From contig NW_004797277.1 in the NCBI RefSeq assembly GCF_000002075.1, forward strand, positions 1,786,934-1,850,933: a stretch of 64,000 nucleotides of DNA, given 5' to 3'. Shown one piece after another: positions 1 through 64,000 of the stretch. Position 1 is the stretch's first letter. Each line of letters begins with the position of its first letter. This DNA comes from Aplysia californica (taxonomy: Eukaryota). Under the pieces are notes generated by a model that was not told the DNA's origin, did no database searches, and saw only the letters and a list, made by a program, of their open reading frames with translations. Position numbers and translations under genes: made by a program.

Positions 1-493
1 GTGAGAGCAGGCAAAGAGAGCCAGCAGATGTACGGTCACTAAACATGTTTTCCCAGCTACTGAACGAACAGTCATCATTAACATAGATCTACATGAGTTG
101 TGCACAGATCTGTAGAACCAGACATCACATAGGTCTGTTCAAAACTCTAGCCCTAGCCAATTGGCTCTCCAAAGTATTACGTGAATAGTGGCAAACAATA
201 TGACAAAAGGTCACAAATATATATATGTCAATTTGAGCGAAGTGAGCTTTTACACAGCATGTGCTTCAGCAGTCTATTGATTTAAACAAAAGTTTAGTTA
301 TCAACATTAGTGTGTATTCCTAGTTTAGGACACATTCAGTATGGTATCAAAGAGAAGAAGATATGACTCTTGTATTGTATGTAATCAAATTGCTCTACAA
401 TAAAATAATCTGGAATGCACACACATAGTAAAATTGGACCGCAGTGCAAACCTTTCCTTAAAAATAATATTTAATATATGACAAATTTTTAAA

Positions 494-767
494 CAGTCAA
501 ACCCGTGTAAGACGGCCGCCCATTGTCAAGGATAAAAGTGGCCGTATAAGACAGTTGGCCATCTCAGGCAGGACTATCAAAATGAAGAAAACAAACCATT
601 TATTTCTGAGGTTCCAACCGAAGGTAGCCGCATTGTCGTTGTTGTTGCTGTTGTTTCCGTTGGTTTGCTTTTTGTTTGTCTTTTTTTTTAGTTTGTTGTT
701 GATTGTGGGCAAGGGGAGAAATGGAATGTGGCCGTTTATACAAGTGGCCTCATGACAGGTTTAACTG
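494..767. mobile_element. pogo/Tc1-mariner-type MITE (short copy)
   Basis: CAGTCAAACCCGT...GACAGGTTTAACTG|TA termini; the 5' ~190 nt align with the longer copy at 58315. Confidence 0.65.
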
Positions 768-1703
768 TATATTTTAATGTGTATGAATTTCACTCTAGAT
801 CTATACCTGATGATAAGATGGCAGACAGACAAAGTTGGACAATTGTATCAAAATTTACATGATGAAATATAGCCCCATGTCAAAATGCAAGTTGTGCTTT
901 TAGTTTTGCATGTTTTGCAAATTTGGATAAAATTTGACATGATTTTTTTACTATCCACCTCTTTTAAGACCAAATGTTATTCACAAATGAAAAGCCTTTC
1001 CATTCCTTTTACTCCCATTTTCTTACAACTCTCTAACAATTTCACCCAGATTTAACTTTAATGTCGACAAGATGCGGCATAGTGTGCAATCTGTGCTTCT
1101 CCAACCATAGACACTCAATAAATGCACAAGCTAGCTAGCTACCGCTGGACACCTCTGTGACATATCAATAATTATACAACAAACAGGTCCTTAGCCTACA
1201 CTATTGCCCTCCGTTTATAGAGAGTTGTTGGCTTTCACTCTCATGCCTTGCCCGCTCTCACTCTTTAAATTCTCTCTCATTACGGCTACTTTGGTTAGTA
1301 AAAATGAAATCTGTGGTCATGTTTAATTAGATCTCTACCCTCGCTGATGCCAATTTTCTTTGCTGTACAAATTGTGCTAAACTTTAGCATATATGAAAAA
1401 ATTTGGGTCCCGAAAAAATGTGTTCACTGCTATACACATGAATACCGGTTGTCTATGTGTGCCTTTGTTGCAATATGCGAATGTAGTGTGTGCTAGATTA
1501 TAACAAGAAGCCAAAAAAAAAGGAAAGAATAGGGCCTAAAGCAGATTTTATGGTGGGGCCAGCATTGTCCCCAAATTCTCCGTCAATGGTTTTGAAAGGC
1601 AATAGTTTGATAAGAGTAGCTGCAGACAATTTCAAACAATAATAGAGAAAACGAACACTCACCTGAACTTGAAGATGACAAAGTAAAGAACTAAGATTCT
1701 AAG

Positions 1704-2994
1704 ACATGAAGCTACAGCGAGCACCTAGCACACCTCTGTGATTGGCCCAAATATATACAGTGGAATCCTGTTATAACGAGAGGGAGGGGCCGGTGCAAAA
1801 TGTCCGTTATAGCAGGATTCTCGTTATAAGGGACCCAGTAATAAATTAAAGGGAAACTGTAAAGTAGGCCTAATCTATGAGTTTGCTGTTCTGTTTGATT
1901 TCAAAGTTTGTTTCTTTTTGCTATCTCCCCTGATGACGATTTTGTTTCAATATGACGTCTAGGTCTTATTCGATCAAAAATCGAATCAGGTTTCTTTCTC
2001 TAGCTCTGGCGATATTGACTGACAGCTTGGGGTTGTCGATCAGAAAGAAAGGGCTCTGGGCTAACTCGCCTGCTGTGTTTTCCCCTGCCTCACTACACCC
2101 TGTGGTGCATTCCGTCTGCTTGTGCACCTCACACATTTGCTCCATCCATCATATTGCTGTGACCTCTCCATCCTCGCATCGGAGAAGTGAGAGGCATGGT
2201 AGGCCTTGATAATCTAAACTAGGCTTACGCTGGCCTATCACGTGATGCGTTCTGCTTGTCTGCGCATGCCACAACCTCCCTACTCAGTCGCTCCGGCCTT
2301 CATTGTTGACACAACATGGGCTCTCCTATTCTTTGTTTCGCTAGATCACCAACAAGTTTCTGAACTTGCAAGGTTTTACATATAGGCCTAATACATATAT
2401 GTATAATTGGCCTATGCACTGAGCACAGCAGCAGCAATATTCCACTATAACCGACTAGCATGTTTGTCTGATTGCGCTATAGCAGTATTTTATTTACAAA
2501 GGTAAAGAAGAGAAAAAAACAGGGTTTTAGAATAGTGTCTTTATATCAGACTTCTTGTTATTTCCGGACTCGTTATAAGTGAATTCCACTGTTGATGACG
2601 TATTTTCTGCAATTTATTTTTGTCGTCTTCTGGGGCTTCCCTCACCAGTTGTCTAGATCTCATTGTGGCGGGCCCGCTTTGTCGATTCGCGTGCGATGGC
2701 CTACGTCACTAGGTTTCATCGCCCACTGCTTGGGCTGTGTGTGTGCGTAAGCGTGCGTGCTTGTGAGTGTGTTCAACTTTGAGGAGAAGGTAAATTTATG
2801 GAACTAGAATTGCTAAGATTGTAAAAGATAACACTGCAAATCAATACCAAAAAAACCAAAAACATGGCGAGATCTAGTCAAAAGTTACTGGCAAGGGAAA
2901 CCCCGGAAGACGACAAAAATAGTTGGTGGAAATATGTCATCTTATATTTGGACCAATCACAGAGGTATGCTAGGCGCTCGCTGTAGCCTCATGT
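1704..2994. mobile_element. Mutator-type long-TIR MITE (host of a nested insertion)
   Basis: TIRs ACATGAAGCTACAGCGAGCACCTAGC / GCTAGGCGCTCGCTGTAGCCTCATGT; exact 9-bp TSD GATTCTAAG at 1695-1703 and 2995-3003. Confidence 0.75.
1758..2591 (+). mobile_element. Tc1/mariner-pogo-type non-autonomous element, copy 1
   Basis: TA|CAGTGGAATCCTGTTATAACGAG ... CTCGTTATAAGTGAATTCCACTG; homologous over its length to 53832-54618 in the opposite orientation. Confidence 0.8.
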
Positions 2995-3342
2995 GATTCT
3001 AAGCTTTGGTAAGGTTCACGCAAAATCAACTGGATTGTACTTTACCGGACCACCCGTCTGGGCCCGTGATTACTACGCACGTCTGGCCTAGCTACGCACT
3101 CATAGTCCTCTATAAGAGAGAGGTAGTTCCGCGGGCGACTTCGCGCAGAGCACACCAGCAGCAAGGCGAAGTGAAGGAGAGGTGGTTGTTGAAGGTGGGT
3201 AGGGGATGGAGTGGGTAGGGGATTTAACTTTGGTTCACCCACCGTATATATTATAATATCATAATGATCATAACAACAGTGGGGGGGTTGTGTCTGTAGT
3301 TGTTGTTGGCCCAAAGTACATAGCATGCAGCGTACGTTCAGA

Positions 3343-3343
<1 letters not shown>

Positions 3344-3419
<76 letters not shown>

Positions 3420-3432
3420 GGGGGGGGGGGGT
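3344..3432. repeat. (AG)n microsatellite followed by poly-G
   Basis: Direct reading. Confidence 0.95.
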
Positions 3433-4036
3433 GTTAGGGACCCCCTGGCAACAATAATAAAAATTTTTTTAAAACATACATAAATGCAAAACAATAACAT
3501 GAGCAGACCATGGCAGGGGTGGACAATTGTGTTTACATGATGTTATAACAACAGTGGGGGGTTTCAGAGAGCCCCCTTGAAACAATAATCTTTTTTAAAA
3601 AGTTTGTTGGCTATGTGTATGGCCCTGAAAAGTGTATAGATTTAGATATCGCTCAGCTGGACCAAAGATCGTTCACTCTGCCAAAAAAGAGTCTGCAGGA
3701 ATCCGCACATTGCTTCAGATGCCGCTGCGGTCTTTTTTTAAAGCTCTCTTTCGTTTCTCCAGAAAAAGAATGGGAATATGATAATAGCACAGTTTATTAG
3801 TTTCATTTTTATTGTTTTTCAAACAAATAGGGTAACTCTGTTCGCAAAGTCCACTCTTTTTCGAAGAAAGGAGTGAACTATATTGTTATGATTGATCTTT
3901 GGCTGGACCGCGTCACTTTATCGTTCAATATCTTGGCCAAGTGACGCTCTACGAGGTCAAGATAAGATAACTTGCAAAGTCATTAGTCACTATTTATAAC
4001 TTTGACCTGCAATGTACTATGTCATTTTCCATATAT

Positions 4037-6467
4037 GAGCTTTTGCCAAAAGGTGGGGGGTGTTTGCTAAAGGACTTTTTAAATCAACCACTACTCATGG
4101 TAAAATATGTTTTCTTCTGAAAACTTTATGTATATGGCAAGGAAATAAGTTGGTCACGCTGCATGAGCAAGTAGATTGATGTGTGCATCTTATATCTCTA
4201 CATAGAAAGATAATAGTACTAAAAATAGGGCATTTTTTACTCATCCTGAGTGCACACGTAATTGTATGTTAAATACAGAATATTGTTAATCTTAAACTAT
4301 CAAACAGAAGTGCATTCAAACATTGAAAATAGTTTGTATACACCATCATGACAGCGTGTGTCCATTAAAAGGGTTTTATTATTTTATATTAATGATGTTA
4401 TTGCTGAGTAAAATTTATAAGTTCGTTCATAACTCGTGTCATAATTACATCATCAGACTTTCCAAGGTCTAGAAAACCCAAATCGTTAAACATATCATTC
4501 CGGGGAATGACCGGTATTAAACATTGGTTTGACATTGATCCATCAGAAGGGTAATTTTCCGCTCCATCGCATGGTTTTGCTTAAATATGACTTTGATTGA
4601 GATAATCCAGGTTTGTCATAATGATGTTATGAACAAACACTTTTTAATATTTCTGCAAAATATCATGTGAGGGACTTCCCACTGTTTCACAACATCCTTT
4701 TACATGGTGGAATGAACATGGAAGAGTATCGTGCTGATGACTCAAAAGAGAAGCGAAGAAGAGGCAAAAATATGCTTGTCATAATGGATTGTCATCATGT
4801 TATGAACGTGACAGTGTGTCATAATGGTTATGAACGAAACCTTATTCCATGTAATTTACAGTTGTTTTGGGATGTATTTTTAATTTTAACCCAACTTGAG
4901 GATGTATTAGACCTTGCTTACATTCTGATATTTTGATTTTTATCATAAGTGTATGGGTCTGGATTTTAATTAGTATTTTACTTTTGTAGTAATGGTTATG
5001 AACGAACTACATATTGTACTCTGAGGGCTTTCCAGAGTTGATAAACATTAAAAACATGTACACAGATACATATTATTAGGAAACTTTCATTTAATATAAC
5101 ATTTTTAAGTAAATGACAGGTCAAAATATTAATTTTTAGGTCAAAACTGAAGTTTGTCATAATAGTTATGAACTAACAATTAAAGGTATTCTAAGGGTTT
5201 TTCAGTGATTAAACTTTGAATTCTTCCCACATATAACCTTATTTTGAGGAGAGTCTCATAAATTAAAACAATTTTATGTGAATGACAGAACAATAAGTTA
5301 ATTTTTTGGGCCCAAAGTAAAATTTGTCATAATAGTTATGAACGAAACAGTGTGTCATAACGGTTATGAACGCAACATTATTCCATGTAATTTACAGTTG
5401 TTTTGGGATGTATTTTTAATTTTAACCCAACTAAAGGACAGAATAGACCTTACATACATTCTGATATTTTTATTTTTATCATAAGTGTATGGGTGTGGAT
5501 TTTAATTAGTATTATACTTTTGTAGTAATGGTTATGAACTAACTATTTATAGTCCACTTTATATATTTTGAGGGCTTTTCAGTGTTAACAAACTTTAAAA
5601 ACATGTACAGAGATACATATTATGAGGAGAGTTTCATTTAATAAAAGTTTTAAAAAATGAATGACAGCTCAAAATGAGTACATTTTTAGGTCAAAATTGA
5701 AGTTTGTCATAATTGTTATGAACGAACCATTTTAAAGGTATTCTAAGGGTTTTTCAGGAAATAAACTTTGAATTCTCCCTACATAGAGGAATCTATAATA
5801 TTTTAAGGAAAGCCTCATAAATGAAAACCGTTTTATGTGAAAGACAGAACAATATAAGTAAATTTCAGGGGCCAAAAGTAAAATTTGTCATAATAGTTAT
5901 GAACGAAACCGTGTGTCATAATGGTTATGAACGAACTTTAAATTTATGCATAATATGCCCTAAGACCAGTTTGCGTTTAAAAATAGCTGTTCAATGGTCT
6001 TCCATTTATCACTTGACTATAATTAGACCAGTGTTATTTTAGGCAATTCTAGTCAATGAAACTTGATATAATCGATAGTATTTTGGTCACTTATTGTTCG
6101 TTCATAACTATTATGACACAAAAAAGTAATTTTATCAAAAATTAATAAAGATTTTTATAAATTGTCAATTTTATGTATTTTTGGAAGTTATTTGCTATGT
6201 CTCAAAATATAACATCAGCCTAGCTGAAGAAATGAACTTTGAGTATTCATAAATTTGTGTCATCATTGTTATGAACGAACTTTTTGCTATTTCCGTCATT
6301 CAAGTCAGAATTACACCAAGACCATTGCATATACAGCTTTGGCAGTTACTGAGTCTGAAAGAGCAATCATTAGGCCATATAATATGGGTGATTAAAGAAT
6401 TATTACATAAAGTTGATTTTGGACCTCATTTGTCACACCCTGGTATCCCACCTTTTGGCAAATGCTC
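4037..6467. mobile_element. Sola-like non-autonomous DNA transposon with internal higher-order tandem repeat
   Basis: TIRs GAGCTTTTGCCAAAAGGTGGG / CCCACCTTTTGGCAAATGCTC flanked by ATAT on both sides. GAG termini with a 4-bp AT-rich TSD match Sola2/3 descriptions. No transposase ORF. Confidence 0.65.
4790..5940 (+). repeat. ~535-560 bp tandem repeat built from three ~170-180 bp subunits, each with a GTCATAATNGTTATGAACGAA box
   Basis: Boxes at 4791/4818, 4986, 5156, 5326/5354, 5522, 5706, 5887/5915; 4810-5345 aligns with 5346-5905. Confidence 0.85.
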
Positions 6468-6629
6468 ATATATAAGGAATAGAAATTGCCATTGAAACAG
6501 GACAACGTCATACCCTTTAATTTTAATATAGGGTCTGTGTTCTTCCCGGTTGAAGTAGGTCAGCCCTATAAAGGGCCTGTGCGCCTCACACCATTTATAT
6601 ATAGAGGGCCTGCACGCTTCCAGGATTAA

Positions 6630-6821
6630 GTTAGTCCACTTGTAGTGAAGTGTGCGGTTTGATAGAAGTTTATAATTTCATAATGTGCCACCTAGCTTAA
6701 ATGTGAAGTGGAGGGCAATACAATAGCCTTGATGCCATGCGTACGGGAGAGCCGTACGCATAGCCATGAGGCTATAACGTACGGGAGCCATACGCATAGC
6801 GCCGTACGCATAGCCACTTCG
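6630..6821 (-). mobile_element. Isolated terminus of the Mutator family found at 43904-48347
   Basis: Reverse complement CGAAGTGGCTATGCGT...GCCCTCCACTTCACAT..AAGCTAGG...CTATCAAACCG..CACTACAAGTGGAC matches 43904-44035. Confidence 0.75.
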
Positions 6822-7315
6822 TAAAAAAACAAAACAAACATACATACGCATAAATGCAAAACAATAACATGGAGGTAAGTGGACCATGGCGCTAAGTGGA
6901 CAATCGGGGTAATTAGAGTTGGAACAGGCGGAGCCTCGCTTCGCAGCACTCACGGGATTGCAATTATATATGCAAATGAGCTCTCGTGCGCATCTCTCGC
7001 CCTCCATTGTACTTGGCTGGACCAGGATGGGAGTGGGGGGGAGGCCTAGCAGAGTTGCAAGCAAAGAAGAATAGTGGACCACTGGATCAAAGGGCACTGT
7101 GGCACGGTCGTGATGACTGAAAAACCCAGTAAGAGACATTAGTCGGTAGTTGGCAGTCGAAGGGTGAGGACGTAGCCTGAAAGTGTGTAGTGTAGGAGAG
7201 TGAGTAGGGGACCTCTGAAAGGAAGAATAGCGGACCACTGGGCGGGAACCAGGGGCGCCATGGAGAAAGCAGTTCCGACAGGCGGTTACCAGTGGTCCGG
7301 TAAAGTACAGTCTTA

Positions 7316-8771
<1,456 letters not shown>

Positions 8772-9028
8772 ATGGCGGACAGGAAAAAACTGTCCAGCCG
8801 AAACGACAGAGGCAGAGGACATACAGTTTACACACTCAAATCAGTCTTTGTTTTAGGGCATGCCGAGTTGATAACATTTTTGCTTTTTTCTTTGATTTTA
8901 TTGTTTTATACAGCGGAATGTTTGAAAGGCTGTAATGGTTGTGATCAAGGGCGATGTATCAATGATACTTGCGTTTGTTTACCTGGTTGGCGAGGATTGT
9001 TATGTGACGAATGTTACGGAAGAATAAG
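8772..9028 (+). CDS. ATRN: Attractin exon: signal peptide + EGF
   Basis: MADRKK...LITFLLFSLILLFYTAEC...CDQGRCINDTCVCLPGWRGLLCDECYGRI; AG|GTAATT donor. Confidence 0.9.
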
Positions 9029-9127
9029 GTAATTAGAATCTAGATGTAGAACTAACGCTCCTTTAGATCTACTTTGTCCGATAAGAATTTGCTTGATTGA
9101 CAGATTCCAAGGTATATTTATTCTTTG

Positions 9128-9377
9128 GGAAGATTGAAGAATACCGGACCACTCGTACATTATTGCGCGAGAAAGTGGGGTAGGTGGGACGGGTGGTTGG
9201 GGTGGAGGAGGGGGGGTTCAGGGGGGTCTCCCCCCTGACAAAATTTTAATGAATAGATCTACCGGTCCGAGATTCTCCATTGAGAGATATTAAAAATGGG
9301 AAAATTATGAATTCCTAAGGTTGAGACACAGTCACAGGCAAAGTCAGTCCGCTGGTCCGGTATTCTTCAATATTACC
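9128..9377. mobile_element. Small MITE
   Basis: Inverted termini GGAAGATTGAAGAATACCGGACCA / TGGTCCGGTATTCTTCAATATTACC; TSD unclear. Confidence 0.6.
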
Positions 9378-9438
9378 TTTCTTTAATCAGGGTGACCGCC
9401 AGGCCCCGGGGGTGATTTTGTAGAGTTTCGTTCGTTAA

Positions 9439-10225
9439 GGAAGTGGCTATTCTCACCCTGAGTGAGAATAAAAATACGATCTACCTCCCACCCCGGGTGA
9501 GACTTGCCAGAGTAGGTAGGCTATTCTCACCCGGTGTGAAACAAAACATGTTTTTCCTCATTTTGGAATACTATCGGTGTGGATGATCAAATTGATTTTA
9601 AAAAAGCCAAGAAAAAATTACGTGATAGCACAAAAGTAAGCAAATTTGATCGTCTTCAAAGATGCTATGGCTATTTCACTTTTCGAATCGAGCCGAACTA
9701 CGCGGGTCGCCATTTTGTTTTGCCCGGAAGTTCTCGCAAGATCTACTCCTCCCCTCTCTCTCTCTCTCTGTCTCTTTCTGAATACTGTCTATCGGTGTGG
9801 ACGATCAAATTGACCAAAACAAAGTCTAAAAATGATGTTAAAAAACAATTATTAAATTAATTTGGTTCGTCTACAAAGATGCTTCGGCTATTTAACTTTC
9901 TGAATCGAGTCGAACTACGCGGGTCGCCATTTTGTTTTGCCCGGAAGTTCTCGCGCTACTCTCTCTCTCTCTTTCTCTCTCTCCACTGCCCACAGACAAA
10001 ATTGCACACTTTTAGGCTTAGCACTAACAGTAGTAATAGATCTATATCTAGAACGTTTGTTCACAGCACAGAATTCTATAATTCTGTTATCACAGTGTAG
10101 AATTATGTGGTTCAGGGTGAATGCTTCACTGGTTGGCCTAGGCTATAACGGTGAACGCCCACCGGGTGAAAATAGCCAAAAGACTCGCCTGCGCTATTCT
10201 CACCCGGGGTGAGAATAGAGTGGCC
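9439..10225 (+). mobile_element. Non-autonomous DNA element, copy 1 of an inverted pair
   Basis: GGAAGTGGCTATTCTCACC...GAGAATAGAGTGGCC flanked by TTCGTTAA on both sides; repeated CTATTCTCACCCGG subterminal motifs. Confidence 0.7.
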
Positions 10226-10240
10226 TTCGTTAAAGTTAAA

Positions 10241-10940
10241 GGCCATCTTTTTGGCTATTCTCACCCGGTGTGCGTTCACTTTGATAGCCTAGGCTAGGCC
10301 AAGCAGTGTAACGTTCACCGTGGAGTACAGAATTCTACACTAACAGAAATGTAAAATTCTGTGCCGTGAACAAACGTTCCAGCGCTCTTAGTCTGGTGTG
10401 TTGAAAGCGTGCAATTTTGTTTGTGGGCAGTGAGAGAGAGAGAAGTAGCGCAAGTACTTCTGGGAAAAACAAAATGGCGACCAACATAGTTCAGCTCGAT
10501 TCGAAAAGTCAAATAGCCGTAGCATCTTTGTAGAGACGACAAAATTTACTTTTGTGTTTTTAACATCATTTTTTTATCTTTGTTTTTGTAAATTTTATCG
10601 TCCACACCGATAGACAATATTCAGAAAGAGACAGAGAGAGGAGGAATAGATCTTGTGAGAACTTCCGGGCAAAACAAAATGGCGACCCGCGTAGTTCGGC
10701 TCAAAGTGAAATAGCCATGCATCTTTGTAGACGATCAAATTAGCCTATTTTTTGTGCTGTAGGTCATTTTTTCTTTGCTTTTGTCAATTTTATCATCCAC
10801 ACCTATAGACAGTATGCCGAAATTTGGAAAAACAGGTCTTGTTTCTCACCGGGTGAGAATAGCCAACGCTGGCAAGTCTGACCCTGGGTGAGAGGTAGAT
10901 TGTATTTTTGTTCTCACCTCGGATGATGATATCCACTTCC
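10241..10940 (-). mobile_element. Non-autonomous DNA element, copy 2 (inverted relative to copy 1)
   Basis: Reverse complement aligns to 9439-10225; ends CCACTTCC followed by TTCGTTAAAG. Confidence 0.7.
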
Positions 10941-11344
10941 TTCGTTAAAGTCGGAAGCTGAACGCCAGAGACCCTGAATTTGCATGGTAATTGTTGAGGA
11001 GTGAACTAAGCCTGAGACTGCCCAGAAGGAAACACTAAACTAAAGCCAGAGAAAATAAAAATTCAATCAAAGAATGGCACTTTGTGTTGCCTAAATTTGG
11101 TCATCAAGACTTCCGGATTTCTTCTCTGGATGTAAACAAATGGATCGTGGACGAACGAAAGAAGATCACCGCCCCACGAAGTACCCACGAATTTGAAAAA
11201 CAAAGTTACTAGCCATACTTGAGTGTCTTAAGTTCGGCTAGCCTGAGAGTCTAGCCGGCTAGACTTACTTAGATCTAGGTTTGGCCCTATTGACCGAAAC
11301 GTGTACAGGTTTGCATAGATATAGTAATTATTCAGATTTAAAAT

Positions 11345-11582
11345 GGCCACCCCCCGGGTGAGAATAGCACAGACGAGCCTTTTGGCTATTATCACCCGGT
11401 GTGCCTTCACCATGATAGGCCAACCAGTGTAGCGTTCACCGTAAACAAACGTTCCAGCGCTCTTGTGCTGAGAGCATGCAATTTTCAATTTTGTTCCTTG
11501 GGCAGTGAGAGAAAGGGAGAAGGGGGGGGGGGGGAGACATACAGAGAGGAGTAGAGGAAGAACTTCCGGCCAAAACAAATGG
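11345..11582 (-). mobile_element. Third, truncated copy of the 9439-10225 family
   Basis: GGCCAC...CCGGGTGAGAATAGC...GGCTATTATCACCCGGTGTG...ACTTCCGGCCAAAACAAATGG. Confidence 0.65.
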
Positions 11583-13204
11583 TAAAATACTTTAGGTATT
11601 GCAAACTAAATTTAATTTAAAGTTCAGCCTTCATTATTAAGTACAGCTAGCCTGACAGTCGTCGTTATGTACGGCTAGTCTAGCCGAACTAGCCAGTCTA
11701 GCCGTACTTATTGTAGGCTCTAAGAAACCTGTTGAGTACACAGGTCTCATTAGTAATTATTCAGGTTTAAAATACATGCCCTGTCAGTAAGGCACCTGGT
11801 TTTGTCTCAAATACAATACTTTTATTGCAAACTAAAAATTTATTTACAATTCAGTGAGCGTATTTTTTTCTGTTTGTCAGTCTAGCCATCATATAAGTAC
11901 GGCTAGCCCAGCTGTCTAGCCGTCATTAGTACGGCTAGCGTCTCCTTTGAAAAAAATCGCATAGACCCGGGGGCACTCTTCGGGAGAAACAATTGAAAAA
12001 AAAAAAATGAAGTCAAGTAAAAAAGCTGGCTGAGTTGCCAGAGTGAAAAGGCCATCGGTAAATTTATAGAACTAAGGAAGTGGCTAGCCATTGTACGGCT
12101 AGCCTGCCAGTCTAACTGTAGTTAGGTTAGGCCCTGTTGATCAAAACCTGTTGAGTACACTGGTCTCTTAAGGTGTAGTCATTATTCAAGTTTTAAAATT
12201 ACATGTGGGCCATTTTGTCTAATTTAAAAGCAAGCATAGAATCATCCCTTGCCTAACAGGCAGCCATGTGCAGTTTTTGAAGTTGTAGGTACTCTTTAAA
12301 TCATAAATAGTAGCTTCAGTTTTGGGTAGGGATTCATTTTTAAAATTTTGCCCATGCAGCAATTTTAGAACCACCAAGGGGTCTTTAATGTGTGAGACTT
12401 CCAAGTGGGACTTAATAATATAATAATTTTTTCTTCCTTTTATCTGAGAATACTAGAGATATACTACTTACCCTAGGGTCAGGGGATGTGTAGATAACAC
12501 ATTTGAGAAAAATTAAACCACAGCTGGCGGGGATCAAACTCCAGACTTTCAGGTTGACAGGCGAACATGATACCTCACAGCCGAACATGATAGGTCTGTT
12601 GAGCTACTGTGCCCCTAATTTGGAAAGTTCAAGACCTTTTTTCTTTCTTTTAGTAAAACTTTTGACTGCAATTTCCCTTTTTCTGATGCTGAAGTTTAAG
12701 ACTCCCAGATCTTGATCTGGTCAACATGAGCTATTGAGGATATTGTTACTTGTAAATCCCTTCCTTCTGCGTTCAGCCTTTGATCAGTTGTGGAGTATAG
12801 ATGTACCAATTTAAGCTGTCTCATCCTACCATCACACACTGGGTCAGTATTTTCCACTCTTCTCAGAAATGTGCAGTACTATACTCTTTCCCTGTTCATC
12901 AAGATCATAGCCCTAGGTATTCTGTGGCATTCCTTTTTTGCTTTCCCCTGTGGGTTAAATTGAGGCTTGTCTTATGGCACTTTTACTAGATCATGCAGGC
13001 TTGCGGAGCTAAATGAAGACCAATCCATCTTCATTGCCTTACTTTGGACTGAGTTTTGGTTTTTATATTTTTGTTGTTTAGATAATATTGTTGATTAGAA
13101 TTTGAGTAAAAATATATAATTAAGTATTTTTTATCCCAAGTTTGTAGACAGGTTCTGCTTTTTTTTCAATGGGCTTGAATTTAAATGAGATTTTATTCCC
13201 TCAG

Positions 13205-13408
13205 TTTGCAGAAAGGGCGTGAAGGTGTCATTCATGATGGAGCAGCAAATTACTCAAAAGACCTCAGTTGCAGCTGGCTGTTAGAGGCTGATGCTCCCAA
13301 CATGCGTGTCCACCTTCAGATAAATGATTTTGCTACTGAATGTGTTTGGGATCATCTTTACATTCACAACGGGGATTCTGCATTTTCACCCTTAATTGCT
13401 GCTTACAG
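13205..13408 (+). CDS. ATRN: Attractin exon: CUB domain
   Basis: LQKGREGVIHDGAANYSKDLSCSWLLEA...FATECVWDHLYIHNGDSAFSPLIAAYS. Confidence 0.93.
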
Positions 13409-13881
13409 GTATAAAAATCTGTCTATTTTTTGTTTGCTTTTTGCTCATTACTTTTACATTCTACTTTTATTTCTAGGTGAAGTTATTTCTAGTCAAATGC
13501 TTGGACGACGTGAAGATTGATGCGGAATTTAAAGTTTTGCAATCATTTTACTTTAAACTCGAGTGTTGTAGCCAAAACCAGGATTTGGAAAATGTTTTTG
13601 AAGGTAAAAGATTTTCTGAAAACATCAATGCTTATCTGGGTTGATGGCCAATTTTAAACGTGCATTTCTCTTTCAGAGTCATTTTTGGGGGAAATGCTTG
13701 AAAATGTAAGCTGTTCGTTGATGTGCTGGGACTGTTTTATTAAAATGTTCCAGTGTAAAATGTACTTCCCCTTTGAGATAAATAAGATCTTTCTTTTTCT
13801 AATGTAAGAATATATTTCAAGATGTGTTGTAACATTTTAGTCTTTTTTATACAGCTTATTTTTTAAATTTATTTTTTTCAG

Positions 13882-14004
13882 TGGCATATTGTGGGGTCTC
13901 AGAAGTAAACCTCACCTGAAGTTCCAGCTCAAGGGGAAATATGCATTTATACATTTCTACAGTGATGCTGCCTTCACCTTGCCAGGTTTCAATATTTCTT
14001 ATGT
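13882..14004 (+). CDS. ATRN: Attractin exon: CUB C-terminal part
   Basis: GILWGL...YAFIHFYSDAAFTLPGFNISY; phase 2/2. Confidence 0.92.
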
Positions 14005-14407
14005 GTAAGTATCTACTTCATAATTTTTTTGGTGTGGTTGTTACGTGTTTTGCCTTCAAAGACAGAAGACATGAGTTTATTTCTCATGTAGGGGGGTTTT
14101 TGTTTTTTTATCAAGTATCAAGTATCCATCTCAGTAGAGGCCGGCCCTGATAAAATCGAAACAGTTCGCCTCCTGCTGAGGGATCTAAATTGTGTAAATA
14201 TGTTGATGGGGATGTAAAACGTTAACAATTTTGAAAAAAATAATAAAATTCTTTTGTCCTTTGTTTTAAGCAGTCTTGGACTTTTTTTTCCTGTGTGACT
14301 ACAGTTTTCCCAAGTCTGTTGAGTGATTGGAATAGTGGAATAAAACTATTGTGTTTGCACTTTTGTCAGTTGTTATGAATTTTCAATTGGAGACTTTTTG
14401 ATTTCAG

Positions 14408-14586
14408 AATTGACGACTGTGCCTTGGAATGCTCAGAAAATGGAGTCTGCAACAACAGTGTGTGTCAGTGTCAGCCTGGATTCACAGGACAGAACTGTGA
14501 CTCTGTAATTGATCATTGTGCTTTCAACTGCTCAGATTATGGCGTTTGTGACAATGGTGCTTGTGACTGTTTCGACGAATACCAGG
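14408..14586 (+). CDS. ATRN: Attractin exon: two EGF-like repeats
   Basis: IDDCALECSENGVCNNSVCQCQPGFTGQNC...CSDYGVCDNGACDCFDEYQG. Confidence 0.92.
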
Positions 14587-15019
14587 GTTAGTGTGTATGC
14601 ATGAATTGTAAAGGGCATTGTTGGACATCCGGTGCCATTTGATCTCTGGTGCTACACTGTTTCATAAAAATGTGTCCTTGGTTTGAAGATGGTTATTATT
14701 TTAACATTGTCAGAAAACACTCTATTTCTTGGTATTTTATTGCATTTTCAATTGTACTGTAGTGTGCGACTTTTCATCTGATATAGCTGATAGAGTTGTT
14801 TCATTCAGCATGCATGTATATATAAAAACAGCGCTTAGACTTTCTGTATTGGTTTTCTAAGAGACTGCTTCATGAGAACATTCATCTTATCTTGGTAGTC
14901 GTAAGATTCACAGACCTTTATTTTTTAAATCTAGGCTCTCAGTGGCTGAGTTGACCGTGACAAACAGGTTGTTATATAAGTATTTTCCCCACTGTAGTGA
15001 CATGTTACTTTCTCTACAG

Positions 15020-15191
15020 GCCCTTACTGCAGTATTTCCAAACGAGACCTATATGTGAACACCATGCCACTGCCTCCTCGTGCCTTGTCAAGAAGAGCTT
15101 CCTTGTCCTTATTGGCTGATGGCGATGGAGATCTTTGGATACTAGGAGGCTACAAGATGGGTGACATGAGACCAGATAACAACATGTTCAA
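15020..15191 (+). CDS. ATRN: Attractin exon: Kelch 1
   Basis: PYCSISK...SRRASLSLLADGDGDLWILGGYKMG. Confidence 0.88.
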
Positions 15192-15402
15192 GTATGTTTA
15201 AATCAATTATGTTCCAGACACTTTAAAGTGAATCTGTTACAGCAATTTTTTTGCCAACCAAAATGTTTAACTTGTGTCTGCATTGGTCAAATATTTTTGG
15301 TTGTCTGCAGGAAAATTAACTTTTCAGCTAAAAAGCAATCTCAGGTTTTCAGAAAGGCATGGGGCAATGACAGTCACCATCTGTAAATTTGTGTAGACTT
15401 AA

Positions 15403-16013
15403 CTCTTTCTGGGCGTAGTTTTTTGACATAATTAACTTGTGGCTCGATATGGCTATGAAGATGGTGTACAAAATAACTTCATAAAAGCATTACCATCACT
15501 CAAAGCGTAATATATGATATATCAAATCGAAGAAAATATGAATGAGGAATACATCCCAATATAGAACAAGGATTAAGTTTGAACATAACTATGCCTTAGA
15601 AGGGTTAGAAATGGCGATGGTGATGAGAAAAATAAATTTTGATGAAAACAATTACATTCACCAAACATGTGAAAGCAAATCAGCATAGCTATCTTATCAT
15701 ACTCAGGCCAAGAGCATAATCCATAAGTTTCTGAATGTGCAGCTTTTTATTTGAAAGCAATATTCCAAATTTTGTTTGACTTGTGATATTTATACTGAGG
15801 CCGATTACATCGTTTTGTTGATGCAAGACCGGAAGAACTAATTCACTCGTTTTTCCCTAAACCCAGGCTTTGGCAAAGTGAAACTAGATGTTTTCGTTCC
15901 GAATTTTTCAATACCTATAACGAGTTATTATACATGAAGGATCGTGTTAAAATGCAGCTATACTGAGGCACCCTATCACAACCGATATATCTCGGCGATA
16001 CGTCCGGAAAGAG
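15403..16013. mobile_element. TTAA-targeting (piggyBac-like) MITE
   Basis: TTAA|CTCTTTCTGGGCGTA ... TACGTCCGGAAAGAG|TTAA. Confidence 0.75.
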
Positions 16014-16933
16014 TTAACGCTTGAGCTCATTCTGGCATGCTCAGTCCAGGCTATCTTAGATTCCTATGTTTGCTGTTTGCAATGCTGTTTTAATTTGGCC
16101 TTTGTTTTGGTTGTCAACTTTGTTTAATCTGGCTCATTGTTTTTGCTTACATTTTCCTTGTTACAAGTACATTGTTGTGTTGAATTTAAGGTATTTTAAA
16201 GACAGTCTAATGGTAAACTAAGCCCACTAGCAATCAATTGTTATCACTAGAGCTCACATTATTACGTTTACTAAATCTTTCAACAGTGTGAGTAATGCTT
16301 CTTTACCAATGTCATTATGTCTGATCAATTGATTTTTCAGTGAAAGTCAGTATCGTAGACAAATTTGAATGGACACAGCTGAAGGAGAAAGATAGTACTG
16401 GCAGCCTTATGCCTGAACGCATTCTGAAATTTGTTAGCCAAGTATGATTTATTGTTGACTCAGATATAGCAAGATTGTCCCATGATCATCCATATCAGTG
16501 GATGTTCCGATAAGAAAAGAGAGTTGCTGTTGAAACTCAATCTCTGTGGGCAGTGTTGAAGTAATCTTTTTCCATAAATATTTAATGGGTTGTTTTTTTT
16601 AAAGTTTTATGCAACTAGAAATACTCTTTATGGCTAAATTTGTAACCTGTGTTTAAAAAACGAAACTACTTTTCCATTCACTATTTTCAGAGCCCACTCA
16701 CAAGTCTATTAAAGAGAAATTGGACAGCTTAAACAGACAAGTGCTGTATGCACTCGAACTTTATTTCTCTGTTGGCTGTGTCATTATTGTATTTTACACT
16801 AAGTGTGTCCTTGTTTGGTGATTTTTCTGTTTCTTTCATTAAATACTGGAAGAGGAGGAAAGCTTTTATTTTGAAGATTTGTTATACTCTTTTCATGTTT
16901 TATGTAAATGGAAATTCTTTGTACTATATTCAG

Positions 16934-17024
16934 GTACATTCCACGGAATAAAACCTGGGAACAACCAACAGAAATTGGAATGTCGCCATTGTCTAGATAT
17001 GGACACTCTGCTGTTTACTACAAA
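16934..17024 (+). CDS. ATRN: Attractin exon: Kelch
   Basis: YIPRNKTWEQPTEIGMSPLSRYGHSAVYYK. Confidence 0.92.
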
Positions 17025-17284
17025 GTAAGTGGAAACTTTGATCCATTTGACTTCAGATCTTACCTTAAGTCAGGGTTTAAGGTTTTTGTATTTTTAAATA
17101 TAAAAAAAAAAATTATTAGTTAGCTTGTTTGGTGTTGTGGGTTTTTAACATTTTTTTGAACAGGGTACGTTCAGGTCTTTTTGTTTCTGGAAATATGGGA
17201 GGTAAGGTGATACCTTATAAATGACTGAAATTGAAGTGAAAAAAATGTGAAATTATGTCTTTTTAAAACACTTATTTTCTACAG

Positions 17285-17498
17285 AATGCATTTTTCATAT
17301 ATGGAGGTGTGAGCAATACTCGAGTGCTGAAGGACTTTTGGAAGTACGACATTGTAGGAAAGTCATGGAGCGAATTCTCACCTGGTCCTCGCAACATCTC
17401 GGGCCACACAGCACATGTTTATGAAGACACAATGATTGTGTTTTTTGGCTACAGCAGTGATTTCGGCTACTCCAGTAAAGTCATGGAGTATAATTTTA
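17285..17498 (+). CDS. ATRN: Attractin exon: Kelch
   Basis: NAFFIYGGVS...ISGHTAHVYEDTMIVFFGYSSDFGYSSKVMEYNF. Confidence 0.93.
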
Positions 17499-17891
17499 GT
17501 AAGTTTTTTTTCTTTCCTGTAGCCACCGATATAATCAGATGCTTGGACTAAGTTTAAGTACTTATTACTAATTTGCTGCCTTTTAAGATAGATGTCAGTG
17601 TAAGAAAAATGAAGGAAAGATGTAAATGTTGGGCTGAATGTATACTAGACTTCTATTACTTTGAAGTACTGGCTAATATCAGTGCTTGCAACTTGTACCT
17701 TTAATGAAAGTAAACTTTAGTTCGTAGATAAGGCTTTTTAAGAGACTTAAGAGATATATCCTGATATGTCTATTGAATTTTTTTTTTGTATATAAAAGGG
17801 AATGTAGAAAGAGGGAGGAAGGAAAGTGATGGTGTTAAATGTAGGCGAGACTTGTTTTTTCTGATAAAATTATCACCAATTTCTCTTTCAG

Positions 17892-18075
17892 CCTCTGGAA
17901 ATTGGACTGTAGATGAAACGACTGGCAGTCGCGTCCAGGGTGGATACGGTCATACCAGCGTGTTTGACCACAGGCGAATAAAGATTTATGTGTATGGAGG
18001 GTATCACTCTCAGGGAACCTCCAACTACAAGCTGACTGATAAATTATATCAGTATGACCCAGTACTGAAAGAATG
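17892..18075 (+). CDS. ATRN: Attractin exon: Kelch
   Basis: SGNWTVDETTGSRVQGGYGHTSVFD...IYVYGGYH...YQYDPVLKEW. Confidence 0.93.
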
Positions 18076-18676
18076 GTATGAAACCTTTTGGTTGTCTTTT
18101 ACTGATATTATTTCACCAATCTGAAAAAGAATGATTTTGTCAAGTACTCTTGCGAAATAAGTAGTCTTATGTTTCCTTGTTAGAACTCTCATCAGATTAA
18201 AAAGGTTACTGCATGAAATTTTGATCTTCATGACATTCTATGAAAGTGCTATGTTGTGTAGTTTGCTAACACAAGTAGTTCCTCAGAATTTGGCAGAGAA
18301 GTTTAAAAACCATTTGGTGAAGGGATATGTTTGGAAATTATTTTTTTTAAATGTGACATTTTCTCACTAACTACTGATCTCTTACATAGTTTATTCTAAA
18401 GTATTCTCAGCAGCTCAGTATTGTAACCTGAAGTAAGAATTGCTTCTTCTTTCAGTGTCCTCATTTCAAATTGCATATTTTATAAGAAAGTTTGAGGCCT
18501 ATGATAGTTGTAAAGTACCAGAATGATTCATCGCAAGTCTAGGTTTTGTCTGGAGAACTAGACTGCTCTCATCATTTAGTAGCACAGTTGCATGGGATTG
18601 AACTTCCTTAATAATTCTACTGGCATGGTTTATAAACAGTGTCAATGTGGAATCATCTTGGATTTTTTCCCCCCAG

Positions 18677-18831
18677 GTTTGTACTACGTAGCAGTGGTTC
18701 TGCTCGCTACTTACATTCTGCGGCCATGATGAATGGATTGATGATAACATTTGGAGGCAACATCAACAATGATACAAGGCTGGGCCCACAAGCTAAATGT
18801 TTTGCCTCAGACTTCATGGTTTATGACAGAG
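18677..18831 (+). CDS. ATRN: Attractin exon: Kelch
   Basis: SGSARYLHSAAMMNGLMITFGGNINNDT...AKCFASDFMVYDR. Confidence 0.93.
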
Positions 18832-19052
18832 GTAAATGTTGGTACAAGAGGAAAAGAATTACTAGATGAAAATCTGCTGTGTCGAGGCAGTAAATTCATA
18901 TTTAGTAGGAATTCGGTGGTCCGATGCTATAGCAATTTGTGAAAATGTTCCTTTTCCTGTTCCTTTGAATTTTGACTATATGAATCGGATGGAATTATTT
19001 TGAGATATTTGTGTAGTGTTTTTGAATAGTCAGCTATCAATGTCAGACATTA

Positions 19053-19412
19053 ATAATAATGACAATAATAATAATAATAGATAGCATTTGCATTGCTCGA
19101 ATTCCAACTCAACAGCAAGCTTTAGGTGCTTTACAATCTATATTATTACCCCAGTAGGCCTGATAGCATTCTAAAACAATCTGAACTTCCTTGGAAGCAT
19201 TCAATGCCAGCTGCCGTTATGCAGACACTAAAACACTACCATACTGACAAGATCTCTTGCTGTCTAAGGCTGGATACCCATTCACACCTGGGTGAAGTAA
19301 GGAAAGTTAGTGTTAAGTTCCTTTCCCAGGGTTAAAACATCAGGCCTGAGGCTTGAATCCCAAACCCGCAACCTCACAAATACGATTCTGGTAGCCTATC
19401 AACTAGACTACT
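19053..19412 (-). mobile_element. Degenerate tRNA-derived SINE
   Basis: Minus-strand decayed A/B-box head near 19350-19412, core CACCCAGGTGTGAATGGGTATCC, (ATT)n tail. Confidence 0.5.
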
Positions 19413-19479
19413 GATGTGATGTTAGGGGCCAACCGTTCAGCTGACAAATGGTTGTTATATTATTTTTCCTTTTTTTCAG

Positions 19480-19573
19480 ATTGCAATAGTTGGTTTACTC
19501 TTCCAACCCCGGAAATAGTTGGGGACTCAGAAGGTATTGACCGTTTTGGACAAGCAATGGTCAGCGTCAACAA
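19480..19573 (+). CDS. ATRN: Attractin exon: Kelch
   Basis: CNSWFTLPTPEIVGDSEGIDRFGQAMVSVN. Confidence 0.9.
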
Positions 19574-20145
19574 GTAAGTAATTTGTAACTGCTGTTTTAT
19601 GTGTTTCTTTTCTTTAGGATTCTCCATTCTGCTCCACAGCTTACTTCATCTCAAGTTTTGAGTTTTGGGGTTTTAAAATATTTCCTTGGCCTTTTTTATT
19701 TAAGTGAATAAAACAGTGGTTTTCTTCTTGTTTATTCTTGGTTATTTTTGCTAAAATCTTCACTTGATAGTTTAAGATATACATTATGACAGGCAGAAGT
19801 ATGAGGGGGTGGAGGGGTGGTTTTGTTATGTGTTCATTGACTTTTTATATCAGCTGTGTTCGTTCAAAGTATGACTCTTGTTTTCATTTTAATTTTTACT
19901 ATAAAAGTGATTGAGTGATTATTTTCATTATTCGGTGCTCTGTTGTCGGTGTGAGTTATGTCTTTCTCGGACTCCTAAAAACTGTTGTATAATGGGTGAA
20001 TTAGTGAATGACAGTGAAGTATTGCTTTGCGTTCTATAATGAAGCAGATTTATCGTGGGGAAAATGGGTTACTAAGTATTCGCTGTGGTTTTATGTATGT
20101 ATCTCTCAATATTCTATGTTAAATTTTGTTTGTTTCATATTTCAG

Positions 20146-20210
20146 CGTGATATACATGTTTGGTGGTTTCAACTCTATTGCAAAGTATGACTTGCTAGAA
20201 ATAAGAGCTG
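20146..20210 (+). CDS. ATRN: Attractin exon: end of Kelch 6
   Basis: VIYMFGGFNSIAKYDLLEIRA. Confidence 0.9.
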
Positions 20211-20586
20211 GTAAGTACAGTTTTTCTTTGATTTTTGTGTACTCCAGAAGCTGTTCAAGTACTATCAAGAATGTGACAGTTATGATTATGTTGTAGGTAT
20301 AAAGCTGTTACACTACACATGATTATTTCTGTAAGCTTTTAATTGAATGATTTAAATTGAATTCATTTTAGTCCTTTCTCATGTTTTTAATTATATACCT
20401 CTTTGGGTTTTAACATTTAATGAAGCAACTTTTAAAACTGTTTCTCTCTGCCTGTTACATTTCATGTGCCTTTTTAGGTCTGAAAAATCATGTGGTTATT
20501 TAAAAATTTGTAAAATGTTCAATGTTTTCATTATTTGTTATATCTAAAAAAAAAAAAATTAATTATGTCGTTGTGGTTTGTTTCAG

Positions 20587-20724
20587 GAAACTGCTCTTTC
20601 TATGAAAATGAGAACTCCTGCTCCCAAGCTCGACCAGGAGTGAAGTGCTTGTGGGAGGGATCACAGTGCAGAATGGATGATGTGATTGGGGATGAAACAC
20701 ATGACAACTGCCCAAATTCACAAG
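20587..20724 (+). CDS. ATRN: Attractin exon: PSI-like
   Basis: NCSFYENENSCSQARPGVKCLWEGSQC. Confidence 0.9.
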
Positions 20725-21529
20725 GTTAGAAAAAGTTGATGCATTTGTATCTTTTACAGTTTAGCTGTAGTAATCTAGCATGGTATTGTGACAGAATTTG
20801 TTGTTTATTGTTTTAAAAAGAATAATTTCAGGGGTGGGGGGGTGTTTGTTGTAAAATTTCATTTTCCTGTTGTACTTTTCATGCTTTGCTACAGTTTGAA
20901 GGAAAGAACAGGTTGAAAGCTTTTGATATTTTGAAAGGCAGATAAAGTTTAAAACAGAATTTTCATTTTGAGCTCTTCGTGCGGAAGGGTTTTGTTATGT
21001 TCGGTTATGCTTTTCTACAGTAGTTTCAGCTGTTCATAATCTTCCTCACGTCTCTCAATTTCTGAATACAGCTTTTTGTTATGTCTTCCTATGTTGTGTT
21101 TTCATCCTGTTCAAAGAAAACTTTGAGTTGATGGTTTTTGTACAGCAGATGTTTAGAGGAAGGATGTGTTTGTTAACCCTTTCCATGCTGACACATTTCC
21201 ATTTTTGTTTGCACAGACAAGATGACAAGATAAAATGTTCATTCAAGAGAGATTTTAATATATTTCCCCTCTTTAAGAATATCCAACTGTACAAGTTGTA
21301 AATACATCTTTTAGAATGTTTTCTGTAAAGCAGTAGAATAAAATAGCATAGAACAAATTTGGGAGATCACACGTGAGTAAATATGTATGTCTGCACAGCA
21401 TTGAAGAGGTTGGTATAGAAACACTCTCTAAGTTCAGTTTTTCTTCTTAATCTTTGCCTTATTTTTGCGCACAAAGCAAATATTTAAAGGGAAGAAAATG
21501 TGTAGGTTGTAGGGTTTTTTTTATTAGGG

Positions 21530-21817
21530 NNNNNNNNNNNNNNNNNNNNNNNNNNNNNNNNNNNNNNNNNNNNNNNNNNNNNNNNNNNNNNNNNNNNNNN
21601 NNNNNNNNNNNNNNNNNNNNNNNNNNNNNNNNNNNNNNNNNNNNNNNNNNNNNNNNNNNNNNNNNNNNNNNNNNNNNNNNNNNNNNNNNNNNNNNNNNNN
21701 NNNNNNNNNNNNNNNNNNNNNNNNNNNNNNNNNNNNNNNNNNNNNNNNNNNNNNNNNNNNNNNNNNNNNNNNNNNNNNNNNNNNNNNNNNNNNNNNNNNN
21801 NNNNNNNNNNNNNNNNN
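21530..21817. other. Assembly gap (N run), probably hiding an attractin exon
   Basis: 288 N; the flanking exons are phase 1 and phase 0. Confidence 0.9.
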
Positions 21818-22187
21818 GGCAGGAGGTTGGAGGTGTGGGCGGCCAGGCGCTTAAAAGCTGTAGTGTATGTTTTATTGAGAAAAGAATAGGAATATCTTAC
21901 ATCATTTGAGTTCTTGTGATAAAAGTGTATTCTTTGAATGTGTGATATACTATCATGTTTTTACCCGATCTATGTGCGTAAATGTGTCAAAAGGCTTGTA
22001 TCTTAATTGAATGTGGTGATTTTGATGCTTTGGGCTGGATTTCAGGAAATCTTTATCTCAGTTTGCATAAGGATGGAAATGGTTGTAGGGTTGGATACAT
22101 TTTGTTTTAATGAATATAGAGGAGAACACAATTCTTAATATTGTGACCTTTTTTTCTCTTACTATCTATTCATTATTTTCTTTACAG

Positions 22188-22311
22188 GAGGCATTGAACT
22201 GCACTGAAGATGTTGGTCAGTTCTGTGGCATGTTTCTCAAATGCAAAGCTTGTGAGGACCATCCTCAGTGTGTGTGGGACACAAGTGATAAATGTATTGA
22301 AAGGACAGGCA
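22188..22311 (+). CDS. ATRN: Attractin exon: PSI
   Basis: EALNCTEDVGQFCGMFLKCKACEDHPQCVWDTSDKC. Confidence 0.88.
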
Positions 22312-23066
22312 GTAAGTTGGTTAACTATTTCTTTCAATTGTTTTTTTTTTTTTGTATGTGTTTTTTTTGTTTTTCGTTCGTTCTGTTTTGGTTGCTGGTC
22401 CATATTATTGTCTTTGGCAATTTGCTCCCCCAAACGACATTTCGCAGCTTTGTGAGTTTACAGTATACGCTGGCAGTGTTGAGAGACTTGAAACATTGCC
22501 ATTACTGAATAACTGCTGAAAATTTTGGCCACCACTGGTTGATCCATTTCTTTCTTTTCTGTTTTTTTCTACCTCTCTATCTGTCTTTTTCTCCCTTGCA
22601 CCAAACAACCGTTATTGAGTTGGTGTGCTTCTCTTTGCTCAAACACTTTGGAGAGTACTCTTTATAATGAGTTTGTTGGGAGACAAACATTCAGGCTATA
22701 CATTCTAAGGAACAGAAATGTATTAGAAATGTTTGTGTGTCAGTCTAGACTGGGCGCTCTTGAACTCAGGTAATTTTGTGGAGTTTTCAAGGCTCTTAAC
22801 CCTTTGGGATTGGCCATGTCGGAGATAGACCTTAAATTCAGAGGTCCCAGTGTTGATAGGGGTGAAACCCATACTCTTACTCTAAAGAGTAACCTCGACA
22901 GCTAGAATTTTCATAGTACAATGTACATGTTCTAAAATTTTCATAGTACAATGTCAATGTTCGTTCGTAAACAGATGAGAGAGTTCAAAGAGATACTAAG
23001 CTTAATTTGTTATGACACTGCTATAAGCTTTGCTGTCATGAACAGTCTTTATTTTCCCATCCACAG

Positions 23067-23255
23067 GTGCTTTGACAGCTGGAAAGAGCACCTGTGACAA
23101 ACCTTGCAGTGGATTCTCGGGCTGTGAGAACTGCACCCAGGCCAAATGTATGTGGTGCAGCAGTTTGAACCAGTGCATTGACACAAACTCTTATGTGGTC
23201 TCCTTTCACTACGGTCAGTGTATGGACTGGACAACCAGCAGAAGCGCCTGTCAAG
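23067..23255 (+). CDS. ATRN: Attractin exon: PSI
   Basis: CDKPCSGFSGCENCTQAKCMWCSSLNQCIDTNSYVVSFHYGQCMDW. Confidence 0.94.
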
Positions 23256-24237
23256 GTAAGCTCTTTCATTATTTCTTGTCTCCTGGATAAGAAGAAGATT
23301 TGAATGGACCATTTCTTTAAGAAGACTTTTTGTTGCTTTCACAAGCTAACTCTAATGTTTCCTACTCACCCAGTACAGCATTGTCAAATGGAATTATACT
23401 CATTGCGACAGCAATGTCTTGTCAAAGTATGCCTTTGATTGAATGCTGAATGATTAATAAACGAAAAACGGTACTTGATGAATTAGATTGTCGGTGCTTG
23501 AAGCATTTTGTATAGTACCCTCGACATGAGCATTAAAGTATCCTTGAAATTGAATGTGTTCATTTGTGTAAAGAAGGTTGAGAAAGTTCATATAATGTTA
23601 GACATGGAGGAGGAATGAGCTTGAAAGCACTGCTGACGACATTTGATGATTATATTTCATCAAAATGTATTATTTGTCAGTTTACTTCTGTCCATGAAAG
23701 ACGAAGACTCCTTTGCTTTTTAAGAAGAGGGCTACAGCTGAGAGTTTTCTCACTTATTTGTTGACCAAATTTCAACACATTTCACACGTATAACAAGCGT
23801 AGTGGGAAATCTTCAAATATGCAATCAAATTGTAGGAACAAAGTTTTGTTGCTATGGAGACAGTCGCCATACTGGGTTTTGTTGACACGTCTTATTAAGT
23901 TAATATTTCTTTTATTTTCTATGGAAATAGGCTGTTATTTTGCATTCATGTTGGGGAAACAATAGCTCTATGAAAGTCACTGTTAAACTTTTTTCTAAAC
24001 AAATTACATGTAGAAACTTTTTAATGATTTTTTTCTTAAGGTAATATTCTAGGCTGAAAAAAATCTGCGAAAGTTCACACTCCAAACACCACCAAAAACT
24101 ATTCCATATATTGTAAATTCAACAGTGAATTTTATGATGTTACATCTCCTCTTCACTATGTGAAAATTTTATGAAGATTCTATGATTTAAAAAAAAAACA
24201 TTTGGGGGGGGGGTTGTTTGTTTTGTTTGGGGTTTTT

Positions 24238-24716
24238 TTGTAAGTGCTTTACGGCGCTTGCAACTGCATAAGGTCATGCGCGTGGGACACATTAAACATT
24301 TTCAGTTGTTAGGAAAGTTGAATTTTGTCCGGATGGTGGCTGAAGCCTACTCTTTACTTTTCGATTTTAGACCACCAATGGATCTTTAACCTTCACAATT
24401 TGCACACGAGATCTTGGAGATATTTCGCCCTTGTTCAAGAAGGCTAGGGAAAAGCAGGGGTGTGGCAGAAAGACAACAGTAAGAAGGAGCTAATGAGTAG
24501 CAGTAGAAAGATTCAGTATCCCAGAGGAGGGGGCAAAGGAGGTGAGGGGGTGGGGGCAGAAAGTAGAGATGAAAGCAGACGACAGAACATTGCTAGAGAG
24601 AAGGAAAGGAGGTGAAAGAAGACAATTTTAGAGAAGAAAAATGTACACCGCTATCCGAATTCGAACCCAGGACCTATCGCATGAGATGCGAACACCTTAA
24701 CCTCTAGGCCATGAGA
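24238..24716 (-). mobile_element. tRNA-derived SINE
   Basis: Minus-strand head TGGCCTAGAGGTTAAGGTGTTCGC...GGGTTCGAATTCGG (A and B boxes); 3' tail ATGACCTTATGCAGTTGCAAGCGCCGTAAA resembles other dispersed repeats here. Confidence 0.65.
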
Positions 24717-25093
24717 GCCCCAGATGAAAAATGGTGAAGTTATTGAAAAAAGTATATAGCAAAACATTGCTTTGAGAAACGGACTCTTTAAATAACTCAT
24801 ATGTGACAATATGAGGTTTGGGGTGGAGGGGGGGGGGTTCTTATGCGATGAAATAGTTGTGAGATAGGTGGAAGAAGCCAAAAATGCCTACATCTGAAGG
24901 TCAATAATTTTGTCCCAAATCCGAACTCTCCCTTACCCCACTCTCTTTAATCATACCGAGGAACAGTGTAATATTTTCTATTTTCATGCTTCATTCTATT
25001 CTAAGTGTACCATTTCAGTTCCACTTGTATATTGGTATTCTGATTTCTCGTTTTGTGTACAAGAATTGTGATTCATTGGTTGTTTCATGACAG

Positions 25094-25300
25094 CAAACAA
25101 ATGCTCGGCTTTAAAGAATTGTGAAGACTGCCAAGCACGGCCCAAGTGTGGATGGTGCAATGATGAATCTGAGACTGGCACGGGCGTTTGTTTTGAGGGA
25201 GGCATGAGTGGACCCATCAAACTAGTAGACAGCATGCCACAGCTTGATCAAGGCAAATGTCCTGATCTCAGCAACAGATGGTTCTTCAACAGCTGTCCCA
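25094..25300 (+). CDS. ATRN: Attractin exon: PSI
   Basis: KCSALKNCEDCQARPKCGWCNDESETGTGVCFEGGMSGP...WFFNSCP. Confidence 0.94.
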
Positions 25301-26538
25301 GTATGTGTCTCAAGTATTTTTTTAGAACATGGGGAAAGAGTGCGGGGGGTTATGGTTTCACTTCTCACTCAGCTGTTTTCACTGCCTGACAGAAACAAAG
25401 GGTAACAAAATTCTGAGAGACCTCTCCCAAGGTAACCTCTTGGCAAGGGTGGAGTGACCTTAATGCTTCATACTTTGAAGATACAGCAAAAATTAAGATT
25501 TGCACTTTGGATAAATGGCAGAGGTATCTTTTGTGTAATATATTATTCTTTTGGTAGTTACTTTGACTTGATAAAAAGCCAAATGTTAGAGCTGTGTGAG
25601 TTGATTGTTGTTGGGTTTTTTTGTTGTTGTATTGTTATGTGTTCCTGAACAGTTCTTTACAAGCTCACTTGTAATTATGTTCTACAGAATAACCCGTAAT
25701 CTATTTACTTATTGTTGTATCGTCTTAGTATTTTTGTTTCTTTGCCTCTAAACTGAATGTCTTTTTTTCATAATATAACTTAAACGTTATTTATTGTATA
25801 ACATAATACATTTTGTTTTCATGAGTTATTTGTATTTATAGAAGTGAGAAACATATTTTGAGACCTGAATGGCCTTTAGACCAGTTTTCAAGATTTGAGT
25901 TAGCACATGATTCTAAGTCACGGACAAGAAAGAGTACTATGATATCACAGTTGTTCTCTCCAGCAATTGCTGGTTCCCTATTCACTTCCGTGTGGCTTTG
26001 TATACCTGTTAAGTAGGCAGCATATGCTAGATGGCATTTGTTTAGTTTTTAGGACAAGATTGTCTTGGTATGATTCGCATAAAACTATGTATTTCTGCAT
26101 CTGTGGGCCAATTTGTCGGGTCTGTGTTTAAGGGTGTCAATGGTTAGCAAGTGTTCTGATGAGGCTTGCCTTTTCTGCTTCTTTGTAACATTGCAATTAG
26201 CATTATCTGTTCCATCGGAAATGTTATTGTGCAGATTTTCTAAGTGGTGCTGCCCAATGCAGCATGTATTACAGTTTCTGTGCATGGTCAGCCTCTTTCA
26301 ACACTGATGTGTGGATGATTGGATGGTGCCATTAATAAGTTCTGTTTCATTTCAAAGCAATTTGTTTCTTTTTCATCTTACTTTTTCCAAAACACTGTAA
26401 TGTCTAATGTCTACATGCTTTATGTAGGAAATGGTAAGTCAAATTAACAGATGAGGATCATGTGGAAGGTTTTTGAAAAATGATGGGAAGCTTTACAGTG
26501 AGTCCTTGTAACAACTGTATTCTTTTTTTGTGTTTCAG

Positions 26539-26613
26539 AGTGCCAGTGCAACGGTCATTCTATTTGCAAAAATGATTCTGACATTTGTGAGAACTGCACT
26601 TTCCCGATGTACG
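26539..26613 (+). CDS. ATRN: Attractin exon: laminin-type EGF 1a
   Basis: CQCNGHSICKNDSDICENCTFPMY. Confidence 0.92.
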
Positions 26614-26715
26614 GTACGTTTACAAATTATTTTGAATGGGTGAATTGAACCATCTTTAAAATATTTTATTATATATGGTGGACAGAAATAAGTTTTGTTC
26701 TAACTCTGTTTTCTG

Positions 26716-27180
26716 TGGGTGGTTAGTGGGTGCTCTGGTGTGGTTTGCTCCTTTTTTACTTTCAAACCACTATCTTCCTCATCTCTCCTTTTTTGTGTAT
26801 GTTACTTTATTGTAACACCTTTAACTCTTTAAACCCTGAGTTTTTTTCCACCGTTTCCTGGAGTTTTTTGTACAGCAACCTAAACCTGATGTCTCATTAT
26901 AACCCCAAAAGCTTGCCTTCAACTTCTAAATGGCGGAAACAACGGCTTAGTCATTACTAAAAAAACTTGGTTCGGGAATAAGTCCGAAAAACAAGCAATA
27001 ACTAGCACAAAATGAAATAAAACAGTTATCACTAGTATCAAACGCTGGGAGCTTCCGATGGGAGCGTCTGATGGGGAACAAGGTTGTTACTGCGGGACTC
27101 TCCCAGCGTCCGATGGGGTTTAAAGAGTTAATCTTTGGCACTTATATGACATAATTGTGTTGCAAGTGCTGTAAAACTCT
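26716..27180 (+). repeat. Dispersed SINE-like repeat interrupted by a TTAA MITE; other copies at ~48488-48648, 59135-59300, 59940-60100
   Basis: Shared GCTCTGGTGTGGTTTGCT...CTAATCTTTGGCAC...ATTGTGTTGCAAGTGC. Confidence 0.7.
26825..27127. mobile_element. TTAA-targeting (piggyBac-like) MITE
   Basis: TTAA|CTCTTTAAACCC ... GGGTTTAAAGAG|TTAA. Confidence 0.78.
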
Positions 27181-27678
27181 TACAAAAACTGAACTCTGTT
27201 TTCTTGGTGGAATATGGTTGAAATTTGTTTTTGTCTGTGAAGTCCAAGGTTAATATGTGTGTAATTGAAGCCTTGAAAAACTTCCCTTAAGTTGAGATTC
27301 TGTGTCTAAGTTGTTTTTAATGTTACTGTAGGAATACAAGAGCTAGCATCTACTTTCTAGATCTAATATCAGCAACATATTAAAGCTCCACTCACTCGAC
27401 ACTGACAGAGAAAACAAGTTCAGATCTCGAGACTTTGTTGTTTTCGTGAAGACCACTTTATTACGTATGCGCTCATCAAGGAAGTTGCTAGTTTCAAATA
27501 CACAGATACTAAATTTCGGAACAGTACACTAAGCAAGTTTACCGAACAGCATGGGACGTGAGACATGAGGATAACAAGGATAGACGCCACATTACTCCAG
27601 GCATTGTCTGATTCAAAATGTTCCACAGTGTGAAGAGACATGCTGTGAATATTTAATGATGCCCTTATGTTATGTTAA

Positions 27679-27955
27679 CTCTTTATCTCTGGCAACCCGC
27701 TCCCAGCGGCTCTCGGCCGGAACTGGTGAGTCACTGGTAGCGGCTCGGGCACATTTCATACAGCGACTTCAACATCAAAATACTTTTCGGCAAAGTTTCT
27801 TTTACCGGAAGTTCATTCATTAGATCAAGTTCTATCATAATAGGTTCGCTAGTTTCAATTTAATGACCCATTTAGTGACATTTTTGTCATTTTAGGTTTA
27901 CTACCAAAATTTTAGGCCCAGGCGTAGTGGGTTCACCCTCCTTGGAGATAAAGAG
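27679..27955. mobile_element. TTAA-targeting (piggyBac-like) MITE
   Basis: TTAA|CTCTTTATCTC ... GAGATAAAGAG|TTAA. Confidence 0.75.
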
Positions 27956-28029
27956 TTAATTAACATTCCTTGGGAAAACTATTGCGTTATTGAGGAAAAT
28001 TAAATGTAAAAAAGAAGGAGGAATTAATA

Positions 28030-28790
28030 ATAGCCTTTAGAGTAAAAAAAGACCAGTTGTTACCACTATTTATTAAAGATGAGGAGGTGGAGGCGGTAAG
28101 CTCTTACAAGTATATTGGTATAACAATTGATAATAAACTTGACTGGCATCCCCACGCTACTCTTGTGCATTAAAGAGTAAATGAAAGAATGTTCCTTTTA
28201 AGGAAATTAAGAAGTTTGCGTGTCGATAATAAGATTGTGTCCCTTTTATACCATTCGATGATTGAAAGCGTGCTATTATTTTGTATTTGCTGCTGGGCTG
28301 GGAATTGTTGGGTGAAAGATAAAGAAAAATTTTACAGGACCATTAAGAAAGCCAGTAAGATCTCTGGATATGATTATTGCTAGAATCACCACAAGTATAA
28401 AAAAGATAAAAAGTATTATAAACAACCCATCACACCCCCTTTCCCACGCAGTGGCAGATATGTACCTCTAAAAACAAAGAAAGAAAGATATAAAAGAACT
28501 TTTTTACCTTCTAGCATAAGGCTATTTTCAGAATAAGCATAGATGTGTATTGCTCTTTAGAGTATGTATCTATATAATTCCAAAGGTCTTTTTATTAAAT
28601 TTCTGCATGTGGTTGAATGATGCATCTGATGTGATTAGTACATTTTGTCAGCTTTACTTCTCTTTTCATATTGAAATTTAATGAAAGTAATATATAATTT
28701 AAATTTGTATGTATACCTGCCTGTGTTTTTACTGTCCTGTACAGCCAAGAAAAATTTCCATCTAGGATAATAAAGTTTTATCTTATCTTA
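28030..28790 (+). mobile_element. 5'-truncated non-LTR retrotransposon (Rex1/Babar-like) RT C-terminus and 3' UTR
   Basis: VEAVSSYKYIGITIDNKLDW..*..RMFLLRKLRSLRVDNKIVSLLYHSMIESVLLFCICCW; in-frame stops; AATAAAG-(TCTTA)n tail. Confidence 0.8.
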
Positions 28791-28957
28791 AATTTTTGTT
28801 CCCCGAAAGCAGTCTCAAAAGCTACATCTCTTACAATAATCTGACCTTTTATTGTGATGCCTAACTTGCATTTGATAATCATTATGAGAATGAAAGTGTA
28901 AGTAAACATAATTTAAGAATCAAATGTATTTTAATGTGCTCTTTGTTTTCCTTTAAG

Positions 28958-29023
28958 GTCCTCATTGTGAATATTGTGAGGATGGCTTCTATGGGAACCC
29001 GGAGAGCAATGGAACATGCAAGC
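28958..29023 (+). CDS. ATRN: Attractin exon: laminin-type EGF 1b
   Basis: PHCEYCEDGFYGNPESNGTCK. Confidence 0.92.
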
Positions 29024-29689
29024 GTGAGTGTTATTGTCACTAGATTGTGCCAATGTTATAGTGTCAGAATGCTGGATGCAAGGTCATTCTGAGTTTCAGG
29101 ATTATTAAAGTGATCCAGTGTTTTTCTTTTTTTGTTTGTTATTTATATCCCCTTTTTGTAGGCAATGTTTAAATTTCTTTTTGTCTGGAATGTCTGTGGG
29201 GTTTTTTTTCTGTTTGTAGATGAAATGATGGGGTAAAAAAACATTATTTTCACAAGGTATAGATGTGAATGTTTAGAGAAAGATTGTATTTGGCTCTGTG
29301 AATATTGATGACTGGGTGCAAGACTCCAACTAATGCCAAATCACAAAAAGGCTTTTGTCAGTTTTGCATCCAGCAATTGATAGGAAGAAAATGTGGAAAT
29401 TTGTTGCTAGTAAAGCATTTTTTAGAAAGAATTAAAGGTTTGAAATTCTCGATGGCAGCTATATTTTGTTGGAAATGGTTCATTAAAGAAATTGTCAATT
29501 GGTGCAATCGAGTAGTACTTTGTAGTAAAAAACATTTTATGTTTATCACTGTTCTTAGACTCAAAGGAAGCAGTAGAGCCTATCAGTCCATTGGTTTCTG
29601 TAAAATCCAACAACACTAGTTGCATGGATCTCTTATCTCTGTCTTGTGCATTTTTTCTTCATATTTTCACTTCATTTCTTTATGTCCAG

Positions 29690-29783
29690 CCTGTTTCTGC
29701 AATGGTCAAGCTGATTCATGTGATCCTGTTACTGGCAACTGCTACTGTCGGACACGCGGGGTCACCGGCAAAACCTGTGAAAA
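29690..29783 (+). CDS. ATRN: Attractin exon: laminin-type EGF 2a
   Basis: CFCNGQADSCDPVTGNCYCRTRGVTGKTCE. Confidence 0.92.
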
Positions 29784-30789
29784 GTAAGAGGCGTAATGGT
29801 TTGTGTTTAATTGTGAGTAAAGAGAAGCACATTGTCACAACCGTAGCTACTTAGTAATGAGAAAAATCAGAGGGGGAAACAAAAAGGGGTAGTAAAGAAG
29901 TAGTACCTACTAGTGGTGCCCTCCAAATGGCTGTGTCTTGTGTAGTGTTTTTATTTAGCTGTGAAAAGGATATCAATGCCATTGAAGATGAAGTGCCAGA
30001 TCAGTTTTCGAGAAGTGTTTCATACAGTCCTTGTGTCTCTTTAATCAAAACCAAAAAGGATGAATGGTTGACTTTTATTAAATAGGAATACTCAGAATAG
30101 ACCTGAGCATGTATACATTTGGTATATTTATTTTGGGGTTTTGTTGGGGGGGGGGGGGGGGGGGGTTATCAGTCAGTATTAGTCACTGGCTGAAGAAGCA
30201 GATTCTATTTTTGCCTGCAGTTGAGATTGATAGGGAATATGTAAGGAGAATGGAAGAGGGAGAAGAGCAGAGGAGAATGATGTACAGAAAAGTGGAAAGA
30301 CCTGGAATAATATCAAGAAGCTTGTTCAAAGATAAAGAAAAATAGAAAGTTTTTGTCGAGGGCCTGATCCAGGTTGAGAAAGGCAATGATGATGAGGTGT
30401 AAGGAGAAATACAACAACACAAAATATCACCTGTACATATTTTAGCTTTTTTTTTCCTTTCAGTGTCTGTCATGATTTACCCAGTCAATTTTTGTTCCCA
30501 ACTATTTTGTGAAAAGTTAGTGACAGCTTTTTAGATATAGAATGTTTGTTTAGATATAGAACGTTTGTTCACATCTAGTCAGTGCGGTACTTAGTTTAAT
30601 TTTATTCTCCCAGTGATTCATTTTTAGCACATCCTGAAAATTTGTGTTACACATCGTACAACATACCTTACGATTTAATTCGTCACATGTTGTGATTCCA
30701 TTCAAAATACTTTTTAAAATACAATTACACACATCCAGGGATTCAATTCTAAGCGTGTGATTATATCATCATTCCTTGTCTCTGTGCAG

Positions 30790-30845
30790 GTGTGACACTA
30801 CTAACAGATATTCTGGCGACCCAAAAAATGGTGGCTTGTGTTACT
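30790..30845 (+). CDS. ATRN: Attractin exon: laminin-type EGF 2b
   Basis: CDTTNRYSGDPKNGGLCY. Confidence 0.9.
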
Positions 30846-31438
30846 GTAAGTCCAGATAGTTTCTGTTGGTGAAGAGAAATTTTTCAGAACTGAAATATGA
30901 AAATGCTTTTATGACTGTTCTATTTTCAGTGTTGTTACTGAAAGTGTTATGTTTCATATTGACAAAGCAGTTGGCAATATGTATATTTCTTAATGTGATA
31001 TTGTTATTATTTGATCATTTAAAGTGGAAAAGGTATTTATCAGATATATTTACTTTTGAAACAACAATGATTGTTTAAAGTTTTGTTGTAATATTGCACT
31101 GTGATCCTTATGGGGAGTTGTATGATAGGGACTATAATGATTCAACCCTTATAAGTTGAATTATAAGTAATGAATCTGTTTGATTCTGGATTTTAGTATA
31201 AAAAAATAACTTCTCAAATCCAGAATATCATGAGATTTGGAACAATCTAATCCAAGTTTGTGAGGTCATATTTATTTTGATGTAAAAAATATATATCTTC
31301 TGGTATTATTAATTCTAAAAGAAAAAAGGGAGGGTGAGAAAGTGCGCATATGTTGCTGTTAGTCATGTGAATTGAGTATGGATGTCAAGAATAAGGAGGG
31401 CTATCTTGTTTTATCTTTCTTCATTTTTCTTGAACCAG

Positions 31439-31533
31439 ATGAACTGAACACAGACTTCCAGTATACTTTTAATTTGTCCAAGAAAGAAGATGGCAACTAT
31501 ACGCAGATCAATTTCCTGAATGCGCCAACATCT
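31439..31533 (+). CDS. ATRN: Attractin exon: membrane-proximal domain
   Basis: ELNTDFQYTFNLSKKEDGNYTQINFLNAPTS. Confidence 0.93.
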
Positions 31534-31881
31534 GTAAGTCTGCTATACTGTGCCAAATATTTGTCTTAGGGACAGCTAGCAAAGGCAAAAGGGACCTACA
31601 GCTGATGGTTTTGTAGCCCACTTCTTCCCTTATCTTTTATGTTTTTACATGGACAGAACATTTTTCATCATATGACTGATTGTGAAATTATATATTCCAC
31701 TGCACGCAATGTTTTGGATATCTCATTATTTTTCTTAATTGATTTAAATTATTTGAGTTTTCTTATATGTTCAGTCATGACATATGCCAGTTTAATTTGT
31801 TCAGGTTTAATTAAATATTTTATGAATTCCATAATATTCTGAAGCTCTGAACTGCTGAAACAAATACATTATTTCTTGCAG

Positions 31882-31951
31882 AGTGACAAAGACGTTGACT
31901 TCACTCTGAATTGTTCCACTCCTGCATTGATAAACATAACTTACAGATCAA
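31882..31951 (+). CDS. ATRN: Attractin exon: membrane-proximal domain
   Basis: SDKDVDFTLNCSTPALINITYRS. Confidence 0.9.
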
Positions 31952-32528
31952 GTAAGTTTTCAGTATTTTTTTTTTTTTATTAGCTAATTTTAGACTCGCA
32001 TTGGTGGTTTGATATTTATTTTTTGACAAGGGTGTCTGCTGGGGAACCATCTTTGCTGTTAATGTAGAAGCCACTAACAGTGTGAATAGTATACAATAGT
32101 GCACCAGCTTTGTCAGAGCTGTTCATGGAGCTTTAGTTTTGTGAATAATCTTAGGGACATTGTTTATAGATTTATCTTTGTGGAGCAGGACAAGTTTCCT
32201 AAGATACCGTGTACTCCAATTGTGTAGAACGATTTTTATGTTCTATTGGTTGTTCGTGTTTTAGTCACAGCACCACCATCTTAAGTTATAATATTCTAAA
32301 TTCTTATCCGCAACTTACTTTACGGGCTAGTATTGTTCAGCCTATTATCAATCTCTGTCCCCAGTTTTGCCTCCTGTTAGGGAAACACTGCTGTTATCAT
32401 ACTTTGTACTGCCTTACTTCTAGGGAAACACTGCTAGTATTGTACTTTATACTGCCTTATTCTTGAATGTGTTTCGTATACTTCTGTTTGTTTTTTCTAG
32501 TTCTTAATGATTTATCAATGTCTTGTAG

Positions 32529-32680
32529 AGTCCTTCCCAGAGGAGAAGGAGTATGTGAGTGGTCGCATATGTGACTACTTCCGCACTAAGTTTGAACACA
32601 AGAACCATGCCTTCGGGGGCAAAGAGAACACTACCTTCTTGGTCTATGTGTACAACTTTAGGACACCATTCATTTTGCAG
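32529..32680 (+). CDS. ATRN: Attractin exon: membrane-proximal domain
   Basis: SFPEEKEY...FGGKENTTFLVYVYNFRTPFILQ; phase-0 GTAAGC donor. Confidence 0.93.
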
Positions 32681-34751
32681 GTAAGCCTATTTACATCTAT
32701 CTTATGAACTAAATATAAAACCAAAAAAAATTATCTGAAAAACTTGAATGACTCGGCCTCTGGGAAAAGTTTATCAATTTAGAATGGCGCAATAGACTCA
32801 AAATGAAAAAAAAAATTGATGTAATCGGTCCATTTTATGAAAGGTGTAAATTTTATCCACATAACCATCTCATGGGGATATCTTGGCTATGGATGCTCAG
32901 ATCATCATACTTTTGCTAGCAATAGCAATGAAAAATCATAATTTTATCCCAAACACAACGTTACTTCCTTGGACTGCGGTTTAAAAATTTTTTTTAATCC
33001 ATTGATAAAAAGTTATTGGGATTGTTTGTTCCAAACTTTTGGACTTTTGTGTGGGAAAATATCGCCAAAAAGTGGGACGTTACTTGATGTATTTTGAAGA
33101 AAAACTGTGTATAAGTCAGTGATGAATTGGAGCATATGAATGAAACTTGACATCTTTTTAGTGCAGAATCTAGTTCTATTATCACTTTTTTATTATCTTT
33201 ATTACTTTCGATTTTTAAGACAAATATTTACGTGAAAATTTGTTAAATTGCACAACATCGCTTGAACTGTAACCGATTCGGGGGCACAGGCTTGTGAGGC
33301 ATTGTGGAAAATTATGTAAGTTTTCAACTCATCTTTGCTTAAAAACTACTTTGGTCTAATTTTGAACATGCTTGGCAAAAATTAGTTGAATTTACTCTAC
33401 CTGATACCGAAACGATATAACTTCGATCTTAAAAAGAATCAGCGCTGTTCCATGATCACCCCTTCTACAACTTAACAAAGCGGTATAGGGAAAACACGCA
33501 ATGAACTCATTGGTGACGTGTTTAGTTTTAGGTGGCCAATCACATGCCACTTAGCAATCACATGCCTTTAGCATGCCGGCAGGATAGCTTGCTCAGTTTG
33601 TGACCCAGTTTCCGACTAAGTCTTTTATCACTGAATGGTTGATAACTTTAAGTTGATATGTAAAATGTACTGCACACAGAGATCTGAAATTAGACAGCAA
33701 TAAAGAAGACATTTGGAGTGCCTGCCTGGTTGACAACCAATCCACAGCTCTTAGTATTTCAGAAATGGAAGAAAATCATACAAACACAGCAATGTCTCCA
33801 GTTCTAGAAATATGTCGGCATTTGACACTGGCATGTAGTAAGTTTGGCCGCTCCTTTAGTTGGTTGCCAAGTTTCATTAATTTTTGTCTATGGGTTTTCC
33901 CGTAACTACTCAGAATTCCCATAACTATACTCAGAAGAAAGCCACCTCTAATCCCGAACTGCCCAAAAATTACCCCTCACACGGGACCTGATGTTCGACC
34001 CAAAGTGCCACTGGCGATTGGCATTGCTACTTTTGCTATATTTACTTTCATTACTAGAATGGTATATTTAAGAACTTATGGATATACGTTTTTTTACTTG
34101 TAAGTTTCCCTTCTCAGGGTTGTTTGAAACTTAAACTGATTTTGCATTCAGAATTGCGGGACCCTCTGTTCTCGACGCAGGACATTTTATTTTATTCTTA
34201 AATTGTAAAAAGTTACTGCAATGAATGTTTGTGAGAGAGAAACTTGGAAGTGTTGAAATGCACAATCCTCCTATTCAGAAAGATATAATTGAGAATCATT
34301 GTACAAGTGAAATCAAAGCCAGATGGCACACTTTTGGTCGATAGTACTGGGAAAAGATTTTACTCTGACTTCAAACAGAATCTGACTTTCAGTCATTGTG
34401 TTTATGTAAAAAAGTAAACATGAAATGCCCTGATGTTGTTACTTTTGAATTTCTAATCGCGTACTCTAAAGTTGAATCCTTGCGAGTGAGGAGGTAACTA
34501 AATGGTATTTTCTTTTTCCTTTAGCAATAAACACATAAACTCCTATCTGATATAACAGTATCTTCACTCTTATGAGGCTCATGTTGATTTCAATTCTACC
34601 ATATGAGTTGATGATATTGCTGTTAAGGTGTTGCGACTTATTAATAACTAAACATTTGTTTTAAAATGCATTTATTAATGTTTACATTGATGCAGTGTAT
34701 GAGGACCTCTTTATGTAGCTTATGAACATATCATCTTTATGAATTTTTCAG

Positions 34752-34810
34752 ATATCTTTCTCCCAGTTTCCTAAAATTGATCTAGTTCACTTTTTCGTAA
34801 CATTCTTTAG
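34752..34810 (+). CDS. ATRN: Attractin juxtamembrane/TM exon, variant A (predicted mutually exclusive)
   Basis: TTTCAG|ISFSQFPKIDLVHFFVTFF(S)|GTATGT; 59 nt, phase 0 to 2. Confidence 0.9.
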
Positions 34811-36670
34811 GTATGTAAAGGTCCTATGCCCACGTCTAGTGCAAACCCACTGATCTGCTTGTGTCCCGTTCTCTGTAGCTCGGATCCAGTGTCTGCATTG
34901 ATGTTGTGGCTTGGACATGTTGATTTGATGCATGTGGGTGTAGGTTTAACCCTCATTGTAACAATAGCCTGTCTTCAGTTTTGCTTAACGGTTCATTTTC
35001 ATTTCAACATGAGTCTTGTCAAATTGTACAAAATATAACAAAGATGGGGTATTAAATGGTAAATGAAACTGGAAATCAGAAGCTTTCACTTCAGCTTTTT
35101 ACTTTAGAAGAAGATGGCAGGCCTACGTTTAACACCCACATGTGACAAATCAAGTTGTCTAAAGAGGGGAAATCCTTTCTTCTTCCTGTCTTTTTTCTGG
35201 CATTTCATTTTTGTTTCCTGGTTTGTTTCTTTTGTTGCTCCTTCATTTATTTCTTTGTGGTGTCATAAGCCTGTCACTAATAGAAGGTGTTAGATGTAAG
35301 TAGAGATGAAAGATCAGGGAACTGCTTGTGAGATAAGATAAAAGCCGCATTTTGACGCTCAGAAAGTGGTAGGTCGGATAGTAAATGAATTAATTGAGGT
35401 TCAAAATGATAAAAGGATACATAATTTCAGTGTACAGTTTAGTCACACACTAATATTTATAGGTGTCTAATCAATATAGCATAATAGGGAAAACACAACT
35501 GTTTTCCTGTAAGAAAGGTTTATGCCTAGTGAAAACATTGCAGGAGAGAAGTGCAAGATAAATTGTAGGAATTGAATGACGTACATGAAAAGTTTGAATA
35601 TTTTGACAGCTTAGTTCGAACAAGGTATGATATCTTTTCTTAAGCTGGCTGAGAATGGCAGAGAATGAAGATCTGTGATGGCTGCTATTTGTTTTTGGAT
35701 CTAGCTATTTAGGAAGAAGTTCAGTAGATCTCTGCATTGATTCCTTCAAGCCTCAATTATTGTAGTGCTTAAGCTCTGTCCCACCTCAGCTCAGATTTCA
35801 TCCATTTAGGTCATTCAAGGATCCTGAAAATTTGCCGTTGATATCGATGTAGTGGAAAGTTCTCCAATATTTCTCTTGTGGCTCTCAACAACGTGATTAC
35901 TTTTTAGGGGTTGAGTGTTTTTTGGACCTGAAGCTTCACAAATCAACTCACTTGAGAGTTAAAGCTTTGACACAGCCTTCACAGCGCCTAATGCCCTCAG
36001 CCCTTCACAAGGCTTTCATTCACAACCCTCCTGTTCAAGTACCTCTTCTCACACTACTTTCCGTGCCAGCACATTAACATACATTAACATGAGCACTTAA
36101 AGTGGTAAGGGAGTCTCAAAAGGCTATCAAGTTGGTTTTACAAATGGTAGGTAAGTCAAATGGAAAAAGTTTATTTTGTGTTGCAAATTTGCTTGTGTTG
36201 TAAGTGACTTTCAGGCTCTCTGATCCTTCCTGCTATGAGCATCAGTGCTTCTTGTCATTGCCCTTTTCTTATGCAAGTCCCTTCACTACCATGGCTTTGC
36301 ATATTTGTGTCTTGTCAAAGTTATATTGGTCTTGAAAGTTCTCATTGTCTTGCATGTAACTTAGTGTTGGCAACAGATATAGACTAGAGGGAGAATTTGC
36401 AAATTCAGTAAATGTTGTGCTCATTTTGCATTTTGTTATGGCTGTTTTTCGTCCCTTTGTTTTGCTTTTATTGTGAGTGAATCTTGTTGTTTGTTTGTTT
36501 TGGTTTTTTTCTCTGTTCCCGTGCACTGTGTGGGCAGTTGAAGAACAGTAACCAGTTCCCCATGTCCAGCCTTGGTCCATGCTGCAATAATAGGCTCCTT
36601 GTTTTTGTCCATCACTAACAAGACAATCATGCATGTGCCTATGTTTGATGTGTTTACCTTTTCTTTACAG

Positions 36671-36729
36671 ATTTCTTTTGTTCAACCGGATAAAATCAAT
36701 CTTCTTAAGTTTTTTATAATTTTCTTTAG
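36671..36729 (+). CDS. ATRN: Attractin juxtamembrane/TM exon, variant B (predicted mutually exclusive)
   Basis: TTACAG|ISFVQPDKINLLKFFIIFF(S)|GTAAGT; 59 nt, phase 0 to 2; CACTAAC branch-site consensus near 36613. Confidence 0.82.
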
Positions 36730-38405
36730 GTAAGTTAAAACATTTATGGTGTGAAATGTTTATTCATATAACCATGCTAGTGGAATGGAAGAACTGTCTG
36801 AAATGTATACACTCACTCTCTCACTGTTATCCCTTATCATTTCACTGTTGTTGAGAACATTCAAATTGTTTGTGTTTTGAATATTGTCTTTTGAGGTGGT
36901 TGTGCAGAGAATTTGTTTTCTTGTCTTTTTATAATTTAACTGAAGCATGACTTTGACTCTTGTATGTCTTCATTAGTTTTTTTCACTCACCGGTATTCTC
37001 TCCCCCTCTCTCACTCTCTCTCTTTTTTGTTTGTTTATTTGTTACTTTGTCAATAAATGCAAATTAGTCTGTAAATATAAATAAAAGAAGCATAAATTCA
37101 GGTTTTATGTCTACCTTTCTTATGTGCTTTCTCTCAACTGCTTTAATGGTATCAACAGATTGCATTAAGAGTTAAAAGCTGAGACAAAAGATGTGAAAAC
37201 TGATGCTGTTGTCATTCAGGAGATTTTAAGAACAATCGGAAAACATTATTACTCTGGAGTCTGGGTGCAACTTTCAAGATAAATTTGTGCCCGCATTCAG
37301 TTCATTAACAGCTAGCAGACATTCGGTGTGATTTCTTTGTAATCTGGGGTTTTTTTGGTAACATCTTATGTTATCAAAGTCTTTGTTTCATTAGCTAAAA
37401 TCTGATTCATCTAGTTAAATGACTTAATAAATTTTATTTTAATTTCTGTCAACTCAATTCAAGTTCAGTTTTATACAATAGTCCCTAAGTATTTGCGTCA
37501 TCTGCACTCTGTGCATGAAAAAAAGTCACTGCTTTCTTGTAGATAAAGAAAACACTTTATTGAGTATTTTCTGGCAGAGCATGGCTTGGGGTGTAATTGC
37601 ACTGTCCTTGAAGCTCTTCTCTTCTTTTGATGATATTTTGCATAAGAAAGTGTTCTGTAGAGAGAATGTAGAAAAGATAAAAGTTGTTTTATTATTTTTA
37701 AATTCCCATGCATGGAGTACAGGTAATTTACACCTCAGTTTAGAAAAAAATGAAAGATTTATACCTTAGTATGCCCATTCAATCTATTTTATAATCTTTA
37801 CGTCATTTTGTGAAACTTGTATTTTTAAAGTTTCATCACAAATGGCGTTTGTTTCATTTAGTTGAAACTCAATCTCAGCACTTGTCAGTCACCCTCCAAA
37901 TAGCTGTTTTATTCCATCTCTACAGGCACTTTTCCACCCTTTAATCAACATGCAATGCATCTTTTCTTTTACCTCTGTTAATGAGATTGATTGATTGCTT
38001 ATGTAAATGAAGAATACCGATAATGAAAAGTGAAATGACTTTGAAAAGTTTGCTACTTTCATAGTTAATTTTATAAGGCCTGGCAAAAGTTGAAATGTAT
38101 GCTTTGAAATTAATTTGGACCTATGTTAGTAATAACAGATTCATTGTGCATGACAAGTCATGAGTCGGGGGCAGATTATGTTTCAGTAAACTGTTGATCT
38201 TGATTTTGTTATCACCTCTTTGTAGTGTTATGAGTTTTAGGATCAGGTATGTAATTAATTTTTAAAATATATTTTATTAAGCATGTAATCAGGGAAAGCT
38301 TTAGACAAATCCAAAACAAAACTTATGATTCAAAGAATTCTGTAGTGTCTGCAGTATTTTATTCAAACCCAATCCTACTCTTACTGGTTTTTCTACCTTT
38401 TTCAG

Positions 38406-38484
38406 CTGTTTTCTCTCGCTGGTGTTGATAGCAGCAGCACTGTGGAAAGTAAAACACAAGTACAACAGCTACAGGCGAAGACAG
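38406..38484 (+). CDS. ATRN: Attractin exon: TM C-terminal half and basic stop-transfer
   Basis: CFLSLVLIAAALWKVKHKYNSYRRRQ. Confidence 0.94.
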
Positions 38485-39392
38485 GTTGGGACAATTTATA
38501 GAACGTATTTTCAACTGAGGGTTTATGGGAGTCCAATTTTGTTCTTGGAATTTTTGTTGTTGTTGTGAAAGTTTAGTCATTTGAAAAAAAAAATAGAATT
38601 CACCAGTGTCTGTGGGGTAATGGTTTTAAACATTTTGCTGTCACACACAGAAGATGTGAGTTTGATTCCCATGTGTGGGGAATTCTTATCGAGTATTTCA
38701 GTCTTTCTGCTGGGAAGTTCTATCCCTCTCACAGGGTTACCCTGACAGGCAGGGTTGAAGCAGCACACCTCCTAAATATTGTGAATATTGATGACCGGAG
38801 GGTAAAACATCTTCAGTTTTGTGGGTCTTTTTGGTCCTTTTTTATATATACATTTTATAAATTCACATATATTTTAGTTATGTTAAGCTAATTCACTGGA
38901 CTGGTTCTTTTTGTGGAAAATTTCTGTTCGTTCAAAATTATTTTTAAAAATGTTCCTACTTGAAATGTTTCCTTTTAGCCTAGTGTCTGGTGGGGAACTA
39001 AGTACTTCACCTTTGAAATGACCATCATGGTATTAAGTAGGATGGAATCATGCAAGCTGACCCTTGGAGGGTATACTTAACAAGGAGATAGTGTTTTAGT
39101 TTTTATCAACAATGGTAATAGCAATTGTCTCAGAGAGCTTGTGTATTTGAGTGCTATAATTTTTTATTGAATGTTCTTTAAATAGTTGATCGTGGTAAGA
39201 TTTATATAAATTGGTCTTTAAACTATTGACGTGTTACAAAGATCTTGAATTTTTTATTTTTTTTTGCATGCAGCTTATCATGTTCTTATAAGAAAGTATG
39301 AGTTTTCAAGAAATCTTTAATGATATTTTTATGTTGAAAATTTCCAAAACTATGGTGCAATACAGTGGGCACACCTTTTTGTCTTTTTGCAG

Positions 39393-39527
39393 CAATTGAT
39401 GGTGGAAATGGAACAAATGGCCAGCAGACCCTTCTCTACTATTGGTATAGAGATAGATCGCAAGTCAAACCCGATCACAGTGGACAAGAAAGATCATTTA
39501 GATTCAGTATTGAGGCGAAGGAGAAAG
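39393..39527 (+). CDS. ATRN: Attractin exon: cytoplasmic MASRPF motif
   Basis: QLMVEMEQMASRPFSTIGIEID... Confidence 0.95.
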
Positions 39528-40305
39528 GTAGTTTTCTGAAATAATGTGTATTTGTGTACCCATGAGAGATGGAATCTGACTGACAGAGTCATAAATGAAA
39601 TCTTGTATGTCTATCAGGGGATAAAAAAAGAGCTATGGATTGTTGTCGACTGAGATTGAATCTAAATGAAATATATACTTCTGACAAGTTGCAGCATTGT
39701 ATGTCTCCCAGTCAGGGGATTGAAATGGTCAGTTTGATGAAGGGGCAGCCAAAGGAATTTCTGTGAAGTCATGTGAACCTTTGCTAGGATGTATGTCTAG
39801 AATAAACACTCTGACTTGCACTCTATGAGCCATCAATACCAAGCAGTTTATACATGCTGACTAAGTATATTTTATATATAAAATTATTGCTTGTAATGCC
39901 TACAGTAGTTTGCTAATCCTCAGGTAATTCACTTCACATGTATTACTTTTATGTTGGCACAATACCAGGAATCAACAGATCTTAAGTTAATTGTCATTTC
40001 TTTTTTTTACTTTTTGCTACCCTAGAATTACTAAGTTCTATGTGCTTTCTCTTTGAGAAATTTGACAAAATTATGAGTTCTGATGCAAATTCTTTGAATA
40101 TCTTGATAACGGCTGAATAAATAACAACTCCGAATATTCACACTATTTTGATAGAGCAGATAGAAGATTTGGTTTCTAACCTCATAGCCTTAGAAACTCA
40201 AAAACAGTATAAAATGGCGAATAGAAATTTGTAATTCTACAGTAGCATCTTGTTTTCAGTTGATTGCTCTGACTTGTTCTGTTTTTCTTGTTTGTCACAA
40301 CCCAG

Positions 40306-40459
40306 GCGGGGAATAAACCGTCAGCTGTGGCCATAGAACCCTTGAAGGACAACAAGGCAGCCATCTTGAGTCTCATCATCCAGCTCCCCACAGGCGGCTC
40401 AGACTACGCCCCCAGTGGTCAGTCAGGACTGGCTGTGGGCAGTGCTCTAGTCTCCATTG
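40306..40459 (+). CDS. ATRN: Attractin exon: cytoplasmic tail
   Basis: PSAVAIEPLKDNKAAILSLIIQLPTGG...GQSGLAVGSALVSI. Confidence 0.94.
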
Positions 40460-41017
40460 GTGAGTGTGAAATATTAAATTTTAGTCAACACAGCTCATTA
40501 TAGGTATTTCCATGGTGTTGAGGGAGCTTCTCCCTTAAGTAAGACCAGGATCACATGGTCCTTCGAGGATGAACTCTTGATTTTTTTTTTCTTGTTCATG
40601 CTATTTATGAAAGCTACTGGAATTGCACTTTTTGTAGTTAATCTTGCAGAAGTGCTTTCTTTTGTTGGCCTCCTACTTCTGTCAAAACAGTACAGTACTA
40701 GTGAAACAAAGAAGTGTTGTGCTTTACTTTTTTTTATTATGACACTTATTCCCAGGTCTCTAAATGCTCGCAGTAGACATGTTGAAACTGTCCAATTTGT
40801 TTCCCTGATACTTACACAATATCAAAGAAAATTTATGAAACAGGGGTTGAAATGTTGTTGTTATGATGCGCATCATTCCTCGGCTGTCCGTGGTTGGTAT
40901 TTTCATTGGAATAAATAATAACAATGAAAAGGTGATACCATTTTTGGTGTTCAAAGTCAAGTATTTCAAATTGTGTCAGTCTATTGTTATAGTATTCTTT
41001 TTCATTTTGTCTTTCAG

Positions 41018-41112
41018 GATCTCATCGGAAACAGAGCTTAGAGCATATTAAAGGAGAGAAACCAAAGGTTCGGAAAAACCTCACATACAATCATCCGGAT
41101 ACTTGTGCCTGA
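41018..41112 (+). CDS. ATRN: Attractin last coding exon
   Basis: SHRKQSLEHIKGEKPKVRKNLTYNHPDTCA*. Confidence 0.88.
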
Positions 41113-44100
41113 GAACCGTACAACTACAAAAAATGAGTATTGCTGTTTTAGATATATATATATGCATTTCTTTGTTGTGCGTAATTTAGCAAGCCGTGTT
41201 TGCAAACTTTGAGACATGTTGGCCCTCATGGATTGCAGTCAATTCCACAAAGCAGTGCCCTGTCCACAAGATTTTACGTAGGATGCTGTCGAGGAACTTT
41301 GATGGCAAGTACGTACATCTGCAATTTAAAAGTTCCACATATGACGATATGAATGAGTAGAGCAACACGACTTTGACAGAGCTTTTAAGCCTAGCTTATG
41401 TCAAACCAGCATCCCCCCAAAACACCCTCCTACATGTAGAGACAATCTTAATTTAAAAGTTAAAATTCGATTTTTGTCCCATGTTCTCCTTTATATTTAT
41501 GTCCATAAGGCAATAAGGGATTCATTCTGTCAACTCCTCTTAATGGGATTACTGTAGGTTCCATAATGTTTTCAAGAGTAATATTCTGAAGTTTTGAGAT
41601 TCTTTTGAACCAAAGAAAGATTCTCATAGACTTACACCCTATTTTACTGAGAAAAAAAATGTGGAACAGCAAGCTCATAATAATAAATGAAAATTGAAGT
41701 GATTCTCAAGGTTTGTTGAACTGTGATATGCATGATGTTGCTGATCAAAGTGCAATACAAGGAATGTTTGTCTTAATGCATTTGCATTCTTGAAAGATTG
41801 GTGTTGGATGAGTTCCTCTCTTTCTTACTGAATAAATCTTGCCTTGCAATCAACCACTGCTCCTCTTTTTCATAAAATACACTGTAGCTATTTTGACAGT
41901 TGATGATACTCATCCACATCTTGCCTTGAGTGACATATACTTAAGTGTGAGACACACACTTCAATAAGACTCACAAACACCGGTGTATCGGGCTAATATC
42001 AATAAGACGCAGGTATTCCTGTATTTGGGAACATCAACTGGACACAAACGATTGTATCATATCCTAATGTTGATATGAAGTTTGACAGCCAATGTAATAT
42101 TCAGATTTCCATTTATTTGCAATACAAGTTTATTTGCCAGGGGCGGTTGGTTGCGTACTCTTATTAATCTTCTGGGACTCTGGAGCCTCTGATATAGCAT
42201 GTGCAGACTTTCATGTATCAGAGGATTATCAATGTATAATTTATATGTGATTGTTGATGTAGACATATATGCGATACACAAATATCTTTGTTAGTATCAA
42301 CCACAGTGTTGCACACAAATGTCAAAGTATAATGCAAACATAGAAATAATACACCAATGTCAACGTAAAACACAAAAATATGTGAGATACATAATATACA
42401 TCAATGTACCTAAACCCTGGACGTCTCATCTCTAGGTCAGAGGTAACATATTAACATTAATGTATGGCACGCATGTCAGGCTGACATGCAGACATCAAAG
42501 TTGCAGATATGTGCATCAGTTCAGCACACAAGCTCTGTGTGGGTTGCATTGCACTCTTTAACAGCTCAGAGGTTGTGATGTGGCTACCTGTAGGATGGTC
42601 GATGGGCTTGCATTTTATGTATAGAGCGTAACAGGGCTTGTTTTTCAGGAAAGATGCTCACTTTTTTGTGCCGTCATTTGTGTTGTATTTAGTTCACTAA
42701 TAAAAAGGACATGAATTGTTTATTGTTGTACTCAGTGGTATCCACCTTAGAATAAGCCACCTTGACACTCCTTCAAGAGCTCACTTTTGTCAATGTGACT
42801 TAATTTTTTTCATTACAATCTTCTTGTTAAAATATCTTTTCTAAAAATTAAAATCTGAGTAGTCTGGTTCAGTCTGAGAAAGAAGAACAATTGTCTTAAT
42901 AACCTGATTTGCTGTTAAACAACTTTAAGGGAAGAAAGTCATTCTCCTGGAGAGGGAAAACTCATAACGGTTTTGCATCCAGTGAGACCCATTTGAATGA
43001 TGGGTGGGGAGTGTCTCTTTCTTTCATTTGATCGTGATCATCTCTTGACTCAAGCATTGCAGTCACCAAAGGGTCATATTTGAATTAACAATAAGCAAAT
43101 GAGGTAGCTTTGTTGTGTGAGCGATGTTGCTTCACTTGAATTCACCTAAAATGCCAGTCTGTATGAGAACCATGTCTCCCAATGAGGAGGTTTACGAGGT
43201 GAGACTTGTTCATTTTGTAACCTTTTTAAAATTCTCGTTTTGGGAAAAGGGGGGGGGGGGGGGGGGTACTTTTCATTACTATGAGTAAAATTGGATGTAA
43301 TTTTTTTTTACTAATATGCTTGCCTATTCTTTCATGAAAACTTGTCATCTAAAATAAGATATGTAGTGGAATAAAAAGTTCAGGACCGCATTTGTGAATG
43401 ATTTTAGCAAAGTCTGTTTGAGCAAGGAACTTTTTTTTCTGTGTACTTTCGGATAAAATCCTGGATGTTTTTAACATTTTCAATAATGGTCTCAGAGAGA
43501 GGTAAATTGAACAAAGTGTTCTGGAAATTATTATGATGGTTTCTGAACAATTTTTTTTCATGCCACATTTATTTTCCTAGATTCTAGAGTTGGAAAAGTG
43601 AAAAGTAGAATGAGCAAGTTACACTCACTTCCTTGTTTGATGTTGAAATGTTGAGATTGAGGGTTTCTGTTAATGGGTAACAATTATTTAAACTTGATGA
43701 GTTGACTAACCTGTTTTATCTATTGATTACTTTTGACATAATTTGATTGTTCTATTAGTTTATTCTTTCATGTATCAATATATTTATATTTATTGTAAAT
43801 AACCTTCCTGTAATATTTAAAGTCCTTTTATGATTGATAAGGATGTGTAAATCAGTCTGAACTCTTTCTCCACAATTGCATCGTTGCTCTATATTTTGTT
43901 ATTCGAAGTGGCTATGCGTGTGGCTCCCGTACGCAAAGTCTCGTGGCTATTTGTTCGGCCCTCCACTTCACATAATAAGCTAGGCTTTGTAGGCGGCACA
44001 TAAACTATCAAACCGGACACTACAAGTGGACAAACTTTACACAACTTGAGGCTTCATCAACAAGCACTTTAAGTGGAAGTTGGAACAGAGTAGGACAACA

Positions 44101-44285
44101 GTTAATTATTGTAAAATTCCTAAGGGGCACTATTTAAATTACGGTCACTCACCTTAATTTGAGTACGCGTTCCGACTGAAGTAGGTAGTTGGCATGCCTT
44201 GATGTTTGCGTATTTGTTGGAGCATCCTTTATAAACTGCAGCAGTCAGTTCATTGATTTATTGTTTTTATCAAAATCTACAATTG

Positions 44286-44545
44286 CGGTGGCCGAGCGGT
44301 TAGTGCGCTCGTCTCCGAGGTGGAAAGTCCGGGTTCGAGCCTCAGTTCGGACACGGATATTTTTCTACCCGTCCTGCCCACCCAGCAGTAATAGGTACCT
44401 GACTTCGAGTTGGGGAAGTAAAGGCGGCGTGGAAAGATACTGGCCACCCTACCACAATATGCCGAAGGCCCAGAAAGTTGTCTTACTAACTAACAAGGCA
44501 ATCCCCAATGTCCGGATCGGATGCGGGAACAATTTTACTTTACTT
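44286..44545 (+). mobile_element. tRNA-derived SINE nested in the MULE
   Basis: GGTGGCCGAGCGGTTAG A box, GGGTTCGAGCC B box, CCCAGCAGTAATAGGTACCTG core, (TTTAC)n tail, TACAATTG direct repeats. Confidence 0.8.
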
Positions 44546-44629
44546 TACAATTGTTTAAAAATCTTTCAGTCGATAAGATGATAAGAACCATAAAAAGCAT
44601 CTCACAACCTATATTTACATTGCACTTTT

Positions 44630-47600
44630 GAAATTACCGATACTTGCATCCCGTACAAAACCAATACTTGGTCTTGGGTGTTGTGTCATCCCAATGCAAG
44701 CCATATGCATCCAGCTTAAACAACTGTCACAGCCTACTGACTCCTTAGCAGCTAAGTCCAGGCCACATTCTTTGCAAAACCATGGCAGTGTAGAGCGGTC
44801 CCATCAAATCTGTTGCAATTATTTCCAACCCTGGTTGTCAAAATATTTCGTGATCAATTCTACCATTGCCATGGGATCGAGAACACAGCTTGGTATGCAC
44901 TCTGCATCGGATTCAATATCAGTGAACATTACTGTGAGACCACGAAGAATTTTATCCCGACCATCCTCTGTAAGGTACCAATCAAGAAGCATGTTCTCTT
45001 TTGTTTTGGTGTCTTTTTTAGAGAATGGCACCATGCTTATCTTTGCTCTCTTTCTTGGTAGGCTGATTGCAGTCGTTGCCTCTCCTTTGGGACGGTCGCG
45101 AGTGCTGTTTTTTTTCCCTGGCCGTACCAACTCACTGGGCTGGGAGCAGATGGACTGGCACTGGTAGCAGGTGCGTTGGCACTTAAAGCAGGTGGGCTGG
45201 CACTGAGAGCTGGTGGGCTGGCACAGGGAGCAGGTGTTAGACTTTGCAGAGAAGCGCTGCTTTAAGGATGAACAATTTCACAAACTATGAAGTCCAGCCT
45301 GCAGGAAAGCAAGCACTTGGTTCAGCTGCTCTAGTTGCTGATGGAATGAGTGACTGTCCAAGTCAGCCATTAAGCTCGCTTATCATGCTGGTTGCAAGGC
45401 TAGCTTTCCTGAACTATTTGTTGTGGGTCAAGGGCTTCTCTGCACATGCACTGCGACTAGCCAATAAAGTCTTGATATTGGTCAGCTGGTTCGCTCGGTG
45501 TTCTTGTTTGATGGTATGTCTTTGTCCATCGACGGTGTGCTGCATCTGGTACATAAGTTGTCTGTTTACAAATGCTTGGCCCGTGCCATTATATGCCTGC
45601 GTGGTAGGTAGTGTTTTTGGTTGAAGGGGCAGGAACACCGATTTGCCTCAACAATGAATCTCTTTTTTTTTTTGGCATTCAACAATATTGTTGTCGACGA
45701 TGTTGACATTTTCCACCCTGACGAGTTCATTCTTCACAATTTGGAAGGCCTCCATTGTCAACATTTCCATATATGCCTTCTCGTCTTCATTGTTGACACA
45801 GATTGTGTTGACACAGATGTGCTGATTTTCATCTCAGCAACAACTGTCTTGCTCCTTTTTGCGTGGCGTGCAACACATATTTCACAGTTCGGCACATCCT
45901 AACGGAATGTGTCGAATTTAATGATGTACGTAAGAAATATTTTTAATGTAAAGATATCAAAAACGTTTTTTACACTGTAGACCCTAGAAAAATTTTAAGT
46001 TATGTTAAAGAAATAGGACTATTTAATAGTAATAGAATATAAAAATATACAGTCATCGTTATCAGTGTATATATACATATACACTGAAATTAATATTGTA
46101 TACAAATGTAAATAAGTCTTTACCATATTTACACAAATTTTCATAAATGTTTGTCCGTCCTTTTAGCATAATGAGAATAGTGTGACCGTGTGCGGTTGCG
46201 AGCTCCGAAAGACTCTTACTAAAACACGTCTGATTTTGTTGCGGTGACATCTGTTGGCGTTTAAATGACCAAAATTGGGTCGATAGTGCCGTAAAACATC
46301 TACTCAATCAACAACTGTCTTGTGTTGCTGTTCGGTGCGGAGCAAGTTGACAAGAGAGAACAGCTTATGTACTACTAAATCAGCCAGGTTTGTTCTGCTT
46401 GTCACGACTGACTTGACCTAGTGGAAAAAGGATTCAATCCTATTGTTGGTGCAGATGCCAAAGTTGAAAGTAGTTAATTTGAAGGCCTCGACCCACTCTT
46501 GGCGTATTGGGTGCCAGTGCTGTTCAAAACAGCAACACACGATGCCACCAAAGTTTTCCAACTTCACATGTCCTTTGTCGTAATCCTCCTCAGAATTGGA
46601 GTAAGCCATGTCTTGAACAATGTCCAAAACACGGACCCGCTCTTCGGTGGTGATGTTGCATTTGGAAGTTGTCACCTCTTTGCCGAAAGTGCGAAGATCT
46701 CTTTTGAAACTTACCGTATTTCTCAAAAATCATTTTGACAGACTACTATGCAAAGCATACGAATCGTGTTAACGAGTAAATTTCCTCTTTGGAAAGTGGT
46801 GGCACGGAGTTCCCCACGTCGTATGAATACGATAGTAAAACACGATGTACGGATAGGGTTAATATCCCCCCTTTGGGAATGGCCTAAAGACAACTTCAGT
46901 CAGTAGCACTGCCCTGGTGGGGGGAGGGGGAGCTAGGCAGGTTAACATATAATATTTCAACCTTTGCACACACCTTCAAAATTTGTACAGTTGCTTCATC
47001 CTCCTGAACGAGGAAAAAACGCGGGGGATGGCTCTGGTAGTTTCAATCAACAATGATATAAAGGCATGTTGTGTGTGTTCAGTTTGTACGTACTGTCTAC
47101 AAGGATAACCTCTGGAATTTTTCCAAAGTTCACAGCCATTTCCTCATCTTGCAAGAATATGCCCAGAACATTGTTGTGCACATTGTGGTGCACATGCATA
47201 GAAACAGAAATGTTGCTTGTCAAGTTGTGAAGCTCTTCCATTTCTGGTTTCTGGTGCTTTGCCGATGTCTTCTTCGAAATGTTGTGTATGTCTTTCATTA
47301 TGATAACTTTTTTAGCGACATCTTCCTTGTGGGATTTTAAAAGTTTCTTGTTTGCTTTTAACTTTACCATTTTGGCAACCATTTCTGTCTGTGTTGTGTC
47401 CAGCCTCCTCTGACTCGGGTGATGCATGATATGTTCACAGGTACATGGGTGATTATGGTGTGGTCCGTGATTGTTGACTACCAAACTTTGGCCGTCCTAA
47501 GCCTCGAAGTTTGATGGCGAATGGGCATCTAATCTTTGATGTACTCTGCTTTGGCCTCTCTCCTGTCTTGAGATTTGGCCTATACTTTCCGTTTCGAAAA

Positions 47601-47788
47601 CACGCATACACTATTTCTGAATACTTCAATTCCTGGCGAAACCCTTTGGTGGAGCACGTTTTGGCAGCTGCTGCAATTGTTCTACTTTCTCTATTGATTC
47701 AACTCACATATTCTAACTTTTGGAAATCTTCTATTGCTTTTTATAAGTCCTCGAAACAATCAAATTTCTGTCCGACGGACAACGCCAT
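44630..47788 (-). pseudogene. MULE transposase pseudogene (ZSWIM3/FAR1-like N-terminus, DDE, SWIM, PHD finger)
   Basis: MALSVGQKFDCFEDL*; CPF...HNH; VILVDSTYKLNTHNMPLY; IRQEWV...TNNRIESF; CSCPFNQKHYLPRRHI (SWIM); WFCKECG...VGCDSCLSWMHMACIG (PHD); multiple stops and frameshifts. Confidence 0.85.
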
Positions 47789-50700
47789 AGCTGCAGTTCT
47801 GAAGTAAAATATCTACATGCGCAGGAAAAGCAACTAAGACAATTCGGAAAGATTGTACAGGCTCCTCGGGCCGAGAAGGATAAGTGAATAAGGTGACAAC
47901 ACGTAAACAAACTTACAACTTTTTTTCTTGTGTTCACTTTGGACTATGATGAGCTCAGGTAGGTCTCAAGAGTTTTGTCTCCAGAGATGTAATCAAAATC
48001 TTGAGTGTTTACAGTACTCTTATCAAACATTTTCATGGGCATTAGCGACATAATTGTGAACACGAATTACGCTTGTTTTCATTGGATCTCAGTTAAGACT
48101 ATCGACCAATGGGCTACTCTCTTTTGAAACCCTTCCAGAAGAAAATAAACAATGACCATAACAACAGCACAGATCTAAGTTGGGTTAAATTGATTATCAA
48201 GGCTGTGAGCATACGTCCTTAATTAAATCTAAATCTATACTTTAGAGGGCCTTACATAGGGAGGACAGTGCGCATAGCCATACAGGGGAGCCGTACACAT
48301 AGCCATAAGGCTATGTATACTGGAGAGCCATACGCATAGCCACCGGCTTTGTTATTATAATTGTTTGTGTATATACCTGTATCCATCCTGTTGTGTTTAT
48401 AGTCTTGAAGTGTAAAGAAAGCTGTGTTTTTGGTGTGAAAGAGAATAGTTGTATACTACAGTGAAATTCGTATTGAACAAAAACTCAGTGGTTGGTTGGC
48501 GAATGCTCTGGTGTGGTTTGCTTCTTCTTTCCTGTCAAAGATCTATTGTCATTATCTTTCCTCCTCCTTTTTTTATGTTTGTTCCTTCCTTGCAAACCAC
48601 TAATCTTTGGCCTTTTTTATGACCATTGTGTTGCAAGTGTCATAAGACGCTCAGTAAAATAAACACAAATTTGGGATTCAATAAAACCAGCCTTTTCAGA
48701 AGGGTTTTATCATAAATATCAACAAAATAATTTAGATTTATAACATGTAAATGAGGAAATGCAGACTCCATGAAGTGTCTCGCAGGGCAAACAGCCCAGG
48801 ATGATGTGGCATTTATCTCCAACAATGGACCCTCTATACTCTGTTCCAAGGTACCTCATTAAATGTGCGAGTTTCACTGTACTATATTTGAATAGATCAA
48901 ATGATAAACTGTTGGTGTGCGAGGTTTTGGAGAAAAATGGTTGCAAGAGCAGGTGCACTGCATCTTTTCTACCCATTTTCATGTCATGAAAACTCATTCT
49001 TTGAGGGACACGTTTTTAAATTCATATGTGATTGCCAGTAAGCTTGTGTGTTTTCAATAGGTTTAATGATCTATGGATGTCATTTGAAGCCATGTTCTCT
49101 AAAAAAAAATAATTCTGTTTTGTTCCCAAAGATGTTCTCTCAGGCTGGTGCTTTGACTTTGATGGGAAGCCAAGTGCTTTGCTTTTGAAAGGACTTGTTT
49201 GGTACCAGAGGGAGAGAAAAGTGAAAAGGGAAAAAAAGACCTTCTTTTTTTGCTGCAGTTGCCTTTTGCTGAGTTCAATCATTCATTTTTAGTCCAGCAG
49301 CCCTGGGGTTCTTTCTTCTTTGTCCAATACAATTCTTTTAAAGTGGCAATTCTTTGTATGCTGCTCTGTTTTATGATTATTATACGTTGCGTTGTCCTGC
49401 TGAGATGGATGAAAGGTACTTCACAGTGATCCTATTTAGTACAAATTATCGTTTTAATTTTGCTGTATTTCATCAATGTGAGCAAAACACTAATAGTAAT
49501 AGTCACACTTTTCTCAGTGGTCATGTCCAAAGTTTGTGTCAAAGTGGTCGACTTTCTCACCCCGAGGCACTGGTCAACTAAAAAAAGAAAGCATTTTATA
49601 TATAAATGTTACATAAATGGTCACCATGTAATGGCCCTCAGTAGCACTATGTGTCTGCGTTTGGGGTCTTGTGTAGTCCTGTAGCTAATACTTCCCACCC
49701 TGCAGATTTTTTTTTTTTTTGGTCCCCTCTTTATTTTAGTTTGTGTGTCTTTCTTTTTCCCTGCACTAAATGACCGTTACCAAGTCAATGTGCTCCTCTT
49801 ATTTCAAACTTCACTACCCTCCTGTAAGTGAGTCTACGAGTCTTAGCTTTCCTTTGATAGTAGATTTGACAATACAAAGATAAAGTGCACTGGCAACTGA
49901 GTGATGATGGTGAAGAAACCTTTTGTGGGGAATTTTATCGGACAGTGAAGCTTCAATACTGAATGCACTAATGTTAACTACATGAGAAATGTTTTGGGAA
50001 TAGACACTCATGCAAGCCTTTATTTTCTAGGCAAAAGCTTAGACATAGCTGTTAATGTTGGCTGAACTGAAAGTCTTTGATTGGCTTAATATTTTGTTGA
50101 AGTTGTATAAATGGTAGCTGACATGGTGCTATTCACAAGGTTGGAGATGTGATTTTTCTCCACATGATACTGTGCGCATGGCTGGGACTTATTTTTTTGT
50201 GCAACTGATTTGAAAGGACTCTCAACGAAACACTACATTCCATAAAATTGTACAGAAATGTAAATAATACTTTATAATCGAGACATGCTTTTGATATATT
50301 TCTGAAAGCTTTCTTTCAAGTGGCAGTAGTTGAAAACGAAAGGAGCCTGAACACAGTATAAACCGATCTCGGTTATGCGTGTGAGATTTAGTCTGGCATC
50401 TTCTGATGCATCACACTTGACAGTCGTTAAGCAGAGATGCAGTAAGTAGCAGACTGGTTCTTAATGAGTGGGGTGTACCAGTGAGTAGGTGTCTGTCAAC
50501 TGTCAGTGTTTTTGTATATGTATTTCACATGTTTTTGCATCAAGAAGAATCCAGGACTGACATCTTTCAAAGGATTGTTCTCTGTAGAAAGTTCCCCTTC
50601 AGTCATCATTTTCAGAAGTCACTACAAGCGAGCTCTTTTCATACATTTTTTGAGGGACTTATTTTGTAGATCTTTTTTTGTATACTCTAGTTCATTTTGT

Positions 50701-50806
50701 AAATTAATTATCTGTTACAGTTTAATTTTGTTGAATGTCCATAGACTGTACATGATGTACTGGTATTTCAAAACCCAGTTTCCCTTTTACCTCCCTATCA
50801 TGTGTC

Positions 50807-51738
50807 TAGCATCTGCGTTTGTCGCGACCCGCGAATCGCGGTGATTTTTGGCATTTTTTGGTCCGCGAATTGTGGCCGTGATTTTTGCATTTTTCCGGCA
50901 AAAAAACCACCGTCAGGAAGAAAAAATAATTTTTAAACAACAATATAACAACAACAAAAAAACGGGGAATACTATTCGTGAAGAAAAAGAAGCCCAACCT
51001 CTTTACTTTTAGAAAGAATGTTTATTTTCACTTTCGCTTCACTTCGTCTCTTTCTCACTTGTTAACACCACGTTGATTTGCAATTTTCCTGTGAAGAATA
51101 TAAGTATGCTAAACTACTGTAATTACATACTATTTATATAGCTGTTTCTCTTTCATGTTTCCCTCTTTGTTATGTTTTGATTTGTTGGTGTATTAATTTT
51201 TTTACTTGTTATTGTTCTGATGTGTTGTTTTCTTATTTTTTGTGTTTATATAGCGTAATGTTCTTCCTACCTTTTTTTAAAAATATGTTATATGTTAAAG
51301 CATGTCTCCACCAAAACCGAATACTGACACTGGCAGGCCCTTTGTGCGCGATTCCATCTCTATATCCTGTATTTTTTCTGGAATTACACACGTTTAGGGT
51401 TAAAACGGCCAGTGTATGGATGGGTTGACACGCGCCGTTTTACTTATTTGTTAATTTTTGTGCTTGTTTATTTGCTGTTCTAATTTTGATTTCATTCTGT
51501 TGTGAAACCTTTATTTTTGACATTTTTATACTCTGTGTGGCTACAAATGATATTCTGGATGTTTAAAACAGCACAAGAAATTCTTGTGTTTCAGATTAAG
51601 TTACCTCTATCAACATATTGCTCTATACGTCGCCACAGAGAGTTGAAAGCTTGAAAATTAATGGCAACTTTTTTGGCAACTTTTGCCCTTTTTTGTGGCA
51701 ATTTTGTTGCCAAAAAATAGCAACAAACACAGATGCTA
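50807..51738. mobile_element. hAT-type MITE
   Basis: TIRs TAGCATCTGCGTTTGTCGC / GCAACAAACACAGATGCTA; imperfect 8-bp TSD CATGTGTC / GATGTGTA. Confidence 0.7.
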
Positions 51739-51790
51739 GATGTGTATGTGTGTACACATTTGTATAAATGTGTGTGTAAAATATATATAT

Positions 51791-51829
<39 letters not shown>

Positions 51830-51832
<3 letters not shown>

Positions 51833-52259
51833 GGCTGCCTAAATCTACCGATTTTCCCGATAGTCACCGATTTTGGACCTTTTTATTGCCATACCAATAA
51901 AGGTGTCAAAGCTACCGGATTTGCAATAGGGGCCGAGAGTAAGAGGGAAAAAAGCCTGTTCTACAGTGGTTCCAATCTTCCCTGTTCTTCTGGAAATCTG
52001 TATAATTATTTCAAAGGTTCTGTAATTGGGCACGCACACACACACACACACACACACACATGCACATGTGTGTGTATGCACAGATGTTTTTAAAAATTCA
52101 ATTACCCAATATCACGAAAAGCACTCGATGGTAACTACTTCGTATACCAGGGTAACATTTTTTTCCCACTTTGTCTTTGGACTTCCTGATTTTGGACCCA
52201 AATACCTGAAATTGACCCTGAATTTACCTGAAATAAGAACTTTGAGGTGGGCAGCCCTG
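51830..52259. mobile_element. hAT-type MITE next to a (TA)n tract
   Basis: TIRs CAGGGCTGCC / GGCAGCCCTG. Confidence 0.65.
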
Positions 52260-52605
52260 TATACAAATTTTATATAATATGTAGCTGAAAAAGCACTTCC
52301 CTTTTATGGGCTGTACTCAGGAGTAAGTTTATTTGGTTGGGCTTCTATTACTTCTAAACAAACATCCCTCTTCTCTGAACCTGATACTGAGAGATTTATA
52401 GGTTGCAGCTCTATCTCTGTAATCTAGATCTACTCAACCTTGTCTTAATCTCTTAGCTTTACTTTCACTGACTAGAATCTATACTTATTGAATACTGAAT
52501 GCAGCTAAGTGAGTCCAACAAAAGTCTCCAGAGGTCTTATGGAATCTGAATTCAACAAATTGCACAGAAATAATATGTAAGCCCTATCTATTGATCAGAC
52601 GTTTA

Positions 52606-53075
52606 GGGCAACCATGTAGAGAAAGCCGTTCGCTCATGCTCACATAAGCGCACTGTCCGAGGCAGTGAAATTAAAAGAATCCCCAAATGAAAACCGTTGC
52701 GTCCCACATAGACTAAGCTGTCATTGAGGATGCGCCAGTAAAAGCGGCACTAACGTTTATCGCGGAATCCAAATTACATTCTTTCTAAGGCTGTCCAAAG
52801 CTGTCTCTGGCCTTATTTTCACGTTGCTGTTGTACCAAAGCAGTGCTTCTACTTACGCCTACAGTTTGATGTAGCAAGTGATTTGAACATGGACACAGAT
52901 GTGCTTGTGTTATCAGTAGAAGTTCCATTTGGGACAAACGTTACAAAGTCCTCTTTGTATGTATTTTGACCGGTAGGATACGAATACAGTGATACTGAAC
53001 ACCGTACATTTAACACTAAATGACATATTATTGGTGATGATGATGACAAATATATAAAACTGTGCGCTGTCCCTT

Positions 53076-53107
<32 letters not shown>

Positions 53108-53462
53108 TTCTCTCGCCCTCTCTCTTTCTCTTTCTCTCTCTCATAATTTGTCCAACGTGATCTAGTTATAGACTAAAGGGTTCTGGGCGAAATATGAGGT
53201 AAAAATGTTTCTCACGCCTTTAGCATTATTAGTGGTTCTACAAGCAAGCCCCCATGCCACGTCCGATCACGGGACTGACACATTAGTAAGATTTTGGACA
53301 ACGCTTTTCCTGTCTATGAAGAATGCATACACTTGATCACAAACGGCCTGGTGTAACAGTGTTCTCTATGTGGGGTCCAGCAGGCACTTTCCAAAGCTTA
53401 AGAGGCTGACAACACGGCTGTTAAAAGTACGGCCTCGAGAGGCTTTCTCTATGTGGTAGCCC
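52606..53462. mobile_element. PIF/Harbinger-type MITE
   Basis: TTA|GGGCAACCATGTAGAGAAAGCC ... GGCTTTCTCTATGTGGTAGCCC|TTA. Confidence 0.78.
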
Positions 53463-53831
53463 TTACGGAGGTTCCTAGATCTGTTTTCCAGAAATATCTT
53501 ATAATTTATAATTTATACACTGATATACTATACCATTGTTCAAAGCACAGAGACAAAAACTAAACTAAATGAGAAAGATGCAGTAATGAATTTAGGCTAA
53601 GTTTACTGTATGCTGAATGGGGCCAAGTGAGTCGAATGAACGAACTCTCAACACTATGGGATGATCTATATCGTCAGTGTCCTACTCTAACCATGTATAT
53701 ATGCATGAATACTGATTTTCTGAAAAATGGAAAAGTTCTTATAATATATAGAAGTTATATTATAGACAGATCTCGTCTAACATCAGGTAAAACCTATGAA
53801 TTCCTCATAGATATTATTTATAGATCTATTA

Positions 53832-54618
53832 CAGTAGAGTCCGCTCATAACGAGTCCTGAAATAACGAGAAGTCTGTTCTGAAGACACTATTCTAAACCC
53901 CCGTTTTTTTCCATCTTTATCTTTGATGTAAATAAAATAGTGCTATAATAGGGCAATCAGACAAATACGCTAGTCGGTTGAAGCGGAATGTTGCTGCTAC
54001 TGTGCACAGCGCATTGGCCAGTTATAAAACCTCGCCAGTTGAGAAACTTGTTGGTGATCTAGGGAAACCAAGGACCTTACAACTCCTTGAGGGAAACAGA
54101 GAATGGGAGAGCCCACGTATGCCAACGATGAAGGCCGGAACGAATGAGTGGGGAGGGTGTGACATGGCAGACAAGCAGAACGCGTCACTTGATAGACCAG
54201 CTTAGCCTAGTCTAGATTATTTAGGCTTACTACTACCATGTCTCTCACTTCTCCTAATCAGGGATGGAGAGGTCACAGTACTTTGATGGATAGAGCGAAT
54301 GTGTGACGTGCGCAAGCAGACGGAACGCACCACAGGGTGTAGTGGGGTGGGGGACAAGACGCACAGTGGGCGAGTTAACACAGAGACCTTTCTTTCTGAT
54401 CGCCAACGCCAAGCTGTCAACATTGCTAGCGCTAGAGAAAGAAACCTGATTCGATTTTTGATCAAGACCTAGAGGAATAAACAGAACACCAGACTCATAG
54501 ATTAGCCCTACTCTATTATTTCCCTTTAATTTATTACTGGATCCCTTATAATGAGAATCCGGCTATAAGGGATATATCGCATCAGTCCCTTCCTTCTCGT
54601 TATAACAGGATTCCACTG
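53832..54618 (-). mobile_element. Tc1/mariner-pogo-type non-autonomous element, copy 2
   Basis: TA|CAGTAGAGTCCGCTCATAACGAG ... CTCGTTATAACAGGATTCCACTG|TA; homologous to 1758-2591. Confidence 0.82.
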
Positions 54619-55597
54619 TATTATAGATCTCTAGTCTAATATTAGGTAAAACCTATGAATGCCTTCTAGTCGTGTTGCTATCAACAACAAAAATCACACT
54701 TTTATTTAGCAAGACTTGTTTTCATTCTAATGGCGAAGGAAACTTTTTTTTTCATTTCAATGAGACAAGATATGTCTTATCCAAGTTCTAAAATGATATA
54801 CCAGTCTTTTTAGGAATGCTGACGTTGCCACCACACTTTTGTTGTTTGTTTGTTTCTTTTGACCCTGTTTGGTTTTTAGTATGAAATAAATATTCTACTT
54901 GTGATGCGATGCTATGGCTATTTATTAGATTAAAGCTGTGATTATCATTGCTGGAGGAAAATTCCCTTTGATGATCATGTCTCTTCGTCAAATAAATTGT
55001 CATAGTATTTATTATGTTTCTTCATGAGATTTATGCTTGAATTGAGGTTGTGTCCTTCAATTCATTTTTCTGCTGTGAGAAGATAATACGAAGTCCATTG
55101 CAGAATGCATGTTGGAAATACCTATATATATACAAAAATTGTTTCATGATTATTGAAAATGACTGTGTGTGCTGCATCTGTTGCTTGTCGGTAAAATACC
55201 GTACTGATGAAATAAACTGATCTGAAGATTAACATTGTTTTGTTAATTCTTGTGTGTTAAATGCTTCTGGGATATTGCTTGTGTAGCTCGTGCAGGCTTA
55301 TTGGTAGTTTTAGTTGAAGGAGTCTTACTCTTACTGATATAACAAGCTAAAGTCACAGAAAGCTATAATTAATAGTGTATTGTTTTGTGTGTGCTGTTAA
55401 ATTCTAAACAGAAAAATAGTTTATGCTTGTATTTTTGTCTTCAAACCTTGTCTACCATGGTCTCATACCTTCAGTTTATTGAGGGCATCACTTACGACAA
55501 AATCTCTATACAGCGATTGTGCTGTCACATACTAGGCATGATTTATGCCTCTTATTTTAGTCATTGCAAATGGGACCTCACAGACTGAACTGGGATG

Positions 55598-55790
55598 CAC
55601 CACTAGCTCAGTTGATATCATGCTGGACTACGGAGCAGATGGCCCTGGTTCGAATCGCCAATGGGGAATTTTGAACTTCAGTTGTTTTGGGGAGTTCTTA
55701 AGGCTCTTTGCCCATTTAGCTCGGTCCTATAGGAAGATAGACGTTTAGGAGGTTCCGCCTCATAACTTAACAGTGTAGAAAGGAACAGTA
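55598..55790 (+). mobile_element. tRNA-derived SINE fragment
   Basis: TAGCTCAGTTG A box and GGTTCGAATCGCC B box, followed by non-tRNA sequence. Confidence 0.55.
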
Positions 55791-56804
55791 AAATCCATCC
55801 TTCTCTCGGCGGGAGTGATCCATCATGTACATGTATTTTGATACTTTAGTATTGTCATTATGGCCACACTAGACTGAAGACAGAACGTACTCAGTGTTTT
55901 CGCCTGTTTGTAATGACATGGTTTATACTTCGGCTTTCAGTGGAAATAAAATAAGAAATGTGATGTAATTTGGTGTCTTTCTTTTTCCAAGGAAATTTGT
56001 TAGATGACTCATTCAATGGCTGTTGTTGGCACATTATATCCGGATATGTGAACATTGGGCCAGCGAGCACGGCATGTCGCATTTGAAAGGGACTCGCACT
56101 CACACTCACAGCGGCNNNNNNNNNNNNNNNNNNNNNNNNNNNNNNNNNNNNNNNNNNNNNNNNNNNNNNNNNNNNNNNNNNNNNNNNNNNNNNNNNNNNN
56201 NNNNNNNNNNNNNNNNNNNNNNNNNNNNNNNNNNNNNNNNNNNNNNNNNNNNNNNNNNNNNNNNNNNNNNNNNNNNNNNNNNNNNNNNNNNNNNNNNNNN
56301 CTATAATGTCGTCCTGGATACAATGAATAATACACGAGCAGTTTGAGCCTAGGTTGTGAAGACCTAGTTTGTTATCAGTTGTTATAACATGATAAATTCG
56401 TTTACCGTAAAACCGTCCAAATTTTTTGTGAAAACCAGAAACGGTCTTGTTCAGGACTTTTAAAATAGTGTAGTCTCGTAAGATTTTTTGGTTTTTGTTT
56501 AGTTTTTTTAAATTTGGGCACCCCCCCCCCCCCCCCCCCCCGCCGCTCCCCTTTTTTTACTTCTCAAAGTGAATTTTTTTCCACATTTTGTGAGAATCTT
56601 ATCTTCTATCTTAAGAGCACATTTCCCGCTCGGAGCCGTTAAATTGACCTTTAAGTTAATAAAAATTAAAGGATGCACACAAATTACAATTCAGGTTTTA
56701 CCTTGGAAAGGAATTTTAAATCACTTAGGTATTGAAATTGGCAGGGCAGTTATCCAATGCAAGGTCAAGGAAACACGGAGATCCTATAAGATCTTTTCCT
56801 GGAA

Positions 56805-56821
56805 TGATAATAATAATAATG

Positions 56822-56887
<66 letters not shown>

Positions 56888-56905
56888 GCCTACTAATAAT
56901 AATAA
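56805..56905. repeat. (AAT)n microsatellite
   Basis: Direct reading. Confidence 0.95.
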
Positions 56906-57696
56906 CTTAAGTTATTAACAAATATCTCATCAGTTCCATCAACTTTTTTTTTTTGGGAGGGGGGGGGGGGGTAAAATGCATGATTGAGTTTTAATTATTT
57001 TTTAATCGCAAGGGTCTGAGCTTTGTTTTGTGGTTCTTGCAGTAGTTGTTTTAATTCTTGGATTCTATTGGTGCCAAGTGTGCCAGAGGCCTGAGACAAA
57101 GAGAGAAGAAAAAAAAGGATGCATAGTACATGTATTTCGAATGAGGTCGATCACTGACACCTCAGCGTTTCTAGCGTGTGCTGTGCCGATTTTTAAACTG
57201 TTTTATATTCCTTTGGTTGCATCTTTTTAAAAATTATGATTATGTTTTCTCGCGGGGTGATTTCTCTTTGGAGATATAAAATCAGGATAGTGGCCCCAAA
57301 GGCCGTCTTCAAGTCATTTCAGCGAAAGTAAGCGAACATTGTGAGGTCTTTACCGTATCACCCACAAAAGCTGTCCAGCTGAATGCAAGTATTTGCCTAT
57401 TTGGATACCTTGAATAAGGAATTGTTTAGCTATTGCATTTTGTTTTGTCGCTTCAAACGATGTTTGTTAGATTTCGTAGAGTTAATTTTACAGCTGATAT
57501 TGTTTTGATTATAAGAGCCTTAATTGAGTTTTATTTAACTGAAAGCATAATTTTTCTATATATCTCATAAGTGTTAATATAGTCAATCGCAACAGTGTGG
57601 ACGGCCCTGGCATTCCTTAACCTCGCGATTCCAACCTTTGCCCCATATAGATCTTGCGGCGAGAATCCCTGGAAAGACCGTCTTTATTCAAGAAGC

Positions 57697-57762
57697 ATGG
57701 CTGGGAACAATAACGATGGTGTGGATGGTGCTACCATTCTTGTTCGAGCTTTAAAACAACAG
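57697..57762 (+). CDS. HACL1: 2-hydroxyacyl-CoA lyase 1, coding exon 1
   Basis: MAGNNNDGVDGATILVRALKQQ|GTAACA; TPP-enzyme N-terminal helix. Confidence 0.85.
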
Positions 57763-58314
57763 GTAACAAAATAAGTCTTTGTTGGGATTCTAAGTTTCTA
57801 TTGTCGCCTGCGATCTGGATCCGAAGGAATTTCTGCTCGTTTTGTTTGTATCGGGTATTCACGAACTCTAACCTTTGACCTTGTTACTTGTTTGCTGGCT
57901 CGGGGTGGAACTGGAACATGTTACCCTTTGTAGCTAGATCTAGACTAGTTGGTAACGGAGGGCTAGAGAAACTTTCCCTACATTTGGAATAAATTTGACA
58001 ATGTTTGAGGCAGAGAGCAAGTGGTCAGATAGCTGAAAGTTGAAAAATACTTTCCCTTGCCTTAGACCTGGCGTCACAGACTGTGTGTGTGTGTGTGTGG
58101 GGGGGNNNNNNNNNNNNNNNNNNNNNNNNNNNNNNNNNNNNNNNNNNNNNNNNNNNNNNNNNNNNNNNNNNNNNNNNNNNNNNNNNNNNNNNNNNNNNNN
58201 NNNNNNNNNNNNNNNNNNNNNNNNNNNNNNNNNNNNNNNNNNNNNNNNNNNNNNNNNNNNNNNNNNNNNNNNNNNNNNNNNNNNNNNNNNNNCCCACACA
58301 CACACACCCAGATA

Positions 58315-59135
58315 CTGTCAAACCTGTGTAAGACGGCCACCCATTGTCAAGGAGAAAAGTGGCCGTCGTATAAGACAGGTGGTCGTCTCAGGCAGGACTG
58401 ATCAAGATGAAGAAAACAAACCATTCCATCTGAGGTCCCAATCGAAAGTAGCCGCATTGTTGTTGTTGGTGGTGGTGGTTTGTATTTTGTTTGTAAATTT
58501 TATTTTGTTGCTGATTTTGCACAAGGGTGACAATAAAACTAAATGTATATCAGACAAGGAAGACCGAGTGCCATGTTAAAACAAACTACAAACACATGGG
58601 TTGCCACCACTCGGAGAACGAGCGACGCTTTTGTCTCAAGTTCATGTTGACGTCCTTTGTTACTTTGTTACAGACTGGGTAAACAGTGACCACTCATTTC
58701 ACTTACGATTTGTGTATGAGTTCTGGGCGGGGCTTATGGGTTATGAGGGATCACCTTACCTTACCATCAGCTGAAAATTGGTACCCATTGGTCAACAGTG
58801 GGAGGGGCTTACACAACATGATTGGTTGGTGGGACTCTAACAACAACGACAGGTGATTGAATTGTGAGGGCTCGCCCACAACGCCTGGGGCCAATGCACA
58901 ATCTATGACAAAACGTAATTTATAGAGTCACTAAGGTGGCCGTCTAAGACAGGTGTTATTGCTTAGTGTGATAGGGGTTGTGTGTTAAAATATGGTGGCC
59001 GCGGCCGCGTTGAACAGGTGCCCGTTTTACACAGTCAAATTATATAGAAAAAAACGCAAGGGGGGGAATGGAAAGTGGCCGTTTCTACAGGTGGCCGTCT
59101 TACTTATAGAGGTGAGCCAGGGCAGGTGTACGCTG
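58315..59135. mobile_element. pogo/Tc1-mariner-type non-autonomous element (long copy of the 494-767 family)
   Basis: TA|CTGTCAAACCTGTGTAAGACGGCCACC; repeated GTGGCCGT...ACAGGT motifs at both ends. Confidence 0.65.
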
Positions 59136-62100
59136 TGGGTGGTTGGCGGGTGCTCAGGTGTGGTTTACTTCTTCTTTCCTATCAAACATCTATCGTCTTT
59201 ATCTCCCCTCCTTTTTTGTGTGTGTTTGTTACTCTCTTTTAACACCTCTAATCTTCGGCACTTATATGACCTTATTGTGTTGCAAGTGCCCTAAAACACT
59301 TAAACTAAAACTAAAGAGATGCACTGTGCAGGGGATGAACTGCAGTATTTTTTTGCTGCAGGAATTAATCACCAATATTCAAAAACATTTCTAACATAAT
59401 ATACTAAACCAAATTATGGGAAGTAAAAAAGTAACATGGGGTGTTTCCTCCTTGTGTAACCCCCCCAGATTTTTTTAACCCTTGGGTAAGGTGTTCTGAA
59501 ACCCGTCCCCCCATTGGTCTAAAACGCAGAAATTAGAACACAATTTAGCTTATATAGATCTAGTTCGTATTAAAACGATGAAATATTTCAATTTATTTGC
59601 GGCAAATATGAAGCCAATATTCGTGTAAAGCAGATAAAAATTAAAAGAAAAGGGCTTTACAAAACCTGAGCATGAGACCTCTTTGCGTATTGGTGTCTCT
59701 CAGCTTGGGGCCTGTCCTTTCTGGGATGTCCTTCCATTTCTTTCACTTTCAATGCCTGCTTCTCCAATTCCCATCCCTGCATTGCTCCGTATTCTGTTGC
59801 ACAGGATTTTCTTTACAAGTAATTGTGATTGTGAGAGTTGTCTGTACTTTATTACCTTATACTGTAGTTTCTTCACTGACTTCATTTCATCAGTAAGGCA
59901 TTTCTCCTCCTTACGCCTATTGTGACTGTGTAGTTGGAAGTGGGAGGGGGTTGAACTCTGGTGTGGTTTGCTTCTTCACCTTCTTTTTTGATTAAAACAT
60001 CAGCTGTTGTTTTCTCTCCTCCTTCGTTTTTGTTTAAATTGTTACACTCTCTTACATCTAATCTTTGGCATGTATTACCCAATTGTGTTGCAAGTGCCTA
60101 TCAGTCAAGGTTCACGGCCCAAAAATTAAAGACATAGGCTCAAAGATAGAACGTTCATTCATTAAGAATTTATACAAATAATCAGAATTAATAAGTTGAC
60201 CAAGACCAATGTGTACACAGAAGAGAAAATTGCCTGAAGAGGATTTGCAAAAATACAGATGGAAGCTTCAACAGCCTTTGCTGTTATTTATGAGTACAGT
60301 CAAATCTCGTTAAACCGCCACCATTGGGACAAGCATGAAGTTGGCAGAACGTTACAGCAGGGCGTGGCGGTTCAACAGGGTTCCTGTGTTGTATAGCCCC
60401 GCCTGTCCCCTGTCAAGGAACGACTCTGCTATGCAGTGTTTGTTGATATACATGTACATGCACATTTATTCAGAGCCGAGAGTTCTCTTTTTCTCTATGA
60501 ATGTCTTTCTCATGGGAGAAAGATTATAAAAAGCAGCCAACCATTGGGTGTTGTGTACCATGTATAGTGTGTGTACTTCTGGTGGTCAGTTCGCTGGTGG
60601 TGTGGTGAGGCAAATTTTAGGTAAATAAGCGCTGTACAACTCAGACAGTTCGTGAATGATGGTGTGAAGGCGTAAAAGTACAGGTTGTCTTTTCTTAAAA
60701 AAAGAGGACCCGCTTAAAGGGCAATAGCTCGGTCTTCTCCACATTGATTTAAAAGTTTGAAAAAAAAAAATTCAACCATGAGAATGTAAAGTTTGTTTTA
60801 TATAAGTAAAGAAAATCAATCGACATATCAGAAATGTAATGTTTTTAAAATTTCAATAAAAATTGGGTAAAACGCTAAATCTTACTTCTTATAAAAAAGT
60901 AAAAGTGTTTAGCTACAGGGGCGTGATTGGCCTGTTATGGTTTTGGGATAAGGACAGTAAAACCACAACAGTCACCTCAGATAGGGATCTAAATATACCG
61001 AGAAAGTTTTAAGTTTGTGCATAATGTGTTGTGCTGTACAGGCCTGGTTCCAGTGGGATTGAGCCACAACTTGCACATCAAGATTGGCCCTGATATAGTT
61101 GCAAGAAAGGTTTGGGGAACCGTAAATTTACAAATGAAAGGTTACCACATTCCCCGCAACTTGACGCCCTTCAGCCTTCAGGTATAATAAATTACCTTTG
61201 GGATTTTTTAAGAGAGTGTAGGGAAACAACCCATGAACAATCGAACAGTTGAAACCCAATGTTGAACATTATAATGTCCAAAGAATTCTCCAAGAAAGAT
61301 GCCACAGATTTATTCAAAATTTCTAGTGGCGTATTGGTGCTTGTATGGAAAGAAATCTACACGTGGAGATTTAAATAGCCAACCCCTTCCTTGAGTTTAT
61401 TTAGCAATATCAATTTTGTATTAATTTGTTCTTCAATGCAATGCACATGTTGTGACTAATTGAAATAGGGTTCATTTTTCAAAACTTGCCATAATCTAGT
61501 GTCATGATGGAATAAATCCTGTGGAATAACGGGGGGTGGTTCGGGATCTGTTGAACTATCCGGCTTCTATATATACTTATATCGACTCCCCCCCCCCACC
61601 CAAACACATACAGACCATTTATACCTACATCTTCACTATTCTCCCTCCCCCGACGCACAATGTACGCACACACTCACACACAAACATGCGCGCTCACACA
61701 CACCAAATATAAATACTATAGCCCTAGAACATTTTTGTATTTATAGACCTACGTAATGTTAGAGCTTCAAAGATAGCCTAAAGTACAATCAATGTTGTAG
61801 CAATTACTCTTCGTAAATCAAATCTAGAATCAATTACAATACAGCATACTTAAACGCACAAGCTCTGAGAAAGTTGGTTCACAACAATTTCTAGTTATAA
61901 TTTAAAAATCTTAATCACATGTCTCTTAACACCGTTTTAAGTGGGGAAGTTTTACCAAATATGCTAATAATAGCTAACTTAGCATTTGGCCAGGATGAGG
62001 GTTGAAAAAGGGAAAGGAGAGTATATTGGGCCCAACCCCTGTCAGTCGAGTGCCTCTCGCAAAACCAACACTCTCATCAGTAAAAATTTCTCTATAAAAC

Positions 62101-62899
62101 ATCAGTGGACAAAGGTCACTTTAGCTGGTCTGGGCCAGGTAAGGGTGTAGTAGAGAATAAGTGATAAATAGAACACCAAACAGAACCATGGGTGGCTAAA
62201 AATTCAAAAGGCGTTAAAGATAAGAGCCATGCTCACAGTGAATGTGTACTGACAGTAACTAGAGACAGGTTAAAAGTTAATATTACTGATAAAACACAAC
62301 ATTCTAAATGTACTGTTCAAGACAGTCTAATCCTTGAGTTGTAAGCAACTGAAAAGTTAAATTGGCAACCAGTGATAAGAGACTTCCTCTTTGTGCCCTG
62401 TGGTGGTCAATTTTGGCAATCGTTGGCTTTTAGCGTGGCGTTCACGTGCGGAGTTGCTTGCAGTGAGTAAATGACTGGAGGCACTGACAACAAAGTTGCA
62501 AGCCAGCATTGATGAAACAGATGGAGGAAAGAGTCACTGCAGTGTGACAACAGGTCGGTGAGCTCCTATCGTCTTTTTTGGTGCATCCAAATCAGCAACG
62601 TGGTTTTTGAATCATGTTGATAAATGTTTTATTGGATTCAAATGGAACTGAATATAATTTATTATCGGCAATATCTCTTGTGTCCTCTGTATAGCCGACA
62701 AAAAATGACCGGCTCCACCAATATATCTTGGCTAGTTAATGAACAGCCCCTGAACCTAACACAATTAAATTTCTTTTAATGTCTTCTCTCTTTAACTCTA
62801 ATCAAGCCTTTTTACATGAATTTATCTTGACAGATGTTCATTGAACAAATTAAATAGCTCATACTTATTTTGATATTTTACTCTTTTTCTTTCTTGTAG

Positions 62900-63004
62900 G
62901 GTGTGGAGTACATGTTTGGCATAGTTGGTGTGCCAGTCATAGAAGTGGGTATGGCAGCCCAAGCCGAAGGGATCAAGTTCATAGCGATGAGAAATGAACA
63001 AGCA
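62900..63004 (+). CDS. HACL1: 2-hydroxyacyl-CoA lyase 1, coding exon 2
   Basis: [35 protein letters not shown] (catalytic Glu motif RNEQA). Confidence 0.94.
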
Positions 63005-63619
63005 GTAAGTATAGCTACATGCCATTTTGTTTTCTGAACTCTGCAATAGTTTGTCAAACCCTTCCCTTCATTGGATGATTTTACCCTAAGGAGAGTCAAC
63101 TTACTGCTAAATGAGTGCGATAACATGATTAATCAAACACTGCACTTTTATTATGTTTTTTTTAACTTAGTGCTACATTGATAATGATTCATGGAATGCA
63201 AATCACATCACACAGTCACTTCAATGGGGGTATGTGGGTGGTTTGTGGGTTCTCTTGTATGATTGGCTTCTTTTTTCAAAAATTCAATGCAGTTACTGTT
63301 GCCCTAATCTGTCCCTGCCTAAGTACAGCAGTTATTGTGATGATACACTTGTAACTTCAAGTGAATACAATAGACACAGGCAACAGAAGGTGTTATGACT
63401 TTAAAAATGTGAGAAAGCTAGTATAACATACATTTTTGTTTTGATGCTAACTTTGTTGTTTTCTCAGCTAATGTAGAAGTCATATTGTCTCTTTACTTGC
63501 AGCACTTAATTTATTGTTTGTTAATCTCTTTTTCTGAATCTGAGAAAATTATATTTCACTATAAGAATAGGCTTTAGTGTTGTTTCCTCTGGTAAGACAA
63601 TGAATTACATGTATCACAG

Positions 63620-63741
63620 GCATCCTACGCTGCATCTGCTATTGGTTACTTGACTCGGAAGCCAGCCGTGTGCCTCGTAGTGTCGGGCCCAGGTTTGGTT
63701 CATGCTCTCGCTGGGATGTCCAATGCAATGGAAAATTGCTG
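63620..63741 (+). CDS. HACL1: 2-hydroxyacyl-CoA lyase 1, coding exon 3; the gene continues beyond the window
   Basis: [41 protein letters not shown]. Confidence 0.94.
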
Positions 63742-64000
63742 GTAAGTACCAATGAAGCAGACCTTGTTTTTTAAATCTTTGTCCAAGCAAGCCTTCTGTG
63801 AATACTGGTAATAATACATTGCTTCGATGCATGTGTAGTAAATATATCCTCACTTCAAATCAGGATATATGCTTTATCATATTATCCAGACAGACTCAAT
63901 GGCTGTAGCATTCTTGTAGATTTCAGTTTCTTGGATAGTTTCATGGAAGCTGTAGCTTCTCAGACGCTAGAAAACTGACAATATCTTTTAAACTCTTCAG

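Follow-up and report, generated by a model that had tools for sequence, protein, structure and literature searches.

A probable pair of mutually exclusive exons in the attractin gene of Aplysia californica, covering the stem end, the linker and the outer part of the membrane helix

The attractin gene of Aplysia californica carries two homologous 59-nt exons in tandem, here called A and B, which very probably form a duplicated, mutually exclusive pair giving rise to two full-length isoforms of attractin with differences at 8 of the 19 residues encoded. That the pair is real and in use is almost certain, judging from the way it has been kept in many snails and scallops. As an event, this would be alternative splicing of an ordinary kind. 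The pair is judged real and old, and its functional angle is useful though putative, being drawn by analogy.

Gene and exon layout

The gene lies on the plus strand of the window, by which we mean the whole stretch of 64,000 nucleotides that was analysed, and is the Aplysia orthologue of ATRN/ATRNL1 (Table 1). It is not to be confused with the unrelated pheromone peptide that is also named attractin in Aplysia. A 50-residue query taken from the upstream exon (32531-32680) matched the 1215-aa protein XP_012937027.2, named attractin, with 100% identity. This protein has an attractin-type ectodomain, made up of EGF, kelch beta-propeller, PSI and laminin-EGF modules and the GBD_ATRN stem (Pfam), followed by a single membrane helix, a cytoplasmic helix and the MASRPF motif, i.e. 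the layout of the attractin family. PF24972 was also matched directly on the window exons, with a GBD_ATRN match on the constitutive upstream exon. In mammals and fly, members of the attractin family bind MGRN1/RNF157 and receptor levels are lowered (PMC12752501, PMC8254101).

Table 1. Features of the attractin locus, in positions of the window
Feature	Position	Strand	Remarks
Attractin coding span	8772..41109	+	tblastn of XP_012937027.2 (1215 aa, exon A form); exons 94-100% identity
Constitutive upstream exon	32529..32680	+	final stem-domain strands; ends in phase 0; matches Pfam GBD_ATRN
Exon A	34752..34810	+	59 nt; ancestral, highly conserved variant
TGCATG	34930..34935	+	120 nt downstream of A, in one arm of a 31-nt inverted repeat (34911-34941 / 35132-35162)
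Conserved intron block before B	36614..36670	+	57 nt; kept in Biomphalaria
Exon B	36671..36729	+	59 nt; alternative variant, unannotated in Aplysia
Constitutive downstream exon	38406..38484	+	completes the membrane helix and begins the cytoplasmic one
Next exon	39393..39527	+	carries the MASRPF motif

A preliminary description of this DNA had claimed two homologous, same-phase 59-nt exons with strong splice sites, and both were found exactly where it had placed them, each preceded by a pyrimidine tract and AG and followed by GT (gtatgt for A and gtaagt for B). Both exons are open in frame over 19 codons plus two bases, and the first base of the downstream exon at 38406 completes the split Ser codon. 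When A is followed by B, the frame in B is off by one base, with a TAA at the 16th codon of B, and when both are skipped, such that the upstream exon is joined straight to 38406, a different frame is read. These effects, which were read exon by exon without a joined B model, bear out the earlier claim that using both exons brings a TAA inside B and that skipping both shifts the frame. Only mRNAs with a single one of the two exons, whether A or B, encode the membrane helix, the MASRPF motif and the tail. The pair thus has the marks of mutually exclusive exons, in that the two are adjacent homologues of equal length and phase, each has its own splice sites, and their joint inclusion or skipping is incompatible with the protein.

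The two exons have 38 of 59 bases and 11 of 19 residues in common. No similarity was found when the introns flanking A were compared with those flanking B, and since these flanks do not align, the duplication has to be old. With BLOSUM62 scores against the known A and B peptides, A and B reached 89-100 and all the other open 19-codon stretches between the flanking exons stayed at 35 or below, so that the likeness of A and B is far beyond chance. Also correct on comparison were the replacement in B of Asp by Asn and of His by Lys, and the resemblance of A to the vertebrate segment, both of which had been pointed out earlier.

Among the annotated isoforms of Octopus (P0046-P0048) and Mya (P0174) are truncated ones in which the donor of exon A is read through into the intron and a stop follows after about 10 residues, so that the tail and what remains of the membrane helix are missing. 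The same donor read-through in Aplysia (34743-34850) would add 17 codons and then stop. Such a read-through form may be a soluble or decoy attractin, a kind of form that is known for the human protein.

Conservation of exon B in other molluscs

Equal-length RefSeq isoform pairs that differ only in the A/B exon were found in scallops (Pecten maximus and Mizuhopecten yessoensis) and in gastropods (Biomphalaria glabrata, Physella acuta, Pomacea canaliculata, Littorina saxatilis and Babylonia areolata), and a B form is listed in Argopecten irradians and Bradybaena similaris, all of these isoforms being automatic RefSeq annotations. At the genome level, Biomphalaria, Pecten and Babylonia have the same order of upstream exon, A, B and downstream exon, with both alternatives 59 nt long and bounded by AG/GT. 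A search for B in the attractin loci of related species, which had been proposed as a check, therefore returned an intact 59-nt B in all three genomes.

The Aplysia B peptide agrees with the annotated B of Physella (isoform X2) at 18 of 19 residues and differs from that of Biomphalaria by two residues. The Aplysia and Biomphalaria B exons are the same at 53 of 59 nt, with a pN of 0.04 and a pS of 0.35. The peptide of exon A is identical, at 19 of 19 residues, to those of Biomphalaria, Physella, Pomacea, Haliotis, Ostrea, Mytilus and Mizuhopecten. The surrounding introns are unalignable between Aplysia and Biomphalaria, and neutral decay would thus have erased B. Taken together, the comparisons indicate that B is kept by purifying selection and that both copies are maintained. 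The selection on B that had been suspected from the Aplysia letters is borne out by the pN and pS values and by an orthologous B that is annotated in alternative isoforms of eight other molluscs.

Distribution and origin of the duplication

Heterobranch B and caenogastropod B are identical at 12 of 19 residues, more than either has in common with A. This recognisable common B type implies that the gastropod pair predates the split of heterobranchs and caenogastropods. Scallop B, likewise, resembles gastropod B more closely than it does any A (40 versus 30 of 59 nt, and 10 versus 8 of 19 residues), and Val4 and Asn10 are present in both. Outside the molluscs, the annelid Owenia has two tandem 59-nt copies with AG/GT, one of which (L009:57416-57474) is absent from the annotated protein. 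The Owenia locus also has an extra, diverged upstream stem exon (L009:51564-51794), which lies 4.5 kb ahead of its annotated counterpart, has a GT donor and is likewise absent from the annotated protein.

Whether B arose in one ancestral event or by separate duplications of the same exon in gastropods, scallops and the annelid seems to us an even question. Separate events would explain the patchy spread: a second copy was sought between the flanking exons in Haliotis, Lottia, Ostrea, Mytilus and Argonauta, and in these (abalone, limpet, oyster, mussel and argonaut) there was a single exon and no trace of another, and only A-type forms are listed for Mya, Dreissena, oysters, Octopus and Lineus. 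Scallop B agrees with heterobranch B at only 10 of 19 residues, and recurrent duplication of one exon has been documented elsewhere (PMC9741552). The closeness of scallop B to gastropod B rather than to any A, together with the common Val4 and Asn10, speaks against it. As the exon offers only 59 nt, one ancient duplication followed by losses and a series of repeated duplications cannot be told apart from this exon.

Some species showed peculiarities of their own in this segment. Dreissena has two near-identical attractin genes, and in some of its isoforms (P0070, P0177, P0178 and P0181) the beginning of exon A is repeated as a five-residue insertion, a pattern that points to the use of an alternative acceptor or to duplication of a short internal piece. 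The Mytilus edulis model P0083 has an unrelated hydrophobic stretch where the alternative exon belongs; the genome of Mytilus trossulus has exon A only, with a 430-nt intron, and P0083 therefore looks like an annotation error.

The encoded segment

For the structure of the segment, a 401-aa mollusc fragment (P0016) was modelled with AlphaFold2 on a 36-sequence alignment; the model has a mean pLDDT of 75.5 and values of 81-97 around the exon segment. In this model, the final stem strand (residues 229-235) leads through a linker (236-241) into one long helix (242-288) that reaches MASRPF. The alternative exon corresponds to residues 232-250, which comprise four residues of the strand, all six of the linker and the first nine of the helix. 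The uncharged stretch extends over 23 residues, and with nine helix residues out of these 23 the exon would supply about the outer third to 40% of the membrane helix. The earlier naming of A and B as transmembrane exons was thus right in that part of the helix is encoded by them, and went too far in that, by the model, the exon covers only the end of the stem, the extracellular linker and the first nine residues, in the outer leaflet.

B differs from A at exon positions 4, 6, 7, 10, 12, 13, 16 and 17. The changes in the helix fall at its positions 2, 3, 6 and 7, which in the modelled helix would lie within a 140-degree arc and hence on one face, and helix positions 1, 4, 5 and 8 are invariant. 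Nearly the same helix positions are altered in caenogastropod and scallop B, and all of the B forms are without the His at 3 and the Thr at 7. Molluscs would thus have kept both versions of the segment since before the divergence of caenogastropods and heterobranchs, with the helix changes on one face.

A Foldseek search of the PDB with the modelled fragment returned laminin-EGF folds and a collagenase-CBD-like stem fold; MEGF8 entries were not among the matches listed, and the link between attractin and MEGF8 rests on sequence and not on Foldseek. At the sequence level, MEGF8 chains of known structure (9qqs_B among them) can be aligned to the attractin segment without a gap, with an E value of 7.5e-14.

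Possible function of the swap

The cryo-EM structure of MEGF8, the one relative solved so far, for the stem of which a collagenase binding-domain fold is mentioned, is described in a preprint and shows how this segment is used in a paralogue. The MEGF8 stem rests on MOSMO, a four-helix partner protein, a seven-residue polar linker with a His bonds the second extracellular segment of MOSMO, and helices 3 and 4 of MOSMO provide the surface on which the MEGF8 helix packs. The outer leaflet contains a sterol-like density, and conservation of MEGF8 peaks at this interface of the linker and helix with MOSMO (10.1101/2025.09.11.675358). Aplysia has a MOSMO orthologue of its own (G000:C304:516323-518226; Pfam Atthog, two exons, E about 1e-26). 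The functional step is taken by analogy with MEGF8, as attractin is not known to bind MOSMO. Since the attractin segment is aligned to the MOSMO-touching part of MEGF8, it is reasonable, though unproven, that a swap of A for B would retune the contact made by the linker and the outer-leaflet face of the helix. The partner in such a contact might be a MOSMO-type four-helix protein, a receptor substrate or a lipid, and the cytoplasmic part that would bind MGRN1 is expected to be the same in both forms.

By this analogy, and given the placement of the helix changes on one side, it is plausible that the swap might act as a switch of partner or substrate. How adaptors give MGRN1 its substrate specificity is described as an open question (PMC12752501). 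Against such a switch, overexpressed ATRN, ATRNL1 and MEGF8 were interchangeable towards melanocortin receptors (PMC12752501). We propose, quite tentatively, that the exon pair could be a natural specificity switch for a membrane-spanning ubiquitin ligase, in which one set of partners or receptors would meet the polar His/Thr face and the fixed linker of form A, and form B would replace the His/Thr face, in a similar manner in heterobranchs, caenogastropods and scallops. If so, a single gene would yield two MGRN1 adaptors, with the choice between them made by tissue-specific splicing.

The pair could equally be real and the swap act on sorting, lipid contact or ectodomain shedding instead of the choice of partner or substrate, which we regard as a possible, though not a probable, outcome. 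There is a parallel in Drosophila Dscam1, where the mutually exclusive exons 17.1 and 17.2 reportedly encode the whole transmembrane domain and act through sorting, directing the protein to dendrites versus axons. As in Dscam1, two exclusive exons provide an alternative membrane-spanning part of a single-pass receptor; unlike Dscam1, in attractin the swap is confined to the linker and the outer third of the helix, and an effect on its sorting is not known. Five of the eight changes lie in or beside the extracellular linker and the strand end, and a sheddase site could be affected by the change of Phe-Pro to Pro-Asp in the linker and of Asp to Asn. Without the His/Thr pair, a sterol contact or the tilt of the helix could be different, in keeping with the outer-leaflet density of the MEGF8 complex (10.1101/2025.09.11.675358). 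The truncated read-through isoforms of Octopus and Mya would also agree with a role in sorting, lipid contact or shedding. The one-sided pattern of the helix changes, however, fits a protein contact at least as well. For either role, two natural versions of the segment equivalent to the MEGF8 interface would be ready-made variants for probing recognition by the outer helix face and the linker.

Relation to known systems

The pair resembles the tandem duplicated exon substitutions of human and fly, with their adjacent homologues of equal length and phase and a stop upon joint inclusion, a class that is enriched in plasma membrane proteins and membrane helices, ancient and often recurrently duplicated (PMC5740500, PMC9741552). 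The attractin pair differs from the human and fly catalogues in being found in lophotrochozoans, and the main text of both catalogues (PMC5740500, PMC9741552) does not mention attractin, ATRNL1 or MEGF8. Likewise, alternative exons of attractin, ATRNL1 or MEGF8 were not found described in the literature searched. The statement of the preliminary description that no account of such exons was known holds for papers and has to be qualified for databases, as the RefSeq entries of relatives, unlike those of Aplysia, include both isoforms.

With the MEGF8-MOSMO-MGRN1 ligase (PDB 9qqs, 9qty), mollusc attractin has in common the succession of stem, short polar linker, membrane helix, cytoplasmic helix and MASRPF loop. 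It differs in being a paralogue, MEGF8 having no reported alternative exons here. The situation in vertebrates is similar in that ATRN and ATRNL1 are two versions of one MGRN1 adaptor, and exon A is close to the ATRN/ATRNL1 segment. In vertebrates, however, the two versions are two genes that are almost identical in this segment, whereas in molluscs they come from one gene and differ exactly there.

Splicing control and use of exon B in Aplysia

A combination of frame shift and decay is a recognised means of enforcing exon exclusivity (PMC5740500), and by this general mechanism the product with both A and B would be removed by nonsense-mediated decay (PMC5740500). Two steric or biochemical explanations were ruled out, namely U2/U12 incompatibility, as all sites follow the GT-AG U2-type consensus, and a too-short intron causing steric hindrance, as the intron between A and B measures 1860 nt. 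Docking-selector pairing was also considered, an A-rich stretch at 32706-32742 being complementary to 34744-34759 and 36494-36518; these stretches are short, AT-rich and not conserved (blastn), and no such pairing is claimed.

The intron before B is conserved together with the exon: in blastn, positions 36614-36735 are 83% identical to Biomphalaria L001 41671-41789, whereas the match of exon A between Aplysia and Biomphalaria extends only 8 nt into either intron. A branch-point-like CACTAAC is found in both species (36613-36619 in Aplysia), and inside the conserved block, 40 nt upstream of B in both, there is a TGCATG (36630-36635). In Pecten, a TGCATG lies 25 nt upstream of B, and downstream of the first exon the hexamer occurs at distances of 33-216 nt in Aplysia, Biomphalaria, Babylonia and Owenia. 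The -40 site is thus a (U)GCAUG in conserved intron adjoining an exon, as is looked for in Rbfox-type regulation. By the usual position rule for Rbfox, this layout of TGCATG would favour A and repress B where Rbfox is present. The choice between A and B may therefore be regulated, possibly by an Rbfox-type factor acting through the conserved TGCATG before B and the TGCATG after A. GCATG occurs 11 times in the region versus 4.7 expected (P about 0.014), and its reverse complement is equally common; the excess being weak and not strand specific, Rbfox control is offered as a hypothesis only, for which we rely on the -40 site alone.

For Aplysia itself, the three polyA RNA runs were too shallow, with 12-18 reads on 6 kb, none of them over A or B and no junction scorable; a fourth run turned out to be DNA. 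The Aplysia proteins in RefSeq and in the protein collection include the A form only, with no B isoform annotated, and among the Aplysia transcript fragments searched with the 401-aa query from a relative there was none with B. We nevertheless infer from the conserved sequence that Aplysia uses B, in which case the Aplysia annotation would be short of a B isoform.

It could be argued that B is mainly a poison exon, the stop codon of the A plus B product serving to lower attractin output and the B-only protein being incidental. Joint inclusion does yield a premature TAA, and regulated unproductive splicing is common. A poison exon would have no need of a conserved peptide, however, and in three mollusc lineages B is open in frame, has kept its length and follows a conserved helix pattern; moreover, in the annotated isoforms B replaces A and is not added to it. 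We therefore consider this account very improbable. Least credible of all is the view of B as a relic that Aplysia does not use, a duplicate undergoing decay whose frame and splice sites were kept by luck, as the absence of an annotated Aplysia B isoform and of reads on B in such thinly covered runs is set against the near-identity with Physella B, the low pN relative to pS in the comparison with Biomphalaria, two intact splice sites and a conserved 57-nt block within an otherwise unalignable intron.

Other features of the window

In the tblastn alignment of XP_012937027.2, a run of N (21530-21817) falls between the matches at 20571-20723 and 22188-22322, and residues 626-666 are unmatched there; residues 558-574 and 840-884 are also without a tblastn match, elsewhere in the window. 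Within an attractin intron (27994-28533), open frames resemble a fragment of a non-LTR retroelement reverse transcriptase. Downstream of attractin, at 62854-63742 on the plus strand, are exons of a thiamine-pyrophosphate enzyme that is similar to 2-hydroxyacyl-CoA lyase / acetolactate synthase.
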